Below are positions 1 to 64,000 of a stretch of DNA of 64,000 nt, piece by piece. The translations under genes were made by a program, and so were the position numbers. The notes below the pieces were generated by a model. That model had not been told where the DNA came from and did not search any database. It was given only the letters and a program-made list of their open reading frames with translations. How positions within the stretch are numbered: position 1 is the first letter of the stretch; each line of letters opens with the position of its first letter. Source of the DNA: Clostridia bacterium (GTDB lineage: Bacteria > Bacillota > Clostridia > TANB77 > CAG-465); assembly GCA_029256705.1 (NCBI GenBank), contig JAQSXK010000002.1, forward strand, positions 55,542 through 119,541. The letters run 5' to 3'.

Positions 1-187
1 AATTATTATTTTTGAAAACATTTTATTATACAACATTCATTTCAGCTCCTAGTAGTATATATTATATCATACACTAACACATATTTCAACTAATTATATA
101 TAAAAAGGATTACCACTATAATTGTTAAAACTTTACTATGCAAATAAAGAGAAATAAGTTAATATTAGCTTATTTCTCTTTATATTT

Positions 188-430
188 TTAGTCATGTAAA
201 TACTCAAATCGATATAATTGGTTATTTGGATTTTCTCTTCCTTCTGGAACTTTTTCTAAAAACATATTTAAAGGTCTAACATATGTTTTACCAATTTCTT
301 TACCATATAAAGCAATATATATTACCATTTCTTCTAATGTTTCACTATGTATAGCAATTCCTACAACTTTATATAGCTTGTCACTACCTTTAAAATGTCT
401 ATAAATTCCATGTTTTAATTTATTTTCCAT
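188..430 (-). CDS. DUF1653-family small protein
   Basis: 80-aa ORF with the pattern GIYRHFKG..YKV..A.HSET.E.V.Y..LY characteristic of DUF1653 proteins. Confidence 0.5.
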   Translation of the reverse strand: MENKLKHGIYRHFKGSDKLYKVVGIAIHSETLEEMVIYIALYGKEIGKTYVRPLNMFLEKVPEGRENPNNQLYRFEYLHD

Positions 431-445
431 ACTAAATCCCCCTGA

Positions 446-1288
446 TTAAAATCTATTCCAATAAAATGTATTATTACTATCCTTTGTTAAACTTACTGTC
501 ATTATTTCTTTAATATAGTTAGCTTTTTTTGCAATATTACTTCCTTCATATAAATAATCCGGTTTACTTTTAGATGTCATTATTTCAGCAAATATTTCTG
601 CTCTGTCTTCTTTTTCAGATGTCTTAGAATATTTAGTAACAAAATACGAATCATCTTTTACGTTTGAGCTGTCATAAATATATTTATCATCTAAATTTTG
701 TGTATTAGCTATATAACTAAAATTCTTAGGATTAAACTCATTCCAATTTGCAAAAATACTACTTTTACTTATATTTAATTTATATTCAAATACATGATAC
801 ATTTCGTGATGAAGAGATCTTTCAAAAGTCTTATTATCACTTATATATATCTTAAATTCATTTAATTTGTTTTTAGATGCTAGTGCAATATTACTATTAT
901 TAAAACTTTTTAATATTACTATTGTTAATTTATTATTTACAAAGAAACTATCTGGATATTTGCTTAATACTTTTGTTATATCTGTTATATTTTTATATAT
1001 TATATATTCATCCTCTTGTACATTAGCACTAACTCTTAAAGATGACTCATATGAATCTTGCCCATATAATATATCAATACCGTATTTTTCCTTTATATTT
1101 TTTGCTTCAATATAGTTTTTATTACTTATTTCTATATCCTCAAGTGCCAAATTCTGAGAAAGACCATATTCTGAAGATATATATTTAAATCCAAATAAAA
1201 ATACATTAAGTAAAAACAAAAATATAATTATATCCGTTATTATGGATAGCCTTTTTTTCTCTACTTTATTCTCTACGTTAACTTCCAA
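446..1288 (-). CDS. membrane-anchored protein with an HExxH (HEMYH) motif; putative zinc metallopeptidase-like, function unknown
   Basis: Single N-terminal TM segment followed by an Asn/Tyr-rich extracytoplasmic domain containing SLHHEMYHVFEY; 13-bp gap to the upstream gene suggests an operon. Confidence 0.35.
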   Translation of the reverse strand: MEVNVENKVEKKRLSIITDIIIFLFLLNVFLFGFKYISSEYGLSQNLALEDIEISNKNYIEAKNIKEKYGIDILYGQDSYESSLRVSANVQEDEYIIYKNITDITKVLSKYPDSFFVNNKLTIVILKSFNNSNIALASKNKLNEFKIYISDNKTFERSLHHEMYHVFEYKLNISKSSIFANWNEFNPKNFSYIANTQNLDDKYIYDSSNVKDDSYFVTKYSKTSEKEDRAEIFAEIMTSKSKPDYLYEGSNIAKKANYIKEIMTVSLTKDSNNTFYWNRF

Positions 1289-1300
1289 TTTATCCTCCGT

Positions 1301-2302
1301 TTAATTATCTAAATATTCTGTTTGAAGTGATCCTAAATAGTACTCCTTATCATAAAAATTAGTACTATAAATTTCAGCATTAGATTTGTTTATTTCATCT
1401 TTTATACATATATCTATTTTAGATATATTATTAAACTTATCAAATGCAGTTAAATCATCTAATATATTATTTACATCTTCGGTAAAAATATTCAATTCAT
1501 ATAAATTAATTTTATTTACAGATTTTGTTATATATACAGTAATATTATTTTTTAAATCTGTATACTCAATATCAAAATTAAAGTTGTTATATTTAGTTAA
1601 ATTTATTTTATTTTCTAATTCAGATTTTAACAATCTACTATTAGATTTAAGTCTACTTTCTTCGTATCCATCAATTACTTTATCATTTGAATAAACAGCA
1701 AAGTTATATGTTTTATTATCACTAAGATCAATATTTTTAACATTAAATGAATAATATTTATATTTGTTAAAGACATATTTTCCATCAGTAATTAGAGTAT
1801 TATTACTATTTGGATAATTTATAGTTATATAATCTTTAACTGCTTGTTTAGCTTTAAAATATGTAAAGATATTACCGTTAACATAGTTATTTAAATAAAT
1901 ACCTGCTAGAGCAAGTAATATAAACAATGTTATATTTTTTGAATTATTCTTGAATATATTTTTTTTACTCATTATTTTAATTATGTACATACCTTCAACT
2001 TCACCTATTAATATGCATATAAAGCAAAACAAACTATACATAAGGTTATATGTAAAACTATATGCTGCAACCATATATATTGCACAAATAGAAATTAAAA
2101 AACCAAATACACTTGTTAAAAAAGGTCTATTAAAAATTGTTCTACCCACTATTCCTAATATAAAAGCAAAGGGTAATAATCTTATTTCTATTGGACCTGC
2201 AATATTAGTAAATACAACAACTAATGTAAAAAGTATATAAATTATTCCTTCTATATAGCCAAAATATTTTTTCTTAAGTTTAAAATTTTTCAATAAATCC
2301 AT
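1301..2302 (-). CDS. polytopic membrane protein of unknown function
   Basis: Four to five predicted N-terminal TM helices followed by a soluble Asn/Tyr-rich domain; probably co-transcribed with 446..1288. Confidence 0.3.
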   Translation of the reverse strand: MDLLKNFKLKKKYFGYIEGIIYILFTLVVVFTNIAGPIEIRLLPFAFILGIVGRTIFNRPFLTSVFGFLISICAIYMVAAYSFTYNLMYSLFCFICILIGEVEGMYIIKIMSKKNIFKNNSKNITLFILLALAGIYLNNYVNGNIFTYFKAKQAVKDYITINYPNSNNTLITDGKYVFNKYKYYSFNVKNIDLSDNKTYNFAVYSNDKVIDGYEESRLKSNSRLLKSELENKINLTKYNNFNFDIEYTDLKNNITVYITKSVNKINLYELNIFTEDVNNILDDLTAFDKFNNISKIDICIKDEINKSNAEIYSTNFYDKEYYLGSLQTEYLDN

Positions 2303-2412
2303 GTGACCACCTTACTATAATTTCATTATATAATAAAACAAAATAATTATCAAGCATATTTGACAAAATAAGACACAAAAAACCAGCGCAAATTAATGCA
2401 CTGGTTTTTGTA

Positions 2413-3606
2413 CTATATAACCTTTTTCAGACTTATCTTTAAAAGTTTAGCAAACGCTTCTCTAATTGCCTCATGGAATTTTTTATTTATTTTCCTCATA
2501 TTCCCCTCTTGAAGTTGCTCAACACTATCTTGAATGAACTCATTATTTTCATCAACTCTACCAATTTTCATTTCTATGGAACAATCTGAAGTTTTATTGA
2601 AAATAACAATCTTGTCTAAATCCTCAACCATATAATATGAATAGAATTGGTCAATACTTAGATGTTTAACTTTGCCGTAGCTAGTTATAACAAGTTTTAA
2701 TATACCTACATATAAATCCACACTCGAGGTATCTATTAGTCTAATGTCCCCATTACAACTTACAATATCTGGTTTGAAATCATCAATAGAGGTTTTTGTA
2801 AAGCCTTTTGGTTTATCAAACCTATATACAATAACTGTTTTTTTTATGCTAGACTTTTTCTTGTTATATCTGGGTTTACTGATTGAAAACTTATCTTTTA
2901 AAGCTTTTAAACTTTCTTCAGATACTAAAGCTTTAGGAGATTCTTGTACTGCCTTGTTTTCCCTCAAATTACGAATCAAATAAGTCCTGCAATGTTTTAT
3001 ATTCTCATGTGGAAACTCCATAGGATATATCCCGATTTTTATCCCCCTTGCTTTAAGAATCATCTTTTTATCAAAAGTTAATAAGTTAACGATAAATCCT
3101 TGCTTTTTAAGTTTAGCACAAACTGTTAGAATATAATAATCATTGTCTTTCTTCCAGGTAGGGTCTAATAGCATACTAGGATCTGCAATTTCAATCTTTA
3201 CATCTAATTCAAATAGAATAGTTAATATTCTTCTTGATGTATAATTTATTTTTTCATCTCTAGAATCTGTTGGAAGTTCTTCGAGTACCGTACCAGGGAC
3301 AACAATATTTGGATTATCGCATATAAATTTTTCAATATCTAAAAACTTTGATGAAATAAAATAAGAAGTATCTATTACTATTACTACTTTTTTCTCCTTA
3401 TTCTCTTCATTTAAACGAAGAATAACTAAAATATCATTTTTAAACTTTTCGCTATAATGTTTATCTAAAACCCGTATTATTTCTTTCTTTGTCATTCTTA
3501 ATTCACATTGTATATCTTTCAATCCATAACCGTCTTCTGCCATTTTACGTATATACTTTGCTTTAGCACTAATTAAATTCTCATCTTTCATATCCTCACT
3601 CTCCAA
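2413..3606 (-). CDS. PIN-domain protein with an HTH-like N-terminus and an uncharacterised C-terminal domain
   Basis: VVIVIDTSYFI (Asp-first beta-strand) then VVPGTVLEEL then D/E-rich segments typical of PIN nucleases; N-terminal segment KYIRKMAEDGYGLKDIQCELRMTKKEIIRVL resembles a helix-turn-helix. Confidence 0.4.
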   Translation of the reverse strand: MESEDMKDENLISAKAKYIRKMAEDGYGLKDIQCELRMTKKEIIRVLDKHYSEKFKNDILVILRLNEENKEKKVVIVIDTSYFISSKFLDIEKFICDNPNIVVPGTVLEELPTDSRDEKINYTSRRILTILFELDVKIEIADPSMLLDPTWKKDNDYYILTVCAKLKKQGFIVNLLTFDKKMILKARGIKIGIYPMEFPHENIKHCRTYLIRNLRENKAVQESPKALVSEESLKALKDKFSISKPRYNKKKSSIKKTVIVYRFDKPKGFTKTSIDDFKPDIVSCNGDIRLIDTSSVDLYVGILKLVITSYGKVKHLSIDQFYSYYMVEDLDKIVIFNKTSDCSIEMKIGRVDENNEFIQDSVEQLQEGNMRKINKKFHEAIREAFAKLLKISLKKVI

Positions 3607-3832
3607 AATTTTATTTTTAAATATTAAATAAATCTTACATCAGGAAAATTATCCCCCTCTCAAAATTATAAATTTTACTAATTATATCACAGTGTGTATT
3701 TAATGTCAATTATTGAAGTTTTAATAGGTGAAAAAAAGAAAATTTAAGCGAAAATTGTAAATTAATAAAATAAAAAATACAAATTTTTCAAACGAAAAAT
3801 CTGTATTAAAAATTAAATAAATTAACTACCTA

Positions 3833-4531
3833 TTAAATACTATCATCACAAAGTAAATCTTCTAAGACTGTCCATAAAGTATATCCTTTGTATTCATCAT
3901 ATTCAATCTCGATTGATTTATTCTCTAAGTAATTTGCAAGGGCCTCCAAAAAAACTCTCTTGTTAATGCTTGTTTTATTTAATATTTGCTTAAACTTATT
4001 CTTTACAACTTTACTGTTATAACAATTGTTAACATCATCATTAATTTTAAGTGTAATAATTCTATCCGTCAATTCATTTGAAACACTATCGATTTCCTGA
4101 GATAAACATTCTATAAAGAATTTATTTTTATATGTGAAAAACTTTAAAATTTTACCACCTACAAGAAATGGTTTATCTCCCATCTTTGTACCATCAGGTG
4201 TCAGAGTTACTGGTTCATAAATATCTTTTAGAAATGTTTGTAAATACAACTGTCCATCCTGATTTGAAAAAGTTAACTTTGCAGGATTCAATTTCAATGT
4301 AAGTTTTAACTTATACTCTAACCGTTTAACAAATTCTTTGTTAAATTTGGTATTAGTATAAATATCACTTAACTGTTCATGTATTGATACTACAATATTT
4401 TTCTCCTCATCTGAAAATGAGCAAACGAAAATAGCATTAACACTTTGTTTCTTATCTAAAAATAAATTTAGATTACTGCATTCTACATTAATAATACTCT
4501 CCATTTGGATAATACCTCCTATAAGTAACAA
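3833..4531 (-). CDS. hypothetical protein
   Basis: 232-aa ORF with no recognisable motif; the real start may be the internal MESIINVE (about 4504). Confidence 0.3.
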   Translation of the reverse strand: MLLIGGIIQMESIINVECSNLNLFLDKKQSVNAIFVCSFSDEEKNIVVSIHEQLSDIYTNTKFNKEFVKRLEYKLKLTLKLNPAKLTFSNQDGQLYLQTFLKDIYEPVTLTPDGTKMGDKPFLVGGKILKFFTYKNKFFIECLSQEIDSVSNELTDRIITLKINDDVNNCYNSKVVKNKFKQILNKTSINKRVFLEALANYLENKSIEIEYDEYKGYTLWTVLEDLLCDDSI

Positions 4532-4612
4532 TCGTCACTAAAATTATATTCTTTAATACTTATTATTATATCATCATTTCCTTTATTTGTCAATGTTATC
4601 CAAAATAATAAA

Positions 4613-5788
4613 TTACATAATATTTCTAATTATTTCTAAATCCAAGATACTACCTGTTTTAAATATAGAATCTACACCATCTTTAAAATATTTCAAAATA
4701 TCACCTTTATTTATATCTTCTTTCAAAAACACATCCCTCGTATATATTTGATCTTCACCTAAATACATACTTATTTTACCCAAATATGTACCTTTTTTCA
4801 TTGGTGCATATATTTCTTTTATAAATTCTTGCTTAACATATATATTTTCATATTCTTCTGCTAATATTGGATATAACATAGAATCAGATATATTATCTTC
4901 ATAATATTCACTTTGACCTTTAATTATTGGTAATTTTACATACCAATTCATCATTTTAGATAAATCTTCATTTTTATATATTTCTAAAGCTTTATCCATT
5001 AAATCTCTTGCCGTATTAAATCTTGTATCTGTATCTGTTGCTCCTAAAACAACAGCTATAACTCTAAAATCATCTTTTGTTCCTGATGTTATTAGACATC
5101 TTTCTGCATCACCAGTATATCCTGTTTTTACTCCATCAACATATGCATAACTTTTAAGTAATCTATTTGTATTATTTAAGGTTCTTGTAGTTTTGCCATA
5201 CGTAACAGACAAACTTGTGCTATTTACTATTTTATTTATAGTTTCATTCTTTAACGCATAACTCGTAATAAGTGCCATATCATAAGCAGTACTATAATGT
5301 CCCGGATCATCTAAACCATGTGCATTAACAAAATTTGTATTCATTGCACCTATTTCTTTTGCTTTAGCTGTCATCATTTGACCAAATTTTTCTATTGTAC
5401 CACCAATATGCATACCTGTCGTATATGCAGCATCATTTCCAGATGGCAGTAACATTCCAACTAATAAATTATATGCTGTTATAGCATCCCCTTTTTTTAG
5501 TCCAAGTGTTGAACCACCAACCCAAGCTACTGAATCAGGTGCAATTATTACCTCATTTAAATCACAATTTTCAACTAATAATATACTAGTCATAACTTTA
5601 GTAAGAGATGCAACACTTCTTTGAGTATTAGCATTTTTATCAAAAAGTATTCTATGTGTATTGTTATCAATTACAACTGCTGCTGGAACATTTATCTTTA
5701 AGTAATCTTTTTTATTAACAAATTCACTTGCATATATATTTAAACTTAAAATAAATATTATTACAAATAGTACTATTTTTTTTATCAT
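4613..5788 (-). CDS. serine-type D-alanyl-D-alanine carboxypeptidase (PBP5 family, DacB/DacF-like)
   Basis: Signal peptide; SxxK (SLTKVMT), SxN (SGND) and KTG (KTGYT) active-site motifs in the canonical order; C-terminal PBP5-type extension. Confidence 0.85.
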   Translation of the reverse strand: MIKKIVLFVIIFILSLNIYASEFVNKKDYLKINVPAAVVIDNNTHRILFDKNANTQRSVASLTKVMTSILLVENCDLNEVIIAPDSVAWVGGSTLGLKKGDAITAYNLLVGMLLPSGNDAAYTTGMHIGGTIEKFGQMMTAKAKEIGAMNTNFVNAHGLDDPGHYSTAYDMALITSYALKNETINKIVNSTSLSVTYGKTTRTLNNTNRLLKSYAYVDGVKTGYTGDAERCLITSGTKDDFRVIAVVLGATDTDTRFNTARDLMDKALEIYKNEDLSKMMNWYVKLPIIKGQSEYYEDNISDSMLYPILAEEYENIYVKQEFIKEIYAPMKKGTYLGKISMYLGEDQIYTRDVFLKEDINKGDILKYFKDGVDSIFKTGSILDLEIIRNIM

Positions 5789-5815
5789 TACCTACCACCT
5801 AATATTCTATTTAAA

Positions 5816-6880
5816 TCATTGATTCATATTTGACATATCTTCAATCATATTTTCTATAAATACTCCATAGCCTCGAAGTGGATCATTAAGAAATACATGT
5901 GTAACCGCGCCTATTAGTTTCCCGTTTTGAACAATCGGACTACCACTCATGCCCTGTACAATTCCTCCGGTTTTATTTATTAATTTTTCATCAGTTATTT
6001 TAATTATCATATTCTTATTTCCAGTAGAATTAATTAAGACTTTTTCAATTTTTATTTCATATGCATTTATTTGTTTATCATCAAGTATAGAATATATATA
6101 TGCCTTACCCTCTTGTATTGTAGATTTAGATGCTATTTCTATACTTTTTTTATTTTTAAATAGTGAAATATCGTACATTCTCCCATAAATACCTTTTCCC
6201 GTGTTATTAACTATCTCTCCAATAATATCACTAGTAATTGTTCCTTTTAATTCTCCTGGATTTCTATTAAATCCTTTTTTAATACTATATATATCTGTAC
6301 TTGTTATACCTCCAGATGTTATAGGTAAAATATAGTTTTCTTTTGTTTCAGTAACAGCATGACCTAAAGCAGCAAAATTTAGAGTCTTTCTATCATAAAA
6401 AGTTATAGTTCCTACACCAGCACTACTATCTTTTACCCATAACCCAAGTTTATAATCATTACTAAGTTCATCAAAAATTGGTGTTATATAAGATTCAAAA
6501 GTTTTATCTTTTCTCATTACTTCTAATTTCAACTTTTGACCTTTACTATTTGTAGTAAAATTCTGAAGTTCGGCATTAGACTCAACTTTATTATCGTTTA
6601 CTTTTAGTATAATGTCCGCTATTTCAAGATTGATATCATCACGATCAATCCCCATAATTAGTACACCAGTAGCAAGTAATTTTATACCTACTGTTTCGCC
6701 ACCAATAACAATATCCATATTATCTATTTTTTTTCTTAAATCTTTACTAATACCATAAGCGTTTATTACATCTGTATAGTTTATATAGACAAAGGTAATA
6801 CTAAGTAAAACAATTATACAAGAAATTATAATTACCCTTGTCTTTTTATTTTCAAATATGTACTCTTTAAATTTTTTCAT
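5816..6880 (-). CDS. spoIVB: stage IV sporulation protein B, SpoIVB signal peptidase (S55)
   Basis: N-terminal TM, PDZ-like region, and the conserved C-terminal GGIVQGMSGSPIVQNGKLIGAVTHVF serine-peptidase block typical of SpoIVB. Confidence 0.85.
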   Translation of the reverse strand: MKKFKEYIFENKKTRVIIISCIIVLLSITFVYINYTDVINAYGISKDLRKKIDNMDIVIGGETVGIKLLATGVLIMGIDRDDINLEIADIILKVNDNKVESNAELQNFTTNSKGQKLKLEVMRKDKTFESYITPIFDELSNDYKLGLWVKDSSAGVGTITFYDRKTLNFAALGHAVTETKENYILPITSGGITSTDIYSIKKGFNRNPGELKGTITSDIIGEIVNNTGKGIYGRMYDISLFKNKKSIEIASKSTIQEGKAYIYSILDDKQINAYEIKIEKVLINSTGNKNMIIKITDEKLINKTGGIVQGMSGSPIVQNGKLIGAVTHVFLNDPLRGYGVFIENMIEDMSNMNQ

Positions 6881-6888
6881 TTTTACCT

Positions 6889-7266
6889 CTACAAGTTCAC
6901 TCCTACTATTCCACCCAATAATCCAGAAATCATTCCTATAACAATATATATACCTATACCATAAGATAGACTAAACCCTAAAAATAACGCTCCAATTAAA
7001 TATATAGTTAAAATTACTAATATTCCAAATAAACTACCATATAAAGCTCCTTTAAATTTTATCTTCCTATTCAAAAAAATTGAGTTTAAAAAAATAGATA
7101 TACCTATCAAACTATATACGAATATATCTAAAAACTTATCATTTATATTAGTATATGCAAAAATAGCAGATGTTACTAAAAGTAACAATAGAATCATAAC
7201 ATAACAAATAACCATATGAATACTAAAATATTTTAATTTACTCAAACTAATCACTCCTTTGTACAT
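6889..7266 (-). CDS. small polytopic membrane protein
   Basis: 125-aa ORF with four hydrophobic helices and Gly-rich C-terminal helices; 8-bp gap to spoIVB suggests an operon. Confidence 0.35.
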   Translation of the reverse strand: MYKGVISLSKLKYFSIHMVICYVMILLLLLVTSAIFAYTNINDKFLDIFVYSLIGISIFLNSIFLNRKIKFKGALYGSLFGILVILTIYLIGALFLGFSLSYGIGIYIVIGMISGLLGGIVGVNL

Positions 7267-7344
7267 TTTATTAATAACAATTTAAAATATTCATACACAT
7301 TTAAAAATAATATAAACACTAAATCCAAAGTAAAGTACCAATAC

Positions 7345-7373
7345 TTGAATTTAATGTAAATATATGTTATAAT
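7345..7373 (+). promoter_or_regulatory. sigma-A-like promoter (TTGAAT-17-TATAAT) upstream of spoIIID
   Basis: TTGAAT at 7345-7350, 17-nt spacer, TATAAT at 7368-7373, about 45 nt upstream of the start codon; AT-rich background lowers significance. Confidence 0.3.
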
Positions 7374-7418
7374 TATCTCATATTTTAAAAATACGTCACA
7401 AAGACTAGGAGTGAGGAA

Positions 7419-7688
7419 ATGATTAGAACTAATTATGATTACGAAACAATAAGGGGTATTGCTTTGTACATGATTGAAAATGGTAGTACACTTCGGCAAC
7501 TCGAAAAAAAATTTAATATTTCGAAATCTACCATTCACAGCCAGTTTCAAAAAAAACTAAAGGATGAAGACAATGAAACTTTTGTTAATGTACGTGCTGT
7601 ATTAGATAAAAATAAAGAAGAAAGAGCATACCGTGGTGGCAAAGCTACACGCCAAAAATTTATGGATATTGCAAATTCAAAACACTAA
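7419..7688 (+). CDS. spoIIID: sporulation transcriptional regulator SpoIIID
   Basis: 89 aa; HTH block NISKSTIHSQF and C-terminal basic block RAYRGGKATRQKF match SpoIIID (VSKSTVHKDL / RHLRGGEATKLKY); RBS GGAGTGAGG. Confidence 0.75.
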   Translation: MIRTNYDYETIRGIALYMIENGSTLRQLEKKFNISKSTIHSQFQKKLKDEDNETFVNVRAVLDKNKEERAYRGGKATRQKFMDIANSKH

Positions 7689-7712
7689 TGTTAAAAATGT
7701 AATAAAAATAAT

Positions 7713-7750
7713 AAGAACATACAATGTTATAAACTTGTATGTTCTTTCTT
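7713..7750. terminator. bidirectional rho-independent terminator between spoIIID and mgtA
   Basis: AAGAACATAC ... GTATGTTCTT 10-bp stem followed by a T-run. Confidence 0.5.
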
Positions 7751-7768
7751 ATATTTAATAAAATTTTA

Positions 7769-10396
7769 TTATACCCAATCACCATTAAATTTAATGTATA
7801 TTCTTTTTACACACTCAGTAATTAATACATATGATATCATAATAATTAAAAGACAACCCAAATATATTCCTGGAAGAGGAACTAAACCTACAAAACTTCC
7901 AAACTCTGTATATGGAATTATTAATCCTATAATTGTTATAATCAATGTTGAAAATAGTAGTACAAAAGATGGACGACTTTGTATAAAAGGTATTTTTCCT
8001 GTTCTTATAACATGAACGATTACCGTTTGTGAGAGTAATCCTAGTATAAACCAACCAGATTGAAACAAAGCTTGATTACTAACTGTATTAGCTCCTATTA
8101 CGTACCACAAAACACCAAACATAACTAAATCAAAAAATGTACTAACGGGTGCAAACCACCAAATAAATTTAGATATATCCTTTGTCTCCCACTTTCTTGG
8201 AACTTTTAGATAATCCTTGTCAACATTATCAAATGGAATACCTATTTGCGATAAGTCGTAAAGCAAATTCTGCAACAATATATGTATAGGTAACATAGGT
8301 AAAAAAGGTAAAAATATACTTGCAAATAAAACACTAATCATATTTCCAACATTAGAACTTGTTCCCATTTTTAAATATTTCATAATATTTGAAAATACTT
8401 TTCTTCCTTCAACTAATCCATCCTTTAGTACCATTAAACTTTTTTCAAGTAATATTATATCTGCAGATTCCTTTGCAATTTCAACACCGCTATCAACAGA
8501 TATACTTACATCCGCTTGCACTAACGCTGGAGCATCATTTATTCCATCTCCCATATATCCTACTATATGTCCTTTACTTTGTAATGCTTTAACTATATTT
8601 GCTTTTTGTATAGGAGATATTTTAGCAAATAATGTGGTTTTCTCAACTAAAGATAAAAATTCATCATTAGACATACCCTCAATTTGTTTACCCGTTAGAG
8701 TGTTTGTTGTATCAATTCCAACTTGGGCGCATACTTTTCTAGCTACCAATTCATTATCACCAGTTATTACTTTTACTTCTACACCATGAGTATTAAGGAC
8801 TTTAATTGCTCCTTTGGCACTTTCTTTTGGTGGATCTAGAAATGCAACATATCCAATCAAAATCATATCTTTTTCATCTTGAATACAAAATGTTTTTACG
8901 TCATGGTAAAATTCATTTTTTTGTGCTATAGCAACAACTCTTAAACCATTAGAATTTAATCTCCTTGCTATAGTCATTATTTCATCAGTAAGTTGATTAT
9001 CTATTTCTTCTACCTTACCATTAATTTCTGCATATTTGCAAATAGATAATACCTCTTCTACTGCACCTTTTGTTATTAATTGTTTCTTTTCATTTGTATC
9101 TTCAATAACTATTGACATTCTTCTTCTTACAAAATCAAAAGGTATTTCATCAACTTTTTTATATTTATCCAATATGCTCTCTAAATTATTATTTTTTGCT
9201 TTCTCTATTATGGCTATATCCAGTAAATTTTTAAGTCCTGTTTGAAAATGACTATTTAAAAATGCATGTCTTAATATTCTCATATCCTCATTACCATGAA
9301 CATCAAGATATTCTTCAAGTACAATATGGTCTTGTGTTAATGTTCCTGTCTTGTCAGTACAAAGTATATCCATTGCACCTAAATTTTGAATACTGTTTAG
9401 GTCTTTTACAATAGTTTTTTTCTTTGCCATTTCAATTGAACCTTTTGCTAAATTTGACGTTACTATTACTAATAAAAGTTCAGGTGTTATTCCAACAGCA
9501 ACTGCTACAGAATATATAAATGAATCTAATATATTTCCCTTTGTTAGTATATTTATTATGAAAACTATAGGCACCATTATCATAGTTATTTTTATTAAAA
9601 GCCATGTTACTTTTTTAATTCCTTTATCAAAGGCTGTTTCACCCTTTTTAGTTACCATTGAACTTGACATTTGACCTAAATATGTATCTTTCCCAGTTGC
9701 AATAACTACCCCTATTGCTGCACCACTTACTAGATTAGTTCCCATATAACATATATTTTCAAGTTCAAATATTTCTGCATTTTCTTTAGAATTCGATACA
9801 AATTTTTCTATAGGTTCAGATTCTCCTGTAAGTGATGATTGACTTAAAAACATATCTTTACTTGAAATCACCCTTAAATCTGCTGGTATAATATCCCCTG
9901 CAGATAATTTTATTATATCACCTACAACAATATTTGTAAGAGGTATCTCAACTAATTTATTATCCCTCATTACTGCAATAGTATTAGAAACCATTTCTTT
10001 CAATTTTTTCATAGATTTTCTTGATCTTAAATCTTGAATAAAATGTATTGTTCCACTAACTAAAATTATTAAACTTAAAATTACAATTTTTGAATATGAT
10101 TTCTCTTGTACTAATAGAATATCAGTAAATACAGAAATTAGTATTATACCCATAAGTATAATGCTAAATGGATCAAAAAAAGATTGTATAACTAAATCGT
10201 ATATTTTTACTTCATCTTCATTTTCAACTTTATTATAGCCATTTTTTTCTAATAATATTGAAGCATCTTCAGTAGAATAACCATTTTCATTAGTTTTAAA
10301 ACTATCTAAAACTTCCTTTTCACTCATTTTACTATATTCAAATATTTTTTTATTCATATTACTTTGAACTTTATCTTGTATTTTTTTATCTCTCAT
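7769..10396 (-). CDS. mgtA: magnesium-translocating P-type ATPase MgtA
   Basis: 875 aa; TPELLLVIVTSNLAKG ... ICTDKTGTLT phosphorylation site, GDGINDAPAL hinge motif, and a 10-TM layout closely matching MgtA/MgtB. Confidence 0.9.
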   Translation of the reverse strand: MRDKKIQDKVQSNMNKKIFEYSKMSEKEVLDSFKTNENGYSTEDASILLEKNGYNKVENEDEVKIYDLVIQSFFDPFSIILMGIILISVFTDILLVQEKSYSKIVILSLIILVSGTIHFIQDLRSRKSMKKLKEMVSNTIAVMRDNKLVEIPLTNIVVGDIIKLSAGDIIPADLRVISSKDMFLSQSSLTGESEPIEKFVSNSKENAEIFELENICYMGTNLVSGAAIGVVIATGKDTYLGQMSSSMVTKKGETAFDKGIKKVTWLLIKITMIMVPIVFIINILTKGNILDSFIYSVAVAVGITPELLLVIVTSNLAKGSIEMAKKKTIVKDLNSIQNLGAMDILCTDKTGTLTQDHIVLEEYLDVHGNEDMRILRHAFLNSHFQTGLKNLLDIAIIEKAKNNNLESILDKYKKVDEIPFDFVRRRMSIVIEDTNEKKQLITKGAVEEVLSICKYAEINGKVEEIDNQLTDEIMTIARRLNSNGLRVVAIAQKNEFYHDVKTFCIQDEKDMILIGYVAFLDPPKESAKGAIKVLNTHGVEVKVITGDNELVARKVCAQVGIDTTNTLTGKQIEGMSNDEFLSLVEKTTLFAKISPIQKANIVKALQSKGHIVGYMGDGINDAPALVQADVSISVDSGVEIAKESADIILLEKSLMVLKDGLVEGRKVFSNIMKYLKMGTSSNVGNMISVLFASIFLPFLPMLPIHILLQNLLYDLSQIGIPFDNVDKDYLKVPRKWETKDISKFIWWFAPVSTFFDLVMFGVLWYVIGANTVSNQALFQSGWFILGLLSQTVIVHVIRTGKIPFIQSRPSFVLLFSTLIITIIGLIIPYTEFGSFVGLVPLPGIYLGCLLIIMISYVLITECVKRIYIKFNGDWV

Positions 10397-10629
10397 ATCT
10401 ATACACCCTTTTATATATGTTTCATATAAATTTTATTATATATCATTTTTATTTTTATTTCAATAAAAAAACAAAAACATTTTAAGATTCATTTACTATT
10501 ACTATTACTATTTCTATAATCAAATATAATTATACGTATATTTTTAATAAAAAACGTAACATATAAATTGATATTGTAAAAAACTACCTCAATCTATATG
10601 TTACGTTATATAATATTTCTTATTTAAAT

Positions 10630-11013
10630 TTATATTTTTTCTATTTTATTTTTATTTTTTTCTCTATTTACTTTATTATCAATTTTTTGTATATACTCTC
10701 TACGTATAGTTGAAAAATTATTAAGTAATCTTCCACTAAATACTATAACAGCAGCTAAATAAATATCTACATTTAATTTATCGCCTATAAATACTAAAAA
10801 CATTGCAATAAGCGCATTTCCAAAAAAGCCAGATAAAAATATATTTATTCTAAATTTTTTATCTATATTTGCAGTAAATGCACCAAAAACTGAATCTAAG
10901 CAAGCTAAAATAGCAACCGCAATATATTTAGAATACACATAAGGTATTACTAAATTTAAACCAGTAAGAAATCCTGCTATTACAAATCCAATTAAAATTA
11001 TAACTCCTACCAT
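10630..11013 (-). CDS. sbp: small basic protein Sbp (DUF1290)
   Basis: 127-aa membrane protein; LVIPYVYSKYIAVAILACLDSVFG and DIYLAAVIVFSGRLLNNFSTIRR match B. subtilis Sbp; lies downstream of a DUF881 gene as in ylxX-sbp. Confidence 0.75.
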   Translation of the reverse strand: MVGVIILIGFVIAGFLTGLNLVIPYVYSKYIAVAILACLDSVFGAFTANIDKKFRINIFLSGFFGNALIAMFLVFIGDKLNVDIYLAAVIVFSGRLLNNFSTIRREYIQKIDNKVNREKNKNKIEKI

Positions 11014-11029
11014 ATTATTTTAGCGCCCC

Positions 11030-11818
11030 CTATTCATCTATATTTGCATTTTCAAAGTTCAATGCTCCATCAAATTTTTGTATTTTTATATCTTTTTCCC
11101 TAGTTATTTTAACACCTATACCAATCTCTCTTAATAAGTCTGCTACGCCGTTTTTTATATTTATAGCACTTTCTAAATACTGTGCATTACCTATAGCCTT
11201 CACAGTAAATGGTGCTGCTACTCTTTGATAATTAACTTGTATAATTGGCCCTGCACATCTAATAGCTGATGTAGCTATTACTCTTTGACCATTTATACTA
11301 ATAGCCTCTGCACCTGCTGCTTTAAGTTCATTTACAACAGTAAGTAAATCACTGTCATGTACTAGTGAATCTTGTCTAAGATCTGGTTCTAATACTTTCG
11401 TACCATCAGTTAAAACAATAACTATACCTTCCCCTTTTACGTTTACAGTTCCTGAAGATATTGATAATCTTTTTAATTCATCAGTCATTGATGATATAAG
11501 CTGACTGTTTGTTGCTGAATTTGATTTATATTCCTCAACAATTTTTACACTTTCATCATGATCTGCTTTTAAATCATTATATTTTCTTTGAAGTTGTACT
11601 AAATCATCTATAAGTTGAGATTCTCTTTTTCCTTGTAATATTTCCGTTGTTGAATTTACAGTTTTCATTTGTGCTGTTAGCATCATAGTAAGGAAAAACA
11701 TTGTAACTCCAATTAAAATATATGGCATTACTGAATGTTTCTTTACAAATCTTACTATTGCTTCTTTTGTATTATTAGAAAATATTTTTTTTAATATATC
11801 TTTTTCCAAATCTATCAA
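11030..11818 (-). CDS. DUF881 family protein (YlxW/YlxX-like, division/cell-wall associated)
   Basis: N-terminal TM, coiled-coil segment, conserved C-terminal domain; conserved pairing with sbp. Confidence 0.55.
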   Translation of the reverse strand: MIDLEKDILKKIFSNNTKEAIVRFVKKHSVMPYILIGVTMFFLTMMLTAQMKTVNSTTEILQGKRESQLIDDLVQLQRKYNDLKADHDESVKIVEEYKSNSATNSQLISSMTDELKRLSISSGTVNVKGEGIVIVLTDGTKVLEPDLRQDSLVHDSDLLTVVNELKAAGAEAISINGQRVIATSAIRCAGPIIQVNYQRVAAPFTVKAIGNAQYLESAINIKNGVADLLREIGIGVKITREKDIKIQKFDGALNFENANIDE

Positions 11819-11908
11819 CTCTTTTCTGTATAGTTAATTATACACTAAATTCTATAAAAAATCAATAAAAATATTGCATTTATAGAAAAATAAGGATATA
11901 ATATATGC

Positions 11909-12814
11909 ATGAAAAATTTAATTGTAAAAATAGAAGAAAAAAATAAAAAAATATTAGTTTCAAAATACTTAACAAGTATATTTAAGAATGTACCTTACTC
12001 TGCTATATGTAAGGCTCTTAGAAATAAAGATATTCGTGTTAATAATAGTAAAATCTCAAGTGATATATTAGTGCAAAATAATGATATTTTAGATGTATAT
12101 ATCCAAGATAATATATTATTTAATTTACCAAAAGAAATAAAGTATTATTATAATGATGAGAATATTTTAATTGCTTTTAAACCACAAGGAATACTATCTA
12201 ATAATGAAGATTTAAGTTCTAAACTTTTTGAACCAACATTTGAAGAATTGGTAATAAAGGATTTAAATGATAATAACATTAAAATATGTCATAGATTAGA
12301 TAGAAATACTGGTGGACTTGTTATATTTACTAAAAATGAAAATGCATATGTAGAAATGTTAGATGCATTTAAAGATAATAAGATTCACAAAGAATATATA
12401 GCTTATGTTGCAAATAGCAACTTTGCCAAATCACATAATGTACTTGAAGCATATATATTACAAGATAAAAAAGCTGGGTTTTCGAAAATATCTCAAACAA
12501 ATGTTAAATACTCTGAAAAAATAACAACAGAATTTACTGTACTAGAAAAAAACATAAAACAAGATTATGCAAAATTAAGTGTTATTCTTCACACAGGGAA
12601 AACACATCAAATAAGAGCACACTTAGCAAGTATAAATCACCCAATAATAGGTGATAGTAAATATGGAAAAAACGATGTAAATAAGAAATTCAAAAAAAAT
12701 AGACAACTCTTATTTGCAAACAAATACACATTTAGTTTTGATAATGAAAGTATGTTGAAATACTTAAACAATAAAATAATACAATTAGAAAAAGAAGTAA
12801 CTGAATTTAAATAA
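11909..12814 (+). CDS. RluA-family 23S rRNA pseudouridine synthase (S4 domain plus catalytic domain)
   Basis: HRLDRNTGGLVIFTKN catalytic Asp motif; N-terminal S4-like RNA-binding region; HTGKTHQIRAHL motif. Confidence 0.85.
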   Translation: MKNLIVKIEEKNKKILVSKYLTSIFKNVPYSAICKALRNKDIRVNNSKISSDILVQNNDILDVYIQDNILFNLPKEIKYYYNDENILIAFKPQGILSNNEDLSSKLFEPTFEELVIKDLNDNNIKICHRLDRNTGGLVIFTKNENAYVEMLDAFKDNKIHKEYIAYVANSNFAKSHNVLEAYILQDKKAGFSKISQTNVKYSEKITTEFTVLEKNIKQDYAKLSVILHTGKTHQIRAHLASINHPIIGDSKYGKNDVNKKFKKNRQLLFANKYTFSFDNESMLKYLNNKIIQLEKEVTEFK

Positions 12815-12928
12815 AATTCAGTTACTTCTTTAATATAGTATATCACTAAAATATTAATAATATTCTACATTATTCTACTAAAAAAAACAATACCTTCGAC
12901 AAAACTAGACAAAATATTTCAGTATAAA

Positions 12929-13192
12929 CTATGCAATGCTTAAAATAATATTTACAATTTCATATGTTACATAAGCTAAAAAAAGCATTGATACGATTTT
13001 AAAAAATATATAACTGTTTTGTCTTAAACTATTATCTCTACTTTTGAAAATTATTTTTAAACGCTTAACACTACTCACAATATATATTACACTTAAAAAT
13101 GCTACTATTAACATCCCAACAAATACAGCATTTTTATTAAATTCATCTATTGTATTTGTAGCTGGAAAAAATAATTCCTCATACTTTGACAT
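12929..13192 (-). CDS. small membrane protein, hypothetical
   Basis: 87-aa ORF with two hydrophobic helices. Confidence 0.25.
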   Translation of the reverse strand: MSKYEELFFPATNTIDEFNKNAVFVGMLIVAFLSVIYIVSSVKRLKIIFKSRDNSLRQNSYIFFKIVSMLFLAYVTYEIVNIILSIA

Positions 13193-13257
13193 AAACTACA
13201 CCCCTTGTAATTTCATTATATCATATAATTTTTTTATTTCAATTAAATTAATATATT

Positions 13258-15210
13258 TTACATTTTTTTTAATTCTTCTATGAAGTCCCTTATAGCCGCA
13301 GCTTTTTCAAATTCATATTTTCTAGCATATGACATCATTTCTTCTGTAAGTCTTTCTATTGTTTCTTCAACGTTTTCAATTTTATCTACATTTACTTTGG
13401 TTTGCTCTTCTTCACTAAATGTAGCTTTTATACTACTAAATACATCTTTAACTATTGATTGTGGTACTATATTGTGAACTGTATTATATTCTGTTTGTAT
13501 TTGTCTTCTTCTATTTGTTTCTTTAATAGCTTTTTCCATTGAATCAGTAAGTACATCTGCATACATTATAACTCTACCATTAGAATTTCTTGCTGCTCTA
13601 CCTATTGTTTGTATAAGTGATCTCTCACTTCTTAAAAATCCTTCTTTATCACTATCTAATATAGCAACTAGCGAAACTTCTGGTATATCTAAACCTTCTC
13701 TTAAAAGATTTATTCCAACAAGAACATCAAACTTACCAAGCCTTAGATTTCTTATTATCTCTAATCTTTCTAGCGCTTTAATATCTGAATGCATATAATT
13801 TACTTTTATACCTTTTCCAGATAGAAAGCTAGAAAGTTCTTCAGCTTGTTTTTTAGTTAAAGTTGTTACTAATACTCTTTCACCCTTTGCCGTTGTTTCT
13901 TCAATATTTTTTAATAAGTCATCTATTTGGTTATCCCTAGGCTTAACAATAATCTGTGGATCAATTAAACCTGTAGGTCTTATTATCTGTTGTGCAATAA
14001 CCTTAGATTTTTCTTTTTCATAATCTCCAGGAGTTGCACTAACAAATACAGTATTTTTTAATTTTTTCTCCCATTCCTCAAATTTAAGTGGTCTATTATC
14101 ATAAGCAGATTCTAATCTAAATCCATTCTCTATTAATGATTCTTTTCTTGCCCTATCTCCGTTATACATAGCTCTTATTTGAGGTATTGTAGCATGTGAC
14201 TCATCTATTACAACAAGAAAATCATCACCTAGGTAATCAAATAAAGTATATGGAACAGATCCTCTTTCTCTTCCACTCATATATAATGAATAGTTTTCTA
14301 TTCCTTGACAAAAACCCGTCTCTTTTAACATTTCAATATCAAAGTTAGTTCTTTGTTCAATTCTATAAGCTTCTACTATTTTTTCATTATCTTTAAAATA
14401 TTTAACTCTATCTTTAAGTTCGTCTTCAATTTTAGAAATTGAAGCATCTATCTTATCTTTTTCAATAACATAATGAGATTTTGGATATATAAATTCATGT
14501 TTAGAAGTTGAAATAGTTTTGAAAGTTATACTATCTAAAATAGATATTTTTTCTATTTCATTTCCAAAAAATTCAATTCTTATTACTTCATTTGAACTTC
14601 CAGCTGGAAACACATCAAGTATATCTCCCTTTACCCTAAACTTACCCCTACTAAAATCTATATCGTTTCTTTCATATTGCATTTCAATTAACCTTTTTAG
14701 TACTTCTTCTCTACTTTTTTTCATCCCAGGTCTAATTGATAGAACCATACTAGAGTAATCTTCCGGTGAACCTAATGAATATATAGCAGATACACTTGCT
14801 ATTATTATTACATCTTTTCTTTCAAACAAAGCAGCAGTTGCACTATGACGAAGTTTGTCTATTTCATCATTTATACTACTATCTTTTTCTATATATGTAT
14901 CCGTAGATGCAATATATGCTTCAGGCTGAAAGTAATCATAATATGATATGAAATACTCAACTGCGTTTTCTGGAAAAAATTCTTTAAATTCACTATATAA
15001 TTGACCAGCTAATGTTTTGTTATGTGCCAAAATTATAGTGGGTTTTTGAACTTTTTCTATGACGTTTGCAATAGTAAATGTTTTACCACTCCCCGTTACT
15101 CCTAATAATGTTTGAAATTCTACATTTTTTTCAATATTTTTAGATAAAACGTCAATTGCTTCAATTTGATCTCCCATAGGTTTAAACTTTGAATGTACTT
15201 TAAACTTCAT
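13258..15210 (-). CDS. uvrB: excinuclease ABC subunit B
   Basis: GDQIEAI, Walker A GVTGSGKT, helicase motifs and the C-terminal UvrB/UvrC interaction motif; start set at the ATG (15210) preceded by AAGGAG, the TTG at 15243 being less likely. Confidence 0.95.
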
Positions 15211-15354
15211 TTTTTTCTCCTTTATCCTTATGATAATATACAAATAATTATTAGTAACAATTAATAATATTATTAATTGTATACTAAAATATATGAATTT
15301 ATTTACATGAAAGGTTTACTATCTTTTACCATTAATTCTATCACGTCAAAAATT

Positions 15355-15399
15355 AAAAGTCAATAAAATATTGACTTTTAATGTCGTATAATATATAAT
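15355..15399 (+). promoter_or_regulatory. sigma-A promoter (TTGACT-17-TATAAT) with an 11-bp perfect palindrome overlapping the -35
   Basis: AAAAGTCAATA-aaa-TATTGACTTTT at 15355-15379; TTGACT at 15371-15376, TATAAT at 15394-15399, about 45 nt upstream of the GT4 gene start. Confidence 0.4.
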
Positions 15400-15444
15400 A
15401 TAAATATGCATACCATATATTGTGGTATACGAGGGGGACAACTA

Positions 15445-16737
15445 ATGAGAATTGGTATATTTACAGATACCTACCATCCAGATATAAACGGAGTAGTTAC
15501 TTCAATAAAAATGTTAGAAAGAGAAATGAAAAAACGTGGTCATGAAGTATATATTTTTAGTCCATCAAAACATGAACCTACTGAAAACCAGAATTTATAT
15601 ATGTTAAAAAGTATTCCACTTTTTGTTGCAAAGAAATTTAAGTATAGAGTTGCAACTTTTTATTCAAGACCAATTGCTAAAGAAATAAAAGAATTAAATT
15701 TAGATATAGTTCATACTCAATCTGAATTTTCGTTAGCTTTATTTGGTAAGATAATATCAAGAAAATTTAATGTTCCATTTATACATACTTATCATACAAT
15801 GTGGGAAGATTATATGCACTATATTGTTCCAATAAAAGGAACAAGAAATATATACCCTAAACGTTTTGCACGTAATTTTAGTAAAAACTTTGTAAGAAAA
15901 GCAGAGTGTATTATTACACCATCTAAAAAAACAGAGAAATACTTAAAATATAGATGTGGAGTAAAAAATAAACCGATATACATAATTCCTACTGGAATAG
16001 ATATTGAGCCTTTTAATCCATCTAATTTTACATACGAAGATAGAAGTGCCTTAAAAAAATCTATAGGTATTAATGAAAATGATAAAGTTGTGTTATTTAT
16101 TGGAAGAATTGGTGAAGAAAAAAGTATAGATCAAATTCTTTCAGCAATGCCTGAAGTGTTTAGAACACTAAAAGATACGAAATTTGTATTAGTTGGTGAA
16201 GGTCCTGCAAAAGATAGTTTAGTAGAACAAGCTGCAAAACTAGGAATAAGTGATAAAGTAATATTTACTGGTTCTGTTCCATGGGAAAAAGTTGCATTAT
16301 ACTATTCTATCGGAGATGTATTTGTAAATGCTTCAACTACAGAAACACAAGGACTAACATTCATAGAAGCTATGGCTTCTGGTATTCCGGTTGTTGCAAA
16401 ATATGCACCCAATTTAGCTGAATTTATACACCATAATGAAAACGGATTGTTAGTTAGACATGATAAAGAAATTGCAAAATCAATTGTTTCAGTTCTTACT
16501 AATAAGACTTTAGCTAGTAAATTAAGATTAAATGGTTTTATAACAGCATCACAAAACTCTTCAAAAGAATTTGGAGATAAAATAATTGAAGTATATACTC
16601 AAGTTATAAAAAACTATGAAATAAAAAAATCAAGTGAAGATAAATCAAATAAAAAAGAATCAGAAAAGAAAAGTATTTTCAATTTAAAGAAAAAACTTAT
16701 TAGTATAACTAAACTTGCTAAAATAAAGAAAGGATAA
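15445..16737 (+). CDS. GT4 glycosyltransferase, likely a glycolipid (diacylglycerol glycosyl) synthase
   Basis: N-terminus MRIGIFTDTYHPDINGVVTS typical of alpha-monoglucosyl-diacylglycerol synthase/CpoA-type GT4 enzymes; C-terminal EX7E-like region; RBS GAGGGGGA before the ATG at 15445. Confidence 0.8.
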   Translation: MRIGIFTDTYHPDINGVVTSIKMLEREMKKRGHEVYIFSPSKHEPTENQNLYMLKSIPLFVAKKFKYRVATFYSRPIAKEIKELNLDIVHTQSEFSLALFGKIISRKFNVPFIHTYHTMWEDYMHYIVPIKGTRNIYPKRFARNFSKNFVRKAECIITPSKKTEKYLKYRCGVKNKPIYIIPTGIDIEPFNPSNFTYEDRSALKKSIGINENDKVVLFIGRIGEEKSIDQILSAMPEVFRTLKDTKFVLVGEGPAKDSLVEQAAKLGISDKVIFTGSVPWEKVALYYSIGDVFVNASTTETQGLTFIEAMASGIPVVAKYAPNLAEFIHHNENGLLVRHDKEIAKSIVSVLTNKTLASKLRLNGFITASQNSSKEFGDKIIEVYTQVIKNYEIKKSSEDKSNKKESEKKSIFNLKKKLISITKLAKIKKG

Positions 16738-16738
16738 T

Positions 16739-17353
16739 GTGATTTATATGATATTTTTCACGTTAATGGTAATACTGTTTTTATCATTGCTATTAATATC
16801 CATTTTAAACACACTTATATTTTTTGCATTAAAGTTAGTAACAAGGCAAAATTATAAAGAACATTATCTAATGTTACCATCACTATTTGCATTATTTATA
16901 TGGTATATATCATACAAAGTAATAGCATCAGTAGTAGCATCTATAACAGGTACAAGCATAATGGGTTCAATATCCTCAATTATGTTTAACACCTCAAATT
17001 TAGGTGGTTTTATTCCTAAGTTAACGTTTTATACTATTATAATATTGATCATAACTCTATTATTACAATCTATCTCATTGCTTACTGTTAATATAGATTA
17101 TCTAAAAATATTTAATAAGATCAGATATTTTTTAAAGATAAAAGTTAAATCTATAAAAAGTAAAATTGACTATGATGATAAATCAAATCAAATTTGCGAA
17201 GAAACTATAACGGCTATAGGAAAAACAGCAGAAAGATATAAATTAAGTTTCATAAATTCATTTGTATGTAATTTATTTATATTCTCACTTTTGTTTTTCC
17301 TACTAATATTATTTTTTTGGATTGGCACTTTAATAGGTACTAATATTATTTAA
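16739..17353 (+). CDS. polytopic membrane protein, hypothetical
   Basis: 204 aa, 5-6 TM helices; 1-nt gap after the GT4 gene suggests co-transcription. Confidence 0.4.
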   Translation: MIYMIFFTLMVILFLSLLLISILNTLIFFALKLVTRQNYKEHYLMLPSLFALFIWYISYKVIASVVASITGTSIMGSISSIMFNTSNLGGFIPKLTFYTIIILIITLLLQSISLLTVNIDYLKIFNKIRYFLKIKVKSIKSKIDYDDKSNQICEETITAIGKTAERYKLSFINSFVCNLFIFSLLFFLLILFFWIGTLIGTNII

Positions 17354-17365
17354 CGGAGGATATTT

Positions 17366-18052
17366 ATGAAAATTTTAATTATATACGGTACTCCGCATAT
17401 AGGAAATACACATACAGCAGTATCTATATTCAAACAAGAACTGTCTAAATTTGATAATTTTGAATTTGATGAAGTCTTTTTACCTAAAGATTTACCTAAC
17501 TTCTGTTTAGGATGTCATAATTGTATTAAAAAATCTGAAAGTTTATGTAGTTCAAATAAAAATGTTAAAGAAATCATAACTAAAATAATTAATTCTGATG
17601 CTATAATCGTATCATCACCAGTTTATGTTATGAGTATGTCCGCACCATTAAAAAATTTATTTGATCATTTAGCATATTCATGGATGCCTCATCGTCCAAA
17701 TCCTAATTTTTTTGGTAAAAAAACTATAGTTATTACAACTGCTGCTGGCGCTGGAATGAAAAAATGTATAAATGATATACAAATTAATTTGAAGTGGCTT
17801 GGATTTGAAATAAAACATAGTATTGGTATACCTATTGCAGCTTGGAACTGGGATGAAATGAAGTTTAAAGTTAAAAAGGAAGAAAAAATAAAAAAAGCAG
17901 CAAAATTATTTTATAAAGATATTTCAAATAAAAAAGCAGCAAAAAAAACTTTGTTTACTCGTTTTATGACAAAAATTTTAGGGATAATGATAAAAACATA
18001 TTCTGACGATAATGAAGATAAAAAATATTGGTTACAAAACAAATGGATATAA
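17366..18052 (+). CDS. flavodoxin-like NAD(P)H-dependent oxidoreductase
   Basis: MKILIIYGTPHIGNTH flavodoxin-fold N-terminus; CLGCHNC pair; SSPVYVMSMSAPLKNLFD FMN-binding-like segment. Confidence 0.55.
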   Translation: MKILIIYGTPHIGNTHTAVSIFKQELSKFDNFEFDEVFLPKDLPNFCLGCHNCIKKSESLCSSNKNVKEIITKIINSDAIIVSSPVYVMSMSAPLKNLFDHLAYSWMPHRPNPNFFGKKTIVITTAAGAGMKKCINDIQINLKWLGFEIKHSIGIPIAAWNWDEMKFKVKKEEKIKKAAKLFYKDISNKKAAKKTLFTRFMTKILGIMIKTYSDDNEDKKYWLQNKWI

Positions 18053-18075
18053 AAACATTACTAATTATATAAACA

Positions 18076-18108
18076 AAAACACACTTATTTTAATTAAGTG
18101 TGTTTTTT
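18076..18108. terminator. bidirectional rho-independent terminator
   Basis: AAAACACACTTA-ttttaat-TAAGTGTGTTTT followed by T-run; overlaps the stop codon of the minus-strand gene. Confidence 0.55.
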
Positions 18109-18641
18109 GAATCTTCTATTCCATAGCCATCAGTTGGAGGATTTCTAAATAACTCTAATTTTGGTGGTATATATGTAAATATAATAAAAGAAATAAATAA
18201 TAAAGCTAATAATAATTTTGATATACTCTCAACTATGTTTGGCAGTTTTCTAGAGTTCATTATCTTATATGAAATATACTGTCCAGCAGCAATAGAAAAA
18301 TAAAATGAAATAATATTAATTAATAAATCATCTTTACCTATTAATAATTTATACCCATAAAAAACAGATATTATTAAGATCATACTTGTTAAAAATGAAA
18401 TTATTTTGGATGTAAAAAAATTTACTTTTTCATATCTTATAAAATATTCAATAACTAGCCATATAAATGATGGAATAATAACAATTTTCAAATGTTCCCA
18501 AACACTTTCATTGACCGCAAACAATGCTCCAATTAAAATGTTGTTTTGTGACCAACCGTAAATAAAATGTGATAATGTACCTAAAATTGATATAAAGAAA
18601 AATCCTATTATTGCAATTTTATTAATAGAAATACCTTTCAT
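18090..18641 (-). CDS. polytopic membrane protein, hypothetical
   Basis: 183 aa, 5 TM helices, no catalytic motif recognised. Confidence 0.4.
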   Translation of the reverse strand: MKGISINKIAIIGFFFISILGTLSHFIYGWSQNNILIGALFAVNESVWEHLKIVIIPSFIWLVIEYFIRYEKVNFFTSKIISFLTSMILIISVFYGYKLLIGKDDLLINIISFYFSIAAGQYISYKIMNSRKLPNIVESISKLLLALLFISFIIFTYIPPKLELFRNPPTDGYGIEDSKNTLN

Positions 18642-18691
18642 AATAAATACCTCTTTAATTATTATTTTATTGCAATTTCAATATTTTATTC

Positions 18692-20752
18692 TTACATTCC
18701 AATATTTTTTAACTGATTTCCATACTCATTGTATATTTCTTCTTTTAAAATCCTGTTTTCTTCTTTTTCTAATAGTCTATCATTTGAAAGTAATTCTTTA
18801 ACTGCTACTTGTGTTATTTGTAATACGTGCATATCCTTAAGTAAATCCGCAAGTTTAAATTCAGGAAGTCCACTTTGTCTTATTCCAAAAAAATCTCCTG
18901 GACCTCTTAGCTCTAGATCTTTTTCAGCTATTTCAAATCCATTATTACTTTTTTCCATTATTTTAAGTCTTTCCATTACCTTACTAGATCTTATTCTACT
19001 CTTTAATATACAATACGATTCATGAATACCCCTACCTACTCTTCCCCTTAATTGATGAAGTGCAGCAAGTCCAAATCTATCTGCATCTTCTATAATCATC
19101 ATTGTAGCATTAGGTACGTTTACACCAACCTCTATAACAGTTGTAGATATCAAAATACTGAATTCATTATTTTTAAATCTTCTCATTATATCGTCTTTTT
19201 CTTTAGCTTTCATCTTTCCATGTATAAATTCTGTTTTGAACTGTTTAAGTTCACCTGAAATATATTCATCATAAACTTGTGAAACAGACCTAAGTTCTAA
19301 TGTTTCATTTTCCTCTACTAAAGGACATACGACATACACCTGCCTACCCTTATCTATTTCTTTTGCTATAAAAGAGTTTATACGAGATTCATAACTTTTA
19401 TCTACTGCAAATGTCTTAATATATTTCCTACCTGGCGGTAATTCGTCTATAATAGATAAATCTAGGTCACCATAAAGCATAAGTGCTAGAGTTCTAGGTA
19501 TAGGAGTTGCTGTCATAACTAATGTTTCAACATTTTTAGATTTATTAGTAAGCTTCATTCTTTGCTTAACACCAAATCTATGCTGCTCATCTGTTATAAC
19601 AAGTCCAAGTTTATTAAACTCTATATTATCTTCAATTAAAGAATGTGTTCCAAATATTATATTTATCTCACCATTTTTTAACCTTTCTATAATTTTTTCT
19701 TTTTGCTTTTTTGTTGTAGTAGAAGTTACAATTTCAGATTCAAAACCTAGTTTCTCAAAAAGAGGCTTTAATTCCAAATAATGCTGATTTGCCAGTATTG
19801 TTGTTGGGGCCATCATAGCAGATTGATATTCATTAATTGTTGAGATGTATATAGCTGCCGCTGCTACAATAGTCTTTCCACTTCCAACATCTCCTTGTAT
19901 CATTCTATTCATAGATATATCTGATGACATATCTTTTTTTATATCTTCAACAACTTTTTTCTGAGCATTTGTAAATTCAAAAGGTAGTAATTTTAGAAAG
20001 TTATCAATATTTATATTTTTAAATTCATTTGTTTTCTTTATCTTACTATCTTTTCCTTTTATAAGCTGAAGGGCTAATGTCAATTTGAATAATTCTTCAA
20101 ATATCAATCTTTTTCTTGCTATAGCAACCTCATTAAAGTTTTTTGGAAAATGTATTTTCAAACTTGCATAATCTATGTCACATAAGCCGTACTTTTTTTT
20201 CAAATCAGCACTTAAAACTTCAGGTAACTTAATATTATTTTCAAATATATTAGATATTAAATTAAACAAGTATTTTTGAGTCAATCCACTTGTAAGTGGA
20301 TATATTGGATATACACCCATTATTTTAAACAAATCATATTTGTTATATATAATTGCATTTTCTATAACAAACATTCCTCTTTCAGTAGTTACTTTTCCAT
20401 AAAAAACATATTCTGTATTTTCTTTAAAATAATCTGATAAGTATTTTTGGTTAAACCAGACCATTTGGCATGTATCTGTCTCATCAGATACAAAAAGTTT
20501 ATGAATAGTAAGTCTATTTCTTGTTCTTTGAATATTTATTTTACCAGATGGTTTAGCTGTAAAAAGAACATTTTCACCATCCATAAATTCAGTTATTTTT
20601 CTAAGTTGTGTTCTATCTTCATATACTCTAGGATAGTACTTTATTAAATCGCTTACTGTATTTATTCCAATTTTATTAAATACATCAGCTTTAACCGGTC
20701 CTACACCTTTTAAAAATTGTATACTTGTATCTAAGCCAATTTTGTTTTCCAT
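18692..20752 (-). CDS. recG: ATP-dependent DNA helicase RecG
   Basis: Wedge domain, helicase motifs GDVGSGKT and DEQHRFGV; likely start MENKIG at 20752 (RBS GGTGAAGAA) rather than the upstream in-frame ATG at 20797. Confidence 0.9.
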   Translation of the reverse strand: MENKIGLDTSIQFLKGVGPVKADVFNKIGINTVSDLIKYYPRVYEDRTQLRKITEFMDGENVLFTAKPSGKINIQRTRNRLTIHKLFVSDETDTCQMVWFNQKYLSDYFKENTEYVFYGKVTTERGMFVIENAIIYNKYDLFKIMGVYPIYPLTSGLTQKYLFNLISNIFENNIKLPEVLSADLKKKYGLCDIDYASLKIHFPKNFNEVAIARKRLIFEELFKLTLALQLIKGKDSKIKKTNEFKNINIDNFLKLLPFEFTNAQKKVVEDIKKDMSSDISMNRMIQGDVGSGKTIVAAAAIYISTINEYQSAMMAPTTILANQHYLELKPLFEKLGFESEIVTSTTTKKQKEKIIERLKNGEINIIFGTHSLIEDNIEFNKLGLVITDEQHRFGVKQRMKLTNKSKNVETLVMTATPIPRTLALMLYGDLDLSIIDELPPGRKYIKTFAVDKSYESRINSFIAKEIDKGRQVYVVCPLVEENETLELRSVSQVYDEYISGELKQFKTEFIHGKMKAKEKDDIMRRFKNNEFSILISTTVIEVGVNVPNATMMIIEDADRFGLAALHQLRGRVGRGIHESYCILKSRIRSSKVMERLKIMEKSNNGFEIAEKDLELRGPGDFFGIRQSGLPEFKLADLLKDMHVLQITQVAVKELLSNDRLLEKEENRILKEEIYNEYGNQLKNIGM

Positions 20753-20876
20753 TTTCTTCACCAATTTCATTATATCAAAAAGTGAACAAATATTCAAGTA
20801 AAGTAATAATTAAATTAAACAAAATGTGTACTTTACTAATATATCTATTAATCTACATTTTTTAAATTTATAAATA

Positions 20877-20912
20877 AGAAACCAGAAAAATTATTCAATT
20901 TCTCTGGTTTCT
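20877..20912 (-). terminator. putative terminator downstream of the GGDEF gene
   Basis: AGAAACCAGA ... TCTGGTTTCT 10-bp stem with a long loop. Confidence 0.4.
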
Positions 20913-20934
20913 GCATTTAAAATATATTTTAAAA

Positions 20935-21597
20935 TTAACCTCTTTTATTTTTATACATAATATTATCTGCCTTAATTAAAAGTTCTTCAACTGTAGAAAC
21001 AAAGTCATTATCAACGACACCCATTGTAAAAGATATCTTTAATGATTTATTAGATATTACCTTTACATCTTCTTCAGTTATTTTCCATATATTTTCTAAA
21101 CAACTTTCTCTTTCTAACTTATCCTTTATTATAACGATGAATTCGTCTCCTCCAATTCGATAACCAACTACTTTTTGAGATTTAAGTAGACAAATCCTTC
21201 TTGAAAACTCATTTATAAGCATATCTCCTGCGGTATGTCCATAGCTATCATTAACGACTTTTAAATTATTAAAATCAATATAACACAATGTAAATTCACT
21301 ATTATTGCTAATTAAATCATTTAAATCTATAAATAACTTCCGCCTACTATATAGTCCAGTCATATATTCAAAATTAAGTTTCTTATTGAACAATTTTGTC
21401 AAGCCATGAATTGCTATTACAAATATAGTAATAGCAATAATTGTTTTTATAGTTATAGCTAAATAAATACTATCCAAATTATCTATTTGACTTCCAATAA
21501 TTTTTAATTCACAAGCATCAATGAATATAATACAGAGCAATCCAATTACAAAATTTACACTTATAATTTTTAAAATCCTTTTTTCATCATCACACAT
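20935..21597 (-). CDS. membrane-anchored diguanylate cyclase (GGDEF domain)
   Basis: Two N-terminal TM helices; RIGGDEF active-site motif (VVGYRIGGDEFIVII). Confidence 0.85.
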   Translation of the reverse strand: MCDDEKRILKIISVNFVIGLLCIIFIDACELKIIGSQIDNLDSIYLAITIKTIIAITIFVIAIHGLTKLFNKKLNFEYMTGLYSRRKLFIDLNDLISNNSEFTLCYIDFNNLKVVNDSYGHTAGDMLINEFSRRICLLKSQKVVGYRIGGDEFIVIIKDKLERESCLENIWKITEEDVKVISNKSLKISFTMGVVDNDFVSTVEELLIKADNIMYKNKRG

Positions 21598-21790
21598 TAA
21601 TATTCCCCCTACATTAGTATTTTTTGTATTAACATTTAATTAAATGCTAATATATATTTTTCGTTGCTTATATATTATATCATAAAATTAAGACGATTTC
21701 ATCAACTAAAGCTAAATTGGCATATATTCCCTCAGTGCTCTGCACTAATGTTACTTTTATTAGAAATATAAAATTGAAAAATACATGGCA

Positions 21791-21826
21791 AAAAAAGTGG
21801 ATAAATAAAACTTAACCCACTTTTCC
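21791..21826 (-). terminator. putative rho-independent terminator after the DUF3137-LemA operon
   Basis: AAAAAAGTGG ... CCACTTTT stem-loop followed by T-rich tract. Confidence 0.45.
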
Positions 21827-21844
21827 TTATTATTTAATTATATA

Positions 21845-22756
21845 CTATGATATTTTTTCATCTAAATCCAAATAACTTATGGTATCAATAATTGTTAAAA
21901 TATCATTTATTTCTCTTGCTATATTCATCATGTCAATTTTTTTAGAAAATAAAGCGCTATCATTTATGAGCTGAAGACCACTAATTGCAATATATATATT
22001 GTTATTTTTAAATGAAATTTTAATCCTCCTATTTAGTTTATTTGTAGCATATAGTAATTTTTCCATGAAAGTTAATGTTATTATTTTCCTTGCATATATT
22101 TGATCTGAGCAATATACATCATATTCGTTCTCAAATTCAATATTTTCCAAATTGACCTTATCTTCATTTGCAAATAAAGTTTTTATTATTCCAAAATCTT
22201 TTGATGTATTATATACAATTTTCATATCACTTTGCAATTTTTTGTCTAATACAATATTTAAAAATATACCAGAAAATACGGTATGTCTATTTTTACCACT
22301 GCCAGTTTGAACTTCTAACTCACACATTTTAACATCTTTATCAAATATTTTTGTAGATAGACAATCCTGTGGTGAATATGAACAGTTAGAAGAAGTAAAT
22401 AAATTTGAATCGATAAATTTATCTCTTGAAATTCTCATTACATCATCGTAAATTAGATTGCTGTCTATACTTTTAAATAATGTTGGAAAAATAGTTCTCT
22501 TAGCCTTATTAGTAAAATTTCTTATAACTGCGCCACATAAAAATGCTGCTATAACTATAACATATATAAATAATTTAGTACTCTCAGTATTTGATGATAT
22601 TACCGCTGCGTATAAAAAAAATTCTATAGCAATAGCTATTATAATAATTATAGCCATCTTCATACGTACAGTTACCTTATCATTTTCAAATTCTTCTTCT
22701 AAAGGCTTCACCTTTTCATAATACACTTTTTGAAAATTTTCTAAATCAATATACAT
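21845..22756 (-). CDS. DUF3137-like membrane protein (LemA partner)
   Basis: Two N-terminal TM helices, about 300 aa, immediately downstream (5-bp gap) of a LemA gene, a conserved pairing. Confidence 0.45.
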   Translation of the reverse strand: MYIDLENFQKVYYEKVKPLEEEFENDKVTVRMKMAIIIIIAIAIEFFLYAAVISSNTESTKLFIYVIVIAAFLCGAVIRNFTNKAKRTIFPTLFKSIDSNLIYDDVMRISRDKFIDSNLFTSSNCSYSPQDCLSTKIFDKDVKMCELEVQTGSGKNRHTVFSGIFLNIVLDKKLQSDMKIVYNTSKDFGIIKTLFANEDKVNLENIEFENEYDVYCSDQIYARKIITLTFMEKLLYATNKLNRRIKISFKNNNIYIAISGLQLINDSALFSKKIDMMNIAREINDILTIIDTISYLDLDEKIS

Positions 22757-22760
22757 ATTT

Positions 22761-23303
22761 TTACCTCAACTTTATATTAACATTTTCAGTATCTTTAGTT
22801 TCAAATAAACTAATTTCATTAAATCCCATCAACGTTGCAAATATATTACTAGGAAAAACTTTAATATTTATATTATACTCAGTGGCAGCTGCATTAAATG
22901 TTCTTCTAGCTGCTGCTACTTCATCTTCTGTATCTATAATAGCTGTTTGAAGTTTTAAAAAATTCTCACTTGACTTTAACTCCGGATAACCTTCACTTAG
23001 AGCAAAAATTTTATTCATATCTGATGAAATATCTTTATCTATTTTAATTTTTTTATCAATTGATACTCCATTTTCAAGTGCCTGAGTCCTAAGTTCAGTT
23101 ACCTTTATAAGAACACTTTCTTCGTGGTCCATATAACCTTTTACAGTTTCTACTAAATTAGGTATTAAGTCATACCTTCTCTTTAAAATAACGTCTGTAC
23201 TTGAAAAAGCATTATTAACAATACTTCTAAGTCTAATTAAATTATTATATAAAAATATAACTAGAATAATTATTAAAATTAAAATACCTACAAATATTTC
23301 CAT
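22761..23303 (-). CDS. lemA: LemA family protein
   Basis: N-terminal TM then NNAFSSTDVILKRRYDLIPNLVETVKGYMDHE, typical LemA core. Confidence 0.8.
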   Translation of the reverse strand: MEIFVGILILIIILVIFLYNNLIRLRSIVNNAFSSTDVILKRRYDLIPNLVETVKGYMDHEESVLIKVTELRTQALENGVSIDKKIKIDKDISSDMNKIFALSEGYPELKSSENFLKLQTAIIDTEDEVAAARRTFNAAATEYNINIKVFPSNIFATLMGFNEISLFETKDTENVNIKLR

Positions 23304-23539
23304 AATATCTCCTCCTAAATTTTTAAAATATAACCATATTTTACATTAATTAAAATTATATAATATGTTTATTTAAATGTCAATATTAAATCATTATATA
23401 TTAGAAATATATATTTTTATGTCGAATTCATATATACATTATTACATTTATTCAATAATAATATAGACCTATAGCCGTAATTTGCTTTACAATTTGACAT
23501 AAGTATGATATAATATATATGTTAAATAAAACCTAAGGA

Positions 23540-24046
23540 GTGGTCCTAATGTATTTCTCTGATGATCTTCGGATTAAACTTTCAAAAAAATTTTCTTTCG
23601 ATTTGGAGCATTACGTTTGGAATGATGAATTAAACGATTATCTCATGAATATAAAACTCAGCAATAATGAAGATTTAGTTCAAACAATGCGCCAAGTCTA
23701 TGAATTTGGGTATAATATTGGTCACTGCGGTCTTACTTCAAGATATTTTGCAATTGCTTTAAAAAAAGCAGAACTTGCATATGGAACATTACCAATATTA
23801 ATTGGTACAAAAGGTTCGAAAAATGGTAACCATGCTTGGATTATTAACGAAGGATATGTAATTGACTCAACTTTAAGGTTAATGATTCCTGAAGAAATTG
23901 CTCCTAGTCTAGGTTATGTTACTGAAAAAATATTAGCCTATGACTCCGCAAGAATGTTGTCTGAATATGAACTATTTTCCAGATCAGCATCAGAACGTAA
24001 CAATAATTTATCCAAATACTATCAAAGCTTATTTAAAATTGAATAG
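23540..24046 (+). CDS. transglutaminase-like / papain-fold cysteine peptidase domain protein (putative)
   Basis: GHCGLTSRYFAIAL (Cys) ... NHAWIINEGYVIDST (His, Asp) arranged like the Cys-His-Asp triad of transglutaminase-like enzymes. Confidence 0.4.
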   Translation: MVLMYFSDDLRIKLSKKFSFDLEHYVWNDELNDYLMNIKLSNNEDLVQTMRQVYEFGYNIGHCGLTSRYFAIALKKAELAYGTLPILIGTKGSKNGNHAWIINEGYVIDSTLRLMIPEEIAPSLGYVTEKILAYDSARMLSEYELFSRSASERNNNLSKYYQSLFKIE

Positions 24047-24053
24047 AAAAAAT

Positions 24054-24086
24054 GTATCCGCCAAAATTTGGCGGATACATTTTTTA
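24054..24086. terminator. bidirectional rho-independent terminator between the 168-aa gene and leuS
   Basis: GTATCCGCCAAA-att-TTGGCGGATAC perfect stem followed by TTTTTT. Confidence 0.65.
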
Positions 24087-24120
24087 TTATTATACTATTT
24101 AATTATTTTGCCTTATACTT

Positions 24121-26961
24121 TTATATAACTACATTAATTACTCTTCCTTTTACAACAATAACCTTTTTTACTTCTTTATCTAGTGTGTATTGTTTTAATC
24201 TTTCATCTTGTCTAACTATTTTTTCAATTTCTATTTCATTAAAGTTATTATCTACAGTTACTTTAAATCTTACAGTTCCGTTAATTAAAACAGCCATTTC
24301 TATTTCTTCTGCTACCATTTTGTTTTCATCATATTCTGGCCAAGGAGTTGTAAAAATATAATTTTCTAATTGTAGTAATTCCCATAGTTCTTCGGTTGTA
24401 TGAGGAGCTACTGGATTTAAAACTTGCAAGAATGGTTTTATATACTTTATATCTATTTTTTCTTGTTTATATAACAAATTAACATATGACATCATACATG
24501 CAATAGCAGTATTATATTTCATTTCTTCGTAATCACAAGTTACCTTTTTAATCATTATGTTCATTTCTCTATCTAATTCTTTAGAATCTAATTTTTCGTT
24601 AGTTACCATATCTTTAAGTCTCATAACTCTATCTAAGAATTTTTTAGCACCCTTTACACCATTTTCAGACCAAGGAGCACTTTGTGAATATTCACCAATA
24701 AACAATATATACGTTCTTAAAGTATCTGCACCATACTCTTTTATTATATCATCAGGATTTACAACATTACCTTTAGATTTAGACATTTTATCTCCATCTG
24801 GTCCAAGTATTAATCCTTGTGTTGTTCTTTTAGCATATGGTTCTTTTGTAGGTACAACACCTATATCATATAAAAATCTATGCCAAAATCTTGAATAAAT
24901 TAAATGTCTTGTTACATGTTCCATTCCACCATTGTACCAATCAACTGGTAACCAATATTTTAATTTATCTGCTGACGCTAAACTATCATTGTTTTTAGGG
25001 TCAATATACCTTAAATAGTACCAACTAGAGCCAGCCCATTGTGGCATTGTATCTGTTTCTCTCTTTGCACTACCTCCACATTTTGGGCATGTAGTGTTTA
25101 CCCATGAATCAATTTTAGCTAGTGGAGATTCACCGTCCTCACCTGGCATGAAATCTTTAATTTCTGGTAATGTAAGTGGTAAATCTTTTTCATTCATTGG
25201 AACTAATCCACATTTATCACATTTTACTATTGGTACAGGCTCTCCCCAGTATCTTTGCCTTGCAAAAGCCCAATCTTTCATATGGTAATTAGTTTTTGGT
25301 GTCCCTAATTTATTTTTAGCTAAGAATTCGTTAATTTTAACAGTTGCCTCTTTAACATTTAGTCCATTTAAAAATTCAGAGTTTATGAATATACCATCAC
25401 CTAAGTATGGTCTTGCTCCATTTACACAAATATCAAATACTAATTTATGATGTTCTTTATTAATAGTTTCAAACATTTCCTCTTTAGAAAGCCAAACATT
25501 ATCTACTAACTTCTTCTCATCTTCACTTATTTCTACCTGTTTATCACTAGCAAGTTCTACAAATACATCTTTTTGATGAACCACTTTATTTACACCTTTA
25601 TGGGATGCACAAAAATGATCAAAATGTTCAAATGGTATATAACTTACGTTTTTAATATCTATATAACCTGTTTCTTCTTTTACTTCTCTTACAGCTGTTT
25701 CTAATGCAGTTTCTCCTGGTTCAATTCCACCTGTAATTAAATTTTTCCAATCATAATCTTTCCACATAGAACAAATATATTTTTCTTCGCTCCAATGTTT
25801 TACAACAATAAGTACACCATTTCCTTCTTTGTTTGGCATACCTTCTTTAGGCGGATTAGTAGGATCTATGTAATCCATAGCTATTACTGGTTTAATATCT
25901 ATATTAAATTTTTTAGCAAAATCAAAATCTCTTTCATCATGAGCAGGAACTGCCATAATAGCTCCTGTTCCATATCCAAGCATAACGTAATCTGCAACCA
26001 GCAAAGCAATCTTCTCATTTGTTACAGGATTGATACAACTAATACCTTCTACTTTAACTCCTGTCTTTTCTTTAACAAGTTTTGTTCTTTCAAATTCAGA
26101 TTTTTCCGCTGCTTTTTTTCTATATTCAACTATTTCATCAAAGTTAGTAATTTTATCTTTAAGTTCATCTAATAATCTATGTTCTGGAGCAATTGCCATA
26201 TATGTAACACCAAAAATTGTATCTGGTCTTGTTGTATATATTTTTAATTTTTTATCTGTTCCTTCAATGCCGAAATCTACTTCTGCCCCATATGATCTAC
26301 CAATCCAATTTTCCTGCTCTATTTTAACTCTATCTGAAAAGTCTAAATTACCTAATTCATCTAGTAATTTATCTGCATAGTCTGTTATTTTAAGCATCCA
26401 AACTTCTTTCTCTTTTTGGATAATTTGGCTATCACATCTATCACATATTCCACCTTGAGATTCTTCATTTGCAAGTATTACTCTACATTTTGGGCAATAA
26501 TTTACATATGTCTTATCCTTATATGCCATTCCATGCTCAAATAATTTTAAAAATATCCATTGTGTCCATTTGAAATATTCTGGAGTTGTTGTATCTACTA
26601 CTCTATCCCAATCAAATGAAAGTCCAAAAGATTTCAATTGCTTAGTAAATATTTCAATGTTGTTATCTGTTACAGTTCTTGGATGTATACCCGTTTTCAT
26701 TGCATAATTTTCTGTAGGAAGTCCAAATGCATCAAAACCAATAGGAAATAACACATTATATCCTTTCATTCTTTTCATTCTAGATATAACTTCCATACCC
26801 ATAAAAGCTCTAGCGTGTCCTACATGTAGTCCTGCACCAGAAGGATATGGAAATTCTATTAATGAATAAAACTTCTTCTTACTTGTGTCATCTACTGCAC
26901 AAAAACATTTCTCTTTTTCCCAAACATCTTGCCACTTCTTATCTATTTTTTTATCATACAT
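24121..26961 (-). CDS. leuS: leucyl-tRNA synthetase with an in-frame Nudix-domain insertion
   Basis: HIGH (HVGHA), CP1 editing domain (GTGAIMAVPAHDERDFDFAKKF), KMSKS (DKMSKSKGN), anticodon-binding C-terminus; 946 aa versus about 805-860 aa for typical bacterial LeuS because of an inserted segment with a Nudix box. Confidence 0.95.
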   Translation of the reverse strand: MYDKKIDKKWQDVWEKEKCFCAVDDTSKKKFYSLIEFPYPSGAGLHVGHARAFMGMEVISRMKRMKGYNVLFPIGFDAFGLPTENYAMKTGIHPRTVTDNNIEIFTKQLKSFGLSFDWDRVVDTTTPEYFKWTQWIFLKLFEHGMAYKDKTYVNYCPKCRVILANEESQGGICDRCDSQIIQKEKEVWMLKITDYADKLLDELGNLDFSDRVKIEQENWIGRSYGAEVDFGIEGTDKKLKIYTTRPDTIFGVTYMAIAPEHRLLDELKDKITNFDEIVEYRKKAAEKSEFERTKLVKEKTGVKVEGISCINPVTNEKIALLVADYVMLGYGTGAIMAVPAHDERDFDFAKKFNIDIKPVIAMDYIDPTNPPKEGMPNKEGNGVLIVVKHWSEEKYICSMWKDYDWKNLITGGIEPGETALETAVREVKEETGYIDIKNVSYIPFEHFDHFCASHKGVNKVVHQKDVFVELASDKQVEISEDEKKLVDNVWLSKEEMFETINKEHHKLVFDICVNGARPYLGDGIFINSEFLNGLNVKEATVKINEFLAKNKLGTPKTNYHMKDWAFARQRYWGEPVPIVKCDKCGLVPMNEKDLPLTLPEIKDFMPGEDGESPLAKIDSWVNTTCPKCGGSAKRETDTMPQWAGSSWYYLRYIDPKNNDSLASADKLKYWLPVDWYNGGMEHVTRHLIYSRFWHRFLYDIGVVPTKEPYAKRTTQGLILGPDGDKMSKSKGNVVNPDDIIKEYGADTLRTYILFIGEYSQSAPWSENGVKGAKKFLDRVMRLKDMVTNEKLDSKELDREMNIMIKKVTCDYEEMKYNTAIACMMSYVNLLYKQEKIDIKYIKPFLQVLNPVAPHTTEELWELLQLENYIFTTPWPEYDENKMVAEEIEMAVLINGTVRFKVTVDNNFNEIEIEKIVRQDERLKQYTLDKEVKKVIVVKGRVINVVI

Positions 26962-26980
26962 TATATATTATCTCTCCTTA

Positions 26981-28159
26981 CTAATTCATATTAACATATT
27001 TTTTATACTGTGAGTACATATATTTATCTGTCATACCAGCTATATAATCTATTACTTTTCTTTCGTCAGAATTATTTTCTAAATATTCACTATTCATATC
27101 ATTTAAAAATAACTTAAGTATATCATTTTCTTGCGTTTTTTCTTTAATAGCCTTTAGATATACATCAAATAATTTAGTAAACATTTCTCTATATAACTTT
27201 AAATTTTCGTCAGTATTAGCATTTATATATATATTATCATAATTGAATTTTTTTAATTTTTTAACTACATCATACATTTTTTCTGACATAGCTATATATG
27301 GTTTATTATAACTGTTATATATGACATCTAAAATAATATTATTCATTATATCTTTATTAGTACTACCGACCACTTCAACTATTTCTTTTGATATTTTGTC
27401 TTTTGAAAATGTTTTAATACTTTCAGCATCTTCTATATCTTTACCAACATATGCAATAATATCAGATAATCTAACAATACACCCTTCTAAAGTCATTGGT
27501 CTTAGTTTAGTTATATTATTTTCATTTTCATATAAACTAGTATATTCTTCTAAAAAACTTTCTTTAGTTTTATTTAATGGTCTATATTCATTTGAAACAA
27601 ATTCACCATTATGGCACATTATTCCATCTAAAACCTGAAGAGAAATATTTATTCCTCTACCGTTATTTTCCAAGTTCATTAAAGTTCTAACACTTTGAAC
27701 ATTATGCGCAAAAACCTTACCAGTTTTTTCAAGAGATATTTCATTAAGTATTTTTTCACCAGTATGTCCAAAAGGAACATGACCAATATCATGTCCAAGT
27801 GCTATAGCCTCGCATAAATCCTCATTAAGTCCCAATGCCCTTGATATAGTTCTAGCAGTTCTACTTACAAACTGCACATGAGTACTTCTTCTAGATATAT
27901 TATCTATATCCAAACTATATACTTGAGTTTTTCCCATATATCTTGTATATGCACTACTATGGACTATTTTATCTATATCTCTAGCAAATACAGTTCTAAT
28001 ACATGGAAGTTCTTCTCTAAATTTAATACTGTCACTACTTTTAGTAGCATATTGAGATAGTATTTCTTCATGCTTTAGCATTTGCTTTTTTATTATATCT
28101 TCTAAATTGTTTTCCATATTTTCACCTATAGGAACATCTTTATTCCATTTTTTATACAA
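26981..28159 (-). CDS. dGTPase-like HD-domain protein (deoxyguanosinetriphosphate triphosphohydrolase family)
   Basis: GHDIGHVPFGHTGE HD motif and overall dGTPase-like length; an alternative start MENNLEDII (28117) would remove the 34-nt overlap with the upstream gene. Confidence 0.8.
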   Translation of the reverse strand: MYKKWNKDVPIGENMENNLEDIIKKQMLKHEEILSQYATKSSDSIKFREELPCIRTVFARDIDKIVHSSAYTRYMGKTQVYSLDIDNISRRSTHVQFVSRTARTISRALGLNEDLCEAIALGHDIGHVPFGHTGEKILNEISLEKTGKVFAHNVQSVRTLMNLENNGRGINISLQVLDGIMCHNGEFVSNEYRPLNKTKESFLEEYTSLYENENNITKLRPMTLEGCIVRLSDIIAYVGKDIEDAESIKTFSKDKISKEIVEVVGSTNKDIMNNIILDVIYNSYNKPYIAMSEKMYDVVKKLKKFNYDNIYINANTDENLKLYREMFTKLFDVYLKAIKEKTQENDILKLFLNDMNSEYLENNSDERKVIDYIAGMTDKYMYSQYKKYVNMN

Positions 28160-29007
28160 GTAACTTCAAGTGGAAAATGTGGTCCTTCATCTCCATCAAC
28201 ATCAGGATCATCACAATTACCTTTTACCTTTGTTACTTTTAACCATCTTTCTTTTAAATATATTACATTCTTATCTGAAAAGTGATTTCCCGTAAGAATC
28301 TTAGCAAGTAATACACTAGCTTCATGAAATTTGCAATCTTTCACTATTATGATATCAAATAATCCATCTTGTATGCTAGGACTATCTGTGAATTTATCTA
28401 AACCACCAACACTGCTACCATTGAATATAAGAAATAATGATACTTTTTCTATTAAAATATCGTTTTCAGTTTCTATTTTTACATAGAATGGTCTAAATTT
28501 AATCATTTGAACCGCACCTGCAATAAAATAAGATATCTTACCTATTAAATTTTTAAGCACAACATCTACTTTTTGAGATGCATTTGTAAAAAGTCCTGCA
28601 GAACATACATTAATAAAATATTTATCATTAGCTAGACCAACGTCTACTTCTTGTATATTACCTGCTAATATCTTATCAATACATTTAGAAAAATTAGTAG
28701 GCATTTTTATATGTCTAGCAAAATCATTAGATGTACCCGCTGGTATTATCCCAAGTGGTACTTTTATATTGTTTTTCATCATAACATTTAAAACTCTATT
28801 TATTGTACCATCTCCACCAGCTACTACTATTCCATATGTATCTTCACCAACATCTTTTAAAAAATCATATAAATTAGTTTTTTTACCTGCTCTAAATATA
28901 GATACTTCAAAACCAGCATGCATAAATTTTTCAATGACAGTATCTAAAAAGTATTTGAATTTACTTTGACCAGCTACTGAATTATATATAAGTTTTATTT
29001 TCTTCAT
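28126..29007 (-). CDS. diacylglycerol kinase catalytic-domain family lipid kinase (YegS/DagK-like)
   Basis: VVAGGDGTINRV DAGK_cat motif and GTSNDFAR motif. Confidence 0.8.
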   Translation of the reverse strand: MKKIKLIYNSVAGQSKFKYFLDTVIEKFMHAGFEVSIFRAGKKTNLYDFLKDVGEDTYGIVVAGGDGTINRVLNVMMKNNIKVPLGIIPAGTSNDFARHIKMPTNFSKCIDKILAGNIQEVDVGLANDKYFINVCSAGLFTNASQKVDVVLKNLIGKISYFIAGAVQMIKFRPFYVKIETENDILIEKVSLFLIFNGSSVGGLDKFTDSPSIQDGLFDIIIVKDCKFHEASVLLAKILTGNHFSDKNVIYLKERWLKVTKVKGNCDDPDVDGDEGPHFPLEVTCIKNGIKMFL

Positions 29008-29028
29008 AAAATAATGACTCCCTCTAAC

Positions 29029-30120
29029 CTATTTATTTAATACAAATTCTGTTATTAATCTAGGAGAAACCTGTGAAGTAAATTTAGTTTCTAGATTAAA
29101 TAAATATACGCCTTTTTCATTTTCAAGTTTATAAAAAACTGTATTTTCAACTTTTTCTAAAATATCTACTGGCATAGATATTACTTTTTCAGTAGTTTTA
29201 TCATCTAAATTTATTTTCCATAAATTTCTTTTATCATCGGTGTTTATATAATATAAAATATTACCAATTGTAAAAACATATTTTGAACCATCAATATCCA
29301 AAATAGCACCAGTATCCGTAACAGATTTAATATCCGCAACCTTACCTATACCACTACCATCTTTATTAACGAAATATATTTTATTTCCATCAGCTTTATT
29401 TATAAAAAATATTTTAGTTTCATTTTGTATTATGTACGAAACATTTTCATTTCCTGTAAGAACTTTTTTATCTGTTCCATCTTTATTTATTTTAATTAAA
29501 GATTTTTTAGATGTCTCATCTATACATAAAAATAAATTCTTTTCGTCAACCAAAATTTCAGATACATTTTGTATACCTAGATCCTTTGATTCATTTGTAT
29601 TACTATCTATATATACTAATTTATTAGTACTACCAACTATAGCATAAATCTCATTATTATACATAGTATATTTTTGTACGTCTTTTTCATATACAATTGT
29701 TACTTCATTTGTTAATTTGTTTAATCTTGAAATAGATTTATCATTTATACCATATATATACTCACTAGTTGGCTTAATATGTGAAAATCCTAAATCTTTA
29801 TATACAAGTTTCTCTTCAAAACTATTGGATTTAATACTATTTAAAGAAGATTTTGGTGAATATGTGTATCCTACTGACATATAATACATATCGTAAACAG
29901 GTTGTTTATCAACATTTGCATCAGAAGAATATTTATAATTGTTCTCTTTATAATATATATAAAATTGTACAAATACATATAATATCAATACAGTAACAAA
30001 AAACATAACAATATATTTTTTCTTACTAGCAGTTTTAATTCCTATAGATTGTTTCTTCTTCTTTTTTAAATATTCTCTTCTAGATAACTTTTCTTCATCA
30101 CTTAAACTAAGTTTTTGCAT
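29029..30120 (-). CDS. membrane-anchored beta-propeller-like repeat protein (DUF5050-like)
   Basis: Charged N-terminus, one TM, then repeated beta-strand units (IYxIN.DG..LYKIN.DG motifs). Confidence 0.4.
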   Translation of the reverse strand: MQKLSLSDEEKLSRREYLKKKKKQSIGIKTASKKKYIVMFFVTVLILYVFVQFYIYYKENNYKYSSDANVDKQPVYDMYYMSVGYTYSPKSSLNSIKSNSFEEKLVYKDLGFSHIKPTSEYIYGINDKSISRLNKLTNEVTIVYEKDVQKYTMYNNEIYAIVGSTNKLVYIDSNTNESKDLGIQNVSEILVDEKNLFLCIDETSKKSLIKINKDGTDKKVLTGNENVSYIIQNETKIFFINKADGNKIYFVNKDGSGIGKVADIKSVTDTGAILDIDGSKYVFTIGNILYYINTDDKRNLWKINLDDKTTEKVISMPVDILEKVENTVFYKLENEKGVYLFNLETKFTSQVSPRLITEFVLNK

Positions 30121-30260
30121 ATTTACTCACCCTCACATCATGTTTGCAATATATTATACTATGAATGCAGCAAAAAGTAAATAAAAATGTTAAAATTATA
30201 TGATCTCATCATAATAATTATATTTATTTCGACATTTTTCAGCTTTTTAATAAAATTTTA

Positions 30261-30289
30261 TTGACTTTTTATGTTTTTTTAAGTATACT
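30261..30289 (+). promoter_or_regulatory. sigma-A promoter (TTGACT-17-TATACT) for pyk
   Basis: TTGACT at 30261-30266, 17-nt spacer, TATACT at 30284-30289; about 48 nt upstream of pyk with RBS AAGGAGTGA. Confidence 0.45.
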
Positions 30290-30336
30290 ATATATTGCTT
30301 AAATGCAAACTATATATAAAGGAGTGAATAATTGTT

Positions 30337-31803
30337 ATGAGAAGAACAAAAATAGTTGCAACTATTGGACCTGCTAGTCAAGAAGAAGATATTTTCGAAA
30401 AATTGATTCATGCAGGAGTAAACGTTATGAGACTTAACTTTTCTCATGGAGATCATGAAGAACATTTAGGGAAAGTTAAGACATTAAAAAAATTAAACGA
30501 AAAATTAGGTACATCAGTAGCATTCTTACTTGATACAAAAGGACCAGAAATTCGTACTGGTGTATTTGCTGATGGTAAAAAACATGAATTCAAAAAAGGA
30601 AGCAAAATTACAGTAACAGCTGACGATGTTCCATGCACAGATGAAGTAATATCTATGTCATACAAAGACATTGCAAAGGATGTTAAAGTTGGTGGATATA
30701 TTTTAATCGCTGATGCCTTACTTGAATTACACATTGATAGCATTGAAGGAAATAATATCCAATGTACAGTTTTAAATACTGGTGTTATAGGAAACAGAAA
30801 AAATGTTAATCTTCCAGGTGCAAAAGTTAATTTAGAAGCACTTACAGAAAAAGATATTGAAGATGTTAAATTTGCAGTTGAAAATGATTTCGATTACATA
30901 GCAGCTTCATTTGTTAGAAAACCTTCAGATGTTCTAGCACTTAGAAATCTATTACATTCTTTAGGAAATACAGAAATTAAAATAATATCTAAGATTGAAA
31001 ACCAAGAAGGATTAGATAACTTTGATGAAATATTAAAAGTTACTGATGGTATAATGGTTGCTCGTGGTGATCTAGGTAGTGAAATTGATATAGCAGATCT
31101 TCCAGCTGCTCAAAAAATAATGATCAGAAAAACAGTTACTGCTGGAAAACCTGTTATAACTGCAACACAAATGCTAGAATCTATGCAAAACAATCCAAGA
31201 CCTACTCGTGCAGAAGTTTCTGACGTTGCAAATGCAGTTTATGATGGTAGTAGTGCTGTAATGCTTTCTGGTGAATCAGCTCAAGGATCTTATCCTTTAG
31301 AAACAGTTACTATAATGGCTAAAATAGCTGAAAAATCTGAGCAAAACATAGATTATTGGAAAAGATTTAAAAAGAAAAACTTAGAAAAATTAACTACAAC
31401 AGTTGCTGATGTAGATGTAAACGATGCATATGAATTTAAGAAACAAGCTAACTTTGCTGTTTGTTGTTCTGCAATGTTTTCCAACGCAGATGCAATAATT
31501 GCTGTATCTGAACATGGTCAAACTCCATCTATGTTATCTAGTTTTAAACCTGCTTGTCCTATTTATGTAATAACAGCTAATTTACATACATACAGACAAA
31601 TGTCATTAGAACACGGTGTTAAAGCAGTTCATATTCCAGAAGAATATAACTTTGATACTATATTAAAATTAGGAATACAAAAATTAAAAGATATGAATTT
31701 ATTAAAAGATGATGATACAGTTGTTCTAAGTGGTGGATTTCCACAAACTTCTAAAGAAGAATTTTTAGCTGGTCATGCAACTGGTTGTATTATAAAAATA
31801 TAA
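30337..31803 (+). CDS. pyk: pyruvate kinase
   Basis: MRRTKIVATIGPAS start, MVARGDLG active-site region, 488 aa (no PEP-utilizer extension). Confidence 0.95.
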   Translation: MRRTKIVATIGPASQEEDIFEKLIHAGVNVMRLNFSHGDHEEHLGKVKTLKKLNEKLGTSVAFLLDTKGPEIRTGVFADGKKHEFKKGSKITVTADDVPCTDEVISMSYKDIAKDVKVGGYILIADALLELHIDSIEGNNIQCTVLNTGVIGNRKNVNLPGAKVNLEALTEKDIEDVKFAVENDFDYIAASFVRKPSDVLALRNLLHSLGNTEIKIISKIENQEGLDNFDEILKVTDGIMVARGDLGSEIDIADLPAAQKIMIRKTVTAGKPVITATQMLESMQNNPRPTRAEVSDVANAVYDGSSAVMLSGESAQGSYPLETVTIMAKIAEKSEQNIDYWKRFKKKNLEKLTTTVADVDVNDAYEFKKQANFAVCCSAMFSNADAIIAVSEHGQTPSMLSSFKPACPIYVITANLHTYRQMSLEHGVKAVHIPEEYNFDTILKLGIQKLKDMNLLKDDDTVVLSGGFPQTSKEEFLAGHATGCIIKI

Positions 31804-31828
31804 TCTTAAAATTATAAGTTTATGTGTA

Positions 31829-31866
31829 AAAAGTTATATTTTTTGATTAAAATATAACTTTTTGCT
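31829..31866 (+). terminator. rho-independent terminator after pyk
   Basis: AAAAGTTATATTTT-ttgatt-AAAATATAACTTTT 14-bp perfect stem followed by T-run. Confidence 0.6.
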
Positions 31867-31946
31867 TATTATACATTGATTATTTGTATTTTTTATGTTA
31901 CAATATATAAGTAATTATTTAAATCAATTAAAGGGGGCAATTTAAA

Positions 31947-32138
31947 ATGGCAAAATGTGAAATATGTTCAAAAGACGTTAAATTCTCACTTCAAGTGAGC
32001 CACTCAAATAGAAAAACTGCTAGAACTTATAAACCTAACATACAAACTGTTAGAACTAACGCTGGTGGAAACACAACTAAAAAAGTAAGCGTTTGTACTA
32101 GATGTTTAAAAAGTGGAAAAGTTGAAAGAGCAATATAA
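31947..32138 (+). CDS. rpmB: 50S ribosomal protein L28
   Basis: 63 aa; MAKCEICSKD...SHSNRKT...VCTRCLKSG with the zinc-ribbon Cys pairs typical of L28; RBS AAGGGGG. Confidence 0.9.
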   Translation: MAKCEICSKDVKFSLQVSHSNRKTARTYKPNIQTVRTNAGGNTTKKVSVCTRCLKSGKVERAI

Positions 32139-32310
32139 TTGTATAAAAGATGTATGATTTTAAATTATACTTCTTTTTTTATGCAAAAATAATATAAAAT
32201 TGAAAAAACTACTAATAATAGAAAAAGAAGAACTTTAAATTAAGTTCTTCTTTTATGTATGTTAAACTTTAAAAATTGTTTTAAATATAAGTCTCATAAA
32301 CTTACCTGGC

Positions 32311-32502
32311 TTATATACAACTATCTTCATATATAATTCCTCCTTCATTTAGCATAAGAACCATGAAATGCCGAAGTATTATAAGAGCTGCTGCTACTAG
32401 TACGATCCATCCCCAAAATGGTAATAATAGTGCTAGTATTACTCCAATTCCTAATGCTAACATAAATAATCCTATCGTCTTTCTAAATACTCCAACAAAC
32501 AT
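32311..32502 (-). CDS. small two-TM membrane protein, hypothetical
   Basis: 63-aa ORF with two hydrophobic helices. Confidence 0.3.
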   Translation of the reverse strand: MFVGVFRKTIGLFMLALGIGVILALLLPFWGWIVLVAAALIILRHFMVLMLNEGGIIYEDSCI

Positions 32503-32590
32503 TTATTACACTTCCTCCTTGACTTTAGATTAAATATATAGTAATATATTTAATATATAATATGAAAATATTAAACTATAGGTGAATATA

Positions 32591-33235
32591 ATGAGTAGAA
32601 ACTTACAAACAAAAAAAGAAATTAATGAAATAATTGAAATATTGAAACAAGCATATCCAGAAGCTAAATGTAGATTAAATTATGAATCTCCTCTACAACT
32701 TGTAGTCGCACTAATACTAGCTGCGCAATGTACTGATGATATGGTTAATAAGGTAGTTCCTATCTTGTTTAATAAATATCCTAGCGCTAAGTGTTTAGCA
32801 AATGCTGATTTATCTGATATAGAAAAAATAGTAAGACCTTGCGGATTTTACTTAACAAAGGCAAAAAATATCCAACTTACTGCAAGAAGTATATTTGAAA
32901 ATTATAACAATACTATTCCTGACAGTATGGAAGAATTAACTAAACTATATGGAATAGGAAGAAAAAGTTCAAATATAATTCTTCAAGAATGCTATAACAA
33001 AACCGAAGGAATTGCTGTAGATACACATGTATCTAGAACATCAAAAAGAATAGGTTTTACCAGAAGTGATATACCACTGAAGCAAGAACAAGAGTTAATA
33101 AAGAAAGTAGATAAAAAATATTTTAATAAATTAAATCACATATTAGTGTTTCATGGTAGAGCAATATGCATCTCTCGTAAGCCTAAATGTGACATATGTC
33201 CTATTGAAGATAGATGCAAAAAAGTGGGTATTTAA
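32591..33235 (+). CDS. nth: endonuclease III (DNA glycosylase/AP lyase)
   Basis: HhH-GPD fold (LYGIGRKSSNII), catalytic Lys region, C-terminal [4Fe-4S] loop CISRKPKCDICPIEDRC; ATG at 32591 preceded by AGGTGA. Confidence 0.9.
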   Translation: MSRNLQTKKEINEIIEILKQAYPEAKCRLNYESPLQLVVALILAAQCTDDMVNKVVPILFNKYPSAKCLANADLSDIEKIVRPCGFYLTKAKNIQLTARSIFENYNNTIPDSMEELTKLYGIGRKSSNIILQECYNKTEGIAVDTHVSRTSKRIGFTRSDIPLKQEQELIKKVDKKYFNKLNHILVFHGRAICISRKPKCDICPIEDRCKKVGI

Positions 33236-33247
33236 CCCACTTTTTAT
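33218..33247. terminator. bidirectional terminator between nth and the histidine kinase
   Basis: AAAAAAGTGGGT-attta-ACCCACTTTTT overlapping the nth stop codon. Confidence 0.55.
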
Positions 33248-33265
33248 CATTTTATTTTACTTTTT

Positions 33266-35077
33266 CTATTTGATTTCAGTTTTATCTTCATTATTAATTT
33301 CTTGAGCAACTGAAACTTTACTTTCTTCTTTCGCTCTATCTAATAATATATAAAATGTAGTACCTTGTCCCTCAGAAGATTCAAATGTTATCTCCCCTGA
33401 AAATTCACCTTTAATAACTGAATATGCAAGATAAAGTCCAAGCCCTGTACCTTTTGTTCCCTTCGTAGTTAATATATTTTTAAATACAAATTCTTTTATA
33501 TTTTCTGGTATTCCACCAGCGTAATCTCTTACTTGAACCATAATCTTATTACTTGGTGCTTTAGTTACAGAAACCTCTATCTTACCACTTTTTTCGTTAT
33601 ATGCTTGAATAGCATTTAAAAACAAGTTAGTAAACACTTGACCTAGTTTTGTAGGATCTCCATAAACACTCAAATCGTCTTCAATGTTTACACTTAATTC
33701 GCATCTGCTTTTTTGAAATTCATTATATGCTATAATTCTTACATCTTCTATGACTTCGCTTATTTTGAAGTTAAATTTCTGATCACTACCTAAATTTCTT
33801 ATCTGATTTCGCATACTGTTAACTATTTTAATGATTTTCTCAGTACAATTACTCATTCTAAATAATAATTCTTTTTCAGTTTCATCCCTAGGTATATACA
33901 TTTCTTGAAGCATTTGTATGCCTGTTTTTATAGCTGAAATAGGAGTATTTATATCATGAGCAACGCCTCCAGCAAGTTCACCTATGGAAACAAGTTGTCC
34001 CTGCTTCACTATAACCTCTTGCTTATCCTCTATTTCTTGTATATCTTTTTTATGTTGGGTTATATCTCTAAACAGTAGTAATGTACCTATATATTCTGAA
34101 TTACTCTTAATTTTTATTGGATGTATATCAACTTCAAAATATTTATTAAACGTTTTATTAATTATGTGATATTCCTCTTTGATTATACTTCCCATCTTTC
34201 TAGATTCTTTTATGTGAATTTTTAAATCTTTCAAATCTAGCAAATTACTCTTTTCAATCATTTCAAATAAATTATCTTCCCTATTTGCTTTTAAAATTTC
34301 TTTAAATATATTTTCAAACGTTAAATTTTTATCCACTATAGTTCCATCATTTGATATTACAATAAATGCATCAGACATTGTATCTATTACTGTTCTAAAG
34401 GCTATTGGTGTTATATTAAGAGCCTTATATTTAAATATTGCGATAGCATAGCAAATAGTTGCAAACATAAATAATACTGGAGTAACATATATTGTCATCG
34501 GTATTATTTTAAAAGTTCCTAAAACATTTGCAAAGAGTGGAACCATACTTCCCAATACAATTAATGCAGTTTGATTAGAAAAGAATCCTGAATTACGAAT
34601 TGACGCATAAATTAATGTAAACAATGCAAAAGTCAATAATACATATGAATATACTGAATGTACTATAAAGTATGGACCTACAACTCCATCACTTATATTA
34701 ATTGAATATTTAACAAAGAATAAATGATGAATATCATTCGTCCATAATACGATTAATGTAACGGTAGGTACTATCAACATCCATAAGATTTTTTTTAAAT
34801 CAAACTCTGGTTTTAAATAAGTCGAAGCCAAGGCCATAAATGCGACTGGTAAATACACCCCCGCCACATATGTTATATAGTCAAAATATATTTGTCCAAC
34901 TCCATTAAATAAAATTTGCAGTATTAGTGCTAATAGATATATTGCTAATAAAGTATATATTAAAATAAACTCTCTATGCAACTTAGTATTATTTTTTCTT
35001 TTTGCTAAATCAATCATCAATCCAAAGCAAGATGTTAATGTAATTAATAATAATAGCAATGTTGTATTAAATATCAT
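33266..35077 (-). CDS. orphan sensor histidine kinase (N-terminal 7TM sensor domain, PAS, HisKA, HATPase_c)
   Basis: Seven hydrophobic helices, then a PAS-like region, H-box GGVAHDINTPISAIKTG, N-box LFLNAIQA, G-boxes GTGLGLYL and GQGTTFYI; AGGAGG RBS 8 nt after the NRPS stop; no response regulator within the window. Confidence 0.85.
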   Translation of the reverse strand: MIFNTTLLLLLITLTSCFGLMIDLAKRKNNTKLHREFILIYTLLAIYLLALILQILFNGVGQIYFDYITYVAGVYLPVAFMALASTYLKPEFDLKKILWMLIVPTVTLIVLWTNDIHHLFFVKYSINISDGVVGPYFIVHSVYSYVLLTFALFTLIYASIRNSGFFSNQTALIVLGSMVPLFANVLGTFKIIPMTIYVTPVLFMFATICYAIAIFKYKALNITPIAFRTVIDTMSDAFIVISNDGTIVDKNLTFENIFKEILKANREDNLFEMIEKSNLLDLKDLKIHIKESRKMGSIIKEEYHIINKTFNKYFEVDIHPIKIKSNSEYIGTLLLFRDITQHKKDIQEIEDKQEVIVKQGQLVSIGELAGGVAHDINTPISAIKTGIQMLQEMYIPRDETEKELLFRMSNCTEKIIKIVNSMRNQIRNLGSDQKFNFKISEVIEDVRIIAYNEFQKSRCELSVNIEDDLSVYGDPTKLGQVFTNLFLNAIQAYNEKSGKIEVSVTKAPSNKIMVQVRDYAGGIPENIKEFVFKNILTTKGTKGTGLGLYLAYSVIKGEFSGEITFESSEGQGTTFYILLDRAKEESKVSVAQEINNEDKTEIK

Positions 35078-35095
35078 ATTTATACCTCCTAATAG

Positions 35096-38000
35096 TTATA
35101 AAAATTTTACTTCTTTTAAATATTCTATATATTTTAAAATATAATTTACGTCGATATTTGGCCATTCAAAATTCAATTCTTTCAAGAAATCTTTAGTAAA
35201 TGTTGATAATACTTTAATATTGGTCTTATATTCTAGTTCCTTATTTTTATTGAGATCTGCAATTATTCCAGATATATCTTCAGATGATTCATTAGAGTTT
35301 AAATACTTTTCCATTAATAAAGTCATATCTTGCTTACTTATAATTTTAATGTCTATTCCAATATTTTTTAATGTGTTTATTACATATCTCATCTTTGCAT
35401 GCTTATCATTAAATAGATGGAATACACTATACTCTCTTGATGTCCTAGCTAACTTCATAACAGCATCAGATGCAAAATCTATTGGTGTAAATTCCATATA
35501 AAAATCCAACAAGTTTTCTGGCATCACTTTTAAATTAATTAATGTTTTTATTCTATTTGCAAATGCATTTTCTTCAACATTTGGTTGGAATTTTCCATCT
35601 GTATATCTTCCAGTTAAATTTCCCATTCTCATTATTTTGGCATTTAATCTATTCTCAGATATCTCGTCAAGTATATATTTATCTGCTATATACTTAGTAT
35701 ATACATATACATTATCTAAGTTTTGCTCTATATATAATTTAGTTTCATCGAATTCTTTCTCTATTCCATCATTCTTTTGTTCAACTTGACCACCTTCAAT
35801 TATATTTCCAGATGTACTTAACGTTGAAATCTGAATTAACCTTTTATCGTATTTTTCACAAAAATTTACAATATTTTTAGTACCCTTTACATTTATTTTA
35901 TAGAATAATTCTAAATTTCCATAATGTTTTACATGTGCTGCAGAATTTATTACTGTATCAATATTTTTACTCAACTTAATATTAGCCTCTTCATCTGCAA
36001 TTATATTTTCATTAGTAATATCGCCTTCAACAACATGTATCCTATTATTAAGTTCATTTTCATATTTATCACCAAAGAAGAAACTCAATATTTCTTTTAT
36101 TCTTGATTCTGGATCTTCACCATTTTTACTTCTTATCAAGCAATATATTTTTCCTTTTTCATTTCTCATAAAATTATCTAATATATGTGCACCTAAAAAT
36201 CCTGTAACGCCTGCAAGAAGTACATTACCTACAGATTGTTCAGTTGGTTTATAATTTTCTAATTTATTATTCTCTAAAATTTTATTTATCTTACTATAAT
36301 CATAATCTGCAATTTCTCCGGATATTGACTCTTTTTTATTTATATTATTTAGCATATCTCCAAGTTCTCTAATAGTAGGATATTTAAAGATATCACCATA
36401 AATAATTTTTATATCCTTTGAAAGCAATTTCATAACCAAACTAGTAACTAGTAATGAATCGCCCCCTATTTCAAAAAAGTTATCATTCATGCCAATGTTT
36501 TCGACATTTAATACTTCTTTAAAACTCTCCGCCAACTCAAAATATATACCATCCAATTTTTCTGTATTACTTATAACATTTAATTTGATATCAGGTAACT
36601 TTGACTTATCTACTTTACCATTTATATTAAGTGGTAAAGTTTCTAATCTCATAAAGTAATTTGGTATCATATATAGAGGTAATTTATTTTTCAAAAAGAT
36701 TCTCAACTTTTGTTCATCTATTAAATTATTACTTGTATAATAACAAACAATACTCTTAACGTTATTTATTTCGTTAACTTGCAAATAGCATTCATTTATT
36801 TCTTTATACTTTAAAACACCCAATTGTATCTCTTCTAGTTCAATCCTAAATCCTCTTATCTTTACTTGCATATCTATCCTGCCTAAGAATTCAATATTTT
36901 TAGTATAACTTAAATATACTAAATCACCAGTCTTATATAAAATCTGATTATTCATTTTTATAAACTTTTCATTAGTCAGTTTTTCTTTATTTAAATATCC
37001 ATTAGAAACTCCATCTCCACCCACTAATAATTCGCCCGGAACATTAATTGGAGATAATAAATTACATTTATCATAGATATAGCATGTAGTATTACTTATT
37101 GGTATTCCTATAGGTATTTTGAATTCAAATCTTTTCTCTATTTTATAATAAGTCGAGAAGCTTGTATTTTCAGTTGGACCATATACACTTAATAAATCTA
37201 TATTTTTATTATTATCTAAAACTAAATTTATATGTTTTGTAGATAGAACTTCACCACCAACAAGTAATGTTCTCACATTATCAAAAATATTTTTATCATA
37301 TTCAACTATATTATTAAACAGTGCTGTTGTCAAAAAAATTACTGTTATATTATTATCAATTAGATACTGTTTTAATATCATTGGATTCAATAAATCGTCT
37401 TTTTTAATTAAATATAAAGTTAACCCATTAAGTAATGCACCAAAACACTCAAATGTAGCTGCGTCAAATGACATTGAACCTGTTTGCAATATTCTATCCG
37501 TATTCTTAAAATCTATATAATTAGTATTTTTTACTAATCTTACAACACTCTTATGCCTTACCATTACACCCTTTGGTTCACCAGTTGTTCCAGAAGTATA
37601 CATTATATAAGCTAAATCATCTATACTACTCTTAATATTTAAGTTTTTATTATCATAATTTTTAAATATATCAAATTTTGAGAATGTACTTTTATTTACT
37701 AAAACTTTAATATTAGAGTCTCTAAAAATATATTCTATTCTTTCTTTAGGATAACTCAGATCCATTGGAAGGTATATTGCTCCACATTTTAAAATTCCCA
37801 ATATTGCTATCATCATCTCAATTGATTTATCCAACATTATAGCTACAACATTACCATTTCTAACATGATTTTCAATTAAGTAATGTGCTAATTGGTTTGC
37901 TTTTTCATTTAGATCTATGTAAGTTAAACTATTATTTTCACATACTACCGCTATTTCATTTGGAGTTAAATCAACCTGTTCTTCAAATAACTGAATTATA

Positions 38001-41000
38001 GTTTTATCTTTAGGATAATTAGTATGTGTGTTATTAAAAGAATTTAAAATAAATTCCTTTTCTTCTTCTGATATTATTTCTACATCTCTTATATTAGCCT
38101 CTTTATTTTTAGTAATAAATTCTAATGCATTTAAAACGTGCATAGAAAATCTTTCGATAGTTTCATCCTTATATAGATTTGTATCATATTCTAAATTTAA
38201 ATCTATTTTTTTATCAGTTGGATATACCTCAAATGTTAAATCAAATTTAGAAGTATTAGTTTTTATTTCATCTATCTCTAATTTTGTATTTTCTAGATAT
38301 ATATCAGGTTTACCTGTATTTTGAAAAACATACATAATATTGAAGATTGGATTTCTTGAACTATCTCTCTTGATTTTTAGATTTTTAACCATTTCTTCGT
38401 ATGTATACGAATTATTTTCTAAAGTTTCTAACATTAAATTCTGAGTTTTTTGTAAGTATTCTTTAAATGATTCATTTAAATCTATTTTTACTCTATAAGG
38501 TAAAGATTTAACGAACATTCCTATTGTATTTAATTCTTGTATATGTCTTCTACCAAATGTTGCTATACCTATAATTATATCCTCGCTATAAGTATATTTA
38601 GATAACACAAAATTAAATATTGCTAAGAACACATTATTCAATGTAACATTATTTTCTTTTGCATATTCAACCAATTTTTCTTTTAATTCTGAATTTATTA
38701 TTTTTTTTATTTTTTTCCCTTCAAAAGACTTGTTACTTTTTCTAGGATAATCAGTATTAATTGAAATTACAGGCAATTCATCACTCAATTTATCTAAAAA
38801 ATATTTCTTAGATTTTGTATACTTACTTTTATCATTTTCTATTTGTATACATTGCCCAAATGTTAATATTTCATTTTTTATTTGTTTATCATTATATACA
38901 TCAATTATATCTTCTATAAGTATATTAATCGACTGCCCATCAAATATTATATGATGAAAATCCATTAAAATATTTATTTTGTCCTCTACTAAATAAAATT
39001 CAATTCTAAACAATCTTCCATTAAGTAAGTCAAACGGTTTTACGAAATTATCTTTTACTTTAATATATTCAATATTACTTAATCTAACAGCATTAATTTT
39101 TATTTTCTGTTTATCAATTTTATAATATAATTTATTTTCTTTCATATCTATTTTAGAAAACAATAATGAATGATTTAAAACACTAGTCTCTATACTTTTT
39201 ATTAATTTATCAACATTTATATTATTATTAAGTTTTATTTCTAAAGGTGTATTGTAGATAATACTTTCTGTATTATAAGAATAATTATTGAATATTGATA
39301 TTTGAGCAGGAGTTAGTAAATATTCCTCCTTTTCAGTAGGTACATTAAATATTTCAGTACTCTGTGAATACACACTTTTTTCTCTTATTCTTTTCTCTAA
39401 CATTTCAATGTTTTCACATTCATAAATATCTGTATAGGTAAAATCTATCTTATATTCATCTGATATTTCCATAGACAGTCTTATTGCGCATAAAGAATCA
39501 ATATTTTTTTTATACGAAGAATCATAATAATCAATGTTATATTTGGATAATATTTTAGATAATTTTTTATCTTTAACATTAATTTTATTAGCCTCGGTTT
39601 TATTATCATTATCTTCTTCGTCTACTAGTTCTATTAATTTTTTTCTATCTGCTTTTCCATTCATATTAAAAGGAATTTCCTCTAAAACGAACAACTCACT
39701 TGGCAACATATATTTTGGTAATGATAAACTTAATTTATCTATAATTTCTTTTTTATTATTAAATTTATCATTTATTGTTACATAACATACAATTTTATCA
39801 ATATTATTAATTTTTTTAACAACAACAGCACTTGACGTTATACAATCAATCATATTAATAGCACTTTCAATTTCTTCTATCTCAATACGTAATCCATTAA
39901 TTTTAATTTGATTATCTATTCTTCTACTATACTCTAAATCTCCATCAAAGTTATATAATACTTCATCACCAGTCTTATATACTTTCATACCAAATAATAT
40001 ATCAAATTTACTTGATACTGCATTATCAACATTTATATATCCTAATCCAACTCCAGCACCTGCTATAGCTAATTCTCCATTAACACCCATCGGTAAAATT
40101 CTATTTTTTCTATCTATTATAAATGATTTAGTATTTGGAATTGGCTTTCCAATGTTAACTTCATCATAACTTTTGATTAATTTCATTGACGAGCATACTG
40201 TAGTTTCTGTTGGGCCATAGCCATTAAATATATCTATATTTTTATCTTGCAGAATATTTAATACATTTTTATTGAATACTTCACCTGCTATTGTCAATCT
40301 CTTTATTGAATTTAGCTTCTCAATGTTATCTTCTTTTTGTAGTATTAAATTCAATTTTGTTGGTGTTATAAACATAACTTCTATAGAATACTTTTCTATA
40401 GTATCTACAATTTTATATGGAGAATTTGATTCTTCATCATTTAAAAATACTAATTTAATTCCGAATAGCAAAGGCGTTATAGTTTCTATAACAAACATAT
40501 CAAAAAAGTATTTTGTAATAGATAATGCTACTTTGCAATAATCAAGTTTTTTTACATCATTAGCAGCAAACATTAAATTAATTAAATTGTTATGTGAAAT
40601 CATAACTCCTTTAGGTTTACCTGTTGTTCCAGAAGTATAAATTACATATACTAAATCTTCTCCTTTATTTACTTTTGTAAGATTATTACTTAAATAATTA
40701 GAGTAATTAAAATTATTTATATTTATGGTTTCAACTTTATTATTAATATTATCTATATTTGTAATTATCAACTTTGAACTGCTATTTTCTAAAATATATT
40801 TTATTCTATCGATTGGGAATTCTGGATCTATAGGTAAATATGCAGCACCAGACTTTAAAATCCCCAATATTGAAATAATCATTTCAAATGATCTTTTAAA
40901 TATTAATGATACGATATCCCCAGATTTTACTTTTTTTTCTTCTCTTAAAAAATGTGCGAGACTATTAGATTTTTCATTTAATTCTAGATATGTCATTTGT

Positions 41001-42430
41001 TTATTTTCAAAAATAATTGCTACATCATTTGGATGTTTTTTTACCTGTTGCTCAAATAAATCAATAACAGTCATATTAGTAGGATATTTTGTGTCAGTAT
41101 TATTAAATTCACATAATATTTTATCTTCTTCATCTTCACTCATTACACGAATGTTTTCAACATTAATATCTAAATCTTTAATTGCATTTTTCATAATGGC
41201 AATGAGTCTTGTATTTAAATATTCAATCTCAATTTCATCAAATAGATCTACTAAATAATCATAGTGCAAATTAAAAATACCAGTATTGTCTATATCCATA
41301 ATGTGAATCTCTAAATCATCTTGTATATTACCTGAAAATAACCATTCGGTAGAAAAATCTTCATTATCTAAAATATTTGATCTTGTGTTTTGATAAGATA
41401 ATACAAAATTATATATTTTGCCCTTCACATCTGTTGTGTTATGTATATATTCTAATGTTTTTTCAATTGGATATTTTTGATGTCTAAATAGTGACATAGT
41501 ATCATTACCTAATTGTTTAACTAAATCTATAAATTTTATATTTTCTTCTACTTTTATGCGTGTTGGCATAGTGGAAATAAACATTCCCAGCATCTGTTTT
41601 TCTTTAAAATTTGATCTATTTAACACAGGGGTACCTATTATAAAATCATTTTCATTTTTTATTCTATAAATATATGTGGCAAGCGCACCTAAAAACAACG
41701 TATATGCAGATATTTTATTAACTTTTATATATTCTACTATTTTATCATTAGTTTCTTTATCTAACGTTATAGAATATCTATTAGCTCTTGTATTTAATTT
41801 TTTCTTAGAAGTTTTTAATGAAACAGGTGCTTTTATATCTTTTAAATATTCTCTCCAAAACTGTTCATCTTTCAAATATTTTTCTGAAGAAGTATATTCT
41901 TTTTCTGATTCTATAAAATCTATATACGATGGTTTATTAGCTTCTTCATGTATATTATTTATAGCATTATCATACATTTTTAAGAGTTGATTTGCTACTT
42001 GTCCAAATGTCCATGCATCGGAAATAATATGATGTAACTTAACAAATACACATCCATCATTATTATTATATCTAACTATTTTAATATCATATAATTTATT
42101 ATTTAAAAAATCAAAAGGAGTATTAGAATTTATTTCAAAAAAATTTTCAATATCTTCTTGGCTTTTTTTACTCATGTCAAAATATTCTACATCTTCATAT
42201 ATATAATCTTCAAAAATTTGATACACAGAATTATCCTCTTCAAAAATCTTAATTCTTAGAGCATCATTTAATTCAATAAGTTTATTTACTATTTTATTAC
42301 ATATTTTTTCATCAAATTTAGATTTGATTTGAAGCAATCCAGCTATAGTATTCATAGAAGTATTTTTATTAAATTTCTCTACTAAATATATGTTATTCTC
42401 AGGAAAAGTCAATTCATATCTATTATTCAT
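35096..42430 (-). CDS. bimodular non-ribosomal peptide synthetase with terminal reductase: C-A-T-C-A-T-R
   Basis: C1 HHIISDAWTFG (about 42030); A1 core YTSGTTGKPKG (about 40610), NGYGPTETT, YKTGDEV; T1 NIDSL (about 39500); C2 HHIIFDGQS (about 38950); A2 YTSGTTGEPKGVMV (about 37575), YGPTENT, YKTGDLV; T2 GGDSLLVTSL (about 36455); R domain GxxGxxG VLLAGVTGFLGAHIL (about 36200) and YTKYIADK. Start placed at the second ATG (42430), which has a GAGGGG RBS; the upstream in-frame ATG at 42445 is also possible. Confidence 0.95.
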   Translation of the reverse strand: MNNRYELTFPENNIYLVEKFNKNTSMNTIAGLLQIKSKFDEKICNKIVNKLIELNDALRIKIFEEDNSVYQIFEDYIYEDVEYFDMSKKSQEDIENFFEINSNTPFDFLNNKLYDIKIVRYNNNDGCVFVKLHHIISDAWTFGQVANQLLKMYDNAINNIHEEANKPSYIDFIESEKEYTSSEKYLKDEQFWREYLKDIKAPVSLKTSKKKLNTRANRYSITLDKETNDKIVEYIKVNKISAYTLFLGALATYIYRIKNENDFIIGTPVLNRSNFKEKQMLGMFISTMPTRIKVEENIKFIDLVKQLGNDTMSLFRHQKYPIEKTLEYIHNTTDVKGKIYNFVLSYQNTRSNILDNEDFSTEWLFSGNIQDDLEIHIMDIDNTGIFNLHYDYLVDLFDEIEIEYLNTRLIAIMKNAIKDLDINVENIRVMSEDEEDKILCEFNNTDTKYPTNMTVIDLFEQQVKKHPNDVAIIFENKQMTYLELNEKSNSLAHFLREEKKVKSGDIVSLIFKRSFEMIISILGILKSGAAYLPIDPEFPIDRIKYILENSSSKLIITNIDNINNKVETININNFNYSNYLSNNLTKVNKGEDLVYVIYTSGTTGKPKGVMISHNNLINLMFAANDVKKLDYCKVALSITKYFFDMFVIETITPLLFGIKLVFLNDEESNSPYKIVDTIEKYSIEVMFITPTKLNLILQKEDNIEKLNSIKRLTIAGEVFNKNVLNILQDKNIDIFNGYGPTETTVCSSMKLIKSYDEVNIGKPIPNTKSFIIDRKNRILPMGVNGELAIAGAGVGLGYINVDNAVSSKFDILFGMKVYKTGDEVLYNFDGDLEYSRRIDNQIKINGLRIEIEEIESAINMIDCITSSAVVVKKINNIDKIVCYVTINDKFNNKKEIIDKLSLSLPKYMLPSELFVLEEIPFNMNGKADRKKLIELVDEEDNDNKTEANKINVKDKKLSKILSKYNIDYYDSSYKKNIDSLCAIRLSMEISDEYKIDFTYTDIYECENIEMLEKRIREKSVYSQSTEIFNVPTEKEEYLLTPAQISIFNNYSYNTESIIYNTPLEIKLNNNINVDKLIKSIETSVLNHSLLFSKIDMKENKLYYKIDKQKIKINAVRLSNIEYIKVKDNFVKPFDLLNGRLFRIEFYLVEDKINILMDFHHIIFDGQSINILIEDIIDVYNDKQIKNEILTFGQCIQIENDKSKYTKSKKYFLDKLSDELPVISINTDYPRKSNKSFEGKKIKKIINSELKEKLVEYAKENNVTLNNVFLAIFNFVLSKYTYSEDIIIGIATFGRRHIQELNTIGMFVKSLPYRVKIDLNESFKEYLQKTQNLMLETLENNSYTYEEMVKNLKIKRDSSRNPIFNIMYVFQNTGKPDIYLENTKLEIDEIKTNTSKFDLTFEVYPTDKKIDLNLEYDTNLYKDETIERFSMHVLNALEFITKNKEANIRDVEIISEEEKEFILNSFNNTHTNYPKDKTIIQLFEEQVDLTPNEIAVVCENNSLTYIDLNEKANQLAHYLIENHVRNGNVVAIMLDKSIEMMIAILGILKCGAIYLPMDLSYPKERIEYIFRDSNIKVLVNKSTFSKFDIFKNYDNKNLNIKSSIDDLAYIMYTSGTTGEPKGVMVRHKSVVRLVKNTNYIDFKNTDRILQTGSMSFDAATFECFGALLNGLTLYLIKKDDLLNPMILKQYLIDNNITVIFLTTALFNNIVEYDKNIFDNVRTLLVGGEVLSTKHINLVLDNNKNIDLLSVYGPTENTSFSTYYKIEKRFEFKIPIGIPISNTTCYIYDKCNLLSPINVPGELLVGGDGVSNGYLNKEKLTNEKFIKMNNQILYKTGDLVYLSYTKNIEFLGRIDMQVKIRGFRIELEEIQLGVLKYKEINECYLQVNEINNVKSIVCYYTSNNLIDEQKLRIFLKNKLPLYMIPNYFMRLETLPLNINGKVDKSKLPDIKLNVISNTEKLDGIYFELAESFKEVLNVENIGMNDNFFEIGGDSLLVTSLVMKLLSKDIKIIYGDIFKYPTIRELGDMLNNINKKESISGEIADYDYSKINKILENNKLENYKPTEQSVGNVLLAGVTGFLGAHILDNFMRNEKGKIYCLIRSKNGEDPESRIKEILSFFFGDKYENELNNRIHVVEGDITNENIIADEEANIKLSKNIDTVINSAAHVKHYGNLELFYKINVKGTKNIVNFCEKYDKRLIQISTLSTSGNIIEGGQVEQKNDGIEKEFDETKLYIEQNLDNVYVYTKYIADKYILDEISENRLNAKIMRMGNLTGRYTDGKFQPNVEENAFANRIKTLINLKVMPENLLDFYMEFTPIDFASDAVMKLARTSREYSVFHLFNDKHAKMRYVINTLKNIGIDIKIISKQDMTLLMEKYLNSNESSEDISGIIADLNKNKELEYKTNIKVLSTFTKDFLKELNFEWPNIDVNYILKYIEYLKEVKFL

Positions 42431-42485
42431 TATATTACCCCTCATTTGTATACAATTATAAAATAATTATATATCAAAAAAATAC

Positions 42486-42530
42486 AAAAAACAACACTTT
42501 TAAATTAATTTATTTAAAAGTGTTGTTTTT
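42486..42530 (-). terminator. rho-independent terminator after divIC (upstream of the NRPS)
   Basis: AAAAACAACACTTTTAAA ... TTTAAAAGTGTTGTTTTT 18-bp perfect inverted repeat. Confidence 0.65.
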
Positions 42531-42542
42531 ACTTATTTCTAA

Positions 42543-42845
42543 CTATTTATTTACGTCTACAAATATTTTTTCATAGGGTTTTACAAGCCCTAAACTTTCT
42601 CTTGCAACTTGTTCAATATATTCATCCGTCTCTACATTATCTTGCTGCTCTTCATAATATTTTGATAATGCCTCTTTATTAGTTATATCCGCTTTATACA
42701 TTTCTATTTGAGAATTATATCTATTAATTGAAATTTGTTGATCAATAAAAGTGGTGACGAAATAAACACATACAAACACAAATAATATGCCTGTAACACT
42801 AATTCTTTTTCTTTTTACCACGTTTTTTCTTCTTAAATTTCTCAT
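42543..42845 (-). CDS. divIC: septum formation initiator DivIC/FtsB family protein
   Basis: Basic N-terminus, one TM, coiled coil, C-terminal ARESLGLVKPYEKIF motif; sits after yabP-yabQ as in Bacillus. Confidence 0.7.
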   Translation of the reverse strand: MRNLRRKNVVKRKRISVTGILFVFVCVYFVTTFIDQQISINRYNSQIEMYKADITNKEALSKYYEEQQDNVETDEYIEQVARESLGLVKPYEKIFVDVNK

Positions 42846-43344
42846 TTTTAACCCTCTTTTGTATATTAAACTTCAAAAACTTAACTCTAACGCACTTAAT
42901 TTTGCTATATATATAAAATATCACATATTTTACTCTTTTGCAAGTTATTTTTACAATTTTCATCAAAAAAATATAAAATTTTCTTATTACATCAAATATT
43001 AGTTTAAAAGGTAATAGAAAAAATATTAATAAGCTATTATATATTTTAAACAAATTAATGTATAATTTAATCACAAATTTACTAAAAAAGCTAATGTATG
43101 TAATAATTCCTAAAAATATAGCAATAAACAGATAAAATCTGAGTGAATTATCTAAAAATATGACAATACTAAATGTTAGTATAAAAAGGGCAATAAAGAA
43201 AAATATAACATCTTGAATCATAACAAACTTTTTATTTGTCTTCCTATATCTCCTATACGCCCTAAATATATCAAATACCATAGCAAGTGTTATACCAACT
43301 GCTATAAACTGTATAAAATCTATTGTTTGACTAGATAAAACCAT
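42799..43344 (-). CDS. yabQ: spore cortex biosynthesis protein YabQ-like membrane protein
   Basis: Polytopic membrane protein with a basic C-terminal tail, positioned between yabP and divIC. Confidence 0.55.
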   Translation of the reverse strand: MVLSSQTIDFIQFIAVGITLAMVFDIFRAYRRYRKTNKKFVMIQDVIFFFIALFILTFSIVIFLDNSLRFYLFIAIFLGIITYISFFSKFVIKLYINLFKIYNSLLIFFLLPFKLIFDVIRKFYIFLMKIVKITCKRVKYVIFYIYSKIKCVRVKFLKFNIQKRVKNEKFKKKKRGKKKKN

Positions 43345-43353
43345 ATCATCACT

Positions 43354-43641
43354 CTACTTAAATATTTTCTTCATAAATCCTTTGTTCTTTGCATTGTTTA
43401 TATCACTATAGGCTACAGCAATTATTTGACCTTCAACTATTAATTCGTTATTATCTAAACTAAGTTTATTCATTTTTAAATCGTCACCCTTAATTGTTAA
43501 TATTCCAAGTTCCGTTTGTGCAAGCACAAGTTCATCATCAAAACTATGTATGTCTATAACCCCAGTAACACATACTTTTTCTCTGTTTTCCATAATTATA
43601 TTTTGACTTGTGGCCAGTTTATTGTTTTTTTTATCTTCCAT
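43354..43641 (-). CDS. yabP: sporulation protein YabP
   Basis: MENREKVCVTGVIDIHSFDDELV...LGILTIKGDDLKMNKL resembles YabP (HxLTLENRKKLxITGV...); probable start at the internal Met (about 43593). Confidence 0.75.
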   Translation of the reverse strand: MEDKKNNKLATSQNIIMENREKVCVTGVIDIHSFDDELVLAQTELGILTIKGDDLKMNKLSLDNNELIVEGQIIAVAYSDINNAKNKGFMKKIFK

Positions 43642-43816
43642 AAATATACACCCCTACATTATCTATATATTAGTATATATTCATATAGGTTGTTTTTATT
43701 ACTATTTTATACATGGAAACTAACAATTTAGTATACAAAGTTATATTTAAATAATTCTGTACTAATAAATAAAAAAGAAAAGAGACCAAAGTAATAACTT
43801 TGATCTCCACTTGATA

Positions 43817-44515
43817 CTAATCTATTTTCATAGATTTTGTAATGAATTTTTTGGATTTTCCAGATAGTTCATTAGATATTTGGCCCGTCACATAAGCTGT
43901 AGCACAAGATGTTCCAGAAGCCTTAATAGTACTTCCATCCAGTAATTTTATATCATATTTTTTATCTTTCACTACTATAACCGCTTTACTAGAAGCATTA
44001 TCTGAAACGGAAACTACACCTTTGTAATTTGCAGGATACGAATAACCCTCGTAATTGTTTATACACGAAGCAACAACAATAACCCCATTATCCAGCGCAT
44101 ATTGTACAGCCTCTTTTAATTTAGGCTTATCTTCCTTTGTTCCAAAACTCATGTTAATAATATCAACATCATTTTCAACACACCAATATATAGATTTTGC
44201 TATATTATCTATGCTAGATACTAAGTTGCTATCCAAAGTAGAAACGTAATATATTTCTGCATTGTTTTTTTGCTTAATTATAGATAAGATAGTATTACCA
44301 TGATTTGTAAGCAAAGGATCCTTTACCATTATCTTATTCACTTTTACGTCATATTTGGATATATATTCATCATCCAATAAACTGTCTATAACGCCAATTT
44401 TAACTACTTTACTTGGTCCATTATGAAACGATAAATAAGCAACATATAAAGCAACCGCATAAAGTGAAATTAACAAAATTACCATTACTAAAAATTCTTT
44501 CCGATTTCTTTTCAT
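43817..44515 (-). CDS. minimal membrane-anchored subtilisin-like serine peptidase (S8)
   Basis: N-terminal TM; catalytic Asp (IGVIDSL), His (TNHGNTILS), oxyanion Asn (IINMSFGT) and Ser (SGTSCATAYVTG) in the S8 order within only 232 aa. Confidence 0.75.
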   Translation of the reverse strand: MKRNRKEFLVMVILLISLYAVALYVAYLSFHNGPSKVVKIGVIDSLLDDEYISKYDVKVNKIMVKDPLLTNHGNTILSIIKQKNNAEIYYVSTLDSNLVSSIDNIAKSIYWCVENDVDIINMSFGTKEDKPKLKEAVQYALDNGVIVVASCINNYEGYSYPANYKGVVSVSDNASSKAVIVVKDKKYDIKLLDGSTIKASGTSCATAYVTGQISNELSGKSKKFITKSMKID

Positions 44516-44529
44516 AAAATACCCGCCTT

Positions 44530-44874
44530 CTATAAATTTATTGTAGGTAATGATTTATCCACACTTTCAACTGTAATAGACTTACCTACTACTCTTGCAT
44601 TACATTCAGGATAATTTTCATTTAAAAATCTTAGTACAACAGATATATCTAGAACTTCTACATTCAAACTTTCCCTTATACAAAGGCATCCCTCATCTTC
44701 TGTACTATCTTCATAGAGCCATTCATGAAATTCCTTAGTTAAAACAGAAATTTCCGGCAAATTTGAATTATTACATTCTATTATTTTAGCATAACAATCA
44801 AAAACTATTGTAATAAACATTAAGTATTCCTCCTTTAAAGAAATATAAATTATTGAGTAGCACCAAACCAACAA
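44530..44874 (-). CDS. small acidic Cys-containing protein, hypothetical (candidate immunity/accessory factor)
   Basis: 114 aa, no TM, six Cys including CLC; sits between the His-rich secreted protein gene and the S8 peptidase gene with small gaps and a 25-bp overlap. Confidence 0.35.
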   Translation of the reverse strand: MLVWCYSIIYISLKEEYLMFITIVFDCYAKIIECNNSNLPEISVLTKEFHEWLYEDSTEDEGCLCIRESLNVEVLDISVVLRFLNENYPECNARVVGKSITVESVDKSLPTINL

Positions 44875-45680
44875 TGTGGTTCGTGATTAGGATTTACAAT
44901 CCATTTTCTTCCACCAGGGTGATAATGAGGATAAAAACCCTCGCCAACATCATGAGCTTTATGGTATATATATTTAGTAGTTGGGACTGTTGCTGCTAAA
45001 GCAGCGGCTTTTGCAGCTTCTCTAGTCGTTGCAAAAACATCCATTCCTGCTATTAATCTTGCTACTGCTGCTTCATAAGTTATTTGCTTATTAATAACAA
45101 CAACTCCACCAGCCAAAGCTGCTGAGTAGTATGGTGAGTTTTTTTTTGTATCTTCCTTTTCCTCTACTTTTTCTTGTACCTTAACATTTACTTTGTTTGC
45201 ATCAATCGTTTTTGCAATTGAGTCAACAGAGTACCATACAGTATAAGTTCCTACAACTGCTACTGCTGCAGCAATTGTTATTTGCGCTGCTTCAATAAGA
45301 GCTGGAGTCCATAGAATTAAAGGAATAGCAAAAGCAAACTGTCCAACAACAACTCCATCATAATTTTGTGGGTCCGTTTGTGCTAAATCAATAACTAAGT
45401 TGTCCCCATACTTTTGAGTAGATAAATCATATGCTATTTCATCCCTGTATAAAGTGTACTTATCAACATCCTTAGCATATTTAACCTTCAAGGTTGTATC
45501 ATCTATAGTATTTATAACTTCAATGTTTCCATTAGCTTTTGTAGTTATAACTAAATTTTCATTGTTATTTATCCGTTGGTATTTGTAATAATAATTTTTA
45601 GCTGTAGGTAAAATAGTTAACACTAGAATAATCGTTAGTAATAATACTGTTAACCGGTAAAACCTTTCACTCATTTTCAT
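44850..45680 (-). CDS. secreted/membrane protein with a hydrophobic helical hairpin and a His-rich C-terminus
   Basis: Signal-anchor MKMSERFYRLTVLLLTIILVLTIL; central hydrophobic segment VVVGQFAFAIPLILWTPALIEAAQITIAAAVAVVG; Ala-rich region; C-terminal HKAHDVGEGFYPHYHPGGRKWIVNPNHEPHCWFG. Confidence 0.4.
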   Translation of the reverse strand: MKMSERFYRLTVLLLTIILVLTILPTAKNYYYKYQRINNNENLVITTKANGNIEVINTIDDTTLKVKYAKDVDKYTLYRDEIAYDLSTQKYGDNLVIDLAQTDPQNYDGVVVGQFAFAIPLILWTPALIEAAQITIAAAVAVVGTYTVWYSVDSIAKTIDANKVNVKVQEKVEEKEDTKKNSPYYSAALAGGVVVINKQITYEAAVARLIAGMDVFATTREAAKAAALAATVPTTKYIYHKAHDVGEGFYPHYHPGGRKWIVNPNHEPHCWFGATQ

Positions 45681-45929
45681 AAATTCACCCCTTTAATTTA
45701 GTGTTGGTGATTAGTACTACAAAATTATTAAAAGTAGTACTTAAAATTAATTTACTATTATATTATAACATTTTTTACAATAAAAGTCAATTGAATAAGT
45801 ACCATATGATTAATTTGTTAACATAATTATATATTATTTATTATAAATATTGTAATAAATAAATTGTATGAAAATACAATATAATATACCAAAAGGCTAC
45901 AATATGGTATATTATGGGGTGAAATATAT

Positions 45930-46784
45930 ATGAAAATAGATTTTGTTAAAATGCATGGCGCTGGAAATGACTACATATACATAGACTGTATAAAAAATCC
46001 AATTACAATAGATAATCTGTCAAACGTTGCAATTAAATTAAGTGACAGACATTTTGGAATAGGTTCAGACGGAATTGTACTGATTCTTCCATCTAATATA
46101 GCAGATTTTAAAATGAGAATGTTTAATAGTGATGGTAGTGAAGGAAACATGTGTGGGAATGCAGTAAGATGTATTGCAAAATATGTTTATGAAAATAAAT
46201 ATACCGAAAATACACATATCACTCTTGAAACTTTAAGTGGTATAAAAGATTTATGGGTTGATATTAATGAAAACAAAGTTTCAGAAGTTAAAGTAGACAT
46301 GGGAAAACCAATATTTGATCCAAAACTTATTCCAGCTATAAGCACAAAAGATATAATACTAAAAGAAAAAATACTTATAGACAAAACTATATACTATATA
46401 ACCTGTGTATCTATGGGAAATCCACATTGTGTTGTTTTCGTAGATGATTTAGAAACTTTAGATATGAATAAAATAGGTCCATTATTTGAGAACAATATAA
46501 GGTTTCCAAATAGAATTAACACTGAATTTGTTAAGATTATTTCTAACAATGAAATAAGTATGAGGGTATGGGAACGCGGAAGCGGCGAAACACTTTCTTG
46601 TGGAACAGGAGCATGCGCTGCGGTAGTTGCATGCATATTAAACAATTTTACTAATTATGATACAGATATAGTTGTGCATCTAATTGGTGGAATGTTTACA
46701 GTTAACTATAAAAAAGATAGTACCGTTACTTTAAAAGGTCCAACTAACTTTGTTTTTGAGGGAAAAATAGATATAGATATTTAA
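45930..46784 (+). CDS. dapF: diaminopimelate epimerase
   Basis: FVKMHGAGNDYIYID N-terminal signature, catalytic Cys motifs NSDGSEGNMCGNA and GETLSCGTGACA. Confidence 0.9.
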   Translation: MKIDFVKMHGAGNDYIYIDCIKNPITIDNLSNVAIKLSDRHFGIGSDGIVLILPSNIADFKMRMFNSDGSEGNMCGNAVRCIAKYVYENKYTENTHITLETLSGIKDLWVDINENKVSEVKVDMGKPIFDPKLIPAISTKDIILKEKILIDKTIYYITCVSMGNPHCVVFVDDLETLDMNKIGPLFENNIRFPNRINTEFVKIISNNEISMRVWERGSGETLSCGTGACAAVVACILNNFTNYDTDIVVHLIGGMFTVNYKKDSTVTLKGPTNFVFEGKIDIDI

Positions 46785-46832
46785 TTTCTATATCTACATC
46801 TATTATTTTATATACCTATTTTAAATAATACT

Positions 46833-47681
46833 TTATTTTTTATACTCAAGAGACAATAAATCATATTGATTATATAATTTGCTATTTAAAGATAGTAATT
46901 CTATCTTATTAACACTATTTAATACTATTGAATAAACTAAAAATTTATCAAACAAAATTAAATCGCCAATATTTTTATCTTTCATTAATGTAAAATGATT
47001 AAGAAACTTTTTAAAATTTTTCCATTCTCTCATATCAGTTATGCCCAAACTAGTTAATTTGAATGAATCTCCAGTTAATGATATAAGACCTAGATTAGAC
47101 GCATCTGACTTTATAAGATCTAGAAAAACCCCTTTATCTATTATTTTATCTGTTAAAATTGCATGATATACAAACTTTTCATGCTCTAGCAAATTGTAAT
47201 CTTCAGATTTTAATTTTGTGTACTCAATTATGCCGTTATTATTTATAATATCAATATAACCTCTTAATTTAAGATTTAATATTACAGCTGGAAAATCTCT
47301 ATATGGTTCAATATTCTTATCACTTAGTAGTGAAACTATTGCTGGAGAATAATCTTTTGGAATATCTCGCAAATAAACTCCATTATTATTTCCAACGCTT
47401 AAATAATAAATATAGTTTCTTATTTTTTCATAAATAAAACCAATTATGTGTATTACAATTACATACAATAAAAACAATGAAATTATTCCTATAGATGCAA
47501 AGAAAAATATTATCATTAATTTTAATAATGAATATATGTCTTCATTAATACTTGAAGAATATGACATCATTAAAATCACGATATTTATAAAGCAAAATCC
47601 TTCTAATAATATTAGCGGAAACTTCAATATTTTAATACAAAAAATACAAGTAATTTTTAGATCTCTTTTAAACTTTAGCAT
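46833..47681 (-). CDS. membrane protein, DUF2207-like
   Basis: Two to three TM helices, then YLRDIPKDYSPAIVSLL... and a C-terminal LFDKFLVYSIVLN motif resembling the DUF2207 C-terminus; paralogous to 53804..54724. Confidence 0.4.
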   Translation of the reverse strand: MLKFKRDLKITCIFCIKILKFPLILLEGFCFINIVILMMSYSSSINEDIYSLLKLMIIFFFASIGIISLFLLYVIVIHIIGFIYEKIRNYIYYLSVGNNNGVYLRDIPKDYSPAIVSLLSDKNIEPYRDFPAVILNLKLRGYIDIINNNGIIEYTKLKSEDYNLLEHEKFVYHAILTDKIIDKGVFLDLIKSDASNLGLISLTGDSFKLTSLGITDMREWKNFKKFLNHFTLMKDKNIGDLILFDKFLVYSIVLNSVNKIELLSLNSKLYNQYDLLSLEYKK

Positions 47682-47738
47682 ATATATTCCTCCAAGACAT
47701 TATACAAAATTAGAATTAATCACATGTTTAGTAAATTA

Positions 47739-47999
47739 TTATTTTAAATTAGTAATGTTGTCTAATTTTTCTTTAATATCATAAATTTGTTCATTATTTT
47801 TTCTTAGTAGTTCTCTAGTTTCTATTAATATATTCCCTATCTCCGTAATATTTTTTGAGGAATCTATTCCCATTCCAATTACCCACGTTACTATTAATAT
47901 TTCAATTATAATAAATATAAGAAATACACATATACCTATTAATACTGATGATATTATTGGATCCATTTTAAACACTTCCTTTATGATACATAATATCAC
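47739..47999 (-). CDS. small membrane-anchored protein, hypothetical
   Basis: 86 aa; N-terminal TM followed by a charged helical tail. Confidence 0.3.
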   Translation of the reverse strand: MILCIIKEVFKMDPIISSVLIGICVFLIFIIIEILIVTWVIGMGIDSSKNITEIGNILIETRELLRKNNEQIYDIKEKLDNITNLK

Positions 48000-48101
48000 A
48001 ATTGCTATATAATGTCAATATATACTAATTAATGAAATAAACAGTTTGTATTTTAAAAAGAAAATTATGTATTAAACTATTAATTCTAAGTTAACATAAT
48101 A

Positions 48102-48130
48102 TTGACAACTTATCTAAAATATGGTATAAT
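48102..48130 (+). promoter_or_regulatory. perfect-consensus extended sigma-A promoter (TTGACA-17-TGgTATAAT)
   Basis: TTGACA at 48102-48107, 17-nt spacer, TG at 48122-48123, TATAAT at 48125-48130; 94-nt leader then RBS AAAGGAGA before the 48225 start. Confidence 0.55.
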
Positions 48131-48224
48131 TATTTGGTTATTATTTTTTTATGGTAAGAAAATTTTCGTACCGCGTAAATCAATATACACGGTATATGAT
48201 TGTCTTTTGAAAGGAGACTAATTT

Positions 48225-49949
48225 ATGCTTATTTTTATGGGAATCATCGGTGCTATACTTTTTATGTCTATTAACCCATTAAGGTGGAAAAATGATCTTA
48301 CAAAGGAAGAATTATTACCTATAATTCTAGAACAAGCTATACGGTTTATAGTAGGTGGCATTTGGTCATATATAGGTATATACTATGTACTTATTGATGC
48401 GACTTTTTCAGGTTTTGCCATCTGGTGGGCTTTGCCAATATTTATTGCCATTGTCATAGATGGATTTGTTATTAAAAATTCATATGATATTAAAAATTCA
48501 GAAACAATTGGTAAGATATGGCTAGGACTAGGAATATTAGGCTGCGTCATCTACATATTTATGATTACCATATATCCTGCATCAACAATGAAAGAACGTT
48601 ATAAATTTGTAAAAGAATTTGTAACTGTCACTCAAAGTAATATTCCTGATACAGATACAAATAATATAGGCATTGTATCTGAAAAAACTGCTAAACGTAC
48701 AGGTGGTATGTCACTATCCAATTTTGATAACTCATCAATGTACAAAGATGGTACCTATTCAAAACAAATAGTAAATAACGATACAAAATGGGTATCACCA
48801 ATTGAATTTGAAAGTAGTGTCAAGGCGATTGGAAGTGATAAAAAAACACCTGGTTATCTAATAGTTGACTCAAATAATCCAGATGAAAATGCAGTTTCAG
48901 TTAAATCTAATTATACTTATATGTCTTCAGCCGTATTTAGCAGAGACCTCGCTAGACTTGTTCACTTTAAGTATCCAACAAAAATAGTAATTGATTCATG
49001 GTTCGAATTAGATGATAACGGAAAAGGTAACTGTATAGTTGCCCTAGGACAGAAGAAATTTTTTAGATTTTTAAATGTTCAAGATTCCATTGCTATTGTT
49101 AATCCTGATACAGGAGAAATGACCAAATACAATATGGATGAAATTCCTGAGTGGGTAGATATAGCTTTTTCATCAAACCTTGCTGAAAAATATGCTAATA
49201 TCTATGGTGGAAATAGTAAAGGCTTCTGGGCTAGGTATTTTGCAGCATCAGATCAATTTAAACTTACAACATGGACATGGGAAACTGAAAACGGTAACAT
49301 TTCCGGTGATGATGCTTGGAGTATTATAACAGATTCAAACAATAACATGTGGTATACTTCAGACTGTGAAAATCTTAATAGTTCCAATAAAAGTATAGTT
49401 GGATATATTATGATTTCAACAAAAACAGGAAAAATTACTTATTACGATAAGGTAAGAGGAGTAAATGGAAAAGCCTTTGGAGAAAATGCCATTCAATTAT
49501 TTAAAGAAAAAGTTGGCTGGGTACCTGTAGAACCTACCATATACACTATATTTGAACAAATAACCTGGTACTCGACAATCGTTGATGAAAATGGTCAAAT
49601 TCAAAAATATGTATTAGGTAAAGTATCCAACGGAGAAATTGCTTACGGTGATACCTTCAACGGTGCAATTAATGCATATAAAAAACTATTATCTGCAGAT
49701 GGCCTTGTTACAGCACCTTCAGCTTCATCTGAAAGTAAAAAAGTAACTGGATTAGTTGAAAGAATTATTGTAGGAAATCCAACAAAAATCCTCATACAAA
49801 ATAGTGATAAAATTTTCGTTATTGAGAATGAAGTTTCGCCATATGCTCAATTTACAGTGAATGGCGATAATATTGAAATTTCGTATAACGATACAAATAG
49901 TACAGAAGTATATGCATACGAATTCTTCAACAAGTCTCTAAACAAATAA
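48225..49949 (+). CDS. large membrane-anchored protein with extracytoplasmic domain, hypothetical
   Basis: Four N-terminal TM helices followed by a soluble domain of about 450 aa with no recognised motif. Confidence 0.5.
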   Translation: MLIFMGIIGAILFMSINPLRWKNDLTKEELLPIILEQAIRFIVGGIWSYIGIYYVLIDATFSGFAIWWALPIFIAIVIDGFVIKNSYDIKNSETIGKIWLGLGILGCVIYIFMITIYPASTMKERYKFVKEFVTVTQSNIPDTDTNNIGIVSEKTAKRTGGMSLSNFDNSSMYKDGTYSKQIVNNDTKWVSPIEFESSVKAIGSDKKTPGYLIVDSNNPDENAVSVKSNYTYMSSAVFSRDLARLVHFKYPTKIVIDSWFELDDNGKGNCIVALGQKKFFRFLNVQDSIAIVNPDTGEMTKYNMDEIPEWVDIAFSSNLAEKYANIYGGNSKGFWARYFAASDQFKLTTWTWETENGNISGDDAWSIITDSNNNMWYTSDCENLNSSNKSIVGYIMISTKTGKITYYDKVRGVNGKAFGENAIQLFKEKVGWVPVEPTIYTIFEQITWYSTIVDENGQIQKYVLGKVSNGEIAYGDTFNGAINAYKKLLSADGLVTAPSASSESKKVTGLVERIIVGNPTKILIQNSDKIFVIENEVSPYAQFTVNGDNIEISYNDTNSTEVYAYEFFNKSLNK

Positions 49950-49957
49950 ATATTTTT

Positions 49958-49996
49958 AAAAAGAGTGGTATATTAATTTTATATACCACTCTTTTT
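49958..49996 (+). terminator. rho-independent terminator
   Basis: AAAAAGAGTGGTATAT-taatttt-ATATACCACTCTTTTT. Confidence 0.6.
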
Positions 49997-50142
49997 ATAC
50001 TTATATACTATAACATTATTTAGCTTATTATCTAATATTCCTGTCATATCTCTCTGACTATTTCTTAAATAATACTATTAATAATCATTATATTTGAAAT
50101 CAAGTTGTTATATATTCTCATAGAATCCAAACAATATTGCAA

Positions 50143-51078
50143 TTAAATAATTTTAAATAAATCTGTTGAAAGATATCTTTCACCTGTATCAGGCAATATT
50201 ACTACGATGTTCTTCCCTTTATTTTCAGATCTAATTGCAATTTTGGTAGCAGCAAAAAGTGCTGCACCCGATGATATACCTACTAATATTCCTTCATTTA
50301 ATGCAAGAAGTTTAGATGTCTCAAATGCTTCTTCATTACTTACTTTAAATACTTCATCAATTACTTCAATATTTAAAATATCTGGTACAAAACCAGCTCC
50401 AATTCCTTGTATTTTGTGAGGACCTTTGGTACCTCCGGATAAAACCGGTGAAGCAAGTGGTTCTACAGCAATAATCTGTATTTGTGGATTTTTTTTCTTT
50501 AATACTTCACCTACGCCTGTAATAGTTCCTCCTGTTCCTACTCCCGCTATAAAAATATCAATATTTTCATCTGTGTCATTTAAAATTTCGATAGCAGTTG
50601 TCTCTCTATGAACTTTTGGATTAGCAAGATTTTTAAATTGTTGAGGCATAAAAGAATTCGGTGTTTGAGCTAATAACTCTTCTGCTTTTTTTATTGCACC
50701 CCCCATACCATCCGGTCCAGGTGTTAAAACAAGTTCTGCACCCAATGCACGTAAAAAATCTCTTCTCTCAACACTCATTGTTTCAGGCATTGTAAGAATA
50801 ACTTTATACCCTTTTGATGCAGCAACAATTGCAAGACCAATACCAGTATTTCCACTTGTAGGCTCAATAATTACAGTATCTTTTTTTAATAGACCTTTTT
50901 CTTCTGCATCCTTAACCATTGCGTATGCAATTCTGTCTTTAACACTACCACCAGGGTTAAAATACTCAAGTTTGGCTATGATTTTAGCTTGTAAATTTAA
51001 TGCTTTTTCATAGTTATTGAGTTCAACCAAAGGTGTGTTACCAATCAATTGTGTTATACTACTAGCAATTTTTGACAT
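50143..51078 (-). CDS. cysK: cysteine synthase A (O-acetylserine sulfhydrylase)
   Basis: PLP-Lys motif [17 protein letters not shown] glycine loop, TSGNTG; start at the ATG at 51078 preceded by AGGAGGG. Confidence 0.9.
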
Positions 51079-51462
51079 TATATCCCTCCTAAACATAATA
51101 TTATTTCGGAAACTCATGCTCCGAAATTATCAGGTCCTTTTAATAAATTTATACCATGATACACATAATATGAATAGATGTATATAAATATGCAGAATAT
51201 CTGTAAAAACACCACCTTCACTACTGAGGGAGCAAAAATTTACAGTAATAAGTGTGTTTATTATAATAAAAAAGATAGCCAATTTAACTTGACTATCTAT
51301 AATGTTAATTGTTTGTTAATCATATATGTACTATATAATAATTACACACTATACTTTACTATTTGATTTTTTAATTTTCAAAGATATCAATACTATTATT
51401 TAATCAATATTCTTTTATCTAAAATATAATTTCTAAACATTATATTCAATTTTATCAAAATT

Positions 51463-51790
51463 TTAAAAATCTTCATGTGTAGAATAAATTATATCTTTCT
51501 TTTTTAACTTTCTTTCATAAAGTTTTTCATAATCTTCTATTAATGCAATTGTGTTCTTCAATATTTCTTCCAAAGCTTCTTCTTTTGTTTTACCACATCC
51601 TGAAATACTATCAATTGTACCATCATTATGATTTTTTATTTGTATATTAGATACTCCAATATATCCACTAATCGCCTGTTCGAATATTTTTATTCTAAAT
51701 TTATCATAATGTAATTTATCATATGTCTATATTTCATATTCATCCACCAATTTCTTTATTGATCCAATATTGTCTATCTTAATATCTTTC
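51463..51790 (-). pseudogene. frameshifted HicB/UPF0150-like antitoxin fragment
   Basis: A reading frame with no ATG encodes ...GYIGVSNIQIKNHNDGTIDSISGCGKTKEEALEEILKNTIALIEDYEK..., resembling the HicB N-terminal domain; an adjacent frame carries a short N-terminal piece. Confidence 0.3.
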
Positions 51791-51817
51791 CAACTTTTCA
51801 AATAATCACCCTTTCAA

Positions 51818-52555
51818 TCATCGTATTCCAAACGAAATAATCTTTCCATCTTTAGTTATATCAATATATTTCCCAGATTTTTTATATCTTACAACACCTT
51901 CTGTTACTACTTGTACCAAACTTTTTTCTGCTCGCTTTAAATTTGATTGAAAACCAATTGCTTTGTTTATATAATTTTCTAAACTTGTTGCGCCCACTTC
52001 TGCTCCGTGCTTTTCAAAATGATACTTAACCGATTACTCAGCAGTTTTAAAACTTCCTTTTCCCCAACTGTTAATATTTACACTACAAGTATTATGAACT
52101 AAAACAGAATTTTTACTAACAAAATAAGTATGCCAATCTTCAACTTCAAAGTTATAGACTTTTATCTTATTTTTTTAAATGTTCGATAGATACTTTTTCT
52201 ATATAACTAATAGTATTTGAATATCCCGAGATTCTATCATTTTCCCTTAAGTTTTTTGCTTCTACCCAACCTTTATCTAATATCCAAAATGGGTGTTCTA
52301 AAGTTGTTTTTATTTCTTCTCCATTTATATATAAGTGTACCAAATTTTCAGTTTCATTAATAAATAAATTTTTTACTTTTTTTAGTCCTTTTTCTTTTGT
52401 GTCCGTATTTTCAGAGTATACCTCGTCTCCTACTATTATTTCACTTATTTGTTTATATCCGCTACTAGTTAATATTTTGGATTATTTAAAAAATAAGTAT
52501 ACATATTATTATTTGATAATGCTCCTAATACACATACTATTTCGTCAGCGTCCAT
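51818..52555 (-). pseudogene. disrupted polymorphic-toxin C-terminal cassette (PT-Hint domain plus CT toxin), multiple frameshifts/stops
   Basis: Minus-strand fragments translate to ...TLEHPFWILDKGWVEAKNLRENDRISGY... and KVYNFEVEDWHTYFVSKNSVLVHN (Hint C-terminal signature), followed in another frame by SVKYHFEKHGAEVGATSLENYINKAIGFQ... (CT toxin-like); no intact ORF of 60 aa or more. Confidence 0.5.
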
Positions 52556-52593
52556 AAATCACCGAATTCAGGGTTGTAATCTCAGAAATAGTA

Positions 52594-52821
52594 CTATTCG
52601 CTAATACTATACTTCTTAACTTCAGTTCTAAACATTAGTTTTCCGCAATATTGACATACTTGTGTGGATCCATCAACTATAAATTCTCTACCTCCACATT
52701 TTTCACTACATACTGCATATGCAATATATATATCTTTTGGAAATTCTATATTACTAACTTCCGGATATTCTTCTAGTGGATATGCCTCTGCTTCATAATT
52801 ACATTCTTTATTTATCTTCAT
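52594..52821 (-). CDS. small zinc-ribbon-like protein (CSEKCGG ... CQYCGK), hypothetical
   Basis: 75 aa with two Cys pairs (CSEKC, CQYC); located in the accessory region downstream of the toxin remnant. Confidence 0.35.
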   Translation of the reverse strand: MKINKECNYEAEAYPLEEYPEVSNIEFPKDIYIAYAVCSEKCGGREFIVDGSTQVCQYCGKLMFRTEVKKYSISE

Positions 52822-52894
52822 ATTAGTTTCCTCCTTGCTATGATATAGGTATAAGATTTCTTGATGTAAATAAATTACTATTCTTAAAAATTTC

Positions 52895-53305
52895 TTATTC
52901 TATATTAGCGATACTAATTTTCTCACATATTATACTTACAGTATCTCCTGAACTAAAAGTAAATAAAGTCGATATATACTTGTTTTCTGGATTTCTTTTA
53001 AACAATGAATATGGATATTGGCTTTTTTCTATTCCTTCAATATATAACAATTCTTTCATTTTCTTTTCGTCAGTTATCAACTCCCAATCTATTATCCTAT
53101 TATCACTATGACCCCAAAGTTCTATTCCTATAATCTCGCAATATATAACATTCTCAAACAACAAATCATAATTTTTATTTATAAATTCATTACATAATAT
53201 TATATCTATTTTTTTTGAACTATAATCGTATTTAAATGAATTTATATTTGAATCATGTAAATGTATACTTTCAACTTTTTCTCTACTATCATAATTAATA
53301 ATCAT
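52895..53305 (-). CDS. small cytoplasmic protein, candidate orphan immunity protein
   Basis: 136 aa, acidic, no TM, no catalytic motif; sits beside the polymorphic-toxin remnant and the tRNA. Confidence 0.3.
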   Translation of the reverse strand: MIINYDSREKVESIHLHDSNINSFKYDYSSKKIDIILCNEFINKNYDLLFENVIYCEIIGIELWGHSDNRIIDWELITDEKKMKELLYIEGIEKSQYPYSLFKRNPENKYISTLFTFSSGDTVSIICEKISIANIE

Positions 53306-53498
53306 TCTATCCCTCCTTAATTAAGATAAATTTAATTTTTAAAGTATATTTTAATTTTATCCTTATCGATAAATGTATTATATACCAATATTATGTATAA
53401 TTTTGTCGAAATATGTAATAATATATAAAGTTTATAAAAAATAAAATATTGGCATAGAAATATTTTTTAATATTTTCTATAAACTTTAAGATTAAATA

Positions 53499-53527
53499 TT
53501 GACAAATATAAGAATATATGTTATCAT
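53499..53527 (+). promoter_or_regulatory. sigma-A promoter (TTGACA-17-TATCAT) for tRNA-Leu
   Basis: TTGACA at 53499-53504, 17-nt spacer, TATCAT at 53522-53527; the tRNA starts 15 nt downstream. Confidence 0.45.
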
Positions 53528-53541
53528 ATTAGAGTATTAAT

Positions 53542-53626
53542 GCGAGTATGGCGGAACTGGCAGACGCGCCAGACTTAGAATCTGGTACCAACCGGTGTGG
53601 AGGTTCAAGTCCTCTTACTCGCACCA
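53542..53626 (+). tRNA. tRNA-Leu (anticodon UAG), class II with long variable arm, encoded CCA
   Basis: Acceptor GCGAGTA/TACTCGC, D-arm, anticodon stem CCAGA/TCTGG with loop CTTAGAA (anticodon TAG), long variable arm, T-arm GGTTCAAGTCC, discriminator A plus CCA. Confidence 0.9.
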
Positions 53627-53657
53627 ATATTAAGTAGCAATTATTTATTGCTACTTT
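53571..53657. repeat. direct repeat copy 1 (tRNA-Leu 3' half plus terminator hairpin)
   Basis: About 68 bp from the anticodon loop to 12 nt past the CCA match 55142-55209 with 3 mismatches; the downstream hairpin is also conserved in diverged form. Confidence 0.7.
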
Positions 53658-53668
53658 TTTATTTTGTA

Positions 53669-53697
53669 TTGACAAAATTTTAAGAACAATGTATACT
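53669..53697 (+). promoter_or_regulatory. sigma-A promoter (TTGACA-17-TATACT) for the island gene at 53804
   Basis: TTGACA at 53669-53674, TATACT at 53692-53697. Confidence 0.4.
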
Positions 53698-53803
53698 ATT
53701 GTTATAAAATATTGCAAATATTTATTTTTTATAATTTCATAAAAAAATATACCAAAAGTTGTAAAATACAGTATAGTTATAAGAAATATGAAAAGGAGTT
53801 TAT

Positions 53804-54724
53804 ATGGAATATGTAATTTTAGTATCTCTATGGATATATATATTTACTTTACTTTTTAAGTATCAGTTTCAACATAAAGTTAATAAAGACTTGACATACT
53901 ACAGAGAATATAAGTTTTTAGAACATTCGCCAATTTTTTGGTATTATTTATTAAACAAAAGATTAAATAATAATACCATAATTGCAACTATACTATACTA
54001 TTTAGTAAAAGGATACATCTCTATGGAAGTGATTTCAAATAACGGAGAAAAAGATTATGAATTTAAAATTGTAAAAGATTTAAATTCAATACCTGAGGAG
54101 GATAATATTTGTTTAAAAGTATTTTTTAATACAGAATTAGAGATAAATACAATAAAAAAATTAAGTGATTTTAACAAGATGCTGTTATGTGAAAAAACAT
54201 TTGGTCATATAAAAGATGTATATAAATCAATAATTAATGTAATAAAAGAGAAATTATTAAATGAGAATAAGATAAAACAAATATCAAGAAGACTTAATAT
54301 TATAAATATAATTTTATGTGCTGTAGTAGTAATACTTGCAAATTTATTTCGCTCAACTTCTTCGGCAATTTTAGATATATATGTAATGTTAGTTGGAATA
54401 AGTATATTCATTACCTTCTTAAAACGAAATTCGTGGTTAGCGGCAATATTGTATGGAATTATATGTCCTATGATTGTCTTGTATAATACTGATTACCATT
54501 ATTTTATTAGTAATTTAATCATACAATTATCTTGTATATTTTTAATATATGTAGATGACTTATTATTTAAAAGAATTAATTCAGATAATTTAGAAAGTAA
54601 AGCTTATGGATTAAAAAAATATATAACGGAATTTGCGATTTTTGAAGATAAACCGCTGGAGCAGATTGCACTTTGGGAAGAATTCTATGTATATGCGGTT
54701 GTATTTGGGGTGAAAAAAATATGA
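53804..54724 (+). CDS. membrane protein, DUF2207-like (island-borne paralog of 46833..47681)
   Basis: Several TM helices; C-terminal EQIALWEEFYVYAVVFGV resembles the DUF2207 C-terminal motif; shares YxRExxxxSP... pattern with the gene at 46833..47681. Confidence 0.45.
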   Translation: MEYVILVSLWIYIFTLLFKYQFQHKVNKDLTYYREYKFLEHSPIFWYYLLNKRLNNNTIIATILYYLVKGYISMEVISNNGEKDYEFKIVKDLNSIPEEDNICLKVFFNTELEINTIKKLSDFNKMLLCEKTFGHIKDVYKSIINVIKEKLLNENKIKQISRRLNIINIILCAVVVILANLFRSTSSAILDIYVMLVGISIFITFLKRNSWLAAILYGIICPMIVLYNTDYHYFISNLIIQLSCIFLIYVDDLLFKRINSDNLESKAYGLKKYITEFAIFEDKPLEQIALWEEFYVYAVVFGVKKI

Positions 54725-55077
54725 GTATATTAGATTTTATTTATATATTTTTTAGTACATATATGTTAATATGGATAGTATTGATTACTTATTATATTAA
54801 AATTTATAAATTATTTGATTCACTTTATATAAGTATTGTATTTAAAATTATAGGTGGATTATTATGTGCATTAATAATTGCTATTTTGACTAGCACTTTA
54901 ATTTATTTTGCATATTACGTAAAATCATTAGTCAGTGATTATATGTCTAACGTGGTTCTTTTATCAAGTTTACTATTTTCAATAATGTTATCGGTTGGTT
55001 GTTTAAATCTTCTTAAAAGAATATTTTATAAGCAAATAGTAACTGAATATAAAAGTATATATAGTAGGTCTATATAA
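54721..55077 (+). CDS. small polytopic membrane protein
   Basis: ATGA start/stop overlap with the upstream gene; four hydrophobic helices. Confidence 0.35.
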   Translation: MSILDFIYIFFSTYMLIWIVLITYYIKIYKLFDSLYISIVFKIIGGLLCALIIAILTSTLIYFAYYVKSLVSDYMSNVVLLSSLLFSIMLSVGCLNLLKRIFYKQIVTEYKSIYSRSI

Positions 55078-55141
55078 GAAGTATTAAATAAAGCTTTGTA
55101 GCAAGAGATATATTTTAAGTGTGTAAGAATTCCATACTCTA

Positions 55142-55228
55142 AGACTTAGAATCTGATACCAACCGGTGTGGAAGTTCAAGTCCTCTTACTCACACCAATA
55201 TTAAGTAGTAATGAATAATTACTATTTT
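55142..55228. repeat. direct repeat copy 2 (partial tRNA-Leu 3' half, candidate attR)
   Basis: AGACTTAGAATCTGATACCAACCGGTGTGGAAGTTCAAGTCCTCTTACTCACACCAATATTAAGTAG plus a hairpin; lacks the tRNA 5' half, so it is not a functional tRNA. Confidence 0.7.
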
Positions 55229-55247
55229 TTTATAAACATTTTTATTT

Positions 55248-55287
55248 AAAAAGAACGCAGTAACTTAATACTGCGTTCTTTTTTTAT
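55248..55287. terminator. strong bidirectional rho-independent terminator (downstream of glmU and of the island)
   Basis: AAGAACGCAGTA-acttaa-TACTGCGTTCTT followed by TTTTTTT and preceded by an A-run. Confidence 0.7.
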
Positions 55288-55297
55288 TTATTTTTTA

Positions 55298-56665
55298 TTA
55301 TTTTCTGCCTTCGTAGTAATTTTCTTTTATTTTAAGTTCTGCTCTAGTTAATGCTAATGCTTTACTTGGTACATCTTTGCATATAGTTGAACCAGCACCA
55401 ACAAGTCCTTTTTCTTCTACTGTAATAGGAGCTACAAGTACAGAGTTACATCCTATAAATGCATTATCTTTAATTGTTGTTCTATTCTTTTCCCATTTTG
55501 AATTCATATTTGCAGTTATTACACCACAAGCTATTTCTACATTATTCCCAACATCACTATCTCCTATATAAGATAAGTGTGGCACTTTTGTATTATTTCC
55601 AATATTAACATTTTTAGTTTCAACAAAACTTCCAATTTTAGAAGATTCGCCAATATTAGAATCTGGTCTTATATGTGCAAATGGTCCTATTATAGCATTG
55701 TCTGCTATCTTACTATAAGATATTTTACTTGTTTCAACCGTTACATGATTTCCTATTTCACTAGAAACTATTGTAGAGTTTGGTCCTATTATACAACCTT
55801 CACCTATTGTTGTTTTACCTTGTATGTTTGTTCCTGGATAAATAATAGTATCTTTTCCAATTTCAACATCTAAACTTATGTATGTATTACTTGGGTCTAT
55901 TAATGTAACACCATTATCCATATGTATTTCTCTTGTATTATGTAAAAGAGTTTTAGTTACTATAGATAAATCAGATCTTGAATTAATACCTTGTGTTTCA
56001 TCTGGATCTTGTATCATATATACACCAACTTTTCCACCTGCATTCATTATGTAGTATGGAATATCTGTTATATAATATTCTTTTTGTGCATTGTTATTAT
56101 TTAGTTTTGAAAAAGAATCTAATAAATATTTACCTTTAAAACAATATAATCCTATATTTACTTCTTCGATTTCAAGTTCATCTTCATTACAATCTTTTTG
56201 TTCCACTATTTTTGAAAAGTTTCCAGCTTTATCTCTTACTATTCTACCATAGTTTGGAGTCTTATCAAAAACCGCTGATGCTAAAGCACCATCGAAGTTT
56301 CCAAGTTGTAAAAAAGAAATAAAAGATTTTATAGTAAATGAAGAAATAAGTGGCATATCTCCATTTATAACTATAACTAAGTCATCTGCTTCTATATGTT
56401 CTTTAGCTTGCATAACTGCATGCCCTGTTCCAAGTTGTTCCTTTTGTAAAAAAAACTGAGCATTACCTTTACCAATATGTTCTATAACTTGTTCATATTT
56501 ATGTCCTACTATTATACTTATATCATCTACACCAGCTTGTTTACAAGAATCACATACGTAATCTATTATACATCTATCATAAACTTTGTGTAAAACTTTT
56601 GGAAGTTCAGATTTCATTCTAGTACCTTTTCCACCTGCAAGTATTACCGCTTTAACTTTATTCAT
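55298..56665 (-). CDS. glmU: bifunctional UDP-N-acetylglucosamine pyrophosphorylase / glucosamine-1-phosphate N-acetyltransferase
   Basis: AVILAGGKGTRMKS nucleotidyltransferase motif at the N-terminus; C-terminal left-handed beta-helix hexapeptide repeats; 455 aa. Confidence 0.95.
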   Translation of the reverse strand: MNKVKAVILAGGKGTRMKSELPKVLHKVYDRCIIDYVCDSCKQAGVDDISIIVGHKYEQVIEHIGKGNAQFFLQKEQLGTGHAVMQAKEHIEADDLVIVINGDMPLISSFTIKSFISFLQLGNFDGALASAVFDKTPNYGRIVRDKAGNFSKIVEQKDCNEDELEIEEVNIGLYCFKGKYLLDSFSKLNNNNAQKEYYITDIPYYIMNAGGKVGVYMIQDPDETQGINSRSDLSIVTKTLLHNTREIHMDNGVTLIDPSNTYISLDVEIGKDTIIYPGTNIQGKTTIGEGCIIGPNSTIVSSEIGNHVTVETSKISYSKIADNAIIGPFAHIRPDSNIGESSKIGSFVETKNVNIGNNTKVPHLSYIGDSDVGNNVEIACGVITANMNSKWEKNRTTIKDNAFIGCNSVLVAPITVEEKGLVGAGSTICKDVPSKALALTRAELKIKENYYEGRK

Positions 56666-56684
56666 TTAAAAAATCACTCCTTAA

Positions 56685-56722
56685 AAATATCTGTAAACCT
56701 AAATTAAGTTTACAGATATTTT
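56685..56722 (-). terminator. rho-independent terminator after rmuC
   Basis: AAATATCTGTAAAC ... GTTTACAGATATTT 14-bp stem; lies only about 20 nt upstream of the glmU RBS. Confidence 0.6.
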
Positions 56723-56787
56723 AACATATTATTCCCCTATTGTAAATAGAAAATCATAAATTTAAACGCGTCATGTGTATTTTTCAC

Positions 56788-58017
56788 CTATTCTTCTTCA
56801 TCTGAAGTTATGTCTTCTTCTAATTCTGAACTTTCCAACATATAGAATTGAGACTCATCTCCTATAGGTAACGCTTCTACTTTTCTAAGTTTCTTCTCGA
56901 TTGTGCGTGTTTTTCTAGAAGCAAGTTCCATTGTACCAGATATTTCTTGAAGTTTTTTATTTGTTTTATCTAATAAATCTCCAAATTTACTAAATTCAGA
57001 TTTCACCATACCAAGTAGTTGCCATACTTCACTTGATCTTTTTTCAATCGCAAGTGTTCTAAATCCCATTTGTAAACTATTAAGTAAAGCTACAAATGTA
57101 GTAGGTCCAGATACAACCACCCTATATTTTTGAGATAAAGTTTCACATAAATCAGAATTTTTAACTACTTCACAGTATAAGCTTTCTGTTGGTAAAAACA
57201 TTATACCAAAGTCAGTAGTATATGGAGTTTCAATATATTTATCCTGTATGTCTTTAGCAAATAATTTAACTGAATTTTCTAATTTTTTTCTAGATTCATT
57301 AACTAAGTTAACATCCCCTAACTCTTCTGCATCAATTAAACGAGTATAATCTTCTATAGGAAATTTAGAGTCTATTGGAAGTAATACAGTTTCATTTTCG
57401 TTTCTACCAGGTAGTTTAATGGCAAATTCAACAAAATCACTTGATTTTGGTTTAGTTTTAACACTTTTCAAATATTGATCCGCAGTTAAAAATTGATCTA
57501 GTATATTTCCTAATTGAATCTCTCCCCAGAATCCTCTAGATTTAACATTTGTAAATACTTTTTTTAAATCGCCAACACCTTGTGCTAAAGTTTGCATTTC
57601 TCCTAAACCTTTATATACAGATTCTAATCTATCATTAACCAATTTAAATGATTCTCCAAGTCTTTGTTCTAATGTATTATGAAGTTTCTCATCTACTGTA
57701 ACTCTCATTTTTTCTAATTTTTCACTATTATCTTTTTGAAGAATTATTAATCTATCTTCTACTGTTTTACGTATATTTTCAAGTTTAGTTTCATTCATAT
57801 TCGTTAAATTTGCAAGACCAACTTGTTGTATATTGGTTGTTTCAACTATTTTATTGCCTATATTTTTAGAAATTTCTTCTCTAGTTTGCATAAACATATT
57901 GGTTAATTCATTTCTAAATTCATTAGATAATGAACTTTTTTGTTTTTTAAAATTTAATACTATTAATACAATTAATAAAATTATAGTAATAGCGAGTAAT
58001 ATTATTGTTATATCCAT
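56788..58017 (-). CDS. rmuC: DNA recombination protein RmuC
   Basis: N-terminal TM, long coiled coil, then FWGEIQLGNILDQ, IDSKFPIEDY, MFLPTESLY, VVVSGPTTFVALLNSLQMGFR matching the RmuC core. Confidence 0.85.
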   Translation of the reverse strand: MDITIILLAITIILLIVLIVLNFKKQKSSLSNEFRNELTNMFMQTREEISKNIGNKIVETTNIQQVGLANLTNMNETKLENIRKTVEDRLIILQKDNSEKLEKMRVTVDEKLHNTLEQRLGESFKLVNDRLESVYKGLGEMQTLAQGVGDLKKVFTNVKSRGFWGEIQLGNILDQFLTADQYLKSVKTKPKSSDFVEFAIKLPGRNENETVLLPIDSKFPIEDYTRLIDAEELGDVNLVNESRKKLENSVKLFAKDIQDKYIETPYTTDFGIMFLPTESLYCEVVKNSDLCETLSQKYRVVVSGPTTFVALLNSLQMGFRTLAIEKRSSEVWQLLGMVKSEFSKFGDLLDKTNKKLQEISGTMELASRKTRTIEKKLRKVEALPIGDESQFYMLESSELEEDITSDEEE

Positions 58018-58236
58018 ATTTTTTCATTTCCTCTCATCGATTTATTATACCAAACAAAAGTTTATTTGTCAATCAAATTACTTAAATTTATTTTATATTT
58101 TTAATGTGATAATTTAATAATGAAACAAATATGAAATTTATTGTTTTTTTTGATGTTATTTTTAAAATACACTTGTTTTTTAAATATTTATGTTGTACAA
58201 TTATTATGTAAAATTATATATACGGAGGATAAAAAT

Positions 58237-59937
58237 ATGTCAATTGTTTCAAACAAATATTTAATTAAACTAAAAGAAAAATGTAATCTATCTGAAAAAT
58301 TTCTTGAAACCATATCAGGACTTTTTGATAAGTTGATAGAATTTGGATATATATCAAAATATAGTGTAAATAAATTATCAAAAAAATTGTATGATAACAT
58401 TGATTTTGTTATCTTAGCTGACAATAAAAAATATGATTATAAATCTGGATACTATGATGCTTCAAGAAAAGAATTATATATTAAAGATTTATCTAATTTA
58501 CAATCAGTTTATCTTAGATTATTATATATACTAACAACTAAAGAAATTGATGAAAATGTATTTTCGGTTGGTTTTAGTAAAACTCAAATATCTAAAACTA
58601 ATTATAAAATAATACATTCAAATTTCGGTTTAAATAGAGCTATAGTATCTAATTTGGTTTGTAGACTACTATACACCTTACCTACTACATTATCTATTGT
58701 TCCTACATATAGAACATATGAAAATGATTTTTTAGGTGTTAAAGTAGTTTCAGATAATGATATGTACTTTCTAGAAGGAAAATTAGTAAGACAAATGTGC
58801 TTTACTTTAGGTGTAAATGAAGAGATTTTATATAGTACTTTGTTTAAAAACAATCCTAGTAAGTATGTTGCAAAACTATTAAACAGAATAAATACAATTG
58901 AAGTATTTAGTAAATTAGATGATGTTAGTAGAATGTACTCAAATTACAATAAATTATGTTATTTCAATAGACTTCTTAGTGATAATTATATAGAAATTAG
59001 AAAACATTGTATTTCAAAAGATGAAGTTTTAAATGAATATTTAGAAAACGAGAAAAATTTACAATCAATGATACGAAGTATATTAGATAAGTTAAACCCT
59101 GAAGGACAAAATAATACTAATGATCTAGACATGGATTTAAGTTCTAGTTTATCTGAAAATATAAACTCATTAGAAGATAAAATATTAATAAATATAGCTG
59201 ATATTCAATCTACTTTAGTAGATACTTTTATAAATAGAAAAAAACATTATAGTCCAATCCAGTATGTAGTCAACTTAAAAAAATTAGAAAGTATGTTAGT
59301 TCTTAATAATAAAAGCTTAAAAGCAGAAATTTACAAATCTATATCTCACGAAATAATACACGCTAATGAACAAACATGTACTAATATAATTGAAAAAATA
59401 AAATATTCTCTTGCAAATTATATTTTAACTGATGAAAGATATGCAAAAGTATATAGTGACTCATACTTTAAAAGATTATTATCAATGGATAATATGGAAG
59501 ATGAAGCATTTGTTTTAATATCTAATAATGAATTTTCCGAAATTGCATATATATCTAATTTAGATAATGATATGGAAGATTTGATTAAAAATACAACTTT
59601 CCTAAAACTTAAAAATTTACGTCATATTCTTAACGTATCTAGTAAAAATTCAGATGATATAGAAAATATATTTACTAAATTAAAAAGTACTTTTCAAACT
59701 TTCAAAAACGTCAATATTGAAAATATATTCATATGTAAATTTGAAACAACAACATTTTTACTTATTGTTCAAAAAGATAGTTCAAGCGTTGTAAAAATAG
59801 ATAAAGATCTAAATTTAAAAATTGTAGATTTATCTGAAAATTATAATATAATTGGTGAAACTAGAAGAAATTTACCAGTTGTTCAAAAAGAAACAAGAAT
59901 CAATAAATTAATAAGTATTCTTTCAATATTTAACTAA
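58237..59937 (+). CDS. hypothetical soluble protein (566 aa)
   Basis: ATG at 58237 preceded by GGAGGA; no TM and no recognised motif; Asn/Asp/Lys-rich. Confidence 0.45.
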   Translation: MSIVSNKYLIKLKEKCNLSEKFLETISGLFDKLIEFGYISKYSVNKLSKKLYDNIDFVILADNKKYDYKSGYYDASRKELYIKDLSNLQSVYLRLLYILTTKEIDENVFSVGFSKTQISKTNYKIIHSNFGLNRAIVSNLVCRLLYTLPTTLSIVPTYRTYENDFLGVKVVSDNDMYFLEGKLVRQMCFTLGVNEEILYSTLFKNNPSKYVAKLLNRINTIEVFSKLDDVSRMYSNYNKLCYFNRLLSDNYIEIRKHCISKDEVLNEYLENEKNLQSMIRSILDKLNPEGQNNTNDLDMDLSSSLSENINSLEDKILINIADIQSTLVDTFINRKKHYSPIQYVVNLKKLESMLVLNNKSLKAEIYKSISHEIIHANEQTCTNIIEKIKYSLANYILTDERYAKVYSDSYFKRLLSMDNMEDEAFVLISNNEFSEIAYISNLDNDMEDLIKNTTFLKLKNLRHILNVSSKNSDDIENIFTKLKSTFQTFKNVNIENIFICKFETTTFLLIVQKDSSSVVKIDKDLNLKIVDLSENYNIIGETRRNLPVVQKETRINKLISILSIFN

Positions 59938-59949
59938 TTTATAAAATAA

Positions 59950-59988
59950 AAATAGAACTGTGATTTATTTCGCAGTTCTATTTTTATT
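59950..59988. terminator. bidirectional rho-independent terminator
   Basis: AATAGAACTG ... CAGTTCTATT stem followed by T-run. Confidence 0.6.
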
Positions 59989-60021
59989 TTAATTATATTT
60001 TATAACTTTTTTAATAATACC

Positions 60022-62034
60022 TTAAGCAATTTCTTCACTAAATTGACTATTATATAGTTTTGAATAATATCCATCTTTTTCAAGTAATTCATCATGATTT
60101 CCACGTTCTACTATTCTACCGTGATCCATAACAATTATTACATCTGCATTTTTAATAGTAGATAATCTATGGGCAATTACAAAACTTGTTCTTCCTTGCA
60201 TCAATTTATTCATAGCTTTTTGTATTAACTCTTCTGTTCTTGTATCTACATTACTAGTAGCTTCATCAAGTATAAGAATTGGTGCATTAGCTAAAATTGC
60301 TCTTGCAATTGTAAGCAATTGTTTTTGTCCTTGAGATATATTATTAGCTTCTTCATTAAGTACAAATTCGTATCCACCAGGTAAAGCTCTAATAAAGTGA
60401 TCTGCATGTGCTAAATAAGCAGCTTGCTCTACTTCGCTATCTGTAGCATCTTGTTTTGAATATCTTAGATTTTCACGTATAGTTCCATTAAATAGCCAAG
60501 TATCTTGAAGTACCATCGCAAACATTTTTCTAATATCTAACCTTGTCATATCTTTAATAGAAACATTATCTATTTTAATATCTCCACCTTGTATATCATA
60601 AAATTTCATAAGTAAATTTACTATTGTAGTTTTTCCAGCTCCTGTAGGTCCAACAATTGCAACTGTTTGACCAGGTTTTACATCTAAACTCCAATTTTCA
60701 ATTAATTTTTCATCTTTGCTATAACTAAATTCAACATTATCACAAATTATGTTTCCTCTTACTAAATCAATTTTTACAGGATTTTCTGTATCTAAAGATT
60801 CTTCTTCTTCATCTAAAATTTCAAAAACTCTTTCAGCAGAAGCAACCGTTCCTTGTATCATATTCATCATATTTGCTGCTTGAGCTATAGGTTGTGAAAA
60901 TTGATTAGTATATTGAATAAACGCTTGTATGTCACCAATTGACATTCTACCCTTTATTACTAAATTTGCTCCAAGTACACATATCCCTATATATCCTAAA
61001 TTGTTTATTACATTAATAATTGGCATCATAAGTCCAGATAAAAATTGTGATTTCCAACTATGTCTATAAAGTTCATTATTTATTTTATCAAATTTTTCTA
61101 TCTCTGCATTTTGCATATTAAATGACTTAACAACTAAATCTCCAGAATAAGTTTCTTCAATATGTCCATTTATCTCTCCAAGTACCCTTTGTTGAGCCAT
61201 AAAATACTTTTGAGATACTTTTATAACAGAAACGATAAATATCATACTAACTGGTAATACTAAGATTGCAACGCCTGTCATGCTCAAACTAATAGTAATC
61301 ATCATTATAAGTATTCCTATAATAGTAAATACAGATTGTAATATTTGTACTAGGCTCTGTTGTAGCATTGTACTTATACTATCTATATCATTTGTTACTC
61401 TACTTAAAATTTCACCATGTGTATGTTTATCAAAAAATTTAAGTGGCAATCTATCTAATTTTTCATCCATTTCTTTTCTTAAATTATATGTAACTTTTTG
61501 AGCAATATATGCCATAGTTCTATTAGCAATATAAGTAAATAGTGCACTAACCACATATAAACCTACAATTACAAGTAGAATTTCACTTATATATTCAAAA
61601 TTTATTTTAGGTTCTTTATTTAATGATACTGCCTTAGCAACCTCTGGTATTTTAGATACATACTCTTCAGGTACAACTTTCATATCTATTAATGTTTGAA
61701 CTGTTGCATTTTCTGGCAAATTATTTTTTACAACGGTTGGTAATTTATCTAAAGTTTCTCTCATATTGCTGTATACCATTTTTTGCATTATATTATTTCC
61801 AAGTTCTGTAGTTGCTTTTCCTAATATTTTAGGAGAAACTACTGAAAGCACAGTTCCTAAAGCAAGTACAAAAAGTACTGCAATTACTGCTTTATTATAC
61901 TTACCTATATAATTTACTAATCTTTTAAAAGTTCCTTTAAAGTCTTTAGCCTTATCTGCTGGACTCATACCGCCCATAGGACCACCACCAAAAGGACCCT
62001 TAGGTGCTTTTTTTGCTTGATCTTTATTTTCCAC
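60022..62034 (-). CDS. ABC exporter, fused permease/ATP-binding subunit (YheH/BmrD-like)
   Basis: Gly-rich N-terminal extension, six TM helices, Walker A GPTGAGKT, signature ISQGQKQLL, Walker B ILILDEATS. Confidence 0.9.
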   Translation of the reverse strand: MENKDQAKKAPKGPFGGGPMGGMSPADKAKDFKGTFKRLVNYIGKYNKAVIAVLFVLALGTVLSVVSPKILGKATTELGNNIMQKMVYSNMRETLDKLPTVVKNNLPENATVQTLIDMKVVPEEYVSKIPEVAKAVSLNKEPKINFEYISEILLVIVGLYVVSALFTYIANRTMAYIAQKVTYNLRKEMDEKLDRLPLKFFDKHTHGEILSRVTNDIDSISTMLQQSLVQILQSVFTIIGILIMMITISLSMTGVAILVLPVSMIFIVSVIKVSQKYFMAQQRVLGEINGHIEETYSGDLVVKSFNMQNAEIEKFDKINNELYRHSWKSQFLSGLMMPIINVINNLGYIGICVLGANLVIKGRMSIGDIQAFIQYTNQFSQPIAQAANMMNMIQGTVASAERVFEILDEEEESLDTENPVKIDLVRGNIICDNVEFSYSKDEKLIENWSLDVKPGQTVAIVGPTGAGKTTIVNLLMKFYDIQGGDIKIDNVSIKDMTRLDIRKMFAMVLQDTWLFNGTIRENLRYSKQDATDSEVEQAAYLAHADHFIRALPGGYEFVLNEEANNISQGQKQLLTIARAILANAPILILDEATSNVDTRTEELIQKAMNKLMQGRTSFVIAHRLSTIKNADVIIVMDHGRIVERGNHDELLEKDGYYSKLYNSQFSEEIA

Positions 62035-63763
62035 TACTCATCGCCTCCTCTTCTGTTATTTGTGACATCACAACTTCTTTATATGCCTGACAATTTTCAA
62101 GTAATTCGTGATGTTTACCTTGAGCAATTATTTTACCTTCATCTAAAAATATAATGCTATCTGCATTCATTATAGTACTAACTCTTTGAGCAACAATAAC
62201 TAAAGTCGCCCCTTTTGTGTTTTCAATTAAAGCTTCTCTTAATTTTTTATCTGTTGTATAATCTAATGCTGAAAAACTATCATCAAAAACATATATATCT
62301 GGATTTTTAACTATTGCACGAGCAATAGATATTCTTTGTTTTTGTCCCCCAGAATAATTTGTTCCACCTTGAGATACAACAGAATCAAAACCTTTATCTA
62401 ATGAAGATATAAAGTCTAAGCTTTGTGCTATTTTAGCGGCTTCTTTAACTTCTTCATCTGTTGCATCTTGCTTACCATAACGTATATTCTCTGCTATTGT
62501 ACCAGAAAATAAATTAACTTTTTGTGGTACATAGCCTATCATATTTCTAAGAGATTGTAAACTCATTTCCTTTACAGGTACTCCTCCTACTGTTATTTCA
62601 CCAGAAGTTACATCATAAAATCTTAAAATTAAATTTAAAAGTGTACTTTTACCACTTCCTGTTCCACCTATAATGGCAACTGTCTCACCCTTATTTATTT
62701 TGAAATTTAAATCATTTAATACAGGTTCATTACTTTCGTTATATGCAAAAGTAACATTTTTAAACTCAATTTCTCCAGATTTAGTGCCTCTTTCAATATC
62801 CATTCCATTATCTTTTATACTTGGTTCAATTTCCAATACTTCATTAATTCTTTTAGCAGAAACAATAGCTCTTGGTATCATTATGAATAACATTGTAACC
62901 ATAAGTATAGAGAATAGTACTTGCATTGCATACTGCATAAATGCCATCATATCTCCTATTTGTAATGCACCATCACCAATTAAATGACTACCAAACCATA
63001 CTATAGCGATAGTTGAAATATTTATTATAAAAAATATTATTGGCATTAAACCAGACATTATATATGCTGCTTTTATTGAAGTTTCATATATATCTTTATT
63101 TGCTTTATCATATCTTTTACCCTCATACTCTTCAGTTCCAAAGGCACGTATTACTCTAACACCAGTAAGTTTTTCTCTAACTACTTGGTTTATTTTATCT
63201 GTTCTTTTTTGTATTTCTGTAAATAAAGGCACTATTTTTCTTGCAAGTAAAATTATAGCAGCAAGTAAAATAGGAATTACTACTACAAAAAGTAAAGAAA
63301 GTTCTAAATTTTTTGCTGTAGCCATAATTATTCCACCTATACACATCATAGGTGCTAATATCATCATACGAATCATCATTAATGTTAAGTTTTGTATTTG
63401 TGATACATCATTTGTTGTACGAGTAATCAATGATGATGTTTGTATTTTATTAAATTCGTTAAGTGAAAAATCCTCTACTTTAGTAAAAACTGCTTTTCTT
63501 AAATTTTTACCAAAACCTGCTGCAACTCTAGAAGCAATAAAAGTAGATATGATTGAACATATCATAGCCCCAAGTGTTACAAAAAGCATTTTACCTCCAT
63601 ACATCCATACACTATCCATATTTTGATCTACAACACCTTCATTTACTATTTCTGACATAAGAGTTGGTAAATATAAATTTGCAATAGACTGCAAAAATAT
63701 AAGTGTCATAGCAATTACAATTAAGATATTGTATTGCTTTAAATTTTTTAATACTTTTTTCAT
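62024..63763 (-). CDS. ABC exporter, fused permease/ATP-binding subunit (YheI/BmrC-like partner)
   Basis: Six TM helices, Walker A GGTGSGKST, signature YSGGQKQRISIARA, Walker B IYVFDDSFSALD; 11-nt overlap with the partner gene. Confidence 0.9.
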   Translation of the reverse strand: MKKVLKNLKQYNILIVIAMTLIFLQSIANLYLPTLMSEIVNEGVVDQNMDSVWMYGGKMLFVTLGAMICSIISTFIASRVAAGFGKNLRKAVFTKVEDFSLNEFNKIQTSSLITRTTNDVSQIQNLTLMMIRMMILAPMMCIGGIIMATAKNLELSLLFVVVIPILLAAIILLARKIVPLFTEIQKRTDKINQVVREKLTGVRVIRAFGTEEYEGKRYDKANKDIYETSIKAAYIMSGLMPIIFFIINISTIAIVWFGSHLIGDGALQIGDMMAFMQYAMQVLFSILMVTMLFIMIPRAIVSAKRINEVLEIEPSIKDNGMDIERGTKSGEIEFKNVTFAYNESNEPVLNDLNFKINKGETVAIIGGTGSGKSTLLNLILRFYDVTSGEITVGGVPVKEMSLQSLRNMIGYVPQKVNLFSGTIAENIRYGKQDATDEEVKEAAKIAQSLDFISSLDKGFDSVVSQGGTNYSGGQKQRISIARAIVKNPDIYVFDDSFSALDYTTDKKLREALIENTKGATLVIVAQRVSTIMNADSIIFLDEGKIIAQGKHHELLENCQAYKEVVMSQITEEEAMSSGK

Positions 63764-63769
63764 TCTTTT

Positions 63770-64000
63770 TTATCTTCCTTTCCGTTCAAAAAAATCAGTT
63801 GTTTTTGAAATTAATCTTATTAATTGTTTTGTGTCATCTTCACCAATATATTCAATATATTTTGACATTTCATTCTTAATTTCAATTTGAATCTTTTCTG
63901 TAAATTCTTCACCTTTAGGTGATATTTGTAAAAATATATTTCTTCTATCTGTTTTATCTATATTTCTTTCAATAAGTCCCTTTTCCTCAAGTAATGTAAT
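63770..64000 (-). CDS. MarR-family transcriptional regulator (C-terminal part; 5' end outside the window)
   Basis: ...ITLLEEKGLIERNIDKTDRRNIFLQISPKGEEF... winged-helix MarR signature; its stop lies 4 nt before the ABC exporter start. Confidence 0.6.
   Translation of the reverse strand: MTLLEEKGLIERNIDKTDRRNIFLQISPKGEEFTEKIQIEIKNEMSKYIEYIGEDDTKQLIRLISKTTDFFERKGR

Follow-up and report, generated by a model that had tools for sequence, protein, structure and literature searches.

In pherotype quorum-sensing loci such as agrBDCA of staphylococci and clostridia and comQXPA of Bacillus, the gene for signal synthesis shares a transcript with that of a polytopic membrane histidine kinase, and the specificity part of the synthesis gene together with the transmembrane sensor of the kinase forms a hypervariable block while the cytoplasmic transmitter is conserved. 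A synthase gene also lies beside a multi-pass kinase in CqsA/CqsS of Vibrio (signal CAI-1) and LqsA/LqsS of Legionella, where the kinase senses the lipophilic product in the membrane and the downstream regulator is unlinked, and we know of no pherotype-like allelism at one locus in either system. DSF signalling in Xanthomonas is built from the synthase RpfF, the sensor kinase RpfC and the REC-HD-GYP protein RpfG. In B. subtilis, the non-ribosomal peptide synthetase (NRPS) product surfactin activates KinC, a membrane PAS kinase that feeds Spo0A, and co-variation of sensor and synthetase is, to our knowledge, not known there. Peptide aldehydes of the clostridial NRPS type have, as far as we know, been treated in the literature as host-protease inhibitors and not as signals. 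Orphan kinases that act on Spo0A are described in clostridia, and none of them with an attached biosynthetic gene (PMC11210211). Here we describe an NRPS gene followed directly by a gene for a seven-transmembrane (7TM) sensor kinase, found in a 64-kb stretch of DNA (hereafter the window). The comparison set out below suggests that the two are a signal-maker and its receptor rather than an NRPS beside a stray sporulation kinase. The host is an uncultured lineage of low-GC gut Clostridia.

The kinase gene (33266..35077, minus strand) is an intact open reading frame of 603 aa with the domain order HisKA_7TM-PAS-HisKA-HATPase_c. Its N-terminal sensor domain (aa 1-216; 34430..35077, minus strand) shows seven hydrophobic segments in the hydropathy plot and seven helices in the AlphaFold2 model (pLDDT 84-94), and the sequence places it in the HisKA_7TM family (PF16927; aa 10-224, E 2.4e-35, 122.9 bits against a gathering cut-off of 28.6), while the PDB fold search gave no match covering this domain. 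It is also the hypervariable, NRPS-linked part of the protein. The cytoplasmic PAS domain (aa 236-341; 34055..34372, minus strand) has a weak PAS_9 match of 21.8 bits, below the cut-off of 27, and is confirmed at the level of the predicted structure, since the fold is visible in the AlphaFold2 model and the model matches PAS/LOV-histidine kinases in Foldseek with E about 1e-18 over some 370 aligned columns. The DHp domain (33794..34060, minus strand; HisKA match at aa 366-423, E 7e-10) carries the phospho-acceptor H374 (codon 33956-33958) in the H-box AHDINTPIS (HDINT; GELAGGVAHDINTPISAIK), whose residues are invariant in 59 homologues. The HATPase_c domain (33335..33775, minus strand; match at aa 473-581, E 5e-20) is under strong purifying selection and retains intact N, G1 and G2 boxes (NLFLN, DYAGG and GTGLG). 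With both the DHp/H-box and the GHKL ATP-binding features in place, the protein is by its sequence a sensor histidine kinase of the HisKA class. The JGI call for an identical protein (P0001, 583 aa) begins at M21; M1 is favoured as the start because of the Shine-Dalgarno sequence, the N-termini of homologues (MI...) and the position of the first transmembrane segment at aa 5-26.

The upstream gene (35096..42445, minus strand) encodes an NRPS with the order C-A-T-C-A-T-R, as given by Pfam matches to Condensation (two), AMP-binding (two), PP-binding (two) and NAD_binding_4. Comparison with homologue N-termini indicates that translation probably starts at the ATG at 42430 (MNNRYELTFP), which GAGGGG precedes. 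HHxxxD motifs are found at aa 138 and 1164, GVTGFLG at aa 2079 and the YxxxK motif at Y2247, so that a starter condensation domain, two A-T modules and a terminal SDR-type reductase (GxTGxxG, YxxxK) fit the reductase-terminated clostridial type that makes (di)peptide aldehydes. The same order, with starter condensation and terminal reductase, is seen in gut clostridial dipeptide-aldehyde clusters (BGC0001686, N-octanoyl-Met-Phe-H; ruminopeptin), and N-octanoyl-Met-Phe-H is the product of a Clostridium NRPS of this kind (PMC8518294). From the domain content and these heterologously characterised relatives, the predicted product is an N-acyl dipeptide aldehyde or something derived from it, and an alcohol in place of the aldehyde is conceivable. 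The products of the gut clusters are discussed as host protease inhibitors; in the literature that our search covered, neither a conserved sensor kinase downstream nor allelic cassettes are mentioned for them, and no relevant earlier account of an NRPS-kinase cassette or of NRPS pherotypes came up.

The two genes are closely joined. The NRPS stop codon TAA (35098-35096) is followed by an 18-nt junction (35078..35095, minus strand) that holds the Shine-Dalgarno sequence AGGAGG (35090-35085), and a 7-nt spacer leads to the kinase ATG (35077-35075); nothing resembling a terminator was picked up between the genes in the scan, and this layout is just as the original prediction had read it. Downstream, a bidirectional intrinsic terminator (33218..33247; 11-bp stem, dG -18 kcal/mol, z = -5.6) is common to the end of the kinase operon and the convergent nth gene. 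Upstream, a terminator hairpin after divIC (42487..42530, minus strand), with a 19-bp stem followed by a T-run and conserved in related loci, separates the NRPS-kinase unit from yabP-yabQ-divIC. A putative sigma-A promoter for the operon (42466..42494, minus strand) consists of a -35 box TTGTTT (42494-42489), a 17-nt spacer and a -10 box TATAAT (42471-42466); its -10 block tATATAAT is kept in six related loci, and the promoter is absent from the sites listed by a generic promoter scan. The prediction of one operon ending at the 33218-33247 hairpin is thus supported by the flanking terminators and by the gap between the two genes, which for 19 of the 22 related loci compared falls between -14 and +26 nt, and NRPS and kinase are predicted to be transcribed as one unit. 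The translational coupling that had also been proposed is not borne out: the kinase has a strong Shine-Dalgarno sequence of its own, and coupling mediated by RNA structure is ruled out, because the predicted folding of the junction does not stand out from that of shuffled sequence (z = 0.42). Two further possibilities were ruled out: the Rfam search gave one distant tRNA only, and hence no riboswitch or other known RNA close to the operon, and PADLOC returned no matches that would point to anti-phage defence.

The association of the two genes extends well beyond the window. The genome scan and protein look-ups gave 25 non-duplicate loci, and in every one an NRPS gene directly precedes the kinase gene; in the metagenomes, 32 loci reach 3 kb or more upstream and 27 of them show the same arrangement, many loci being near-duplicates that inflate the pair counts. 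Related contigs were covered for 10 kb on either side of the locus. The adjacency persists at kinase identities down to 33%, across two unrelated transmitter classes and in differing chromosomal contexts. Some relatives that share the sensor family and the transmitter class have no NRPS beside them at all (L046, and the tandem arrays in L050-L053 and L062), which implies that the sensor fold is not exclusive to NRPS products.

The variation within the locus is best seen by comparing the window with a near-conspecific locus (L001), whose flank proteins are 94-99.6% identical to those of the window. The NRPS of L001 is of a different type, C-A-T-R as against C-A-T-C-A-T-R in the window, and the kinase sensor is strongly diverged, with 10-57% identity over aa 1-200 and about 35% for the sensor, whereas identity at the protein level is 87-100% over aa 205-603 and 91-100% for the transmitter. 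Synonymous divergence (dS) is 0.06-0.24 in the flanks and 0.7-1.4 in the NRPS-kinase locus, the latter matching between-species values. Within the kinase, dN and dS are 0.54 and 1.38 for the sensor and 0.03 and 0.69 for the transmitter (dN/dS about 0.04). Because dS is high in the transmitter also, the conservation of its protein reflects purifying selection and not recent shared ancestry, and an earlier reading of the 7TM/PAS junction as a clean recombination breakpoint was revised for the same reason. Kinases with PAS-transmitters 78-93% identical carry at least five different types of sensor, and in each tested pair of unlike types the step in identity falls at aa 205-211, where the 7TM part meets the PAS domain. 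The sensor type of the window recurs in L025, where the sensor is 73-79% identical, the transmitter only 63% and the genomic context different, and there the NRPS is likewise bimodular (2447 aa) with the same A1 code as in the window.

The 7TM sensor tracks the adenylation and reductase domains of the NRPS, with a partial Mantel r of 0.71 (p <= 3e-4), and the PAS-transmitter tracks the genomic backbone. Sensor distances correlate with those of the last A domain when the transmitter is controlled for (partial Mantel r = 0.61-0.71, p <= 8e-4), and the reverse comparison, transmitter against A domain with the sensor controlled for, gives -0.09 to 0.24, which is not significant; the transmitter in turn follows the starter C domain (r = 0.94). 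Among pairs with at least 78% transmitter identity, the sensors are 74-100% identical where both NRPSs belong to one type and 36-53% where they belong to different types. Three sensor clusters with less than 65% mutual identity share one A-domain code, so either this code is not the sole determinant of specificity or the sensor divergence is partly lineage drift. Product sensing, one of the suggestions in the original prediction, is backed by this sequence comparison.

The same pattern could arise without functional coupling, if the divergent island were imported or maintained as one block of DNA and the kinase were its passenger. The sensor-coding DNA abuts the R domain at the 3' end of the NRPS gene, for which reason co-inheritance could be physical linkage alone, and dS is raised over the whole locus and decays into nth (0.32), as one block would show. 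We nevertheless consider a passenger very unlikely: the adjacency and the conserved spacing outlast deep divergence, two transmitter classes and changes of chromosomal context, the boundary of protein conservation coincides with the 7TM/PAS junction each time, and the purifying selection on the transmitter implies that the kinase is functional.

The locus is thus comparable with agr and com in that a synthesis gene adjoins a kinase gene with predicted co-transcription, that the synthase-specificity part and the sensor form a hypervariable block beside a conserved transmitter, and that several ancient alleles occupy one chromosomal site. Old alleles within a species-level lineage are seen in one near-conspecific pair (the window and L001), with at least five sensor types on one backbone. 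It differs from agr and com in its candidate signal, a nonribosomal N-acyl (di)peptide aldehyde and not a ribosomal peptide, in a kinase built of HisKA_7TM, PAS and a HisKA-type DHp in this order and not of the AgrC/ComP type, and in the lack of a cognate response regulator in the locus in the lineage of the window; the likeness is here one of sequence. With CqsA/CqsS and LqsA/LqsS it shares a synthase gene, here the NRPS, beside a multi-pass membrane kinase and, as we propose, an unlinked regulator. CqsA and LqsA are PLP-dependent acyl-CoA transferases, unlike the reductase-bearing NRPS, and CqsS, a hybrid kinase, includes a receiver domain, which the NRPS-linked kinase lacks.

The original prediction held that no response regulator is encoded nearby, and this stands for the window and its close relatives. 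The best receiver-domain match among the six-frame open reading frames of the 64 kb had E > 0.3 in phmmer (controls 1e-17 to 1e-24) and 0.41 with a REC profile HMM (control 4e-42), and no REC domain was found within about 10 kb of the kinase in any close relative examined. The prediction had also named an adjacent cognate regulator as a finding that would speak against it. Such regulators do occur in the wider family, though not in the lineage of the window: among more distant NRPS-linked relatives a REC-HD-GYP regulator adjoins the kinase in 9 of 17 genome loci, and a regulator with REC and a pseudokinase-like domain does so in L056, L068 and L069. The REC-HD-GYP arrangement recalls Rpf and is confined to relatives with another transmitter class (class II; H-box IAHNLKTPI, 32-35% identity), and the window and its clade differ from Rpf in lacking it.

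These linked regulators bear on the idea that the kinase controls the NRPS, or self-protection against its product, through an unlinked regulator, in response to a cue from outside or from the cell envelope, for example host protease activity, membrane stress or nutrient state. Co-transcription and kept adjacency are equally expected of such a pathway-specific regulator, and the H-box sequence HDINT fits what we take to be the HisKA phosphatase motif, with which bifunctional control would be possible. The HisKA_7TM domain, moreover, has no known ligand (PMC5847659), two archaeal surveys being the only papers on it that our literature search found. However, joint diversification of the sensor with the A and R domains, beside a constant transmitter, is not what a shared external cue would lead one to expect, and no DNA-binding regulator is linked to the kinase in any examined locus, the linked ones having enzymatic or unknown outputs. 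We therefore hold this explanation to be unlikely.

The other suggestion made for this gene was a sporulation link. Taken as a rival explanation, it would make the gene product an orphan kinase that phosphorylates Spo0A directly, with a cue unrelated to the NRPS product and a position that is incidental or a mere tie of expression. Several features agree with it. The kinase is an orphan in the window and in every close relative, the NRPS-less relatives in L053 form tandem orphan arrays that recall cpr1953-cpr1954, the organism has sporulation genes and yabP and yabQ adjoin the locus, and the strong purifying selection on the transmitter would suit a conserved hub partner. Surfactin and KinC offer a precedent for a link between a metabolite and sporulation signalling, although their genes, unlike the pair in the window, lie apart, and KinC is believed to respond indirectly, via potassium leakage. 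The 7TM-PAS-HisKA-HATPase architecture is the same as in the orphan kinases CAC0323, CAC0903, CPR1316, CPR1954 and Cbei_0807/0808 (PMC11210211, Table 1), and the likeness to the clostridial orphan Spo0A kinases, of about 600-790 aa, is one of architecture alone; yet architecture does not predict Spo0A kinases, and the clostridial orphan kinases RgaS and CprK have other partners (PMC11210211). The transmitter is no nearer to sporulation kinases than to generic ones. AtoS scores 160 bits and KinD 83 bits among the NCBIfam models, ThkA, ZraS and LvrB rank above KinB (3d36, 8th) in the PDB search, and KinB is not among the matches when the DHp alone is searched, so by sequence the similarity is to kinases in general and not specifically to sporulation kinases. 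LvrB, ThkA, ZraS and AtoS are thus its nearer neighbours, and the position beside yabP-yabQ-divIC is backbone synteny, because L025 has the same cassette type elsewhere in its genome. A plain Spo0A kinase would also leave the co-variation of sensor and NRPS unexplained, and the partners of related NRPS-linked kinases are regulators of the REC-HD-GYP or REC-pseudokinase kind and not Spo0A. The proposed sporulation link is accordingly not supported by these comparisons, and an orphan Spo0A kinase with an unrelated cue appears quite unlikely.

We return to the reading of the NRPS as a signal synthase and the kinase as its cognate receptor, a two-gene signalling cassette that would feed a conserved, unlinked regulator; on the sequence comparisons we judge the case for it to be evenly balanced. 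The NRPS would make an N-acylated dipeptide aldehyde or a derivative, and the seven-helix domain of the kinase would sense this lipophilic product within the membrane, as the co-variation implies. The signal would then pass through the PAS domain to the DHp, where the intact motifs point to autophosphorylation of H374, and the phosphoryl group would be handed to a conserved response regulator whose gene lies at another place in the genome, for which Spo0A is a candidate, though a doubtful one. The locus would exist as several ancient, pherotype-like alleles in which the specificity and reductase part of the NRPS and the 7TM sensor change together, while the cytoplasmic transmitter stays nearly constant, presumably to keep the same downstream partner. 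Extended to the group, and offered only tentatively, this would mean that uncultured gut Clostridia use N-acyl amino- or dipeptide aldehydes as strain-specific autoinducers, with ancient pherotype pairs of NRPS and HisKA_7TM receptor at one site that share an unlinked regulator (possibly Spo0A), or act on c-di-GMP turnover in the REC-HD-GYP clade.

If the co-variation reflects linkage only, the kinase is an ordinary orphan kinase gene that ends a biosynthetic operon. If the pair is truly synthase and receptor, the widespread HisKA_7TM sensor domain would gain its first candidate class of ligand, and the abundant peptide aldehydes of the gut microbiome may well be bacterial signals too, besides any action on host proteases. 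The agr and com pherotypes would also have a counterpart based on an NRPS, with several alleles at one site that can be compared directly, and the regulator partner of many orphan clostridial 7TM-PAS kinases would become a testable question.

The kinase gene (33266..35077, minus strand, 603 aa) lies directly downstream of the NRPS gene (35096..42445, minus strand, 2449 aa as mechanically called) in a window with a G+C content of 26%. Pfam recognizes two Condensation, two AMP-binding and two PP-binding domains in the NRPS and an NAD_binding_4 reductase at its end, and the enzyme retains its active-site motifs, with HHxxxD at residues 138 and 1164, GVTGFLG at residue 2079, and Y2247xxxK. The start as called, at 42445, reads MRGNIM... 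(42428-42445); the true start is most likely the second ATG at 42430, giving 2444 aa, since homologues align only from MNNRYELTFP and the first ATG overlaps GAGGGG, a candidate Shine-Dalgarno (SD) sequence for 42430. On the minus strand the NRPS stop TAA (35098-35096) is followed by AGGAGG (35090-35085) and the kinase ATG (first base 35077), so that the gap is 18 nt and the SD-to-ATG spacer 7 nt. The adjacency and the SD described in the original prediction thus hold, but the strict translational coupling it proposed is unsupported: a strong SD of its own precedes the kinase, and no structure was found in the RNA of the junction.

A hairpin 3' of the kinase stop (33218-33247, 11-bp stem, dG -18 kcal/mol, z = -5.6) is common to the kinase and the convergent endonuclease III gene (nth), whose stop codon lies inside it. 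At the other end, a 19-bp terminator (42530-42487, minus strand) separates yabP-yabQ-divIC from the NRPS, and directly 3' of it stands a -10 block TATAAT (42471-42466, minus strand) that is kept in six related loci. Within 42466-42530 this hairpin and the putative NRPS promoter overlap, with a candidate -35 TTGTTT within its 3' arm and T-run and TATAAT 17 nt downstream. No riboswitch or other known RNA was found near the operon, the sole Rfam match at the gathering threshold in the window being a tRNA (53542-53623). Upstream of yabP (43817-45680) are a small subtilisin-like protease of family S8 (232 aa; top NCBIfam match QhpE-like, under cut-off) and two unannotated ORFs, all conserved in the related loci L001, L005, L024, L026 and L029; chance may or may not account for a protease beside a locus for peptide aldehydes, which are protease inhibitors.

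In the kinase, Pfam finds HisKA_7TM at aa 10-224 (E 2.4e-35), HisKA and HATPase_c, with PAS_9 sub-threshold. Hydropathy gives seven membrane segments, and the positively charged loops predict an N-terminus outside and a PAS domain inside. The AlphaFold2 model, built with 59 homologues (mean pLDDT 78; membrane part 84-94), shows the seven helices followed by a PAS fold (aa 237-338), the DHp hairpin and the catalytic domain. Foldseek matched it over about 370 columns with PAS/LOV-histidine kinases, among them 4gcz and 8a7f (E ~1e-18); none of the solved structures among its matches extends over the 7TM domain, most of whose loops are very short. The homologues all keep H374 and the N, G1 and G2 boxes unchanged. 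The public gene call for an identical protein begins at M21; M1 is the better start, since it fits the SD, the N-termini of homologues and a first helix at aa 5-26.

The gene pair is widely conserved. The NRPS ends immediately upstream of the kinase in all 17 Clostridia MAG loci of a genome scan (kinases 33-71% identical), and lies upstream in the ten loci added by six protein look-ups, giving 25 non-duplicate loci, as two of the ten, L023 and L027, repeat proteins already counted elsewhere. A metagenome scan gave 53 loci, 32 of them with at least 3 kb of DNA 5' of the kinase, and here the NRPS is upstream in 27. In 19 of 22 loci the kinase ATG lies -14 to +26 nt from the NRPS stop, with a usually GGAGG-like SD. 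The hosts are low-GC, gut-associated Clostridia (human, rabbit, leopard), and the NRPS architectures are C-A-T-R (~1430-1490 aa), C-A-T-C-T-R (1947 aa) and C-A-T-C-A-T-R (~2450-2500 aa). The 1947-aa enzyme, found in L022/L023 (L022 4158-10001), has a second module without adenylation domain and overlaps the kinase start by one base; its kinase, P0070, is present on 7 contigs, one from a Hadza human-gut sample. L028 (sensor type C) carries an extra 239-aa ORF (11874-12593) between kinase and nth, which has no precomputed Pfam match and is absent from the window.

DHp alignments separate two transmitter classes. Class I (including the window, L001-L005 and L022-L029) has the H-box GELAGGVAHDINTPISAIK and no nearby regulator in any close relative. 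Class II carries IAHNLKTPIMSI together with a long insert in the DHp domain, its kinase being followed by a ~350-aa REC-HD-GYP regulator in 9 of 11 loci. The orphan status claimed for the window kinase was confirmed by two types of search across the 64 kb: five receiver queries against six-frame ORFs gave no receiver domain (best E > 0.3; controls 1e-17 to 1e-24), and neither did a profile HMM (best E 0.41; control 4e-42). A REC protein follows a few remoter kinases whose transmitters resemble class I (L056 with a 7TM-PAS sensor, L068 and L069 with a different one). The response regulators of L056 (10738-11760) and L068 (9722-10783) consist of a receiver and a ~220-aa C-terminal domain without Pfam match; in L068 this contains a histidine-less H-box-like stretch, GIAQEMKDPL, and in all three loci the domain looks like a histidine-less pseudokinase output domain. 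Relatives without any NRPS are all orphan, whether the gene stands alone (L046) or in tandem or triple arrays (L050-L053, L062); in L053 (8899-14310), as in L051, L052 and L062, two or three HisKA_7TM kinases stand head-to-tail with no NRPS or regulator nearby.

In L001, from a near-conspecific genome, flanking proteins are 94-99.6% identical to those of the window (DNA 94-99%), and the kinases are 10-57% identical over aa 1-200 and 87-100% from aa 205 onward; the L001 NRPS is a 1443-aa C-A-T-R enzyme with an adenylation code unlike that of the window. Database homologues whose PAS-transmitters are 78-93% identical to each other comprise at least five sensor types (35-50% identical), and identity jumps at aa 205-211, the end of TM7, in every inter-type pair tested. 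Conversely, the window sensor type recurs at 73-79% identity in P0009/L025, in a different genomic context, with a transmitter only 63% identical and a 2447-aa bimodular NRPS whose first adenylation code is that of the window. In partial Mantel tests on sets of 12, 19 and 37 loci, sensor identity correlated with that of the last adenylation domain and of the reductase domain when the transmitter was controlled (r = 0.61-0.88, p <= 8e-4); the transmitter showed no significant correlation with these domains when the sensor was controlled (r = -0.09 to 0.25), and tracks the starter condensation domain (r = 0.94). Where the transmitters of a pair are at least 78% identical, the sensors are 74-100% identical within the same NRPS type (n = 33) and 36-53% between types (n = 13), and the adenylation code is uniform within sensor clusters at >= 65% identity. 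The window codes are DMIFTAGVC, which we take to be unassigned, and DAFFLGVSF, presumably branched-chain aliphatic; DILQLGVIW of the common C-A-T-R alleles is presumably a glycine code, each serving as a lead only. Single-module C-A-T-R enzymes with DILQLGVIW make up most alleles in the lineage and its human-gut relatives (L001, L024, L026, L031, L035-L049), and on this assumed code their product would be an N-acyl-glycinal, or an N-acylethanolamine-like lipid after a second reduction.

Between the window and L001, ten flanking genes except nth have dS 0-0.24 and dN up to 0.026. Within the locus, dS and dN are 0.70-0.94 and 0.17-0.21 for the starter C domain, 1.02 and 0.46 for the reductase domain, 1.38 and 0.54 for the 7TM sensor, 1.11 and 0.12 for PAS, and 0.69 and 0.03 for DHp-CA. 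Such dS values are those seen between the window and other species, where flanks and transmitter reach ~0.5-1.0; being high against the flanks, they mark the entire NRPS-kinase locus as anciently diverged within a pair of genomes that is young elsewhere. On these rates the protein identity of the transmitter is held by purifying selection (dN/dS ~0.04), not by recent common ancestry; with transmitter dS high too, the 7TM/PAS junction is no longer read as a plain recombination breakpoint. The nth gene (32582-33235; dS 0.32, dN 0.031) exceeds the other flanks in dS, as if divergence decayed outward from the island.

Linkage alone could produce the co-variation of sensor and NRPS, as the sensor-coding DNA abuts the reductase domain. 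Pure hitch-hiking is nevertheless at odds with an adjacency kept over very distant kinases, two transmitter classes and different genomic contexts, with a conservation boundary that falls at the domain junction, and with the recurrence of one sensor type beside one NRPS type on more than one backbone; the three arguments are suggestive, not decisive.

A link to Spo0A and sporulation had also been suggested. The architecture 7TM-PAS-HisKA-HATPase is listed for CAC0323, CAC0903, CPR1316, CPR1954 and Cbei_0807/0808 in a review of clostridial orphan kinases, which finds architecture not predictive and gives RgaS and CprK as examples of orphan kinases that have different partners (PMC11210211); the window kinase, compared by architecture alone, is alike. 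The transmitter ranks AtoS first in NCBIfam (160 bits), then PnpS and ZraS, with KinD at 83 bits; the PDB search order is ThkA, ZraS, LvrB, FixL, then KinB, and DHp alone matches ZraS, LvrB and ThkA only. By these sequence matches the transmitter is generic. The tandem arrays recall the tandem orphan sporulation kinases cpr1953-cpr1954 and Cbei_0807-0808, and a hub regulator, for instance Spo0A, would fit a strictly conserved, always-orphan transmitter with tandem orphan paralogues. We consider Spo0A an unlikely, if not negligible, phosphorylation target, and a sporulation link is speculation; Spo0A as target and product sensing are not mutually exclusive.

Of the ideas on function in the original prediction, the evidence favours product sensing. 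The most economical explanation would be recognition of the NRPS product by the 7TM domain, with a common regulator, encoded at another place in the genome, constraining the transmitter. Synthase and kinase genes that are conserved and tightly spaced, a variable block, a constrained transmitter and several old alleles at a single site are typical of the agr and comQXP pherotype loci. All four recur here, where the variable block consists of the membrane sensor and the part of the synthetase that sets specificity. CqsA/CqsS offers a further parallel to the proposed scheme, two genes whose downstream regulator is unlinked. N-octanoyl-Met-Phe-H is the product of a related Clostridium NRPS (PMC8518294), and the short-looped 7TM domain might plausibly detect a lipophilic product of this kind within the membrane. 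The searchable literature yielded no account of such a cassette or of kinase pherotypes tied to an NRPS, and the NRPS and HisKA_7TM pair would represent a new build of a known system type, a co-evolving synthase and receptor kinase.

What the first reader, a model, noticed from the sequence alone, without database searches (positions are those of the whole stretch)
35096..42430. Stand-alone C-A-T-C-A-T-R NRPS predicted to release an (N-acyl) dipeptide aldehyde, placed right after divIC
A single 2444-aa ORF carries two complete NRPS modules (HHxxxDG condensation motifs at about 42030 and 38950; A-domain cores YTSGTTGKPKG and YTSGTTGEPKG; PCP serines NIDSL and GGDSL) and ends in a thioester-reductase domain (GxxGxxG VLLAGVTGFLGAHIL, YxxxK) rather than a thioesterase. 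From established NRPS logic this architecture yields a dipeptide aldehyde (which can cyclise to a dihydropyrazinone/pyrazinone), and the N-terminal C domain ahead of module 1 suggests N-acylation. No tailoring, MbtH, PPTase or transporter genes lie adjacent. The gene sits after the divIC terminator and is co-transcribed with a sensor kinase, so it looks like a compact, possibly sporulation-linked small-molecule locus. This is the strongest candidate for a new biological system in the window.
Basis: partly seen in the sequence, partly recalled or inferred. Interest (0 to 1): 0.8.

Follow-up and report, generated by a model that had tools for sequence, protein, structure and literature searches.

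The report
Peptide-aldehyde synthetase paired with sensor kinase
The gene is a real, intact two-module peptide synthetase of a known clostridial family thought to make fatty-acylated dipeptide aldehydes, but it is always paired with a membrane sensor kinase whose sensing half is swapped together with the enzyme's last module, which suggests the product is a cell-to-cell signal.

Summary
A 2444-aa ORF (35096-42430, minus strand) encodes C-A-T-C-A-T-R with every catalytic motif intact. An 18-nt gap separates it from a 7TM-PAS histidine kinase gene, and terminator-like hairpins flank the pair.

The enzyme is not a new kind. It belongs to a large family of R-terminated NRPSs from uncultured Clostridia. 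The literature links NRPSs of this kind in gut Clostridium and Ruminococcus to N-acyl dipeptide aldehydes. The predicted product is N-acyl-Xaa-(Ile/Val-like) aldehyde.

The link to sporulation is not supported. The site after divIC is shared only within this lineage.

The kinase is the unexpected part. All 9 NRPS homologues I examined are followed by it. Of 44 dereplicated kinase-seeded loci, 41 have an R-domain NRPS immediately upstream.

The kinase's 7TM sensor shares its history with the last A domain and the R domain, not with its own PAS/kinase core. Five genomes of this lineage carry different A…R+sensor cassettes at the same locus. In all ten pairwise comparisons the right-hand breakpoint lies at about kinase residue 205.

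This resembles agr/com pherotype loci. The product is probably the kinase's ligand; that step is inferred, not shown.

The parts
35096..42430 (-). NRPS coding sequence, 2444 aa, C-A-T-C-A-T-R
   Evidence: ORF; start set by a GAGGGG SD at 42438-42443, 7 nt before the ATG at 42430; identical 2444-aa NCBI MAG protein P0001; Pfam domains
41114..42424 (-). C1, N-terminal (starter-position) condensation domain; HHIISD at residues 133-138
   Evidence: Pfam Condensation 253 bits. His and Asp are 95-100% conserved in the family. No carrier domain precedes it, so the donor must come in trans. The subtype was not resolved by the PDB search.
39653..41056 (-). A1 adenylation domain; 10-residue specificity code DMIFTAGVCK
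   Evidence: Pfam AMP-binding plus AMP-binding_C. Code extracted against GrsA positions, with GrsA recovered as DAWTIAAICK as a control. 8 of the 85 aligned family sequences have this A1 code.
39371..39568 (-). T1 carrier domain, Ser979 in NIDSL (approximate borders)
   Evidence: Pfam PP-binding 23.9 bits, partial match; D-S is 100% conserved in the family
38045..39331 (-). C2 condensation domain, HHIIFDG at residues 1159-1165
   Evidence: Pfam Condensation 275.7 bits; motif conservation
36581..37987 (-). A2 adenylation domain; specificity code DAFFLGVSFK (branched-chain aliphatic, Ile/Val-like)
   Evidence: Pfam AMP-binding; code. It is one residue from DAFFLGVTFK (8 family members) and close to DAFWLGGTFK, the commonest A2 code in the family (28 members). 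The Val assignment of that code is from memory.
36350..36535 (-). T2 carrier domain, Ser1992 in GGDSL
   Evidence: Pfam PP-binding 42.6 bits; GGDS is 95-100% conserved
35099..36313 (-). R, terminal thioester reductase (SDR); nucleotide-binding motif G2074-x-T-G-x-x-G2080 (GVTGFLG), Y2242/K2246
   Evidence: Pfam NAD_binding_4 157 bits; PDB 6vtj E 2.6e-63 and AusA R 4f6l E 4e-34; G, Y and K are 100% conserved
33266..35077 (-). Sensor histidine kinase, 603 aa: HisKA_7TM - PAS - HisKA (H374) - HATPase_c; no response regulator adjacent
   Evidence: Pfam. AGGAGG at 35085-35090 lies 7 nt before the ATG at 35077, and the gap after the NRPS stop is 18 nt. H-box, N, G1, F and G2 residues are invariant.
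34448..35077 (-). 7TM sensor domain of the kinase (residues 1 to about 210); the hypervariable part
   Evidence: HisKA_7TM 122.9 bits. AF2 model: pLDDT 90.8, 7 long helices. 39-46% identity to same-lineage alleles against 84-89% for the kinase core.
34448..37963 (-). Exchangeable cassette of about 3.5 kb: A2-T2-R plus the kinase 7TM sensor
   Evidence: Sliding identity of the window against L003 and L005 places breakpoints at NRPS residue ~1480-1500 and kinase residue ~210-225. The same right-hand breakpoint appears in all 10 same-lineage pairs. Mantel and nearest-neighbour tests agree.
42487..42530 (-). Terminator-like hairpin (19 pairs plus T run) between divIC and the NRPS
   Evidence: 8 such sites found against 1.9 expected in shuffles; sequence
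33219..33245 (.). Terminator-like hairpin between the convergent kinase and nth genes

Best explanation
The locus is a two-gene operon, NRPS then 7TM histidine kinase, bounded by terminator-like hairpins.

Shown:
- The NRPS is an intact C-A-T-C-A-T-R enzyme.
- It belongs to a large clostridial family of R-terminated synthetases.
- The kinase gene follows it in essentially every relative examined.
- The kinase's 7TM sensor domain is inherited together with the terminal A-T-R module as a hypervariable cassette. The starter C domain and the PAS/kinase core follow the host lineage instead.

Inferred from NRPS logic and family precedent:
1. A PPTase encoded elsewhere primes the carrier domains.
2. 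C1 transfers a fatty acyl group from acyl-CoA or acyl-ACP onto the A1-loaded residue. That residue has a hydrophobic pocket (code DMIFTAGVCK) and is unassigned.
3. C2 adds an Ile/Val-like residue (code DAFFLGVSFK).
4. The R domain uses NAD(P)H to release an N-acyl dipeptide aldehyde.

Inferred from the co-inheritance pattern:
5. This lipophilic product is the ligand of the co-transcribed kinase's 7TM domain.
6. The kinase autophosphorylates on H374 and signals to an unlinked response regulator. In the sister clade the regulator is an adjacent REC-HD-GYP protein, so the output there is probably c-di-GMP turnover.
7. The different cassettes then act as signalling specificity groups (pherotypes), as at agr or com loci.

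My sub-confidences: architecture and integrity 0.97; N-acyl dipeptide aldehyde as product class 0.7; kinase as receptor of the product 0.45.
For: Architecture and motifs.

Operon structure.

Family size: 1779 proteins with E<=1e-50 (any NRPS); among the 120 best, 84 are 2400-2520 aa and share the dimodular R-terminated architecture.

Product precedent: PMC8518294, PMC12327764, PMC8210680.

Forward linkage: 9 of 9 NRPS homologues at 34-62% identity, including one trimodular enzyme, are followed by a HisKA_7TM kinase, in at least six different flanking contexts.

Reverse linkage: 41 of 44 dereplicated kinase-seeded metagenome loci have an R-domain NRPS ending no more than ~320 nt upstream. Two more have other NRPS-like megasynthases there.

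Co-inheritance:
- Sensor distance correlates with last-A-domain distance (r 0.59 and 0.70 in the two clades) and with R-domain distance (0.51 and 0.73). In the window's clade it does not correlate with the kinase's own PAS (-0.04) or core (-0.02).
- The sensor's nearest neighbour equals the nearest neighbour of the last A domain in 17 of 33 loci and of R in 18 of 33. For PAS it is 4 of 33 and for the core 6 of 33.
- Partial Mantel, sensor against last-module specificity code given the core: r 0.42, p 0.0005. The reverse test (core against code given the sensor) gives r 0.009.

Window-specific mosaic: A2-T2-R plus the sensor are 65-86% identical to L005 and about 40% to L003. The rest of the operon is closer to L003, with the kinase core at 88-96%.

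Same-lineage alleles: the window, L003, L009, L010 and L011 share flanking genes at about 74-95% identity, where their contigs cover them. They carry mono- or di-modular NRPSs with different codes and sensors only 39-46% identical. In all 10 pairs identity jumps to at least 87% at kinase residue ~205-211.
Against: - No chemistry or binding data exist for this or any close relative. The characterised family members could not be compared directly because Guo 2017 and Schneider & Balskus 2018 are not held.
- The cassette is physically contiguous, so shared recombination tracts alone would produce some co-inheritance without any functional link.
- The Mantel tests ignore phylogenetic non-independence.
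- No response regulator, PPTase or acyl-activating gene was found in the 64-kb window. This rests on tblastn with single queries and on Pfam scans of the ±10-kb genes and of ten short ORFs; the other ORFs beyond ±10 kb were not scanned against Pfam.
- The C1 subtype (starter versus ordinary) was not resolved by the PDB search.
- Whether an R domain stops at the aldehyde or goes on to the alcohol cannot be read from sequence (PMC8024701).
- The A1 code matches no specificity I can assign.
- The 7TM model gives only weak, generic 7-helix matches (best E 2.9e-3), so the fold says nothing about a ligand.
Confidence: 0.5

Rival explanations
1. Ordinary family member with an unrelated kinase. The NRPS makes an N-acyl dipeptide aldehyde that acts only as a secreted protease inhibitor, against host, competitor or the cell's own proteases. 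The kinase is a co-expressed regulator that does not bind the product. The cassette pattern reflects only physical linkage plus fast sensor evolution.
For: Protease inhibition is the only function reported for the family (PMC8518294; PMC8210680). In the sister clade an HtrA-like Trypsin_2+PDZ protease lies divergently upstream in 14 groups, and M14 peptidases lie upstream in 5 groups. The cassette is contiguous DNA.
Against: Linkage alone does not explain three things. The sensor correlates with the last A domain, about 1.5 kb away, but not with the PAS domain that abuts it. All ten same-lineage pairs share one breakpoint. Identity ranks reverse between sensor and core: L005 is closer than L003 for the sensor and further for the core. 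The pairing also persists across at least six different flanking contexts.
Confidence: 0.3
2. Same enzyme, different release chemistry. The R domain performs a four-electron reduction and the product is an N-acyl dipeptide alcohol.
For: R domains of both types exist, and the extent of reduction is not predictable from sequence (PMC8024701).
Against: The second-best solved relative is the aldehyde-forming AusA R domain. The products attributed to gut clostridial NRPSs of this kind are aldehydes.
Confidence: 0.12
3. C1 is not an acylating starter domain. The product is a free-amine dipeptide aldehyde that cyclises to a dihydropyrazinone or pyrazinone, as with aureusimines.
For: The PDB search did not place C1 specifically with starter C domains (RzmA Cs 7c1k scores only E 1.7e-16; generic C domains score better). 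No acyl-activating gene is adjacent in the window.
Against: The C1 catalytic His and Asp are intact and family-invariant. The one cited product of a Clostridium NRPS cluster of this kind is N-acylated. A sister-clade locus has an adjacent acyl-AMP/CoA ligase (L089). AusA-type enzymes lack the N-terminal C domain, and the AusA equivalog score is below cutoff (1454 against 2500).
Confidence: 0.06
4. The kinase's 7TM domain is not a receptor. It serves as a membrane dock, exporter or immunity element that physically interacts with the R domain or with the product.
For: The sensor co-varies with the R domain about as strongly as with the A domain. No exporter gene is adjacent.
Against: The domain is a Pfam-defined histidine-kinase sensor module fused to an intact PAS-DHp-CA core. 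The fold is a plain 7-helix bundle with no transporter-like match.
Confidence: 0.08

Closest known systems
Gut clostridial R-terminated NRPS family making (N-acyl) dipeptide aldehydes (Guo et al. 2017, for example BGC0001686 giving N-octanoyl-Met-Phe-H) and the Ruminococcus bromii rup pathway (ruminopeptin; Schneider & Balskus 2018)
   Same: An NRPS with reductive release in anaerobic Clostridia, and an N-acyl dipeptide aldehyde as predicted product. I recall from memory that the characterised enzymes are single C-A-T-C-A-T-R proteins; no source I could read states it. Homologues of the window enzyme at 34-62% identity are abundant, and some come from contigs labelled human gut metagenome. Literature.
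   Different: The window enzyme is at most 62% identical to anything in the databases searched, and its A1 code is unassigned. I found no paper in the searchable library that mentions the conserved, co-varying 7TM kinase partner. The primary papers could not be read, so I cannot say whether they noted it. Direct sequence comparison with the characterised enzymes was not possible.
AusA/PznA aureusimine synthetase of Staphylococcus aureus
   Same: A dimodular NRPS with a terminal aldehyde-forming R domain. The R domains are homologous (4f6l, E 4e-34), and the best NCBIfam hit is aureusi_NRPS.
   Different: AusA is A-T-C-A-T-R with no N-terminal C domain, and its free-amine product cyclises to pyrazinones. 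The equivalog score is below cutoff (1454 against 2500). From memory, AusA is paired with a PPTase (ausB), not with a kinase.
Staphylococcal agr (agrB-agrD-agrC hypervariable region) and streptococcal comC-comD pherotype loci
   Same: The signal-specifying genes and the membrane sensor half of the receptor kinase form one contiguous hypervariable cassette, while the kinase's catalytic half is conserved. Multiple alleles sit at a fixed chromosomal site in related genomes. I recall the agr and com architecture from memory; the pattern here was measured.
   Different: The signal here would come from an NRPS rather than being a ribosomal peptide. There is no AgrB-like processing enzyme and no adjacent response regulator in this clade. 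Ligand-receptor specificity is untested.
Rpf/DSF signalling (RpfF synthase, RpfC sensor kinase, RpfG REC-HD-GYP regulator)
   Same: A lipid-like signal, a membrane sensor kinase and an HD-GYP response regulator. In the sister clade of this family, 28 of 56 locus groups have a REC+HD_5 regulator downstream of the kinase (within ~4 kb; immediately after it in most). I recall the Rpf architecture from memory.
   Different: The window's clade has no such regulator nearby. The synthase is an NRPS rather than a crotonase. The kinase sensor domains are unrelated.
Signals made by NRPS-type or adenylating enzymes and sensed by a two-component system (Dickeya Vfm, PMC9306890); pyrazinone autoinducers (Klebsiella oxytoca, PMC11480411)
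   Same: They are precedents that products of such enzymes, or products derived from peptide aldehydes, can act as autoinducers, with strain-specific polymorphism in the biosynthetic genes (abstracts).
   Different: They occur in unrelated organisms, with different gene sets and chemistry. No sequence relationship was tested.

Membership tests
Clostridial R-terminated NRPS family (N-acyl dipeptide aldehyde synthetases) | Domain order C-A-T-C-A-T-R in one polypeptide | tested here: met
   Pfam on the whole protein and on seven segments
Clostridial R-terminated NRPS family (N-acyl dipeptide aldehyde synthetases) | Intact catalytic residues in every domain | tested here: met
   C His/Asp, A core motifs and the A10 Lys, both carrier Ser, and the R-domain Gly motif and Tyr/Lys are present and 95-100% conserved across 85 aligned homologues
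Clostridial R-terminated NRPS family (N-acyl dipeptide aldehyde synthetases) | Full-length homology to other same-architecture enzymes of anaerobic Clostridia | tested here: met
   84 of the 120 best hits are 2400-2520 aa with the same Pfam set, at 35-62% identity and ~100% coverage
Clostridial R-terminated NRPS family (N-acyl dipeptide aldehyde synthetases) | Sequence relationship to the experimentally characterised members (BGC0001686, RupA) | not testable with these tools
   The reference sequences and primary papers are not available. Cluster look-ups returned no organism names.
Clostridial R-terminated NRPS family (N-acyl dipeptide aldehyde synthetases) | Product is an N-acylated dipeptide aldehyde | not testable with these tools
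   Needs expression and LC-MS. Aldehyde versus alcohol cannot be predicted from sequence (PMC8024701).
AusA (aureusimine synthetase) equivalog, NCBIfam NF047350 | Whole-protein score above the curated cutoff, and A-T-C-A-T-R architecture | tested here: not met
   1454 bits against a cutoff of 2500, and an extra N-terminal C domain
HisKA_7TM sensor histidine kinases (Pfam PF16927) | N-terminal 7TM domain plus HisKA and HATPase_c with the conserved His | tested here: met
   PF16927 122.9 bits (cutoff 28.6), HisKA 39.2, HATPase_c 72.4; H374 and the N/G boxes are invariant; AF2 model with 7 long helices, pLDDT 90.8
Pherotype-type quorum-sensing locus (agr/com-like) | Signal synthase and receptor kinase encoded together and co-transcribed | tested here: met
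   18-nt gap, SD sequence and flanking hairpins; pairing in 9/9 and 41/44 loci
Pherotype-type quorum-sensing locus (agr/com-like) | Hypervariable cassette spanning the specificity determinants and the sensor domain, with a conserved kinase core, as multiple alleles at one locus | tested here: met
Pherotype-type quorum-sensing locus (agr/com-like) | Product binds and activates the cognate sensor and cross-inhibits or ignores non-cognate ones; autoinduction | not testable with these tools
   Needs biochemistry or genetics
Pherotype-type quorum-sensing locus (agr/com-like) | Cognate response regulator in the locus | tested here: not met
   None found in the window or in the 10 clade-A locus groups with at least ~2.5 kb of sequence downstream of the kinase. 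The sister clade has REC-HD-GYP.
   A hairpin separates the NRPS from divIC. The module lies in unrelated contexts in other lineages. The promoter scan is uninformative in this AT-rich DNA (123 found against 119.7 expected).

The most novel reading that the evidence does not exclude
The many R-terminated NRPSs of uncultured and gut Clostridia are not primarily protease-inhibitor factories. They are the synthase half of a widespread cell-cell signalling system. Each N-acyl (di)peptide aldehyde is sensed by the 7TM domain of the kinase encoded directly downstream. The unit A-T-R plus sensor diversifies and is exchanged as a whole, creating pherotypes; at least five alleles occupy the divIC-nth locus in this lineage. 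The output runs through orphan phosphotransfer in this clade and through an HD-GYP c-di-GMP phosphodiesterase in the sister clade.
Probability: 0.4. Interest if true: 0.85.

Novelty: new variant of a known kind. Interest (0 to 1): 0.62.

Why it matters
Taken alone, the enzyme is one more member of a known family and would matter little.

The native role of the abundant clostridial peptide-aldehyde NRPSs is still open. The only role reported in the papers I could read is protease inhibition, chiefly of host proteases. A near-obligate partnership with a sensor kinase, whose sensing domain travels with the product-determining module, gives a concrete alternative that can be tested. These molecules may be strain-specific signals, an NRPS-based counterpart of agr/com pherotypes in anaerobes that cannot yet be cultured.

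The pattern also yields matched predicted signal and receptor pairs. They can be synthesised and assayed without growing the organisms. It also points to natural recombination boundaries, C|A in the NRPS and TM7|linker in the kinase, that may be useful for engineering NRPSs and sensors.

Tried and rejected
- **Primary papers.** Guo 2017, Schneider & Balskus 2018 and Mullowney 2018 are not held. Whether they mention the kinase could not be checked.
- **Organism names.** I tried to tie loci to R. bromii or named Clostridium isolates. The listing of cluster members returned no names, and among the 120 best-scoring kinase hits none was attributed by its source to a cultured isolate. The genome-contig scan gave one distant MAG.
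- **C1 subtype from solved structures.** Inconclusive: generic C domains score above the known starter C domains.
- **Fold search of the 7TM model.** Only weak, generic 7-helix (GPCR-like) matches, none at E<=0.001. I did not use them.
- **Promoter assignment for the NRPS.** The sigma-70 scan is at chance level in this AT-rich DNA. Only about 45 nt separate the hairpin from the SD sequence, so no promoter is claimed.
- **PPTase, response regulator and HtrA in the window.** Nothing found by tblastn, nor by Pfam on ten short ORFs.
- **Literature linking peptide aldehydes, kinases and quorum sensing.** Five searches found nothing relevant.
- **Rejected: sporulation linkage.** The genomic context is not conserved across lineages.
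- **Rejected: pseudogene.** All motifs are intact.
- **Rejected: thioesterase release.** The C-terminal domain is an SDR reductase.
Full report
**1. Observation**

The window is AT-rich, about 25% G+C. It matches a JGI metagenome contig. NCBI holds the identical protein as 'MAG: non-ribosomal peptide synthetase [Clostridia bacterium]', 2444 aa (P0001).

The longest ORF runs 35096..42445 on the minus strand.

Pfam on the whole protein and on seven segments gives Condensation, AMP-binding(+C), PP-binding, Condensation, AMP-binding, PP-binding and NAD_binding_4/Epimerase. In an alignment with 84 same-architecture homologues the catalytic residues are the family-invariant ones. The only deviation is that C1 reads HHIISDA rather than ...DG, as in 75% of the family.

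The C-terminal domain is an SDR thioester reductase. Its best solved relatives are the Mru_0351 PCP-R didomain (6vtj, E 2.6e-63) and the AusA R domain (4f6l, E 4e-34).

**2. Surroundings**

Upstream lie yabP, yabQ and divIC. A 19-pair hairpin with a T run follows at 42530-42487 (8 such sites found against 1.9 expected in shuffles).

Downstream, 18 nt after the NRPS stop and 7 nt after an AGGAGG, a 603-aa histidine kinase begins: HisKA_7TM, PAS, HisKA, HATPase_c. A second hairpin separates it from the convergent nth gene.

NRPS and kinase therefore form a two-gene operon. No promoter can be assigned, because the sigma-70 scan is at chance level (123 sites against 119.7 expected).

No PPTase, MbtH, transporter or tailoring gene lies within ±10 kb. 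No Sfp-like, REC-HD-GYP or HtrA-like gene was found anywhere in the window.

**3. What the enzyme is**

The protein search returns 1779 hits at E<=1e-50. These include many proteins of about 2450-2490 aa with the same domain set at 35-62% identity, and trimodular versions of about 3500 aa. Nearly all come from metagenomes or MAGs.

Papers I could read report these points:
- A Clostridium NRPS cluster (BGC0001686) gives N-octanoyl-Met-Phe-H (PMC8518294).
- Similar dipeptide aldehydes are common in gut bacteria (PMC8518294).
- Ruminococcus bromii ruminopeptin is an N-acyl Leu-Glu aldehyde (PMC8518294; PMC12327764).
- The N-acyl tail stabilises the aldehyde against pyrazinone formation (PMC8210680).

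I extracted specificity codes by alignment to GrsA. I recalled the GrsA sequence from memory; it reproduces the published DAWTIAAICK, which serves as a control.
- A1 is DMIFTAGVCK. Eight of the 85 aligned family sequences have this code. I cannot assign it; the pocket is hydrophobic.
- A2 is DAFFLGVSFK. It is one residue from DAFFLGVTFK and close to DAFWLGGTFK, the Val-type code that is commonest in the family. The Ile/Val reading rests on my memory of published codes.

Whether the R domain stops at the aldehyde cannot be told from sequence (PMC8024701). PDB comparison did not settle whether C1 is a starter-type domain. Its position, its intact active site and the family precedent argue for N-acylation.

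**4. The kinase is a conserved partner**

All nine NRPS homologues whose contigs I examined are followed directly by a HisKA_7TM kinase, often with overlapping stop and start codons. They span 34-62% identity and include one trimodular enzyme. The surrounding genes differ: divIC, mreB, M14 peptidase, hydrogenase genes, SMC/SIR2 and others. The kinases are orthologous and diverge in parallel with the NRPSs.

I then searched metagenomes with the kinase alignment, which returned 80 loci.
- After dereplication at 90% kinase identity, 41 of 44 evaluable groups have an R-domain NRPS ending no more than ~320 nt upstream.
- Two of the three exceptions have other megasynthases there: one TE-terminated, one C-FkbH-glyoxalase-T.
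- Only one type lacks an NRPS altogether. It is a tandem array of three kinases.
- Both monomodular C-A-T-R and dimodular enzymes occur.

The sample is biased toward relatives of NRPS-linked kinases, because those seeded the search.

Two clades appear. The window's clade (kinase 52-80% identical) has no response regulator nearby. The sister clade (33-40%) usually has a REC+HD_5 (HD-GYP) regulator after the kinase and often an HtrA-like protease. In one locus there is also an acyl-AMP/CoA ligase upstream.

**5. Cassette structure**

I built domain-wise distance matrices over 33 dereplicated loci. The kinase's 7TM sensor shares its history with the last A domain and the R domain, not with the rest of its own protein.

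| Comparison | Window's clade | Sister clade |
|---|---|---|
| Sensor vs last A domain (Mantel r) | 0.59 | 0.70 |
| Sensor vs R domain | 0.51 | 0.73 |
| Sensor vs PAS | -0.04 | 0.60 |
| Sensor vs kinase core | -0.02 | 0.37 |
| PAS vs core | 0.63 | 0.72 |

- The sensor's nearest neighbour coincides with that of the last A domain in 17 of 33 loci and of R in 18 of 33. For PAS it is 4 of 33 and for the core 6 of 33.
- Sensor distance tracks the last-module specificity code after controlling for the core (partial Mantel r 0.42, p 0.0005). The reverse test gives r 0.009.
- For the window itself, NRPS residues ~1500-2444 plus kinase residues 1 to ~210 are 65-86% identical to L005 and about 40% identical to L003. 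The rest of the operon is closer to L003, with the kinase core at 88-96%.

Five genomes of the same lineage sharpen the picture: the window, L003, L009, L010 and L011. Where their contigs cover the flanking genes, these are about 74-95% identical (yabP 92-95%, divIC 81-82%, yabQ 73-76%, nth 84-85%, pyk 85-86%). All carry the module beside those same genes. They differ as follows:
- The NRPSs are mono- or di-modular and have different codes.
- The sensors are only 39-46% identical.
- In all ten pairwise comparisons kinase identity jumps to at least 87% at residue ~205-211, the end of TM7.

This is a hypervariable allelic cassette at a fixed locus with a shared boundary. From memory, the agr (agrB-D-C) and comC-D pherotype loci have the same architecture.

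An AF2 model of the sensor is confident (pLDDT 90.8) and shows seven long helices. Its fold matches are weak and generic.

**6. Mechanism**

*Shown:* the domain composition and its integrity, the operon layout, the NRPS-kinase pairing, and the co-inherited cassette.

*Inferred from NRPS logic and family precedent:* priming by a PPTase encoded elsewhere; N-acylation by C1; assembly of Xaa-(Ile/Val-like); NAD(P)H-dependent release as an aldehyde.

*Inferred from co-inheritance:* the product is the ligand of the 7TM sensor, and the kinase (H374) relays to an unlinked regulator. In the sister clade the relay is probably to c-di-GMP turnover through HD-GYP.

The main rival is that the aldehyde is only a protease inhibitor and the pattern reflects physical linkage. 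Contiguity does make some co-inheritance expected. The sharp, repeated TM7 boundary, the absence of correlation with the abutting PAS domain and the rank reversals argue against pure linkage, but they do not exclude it.

**7. Sporulation**

Not supported. The position after divIC holds only within this lineage. A hairpin intervenes, and other lineages carry the same module elsewhere.

**8. Novelty and verdict**

The enzyme is a new member of a known family. The conserved NRPS-kinase module with an exchangeable A-T-R+sensor cassette is, as far as five literature searches show, not described. I could not read the two primary papers. I rate the whole as a new variant of a known kind, with interest 0.62. 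The signalling reading has a probability of about 0.4.

Noticed in passing
window 43817-45680 (-): A three-gene unit between a near-consensus promoter-like site (TTGACT-17-TATAAT with TG, 45790-45762) and a terminator-like hairpin (43808-43781). It encodes a 276-aa membrane protein with no firm Pfam match, a small 96-114-aa protein with no match, and a short 232-aa S8 subtilase. The subtilase's best NCBIfam hit is QhpE, below cutoff (109 against 165 bits). Function unknown.
   Followed up: partly
L002, L029, L050, L067, L089 and others (sister clade): More distant NRPS-kinase loci carry a REC+HD_5 (HD-GYP) response regulator after the kinase in 28 groups, and a divergent HtrA-like Trypsin_2+PDZ protease upstream in 14 groups. 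L089 also has an acyl-AMP/CoA ligase. A serine protease next to a predicted peptide-aldehyde synthetase may be its target.
   Followed up: partly
L009, L010, L013-L022, L079, L083: Monomodular C-A-T-R versions are paired with the same kinase. Many have the Gly-type code DILQLG[LV]IWK, which predicts N-acyl-glycinal-like products.
   Followed up: partly
L025 9899-15307; L023; L024: Tandem arrays of two or three HisKA_7TM kinase paralogues (about 40% identical to the window's kinase) with no NRPS within 10 kb upstream.
   Followed up: no
L039 4200-13040; L062 2409-9911: The same kinase subfamily occurs behind atypical megasynthases. L039 has C-FkbH-glyoxalase-T, followed after the kinase by a REC-HATPase protein. 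L062 is a TE-terminated enzyme that lacks a detectable first A domain.
   Followed up: partly
L053, L057, L073 (and L052, L074, L077): In three independent kinase groups the NRPS reading frame breaks inside or just after the first A domain (C-A | A-C-A-T-R). This is either a natural split or a recurrent frameshift.
   Followed up: no
window 35099-36313 (R domain): The closest solved relative of the R domain is the PCP-R didomain of Mru_0351 from the rumen archaeon Methanobrevibacter ruminantium (6vtj, E 2.6e-63; PMC8024701). It scores well above bacterial AusA. This is compatible with gene transfer between rumen or gut Clostridia and methanogens.
   Followed up: no
window 20935-21597 (-): A 220-aa GGDEF-domain protein, so the organism has c-di-GMP signalling. 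Next to it lie LemA and DUF3137 genes.
   Followed up: no
P0261 and P0278: Two different kinase homologues (53-54% identical to the window's) share the same longest-contig length (206,963 bp), so probably lie on one contig. This suggests that some genomes carry more than one NRPS-kinase module.
   Followed up: no
window 53542-53626 (+): A single tRNA-Leu (anticodon TAG) is the only Rfam or ARAGORN hit in the 64-kb window.
   Followed up: no

What the first reader, a model, noticed from the sequence alone, without database searches (positions are those of the whole stretch)
51463..53305. Decayed polymorphic-toxin C-terminal cassette (PT-Hint plus CT toxin) with orphan immunity-like genes next to the tRNA
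The 51.4-52.6 kb stretch has no ORF of 60 aa or more, but minus-strand fragments translate to a Hint (pretoxin) domain (HPFWILDKGW...; VYNFEVEDWHTYFVS..VLVHN) followed by a toxin-like module (KYHFEKHGAEVG...) broken by frameshifts and stops. A frameshifted HicB-like fragment lies beside it, and two intact small genes follow (a 75-aa CxxxC...CxxC protein and a 136-aa acidic protein). Such Hint-CT remnants with orphan immunity genes mark polymorphic toxin (LXG/Rhs/WapA-type) loci. No full-length toxin is present here, so this looks like a displaced orphan cassette array at a tRNA-associated accessory hotspot.
Basis: partly seen in the sequence, partly recalled or inferred. Interest (0 to 1): 0.5.

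Follow-up and report, generated by a model that had tools for sequence, protein, structure and literature searches.

The report
Dead orphan Rhs toxin cassette
This stretch is the decayed remnant of a bacterial "Rhs" warfare-toxin locus: a dead spare toxin tip and its dead antidote gene, next to an intact antidote gene whose big toxin gene was cleanly deleted. It is a well-known kind of locus, so it is ordinary.

Summary
On the minus strand of 51463-52593 lies a pseudogene. It has an Rhs-core tail relic, a PT-HINT domain (Pfam E=6e-27) and a 90-aa C-terminal toxin. It is broken by an internal deletion of about 89 aa, two frameshifts and two in-frame stops. The best intact relative is a Clostridium Rhs-tail/HINT/CT protein (58-68% identity).

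The toxin models confidently as a colicin-D-like BECR RNase fold. The "HicB-like" gene downstream is its cognate immunity gene, found directly downstream of the toxin in 4/4 close loci and 25/47 genome loci. It is killed by one TAG codon, not a frameshift, and its fold does resemble the HicB N-domain.

The intact 136-aa gene is not just immunity-like. In a sister strain it sits 20 bp after a full-length 2491-aa Rhs toxin. The window lacks that toxin at a 12-13 bp microhomology junction.

A more distant relative has glmU-tRNA-Leu-cysK with nothing between, so the region is accessory.

This is a new member of a known kind and of low to moderate interest. The only mildly new item is that this widespread toxin/immunity family has no Pfam or NCBIfam model.

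The parts
52895..53305 (-). Intact 136-aa gene (imm136). By position it is the cognate immunity gene of a full-length Rhs toxin that is present in the sister strain and absent here.
   Evidence: ORF. In L007 the 99%-identical gene starts 20 bp after the stop of a 2491-aa Rhs gene. The only other homolog, P0122 (87 aa), lies two genes downstream of another 2667-aa Rhs in L008. No Pfam, NCBIfam or PDB sequence hit.
52594..52821 (-). Intact 75-aa CxxxC...CxxC (zinc-ribbon-like) gene of unknown role. It is co-inherited with imm136.
   Evidence: ORF. It is present directly after imm136 in the sister strain L007. It gives only a sub-threshold Pfam FtrD-like hit (19 bits against a cutoff of 26.3). 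It has no homolog in any other fetched toxin locus.
53308..53320 (-). Junction of the roughly 7.6-kb rhs deletion, at the microhomology TTAAGGAGG(G/T)ATA.
   Evidence: L007 1-400 equals window 53704-53305, and L007 7986-8836 equals window 53320-52472. The two alignments overlap by 16 nt. The sequences at both L007 copies and at the window junction were read.
52472..52593 (-). Relic A: the tail of an Rhs core (YYF*DYNPEFG / FMDADEIV..NNMYTYFLNNP) with one in-frame stop and one frameshift. This is the 5' homology arm of the orphan cassette.
   Evidence: Translations. The alignment to the Rhs tails of P0001, P0002 and the L007 Rhs scores 70-90, against 22 +/- 4 for shuffles (z 12-15). TIGR03696 Rhs_assc_core scores only 14.9 bits, below threshold. 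The L007 copy is 98% identical and continues into NNPVNMLD*DG, the DPxG motif.
52091..52481 (-). PT-HINT pretoxin domain pseudogene. It lacks the N-terminal CFTxxT (Cys1) and is frameshifted next to an A-run on the coding strand at about 52167-52180.
   Evidence: Pfam PF07591 E=6.2e-27. tblastn against P0001 gives 58% over 106 aa in one frame, and the C-terminal part of the domain falls in a second HSP in another frame (68% over 113 aa, shared with the toxin). Cys is nearly invariant in homologs and absent here.
51821..52090 (-). 90-aa C-terminal toxin pseudogene with a colicin-D-like BECR RNase fold. A TAA nonsense codon at 52036-52034 replaces Lys/Glu.
51463..51801 (-). Cognate immunity pseudogene (112 codons, TTG start). 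A single TAG at 51729-51727 replaces a conserved Trp. The fold resembles the HicB N-domain.
51273..51298 (-). Terminator-like hairpin between the dead cassette and cysK.
   Evidence: Consensus scan only.
50143..51117 (-). cysK (context). It is an ancestral neighbour of glmU/tRNA-Leu, is now flanked by Rhs-derived DNA on both sides, and is missing from this site in the sister strain.
   Evidence: Pfam PALP E=6e-79. L059 has glmU-tRNA-Leu-cysK. L007 lacks window 50139-52471.
49997..50138 (-). Relic B: an Rhs YD-repeat relic (FKYNDY**YYLRNSQRDMTGILDNKLNNVIVYKYKKSG). It is the truncated start of another orphan fragment.
   Evidence: 75.6% nt identity over 123 nt to L007 rhs 7041-7162. tblastn against P0001 residues 9-38. 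Translation.
53542..53626 (+). tRNA-Leu(tag) bordering the island.
   Evidence: ARAGORN. Rfam RF00005, 58 bits.
55142..55198 (+). 57-nt partial duplicate of the tRNA-Leu 3' part, followed by a similar hairpin. With the full tRNA it forms a direct repeat around the DUF2207_C and 134-aa genes.
   Evidence: blastn. Alignment A5.

Best explanation
The region is what remains of an Rhs-type polymorphic-toxin locus inserted between glmU/tRNA-Leu and cysK in an uncultured, 26%-GC Clostridia bacterium.

SHOWN (anatomy, read 5'->3' on the minus strand):
- A deletion scar where a full-length, signal-peptide-bearing Rhs toxin gene (2491 aa in a sister strain) used to be.
- That toxin's intact immunity gene (136 aa) and an intact 75-aa zinc-ribbon-like gene.
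- An orphan toxin-tip cassette: Rhs-core tail, then PT-HINT, then a 90-aa colicin-D-like BECR toxin.
- The cassette's cognate 112-aa immunity gene with a HicB-N-like fold.

SHOWN (state of the cassette):
- It has no delivery domain and no start codon.
- An internal deletion removed the DPxG cleavage motif, the linker and the HINT Cys1.
- It carries two frameshifts and two stops.
- Its immunity gene has one nonsense codon.

INFERRED (how an intact version works):
- The Rhs shell encloses the tip.
- Autoproteolysis at DPxG and by the HINT domain releases it.
- The tip cleaves RNA, probably tRNA, in a neighbouring cell, using the Lys-His pair of the invariant KHG motif.
- The immunity protein binds and blocks the toxin in sibling cells.
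- Orphan cassettes are silent spares that can be recombined onto the main rhs gene through the shared core tail.

INFERRED (the present state):
- The spare and its immunity gene are non-functional and decaying neutrally.
- The only parts likely still useful are imm136, and perhaps orf75. They now sit directly behind the former rhs upstream region and would protect this toxin-less strain from sister strains that still fire the Rhs toxin.
For: - PT-HINT E=6e-27. tblastn against P0001 E=2e-76 with frame changes and stops.
- Rhs tail relic z=15 against shuffles.
- Homologs P0001-P0003 sit in arrays of Rhs fragments and toxin/immunity pairs, or directly after a full-length Rhs.
- The immunity gene is conserved directly downstream in 4/4 close loci and 25/47 genome loci.
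- The toxin tip is found on Rhs+HINT, CdiA (Fil_haemagg_2, PT-VENN), LXG+HINT and PT-TG scaffolds.
- A Lys-His in the first helix is the active-site arrangement described for colicin-like BECR RNases (preprint 10.64898/2026.08.28.747851). K27 and H28 are invariant in the family and retained in the window copy.
- Sister strain L007 has tRNA-Leu side, rhs (2491 aa; DUF6531, Ricin-B lectin, RHS repeats), imm136, orf75, relic A.
- Deletion junction microhomology.
- Identical sequence in independent assemblies.
- L059 has glmU-tRNA-Leu-cysK with no island.
Against: - RNase activity, the substrate, and neutralisation by the immunity protein are inferred from fold and gene order only. Nothing was assayed.
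- The toxin has no detectable sequence similarity to colicin D or any PDB chain and no Pfam Colicin_D hit.
- The Rhs tail relic alone is below the TIGR03696 threshold.
- imm136 is assigned by position in two loci only. It has just two homolog clusters and no structural or family support.
- The direction of the rhs presence/absence difference (loss here or gain in L007) is inferred from microhomology, not proven.
- Whether the rest of this genome carries a full-length rhs with a matching tip could not be checked.
- The source is a metagenome-assembled genome.
Confidence: 0.85

Rival explanations
1. The gene is intact and the breaks are sequencing or assembly errors, for example homopolymer miscalls or MAG mis-joins.
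For: One frameshift lies next to an A-run at about 52167-52180. The source is a MAG. Rhs repeats are hard to assemble.
Against: There are at least five separate lesions: two stops, two frameshifts and a roughly 89-aa deletion that removes Cys1 and DPxG. No N-terminal Rhs body or start codon lies upstream; the 75-aa gene ends 1 nt before relic A. JGI and Logan assemblies are 100% identical over 2.9 kb. The relic A lesions (stop and frameshift) are shared with sister strain L007, which is 98% identical there. The 12-13-nt junction microhomology is shorter than assembler k-mers.
Confidence: 0.03
2. The window state is ancestral. This lineage never had the full-length rhs here, and the sister strain gained it by insertion upstream of a pre-existing orphan immunity gene.
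For: Only two states were seen. Orphan immunity genes without toxins are common in polymorphic-toxin loci (titles and abstracts listed).
Against: In L007 the immunity gene starts 20 bp after the Rhs stop, as cognate pairs do. The window junction is a hybrid of the two L007 copies of TTAAGGAGG(G/T)ATA, as expected for microhomology-mediated deletion. Rhs relics A and B show that Rhs DNA has long been at this site.
Confidence: 0.1
3. The Hint segment is the remnant of an intein or homing element, and the neighbouring small gene is a decayed HicAB toxin-antitoxin module unrelated to interbacterial toxins.
For: Pfam Intein_splicing 38.5 bits and TIGR01443 intein_Cterm 24 bits. The immunity model's best structural matches are HicB N-domains.
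Against: PT-HINT scores far higher (95 bits). No extein host protein flanks it. It is preceded by an Rhs tail and followed by a toxin tip seen on Rhs, CdiA and LXG scaffolds. There is no HicA gene. No HicB Pfam hit appears for any of five family members, even at E<=10. The protein lacks a C-terminal DNA-binding domain. It is always paired with this BECR toxin.
Confidence: 0.02
4. The cassette is still functional through recoding or phase variation: slippage at the A-run, stop read-through, or recombination onto a main rhs gene elsewhere that would bypass the 5' lesions.
For: All 19 invariant toxin residues and all invariant immunity residues are retained, so decay is recent. One frameshift lies next to an A-run.
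Against: Recombination through the tail could not repair the missing HINT Cys1 and DPxG, the TAA in the toxin or the TAG in the immunity gene. An active toxin without immunity would be lethal. Relic A is too diverged from the only known main rhs tail for blastn to detect.
Confidence: 0.03

Closest known systems
Orphan rhs-CT/rhsI modules downstream of main rhs genes (Salmonella Typhimurium LT2, E. coli, Dickeya; PMC3150448 and PMC3967940, titles and abstracts seen; details from my own knowledge)
   Same: A toxin-tip gene fragment begins inside the conserved Rhs core tail, lacks a delivery domain and start codon, is followed by its own immunity gene, and lies downstream of the main toxin/immunity pair. 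The shared core tail allows recombination onto the main gene.
   Different: The host is a Gram-positive Clostridia bacterium, with a Sec-signal, Ricin-lectin Rhs (WapA-like) rather than a T6SS PAAR/VgrG-linked Rhs. A PT-HINT domain lies between core and tip. Both the orphan toxin and its immunity gene are dead, and the main rhs is deleted.
Bacillus subtilis WapA (Sec-dependent wall-associated Rhs-repeat toxin with a tRNase tip and WapI immunity; my own knowledge)
   Same: The sister strain's 2491-aa protein has an N-terminal signal/TM segment, carbohydrate-binding repeats, RHS repeats, a variable C-terminal tip and an adjacent small immunity gene.
   Different: No sequence comparison with WapA was run. 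The domain set (DUF6531, Ricin-B lectin) differs from WapA's wall-binding repeats. No such protein is present in the window itself.
Colicin D tRNase domain and CdiA-CT of E. coli O32:H37 (PDB 1TFK, 1V74, 5ZNM, 8EY4)
HicB antitoxin N-terminal domain (PDB 6G1C, 6G1N, 4P78, 6U0I)
   Different: No HicB Pfam match, no HicA partner and no DNA-binding C-terminal domain. It is encoded downstream of its toxin, as immunity genes are.
Orphan immunity gene arrays left after effector displacement or loss (Vibrio cholerae T6SS, PMC5361080; Serratia Rhs, PMC10539506; titles and abstracts)
   Same: An immunity gene is retained without its toxin, which plausibly protects against non-self attack.
   Different: Here the loss is a single clean 7.6-kb deletion seen by direct comparison of two strains 94-98% identical in the shared DNA. 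The protective role is untested.

Membership tests
Rhs-type polymorphic toxin, orphan CT/immunity cassette | The 5' end is homologous to the conserved Rhs core tail (YYxxRYYxPxxGRF ... NLYxYxxNNP). | tested here: met
   Relic A at 52593-52472 aligns to the Rhs tails of P0001, P0002 and L007 with scores 70-90 against shuffles of 22 +/- 4. TIGR03696 alone is sub-threshold (14.9 bits against 32.5).
Rhs-type polymorphic toxin, orphan CT/immunity cassette | DPxG autoproteolysis motif at the core/tip boundary. | tested here: not met
   The window goes from NNP(K) directly into ILT of the HINT domain. The sister-strain copy of the same relic keeps NNPVNMLD*DG. The motif has been deleted from this copy, in keeping with a pseudogene.
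Rhs-type polymorphic toxin, orphan CT/immunity cassette | A variable C-terminal toxin domain that is also found on other delivery scaffolds. | tested here: met
   47 genome loci encode the tip. Scaffolds include Rhs+PT-HINT, Fil_haemagg_2/PT-VENN (CdiA), LXG+PT-HINT and PT-TG.
Rhs-type polymorphic toxin, orphan CT/immunity cassette | A cognate immunity gene immediately downstream of the toxin tip. | tested here: met
   Homologs of window 51801-51463 directly follow the toxin in L001, L004, L005 and L006 and in 25 of 47 genome loci.
Rhs-type polymorphic toxin, orphan CT/immunity cassette | No delivery domain or start codon of its own, and located downstream of a main rhs/immunity pair. | tested here: met
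   There is no ORF or start upstream; the 75-aa gene abuts relic A. The main rhs is absent from the window, but in sister strain L007 it lies immediately upstream of imm136-orf75-relic A.
PT-HINT pretoxin domain (PF07591) | Profile match above the gathering score. | tested here: met
   95 bits against a cutoff of 27.7, profile positions 2-136 of 137.
PT-HINT pretoxin domain (PF07591) | An N-terminal nucleophile Cys (CFTxxT) and a C-terminal HN for autoprocessing. | tested here: not met
   VLVHN is present, but the CFTxxT segment, whose Cys is nearly invariant in homologs, is missing.
LXG / T7SS toxin | An N-terminal LXG domain on the toxin or its closest relatives. | tested here: not met
   No LXG hit in the window. 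The closest relatives carry Rhs tails. A sub-threshold LXG hit (19.8 bits against a cutoff of 26.5) was seen only in a distant Enterococcus carrier of the same tip.
Colicin D-like BECR RNase | alpha-alpha-beta4 BECR fold with a Lys-His in the first helix. | tested here: met
Colicin D-like BECR RNase | Sequence membership in Pfam Colicin_D (PF11429) or similarity to solved members. | tested here: not met
   No Pfam hit at E<=1. phmmer and hmmsearch against PDB gave nothing relevant.
Colicin D-like BECR RNase | tRNA anticodon-loop cleavage activity. | not testable with these tools
   This needs a toxicity assay and tRNA northern blots or sequencing with a repaired tip.
HicAB toxin-antitoxin | HicB sequence family membership, a HicA partner, and a C-terminal DNA-binding domain. 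| tested here: not met

The most novel reading that the evidence does not exclude
The dead cassette belongs to a widespread toxin/immunity family that has no Pfam or NCBIfam model. The toxin is a 90-aa colicin-D-like BECR RNase tip with an invariant KHG motif. It is paired with a 105-115-aa immunity protein with a HicB-N-like fold. The pair is carried on Rhs, CdiA, LXG and PT-TG scaffolds in Firmicutes, Proteobacteria, Planctomycetes, Acidobacteria and Fusobacteria. It may have a new RNA target or a new mode of inhibition. Separately, the clean deletion of rhs with retention of its immunity gene may mark a natural 'immune non-shooter' genotype that coexists with toxin-bearing sister strains.
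Probability: 0.45. Interest if true: 0.35.

Novelty: new member of a known kind. Interest (0 to 1): 0.25.

Why it matters
As it stands this is a textbook relic of interbacterial warfare genes, and it changes nothing fundamental. Two modest points have value.

1. It leads to a widespread toxin/immunity pair that has no Pfam or NCBIfam model. The toxin has a colicin-D-like fold, the immunity protein a HicB-like fold, and confident models exist for both. The pair could be characterised biochemically.

2. Comparing two strains 94-98% identical in the shared DNA catches Rhs locus turnover in the act. One strain made a precise deletion of the 7.6-kb toxin gene and kept its immunity gene. The other strain lost the spare cassette together with cysK. 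This is useful for understanding how toxin-less but immune strains arise in natural communities.

Tried and rejected
- The word-indexed homolog search with the repaired immunity protein found nothing. The family was recovered instead from gene neighbourhoods and from the exhaustive HMMER search.
It was redone with proteins.
- Metagenome scans for closer or intact copies of this cassette found nothing, both with the protein and with an exact 26-mer.
- The AFDB50 fold library was unavailable.
- Sequence searches of PDB with the toxin, the toxin profile, the immunity profile, the L007 Rhs tip and imm136 gave only chance-level hits.
- Rfam found only the tRNA. There is no riboswitch or leader upstream of cysK.
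- The 2449-aa ORF at 35096-42445 was checked as a possible full-length toxin. It is an NRPS.
- L007's 111 unique nt after the DPxG motif show no detectable similarity to the P0001 linker. It therefore could not be decided whether both strains derive from one longer orphan cassette.
- PDB entry 8EY4 has no describing paper in the library.
- A link between cysK and the tRNase toxin, by analogy with CysK-activated CdiA-CT EC536 (PMC11724271), was considered. It was set aside as coincidence, because cysK is the ancestral neighbour of tRNA-Leu in L059.
Full report
**1. What is in the sequence**

The window has 26% GC and carries sporulation genes (YabQ, DivIC). Exact protein look-ups place it in a metagenome-assembled "Clostridia bacterium". 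The 75-aa and 136-aa proteins are MDF2865631 and MDF2865632.

Between 51463 and 52593 no ORF reaches 60 aa.

Joined across the frame changes, the translation hits Pfam PT-HINT at E=6.2e-27. That is 95 bits against a cutoff of 27.7, covering profile positions 2-136 of 137.

The best database relative is P0001, a 419-aa "polymorphic toxin-type HINT domain-containing protein" of Clostridium sp. JNZ J1-5. It matches 90% of the query at 62% identity. tblastn of P0001 against the whole window gives two HSPs in different frames, with a combined E=2e-76:
- 68% identity over 113 aa, with an in-frame stop.
- 58% identity over 106 aa.

**2. Anatomy of the pseudogene**

The pseudogene has three parts, read 5'->3' on the minus strand.

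*Relic A (52593-52472).* It reads YYF\*DYNPEFG, then shifts frame to FMDADEIVCVLGALSNNNMYTYFLNNP.
- This is the conserved end of an Rhs core (YYxxRYYNPxxGRF...NLYxYxxNNP).
- Alignment to the Rhs tails of P0001, P0002 and the sister-strain Rhs scores 70-90. Shuffled sequences give 22 +/- 4, so z is 12-15.
- NCBIfam Rhs_assc_core alone is sub-threshold at 14.9 bits.

*PT-HINT domain (52481-52091).* Compared with P0001, about 89 residues are missing between NNP and ILT.
- The missing stretch holds the DPxG cleavage motif, the linker and the CFTxxT segment with the nearly invariant nucleophile Cys.
- A frameshift lies next to an A-run at about 52167-52180.

*90-aa C-terminal domain (52090-51821).* A TAA at 52036-52034 stands where homologs have Lys or Glu.

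All 19 residues invariant in the toxin family are retained in the window copy. Inactivation therefore looks recent.

JGI (L002) and Logan (L003) contigs are 100% identical to the window over 2.9 kb. The relic A lesions are shared with a second strain. The breaks are not single-assembly errors.

**3. The downstream "HicB-like" gene**

It runs 51801-51463 with a TTG start and is not frameshifted. Its only lesion is a TAG at 51729-51727, at a position that is Trp in three of four close homologs and Tyr in the fourth.

It is the cognate immunity gene of the dead toxin:
- It is 54, 49, 35 and 36% identical to the small gene that directly follows P0001, P0002, P0003 and P0004 in their contigs.
- An HMM of these sequences hits the ORF directly downstream of the toxin tip in 25 of 47 GTDB genome loci.

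The gene is an immunity gene, not part of a HicAB module.

**4. The toxin tip**

It has no Pfam, NCBIfam or PDB sequence match.

An AlphaFold model from ten family members has pLDDT 93.6. It shows two helices followed by a four-stranded sheet.

| Method | Match | Score |
|---|---|---|
| Foldseek | 8ey4_A | TM 0.64 |
| Foldseek | Colicin D tRNase | TM 0.60 |

This is the BECR RNase fold of the colicin-like group. A recent classification describes that group's active site as a His in the first helix preceded by a Lys. The family's invariant K27 and H28 (KHG motif) fit this description. RNase activity, probably tRNase activity, is inferred and not shown.

The tip is a true polymorphic-toxin module. 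It occurs in 47 genome loci across Firmicutes, Proteobacteria, Planctomycetes, Acidobacteria and Fusobacteria. Its scaffolds are Rhs+PT-HINT, CdiA-type (Fil_haemagg_2, PT-VENN), LXG+PT-HINT and PT-TG.

**5. The two intact genes and the missing main toxin**

The 136-aa protein has only two homolog clusters.

The 99%-identical one lies in a sister strain (L007). The DNA that strain shares with the window is 94-98% identical. There the gene starts 20 bp after a full-length 2491-aa Rhs protein. That protein has an N-terminal signal/TM segment, DUF6531, Ricin-B lectin repeats, RHS repeats and a C-terminal tip with no family match.

DNA alignment between L007 and the window:

| L007 | Window |
|---|---|
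| 1-400 | 53704-53305 |
| 7986-8836 | 53320-52472 |

The window therefore lacks exactly the rhs gene. The junction is a hybrid of two copies of TTAAGGAGG(G/T)ATA. The simplest reading is a microhomology-mediated deletion of about 7.6 kb. That deletion left the immunity gene behind the former rhs upstream region.

The other homolog (87 aa) lies two genes after a different 2667-aa Rhs. The 136-aa protein is thus best read as an Rhs immunity protein that has outlived its toxin.

The 75-aa CxxxC...CxxC protein follows imm136 in both strains. It has no informative homolog, and its role is unknown.

**6. Locus history**

The homology between L007 and the window breaks exactly after NNP, at window 52472. 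It resumes at 50138. L007 keeps NNPVNMLD\*DG but lacks the HINT-CT pseudogene, its immunity pseudogene and cysK.

Just downstream of cysK, both strains carry relic B (50138-49997). This is an Rhs YD-repeat fragment, 75.6% identical at the nucleotide level to the L007 rhs.

A more distant relative (L059, 84-88% nt identity) has rmuC-glmU-tRNA-Leu-cysK with nothing in between. Three conclusions follow:
- cysK is ancestral at this site.
- The roughly 4 kb between cysK and glmU in the window is accessory.
- L007 most likely lost cysK by deletion.

A 57-nt duplicate of the tRNA 3' part at 55142-55198 adds to this.

**7. How it works, and what is left**

The following is established knowledge about Rhs toxins, used here as inference.

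An intact version would be exported, and its Rhs shell would enclose the tip. Cleavage at DPxG and by the HINT domain would free the tip, which would then cut RNA in a neighbouring cell. The immunity protein protects kin.

Orphan cassettes are silent spares that can be recombined onto the main gene through the shared core tail (PMC3150448 and PMC3967940).

In this window the spare and its immunity gene are dead and the main toxin is gone. Only imm136, and possibly orf75, can still act, presumably as defence against sister strains that still carry the Rhs toxin.

**8. Comparison and verdict**

This is an Rhs/WapA-type orphan cassette relic, not LXG. The membership tests are met except for the features destroyed by decay (DPxG and the HINT Cys1).

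It works like colicin D / CdiA-CT BECR RNases but is not a sequence member of Colicin_D. Its immunity protein looks like the HicB N-domain but is not a HicB.

It is a new member of a known kind, and interest is low to moderate. The mildly novel elements are two:
- A widespread toxin/immunity family without a Pfam or NCBIfam model.
- The directly observed loss of the toxin gene with retention of its immunity gene.

Noticed in passing
window 55142-55198 (+), with hairpin to about 55235; compare 53542-53656: A 57-nt partial copy of the 3' part of tRNA-Leu(tag), followed by a similar terminator hairpin. With the full tRNA it forms a direct repeat that brackets the DUF2207_C (53804-54724) and 134-aa (54673-55077) genes. 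This looks like the att duplication left by an element integrated at the tRNA 3' end. No integrase is present.
   Followed up: partly
window 53464-55204 compared with L059 7699-7921 and L057 11433-11609: In two relatives tRNA-Leu is co-directional with glmU. In the window, and in sister strain L007, the tRNA block is inverted relative to glmU. The cause of the inversion is unexplained.
   Followed up: no
window 49997-50138 (-): An Rhs YD-repeat relic (FKYNDY**YYLRNSQRDMTGILDNKLNNVIVYKYKKSG) lies immediately after the cysK stop and runs into the bidirectional terminator. cysK is therefore flanked by Rhs-derived DNA on both sides.
   Followed up: partly
window 50143-51117 (-), compared with L007 8837-8947: The sister strain lacks cysK at this site (window 50139-52471 is missing). 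cysK next to a dead tRNase-like toxin recalls the CysK-activated CdiA-CT of E. coli 536. However, L059 shows cysK is simply the ancestral neighbour, so this is probably coincidence.
   Followed up: partly
window 48225-49949 (+), compared with L007 9121-10845: The 574-aa membrane-anchored protein of unknown function (no significant Pfam hit) is split into 179-aa and 305-aa ORFs in the sister strain. It is possibly a pseudogene there.
   Followed up: no
window 35096-42445 (-): A 2449-aa two-module NRPS (A-T-C-A-T-reductase type: AMP-binding, Condensation, PP-binding, NAD_binding_4) sits next to a 7TM histidine kinase (33266-35077). It is unrelated to the toxin locus.
   Followed up: no
L004 (JGI 3300060283) 309-11004 and L001 (Clostridium sp. 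JNZ J1-5) 478-11190: The closest intact homologs of the cassette sit in long arrays of orphan toxin/immunity pairs (Ntox28+CdiI_3, Colicin_D-like, Tox-REase-9, several Rhs tail fragments). These arrays are good material for studying cassette turnover in Clostridia.
   Followed up: no
L007 7400-7981 (C-terminal ~180 aa of the 2491-aa Rhs): The tip of the sister strain's full-length Rhs (ending ...FEWDEDLANTTHYHILTNGQRSNPNIHYAPLTLVPEPFASMYFGF) has no Pfam or PDB sequence match. Its activity is unknown, and it is the presumed target of the window's 136-aa immunity protein.
   Followed up: partly
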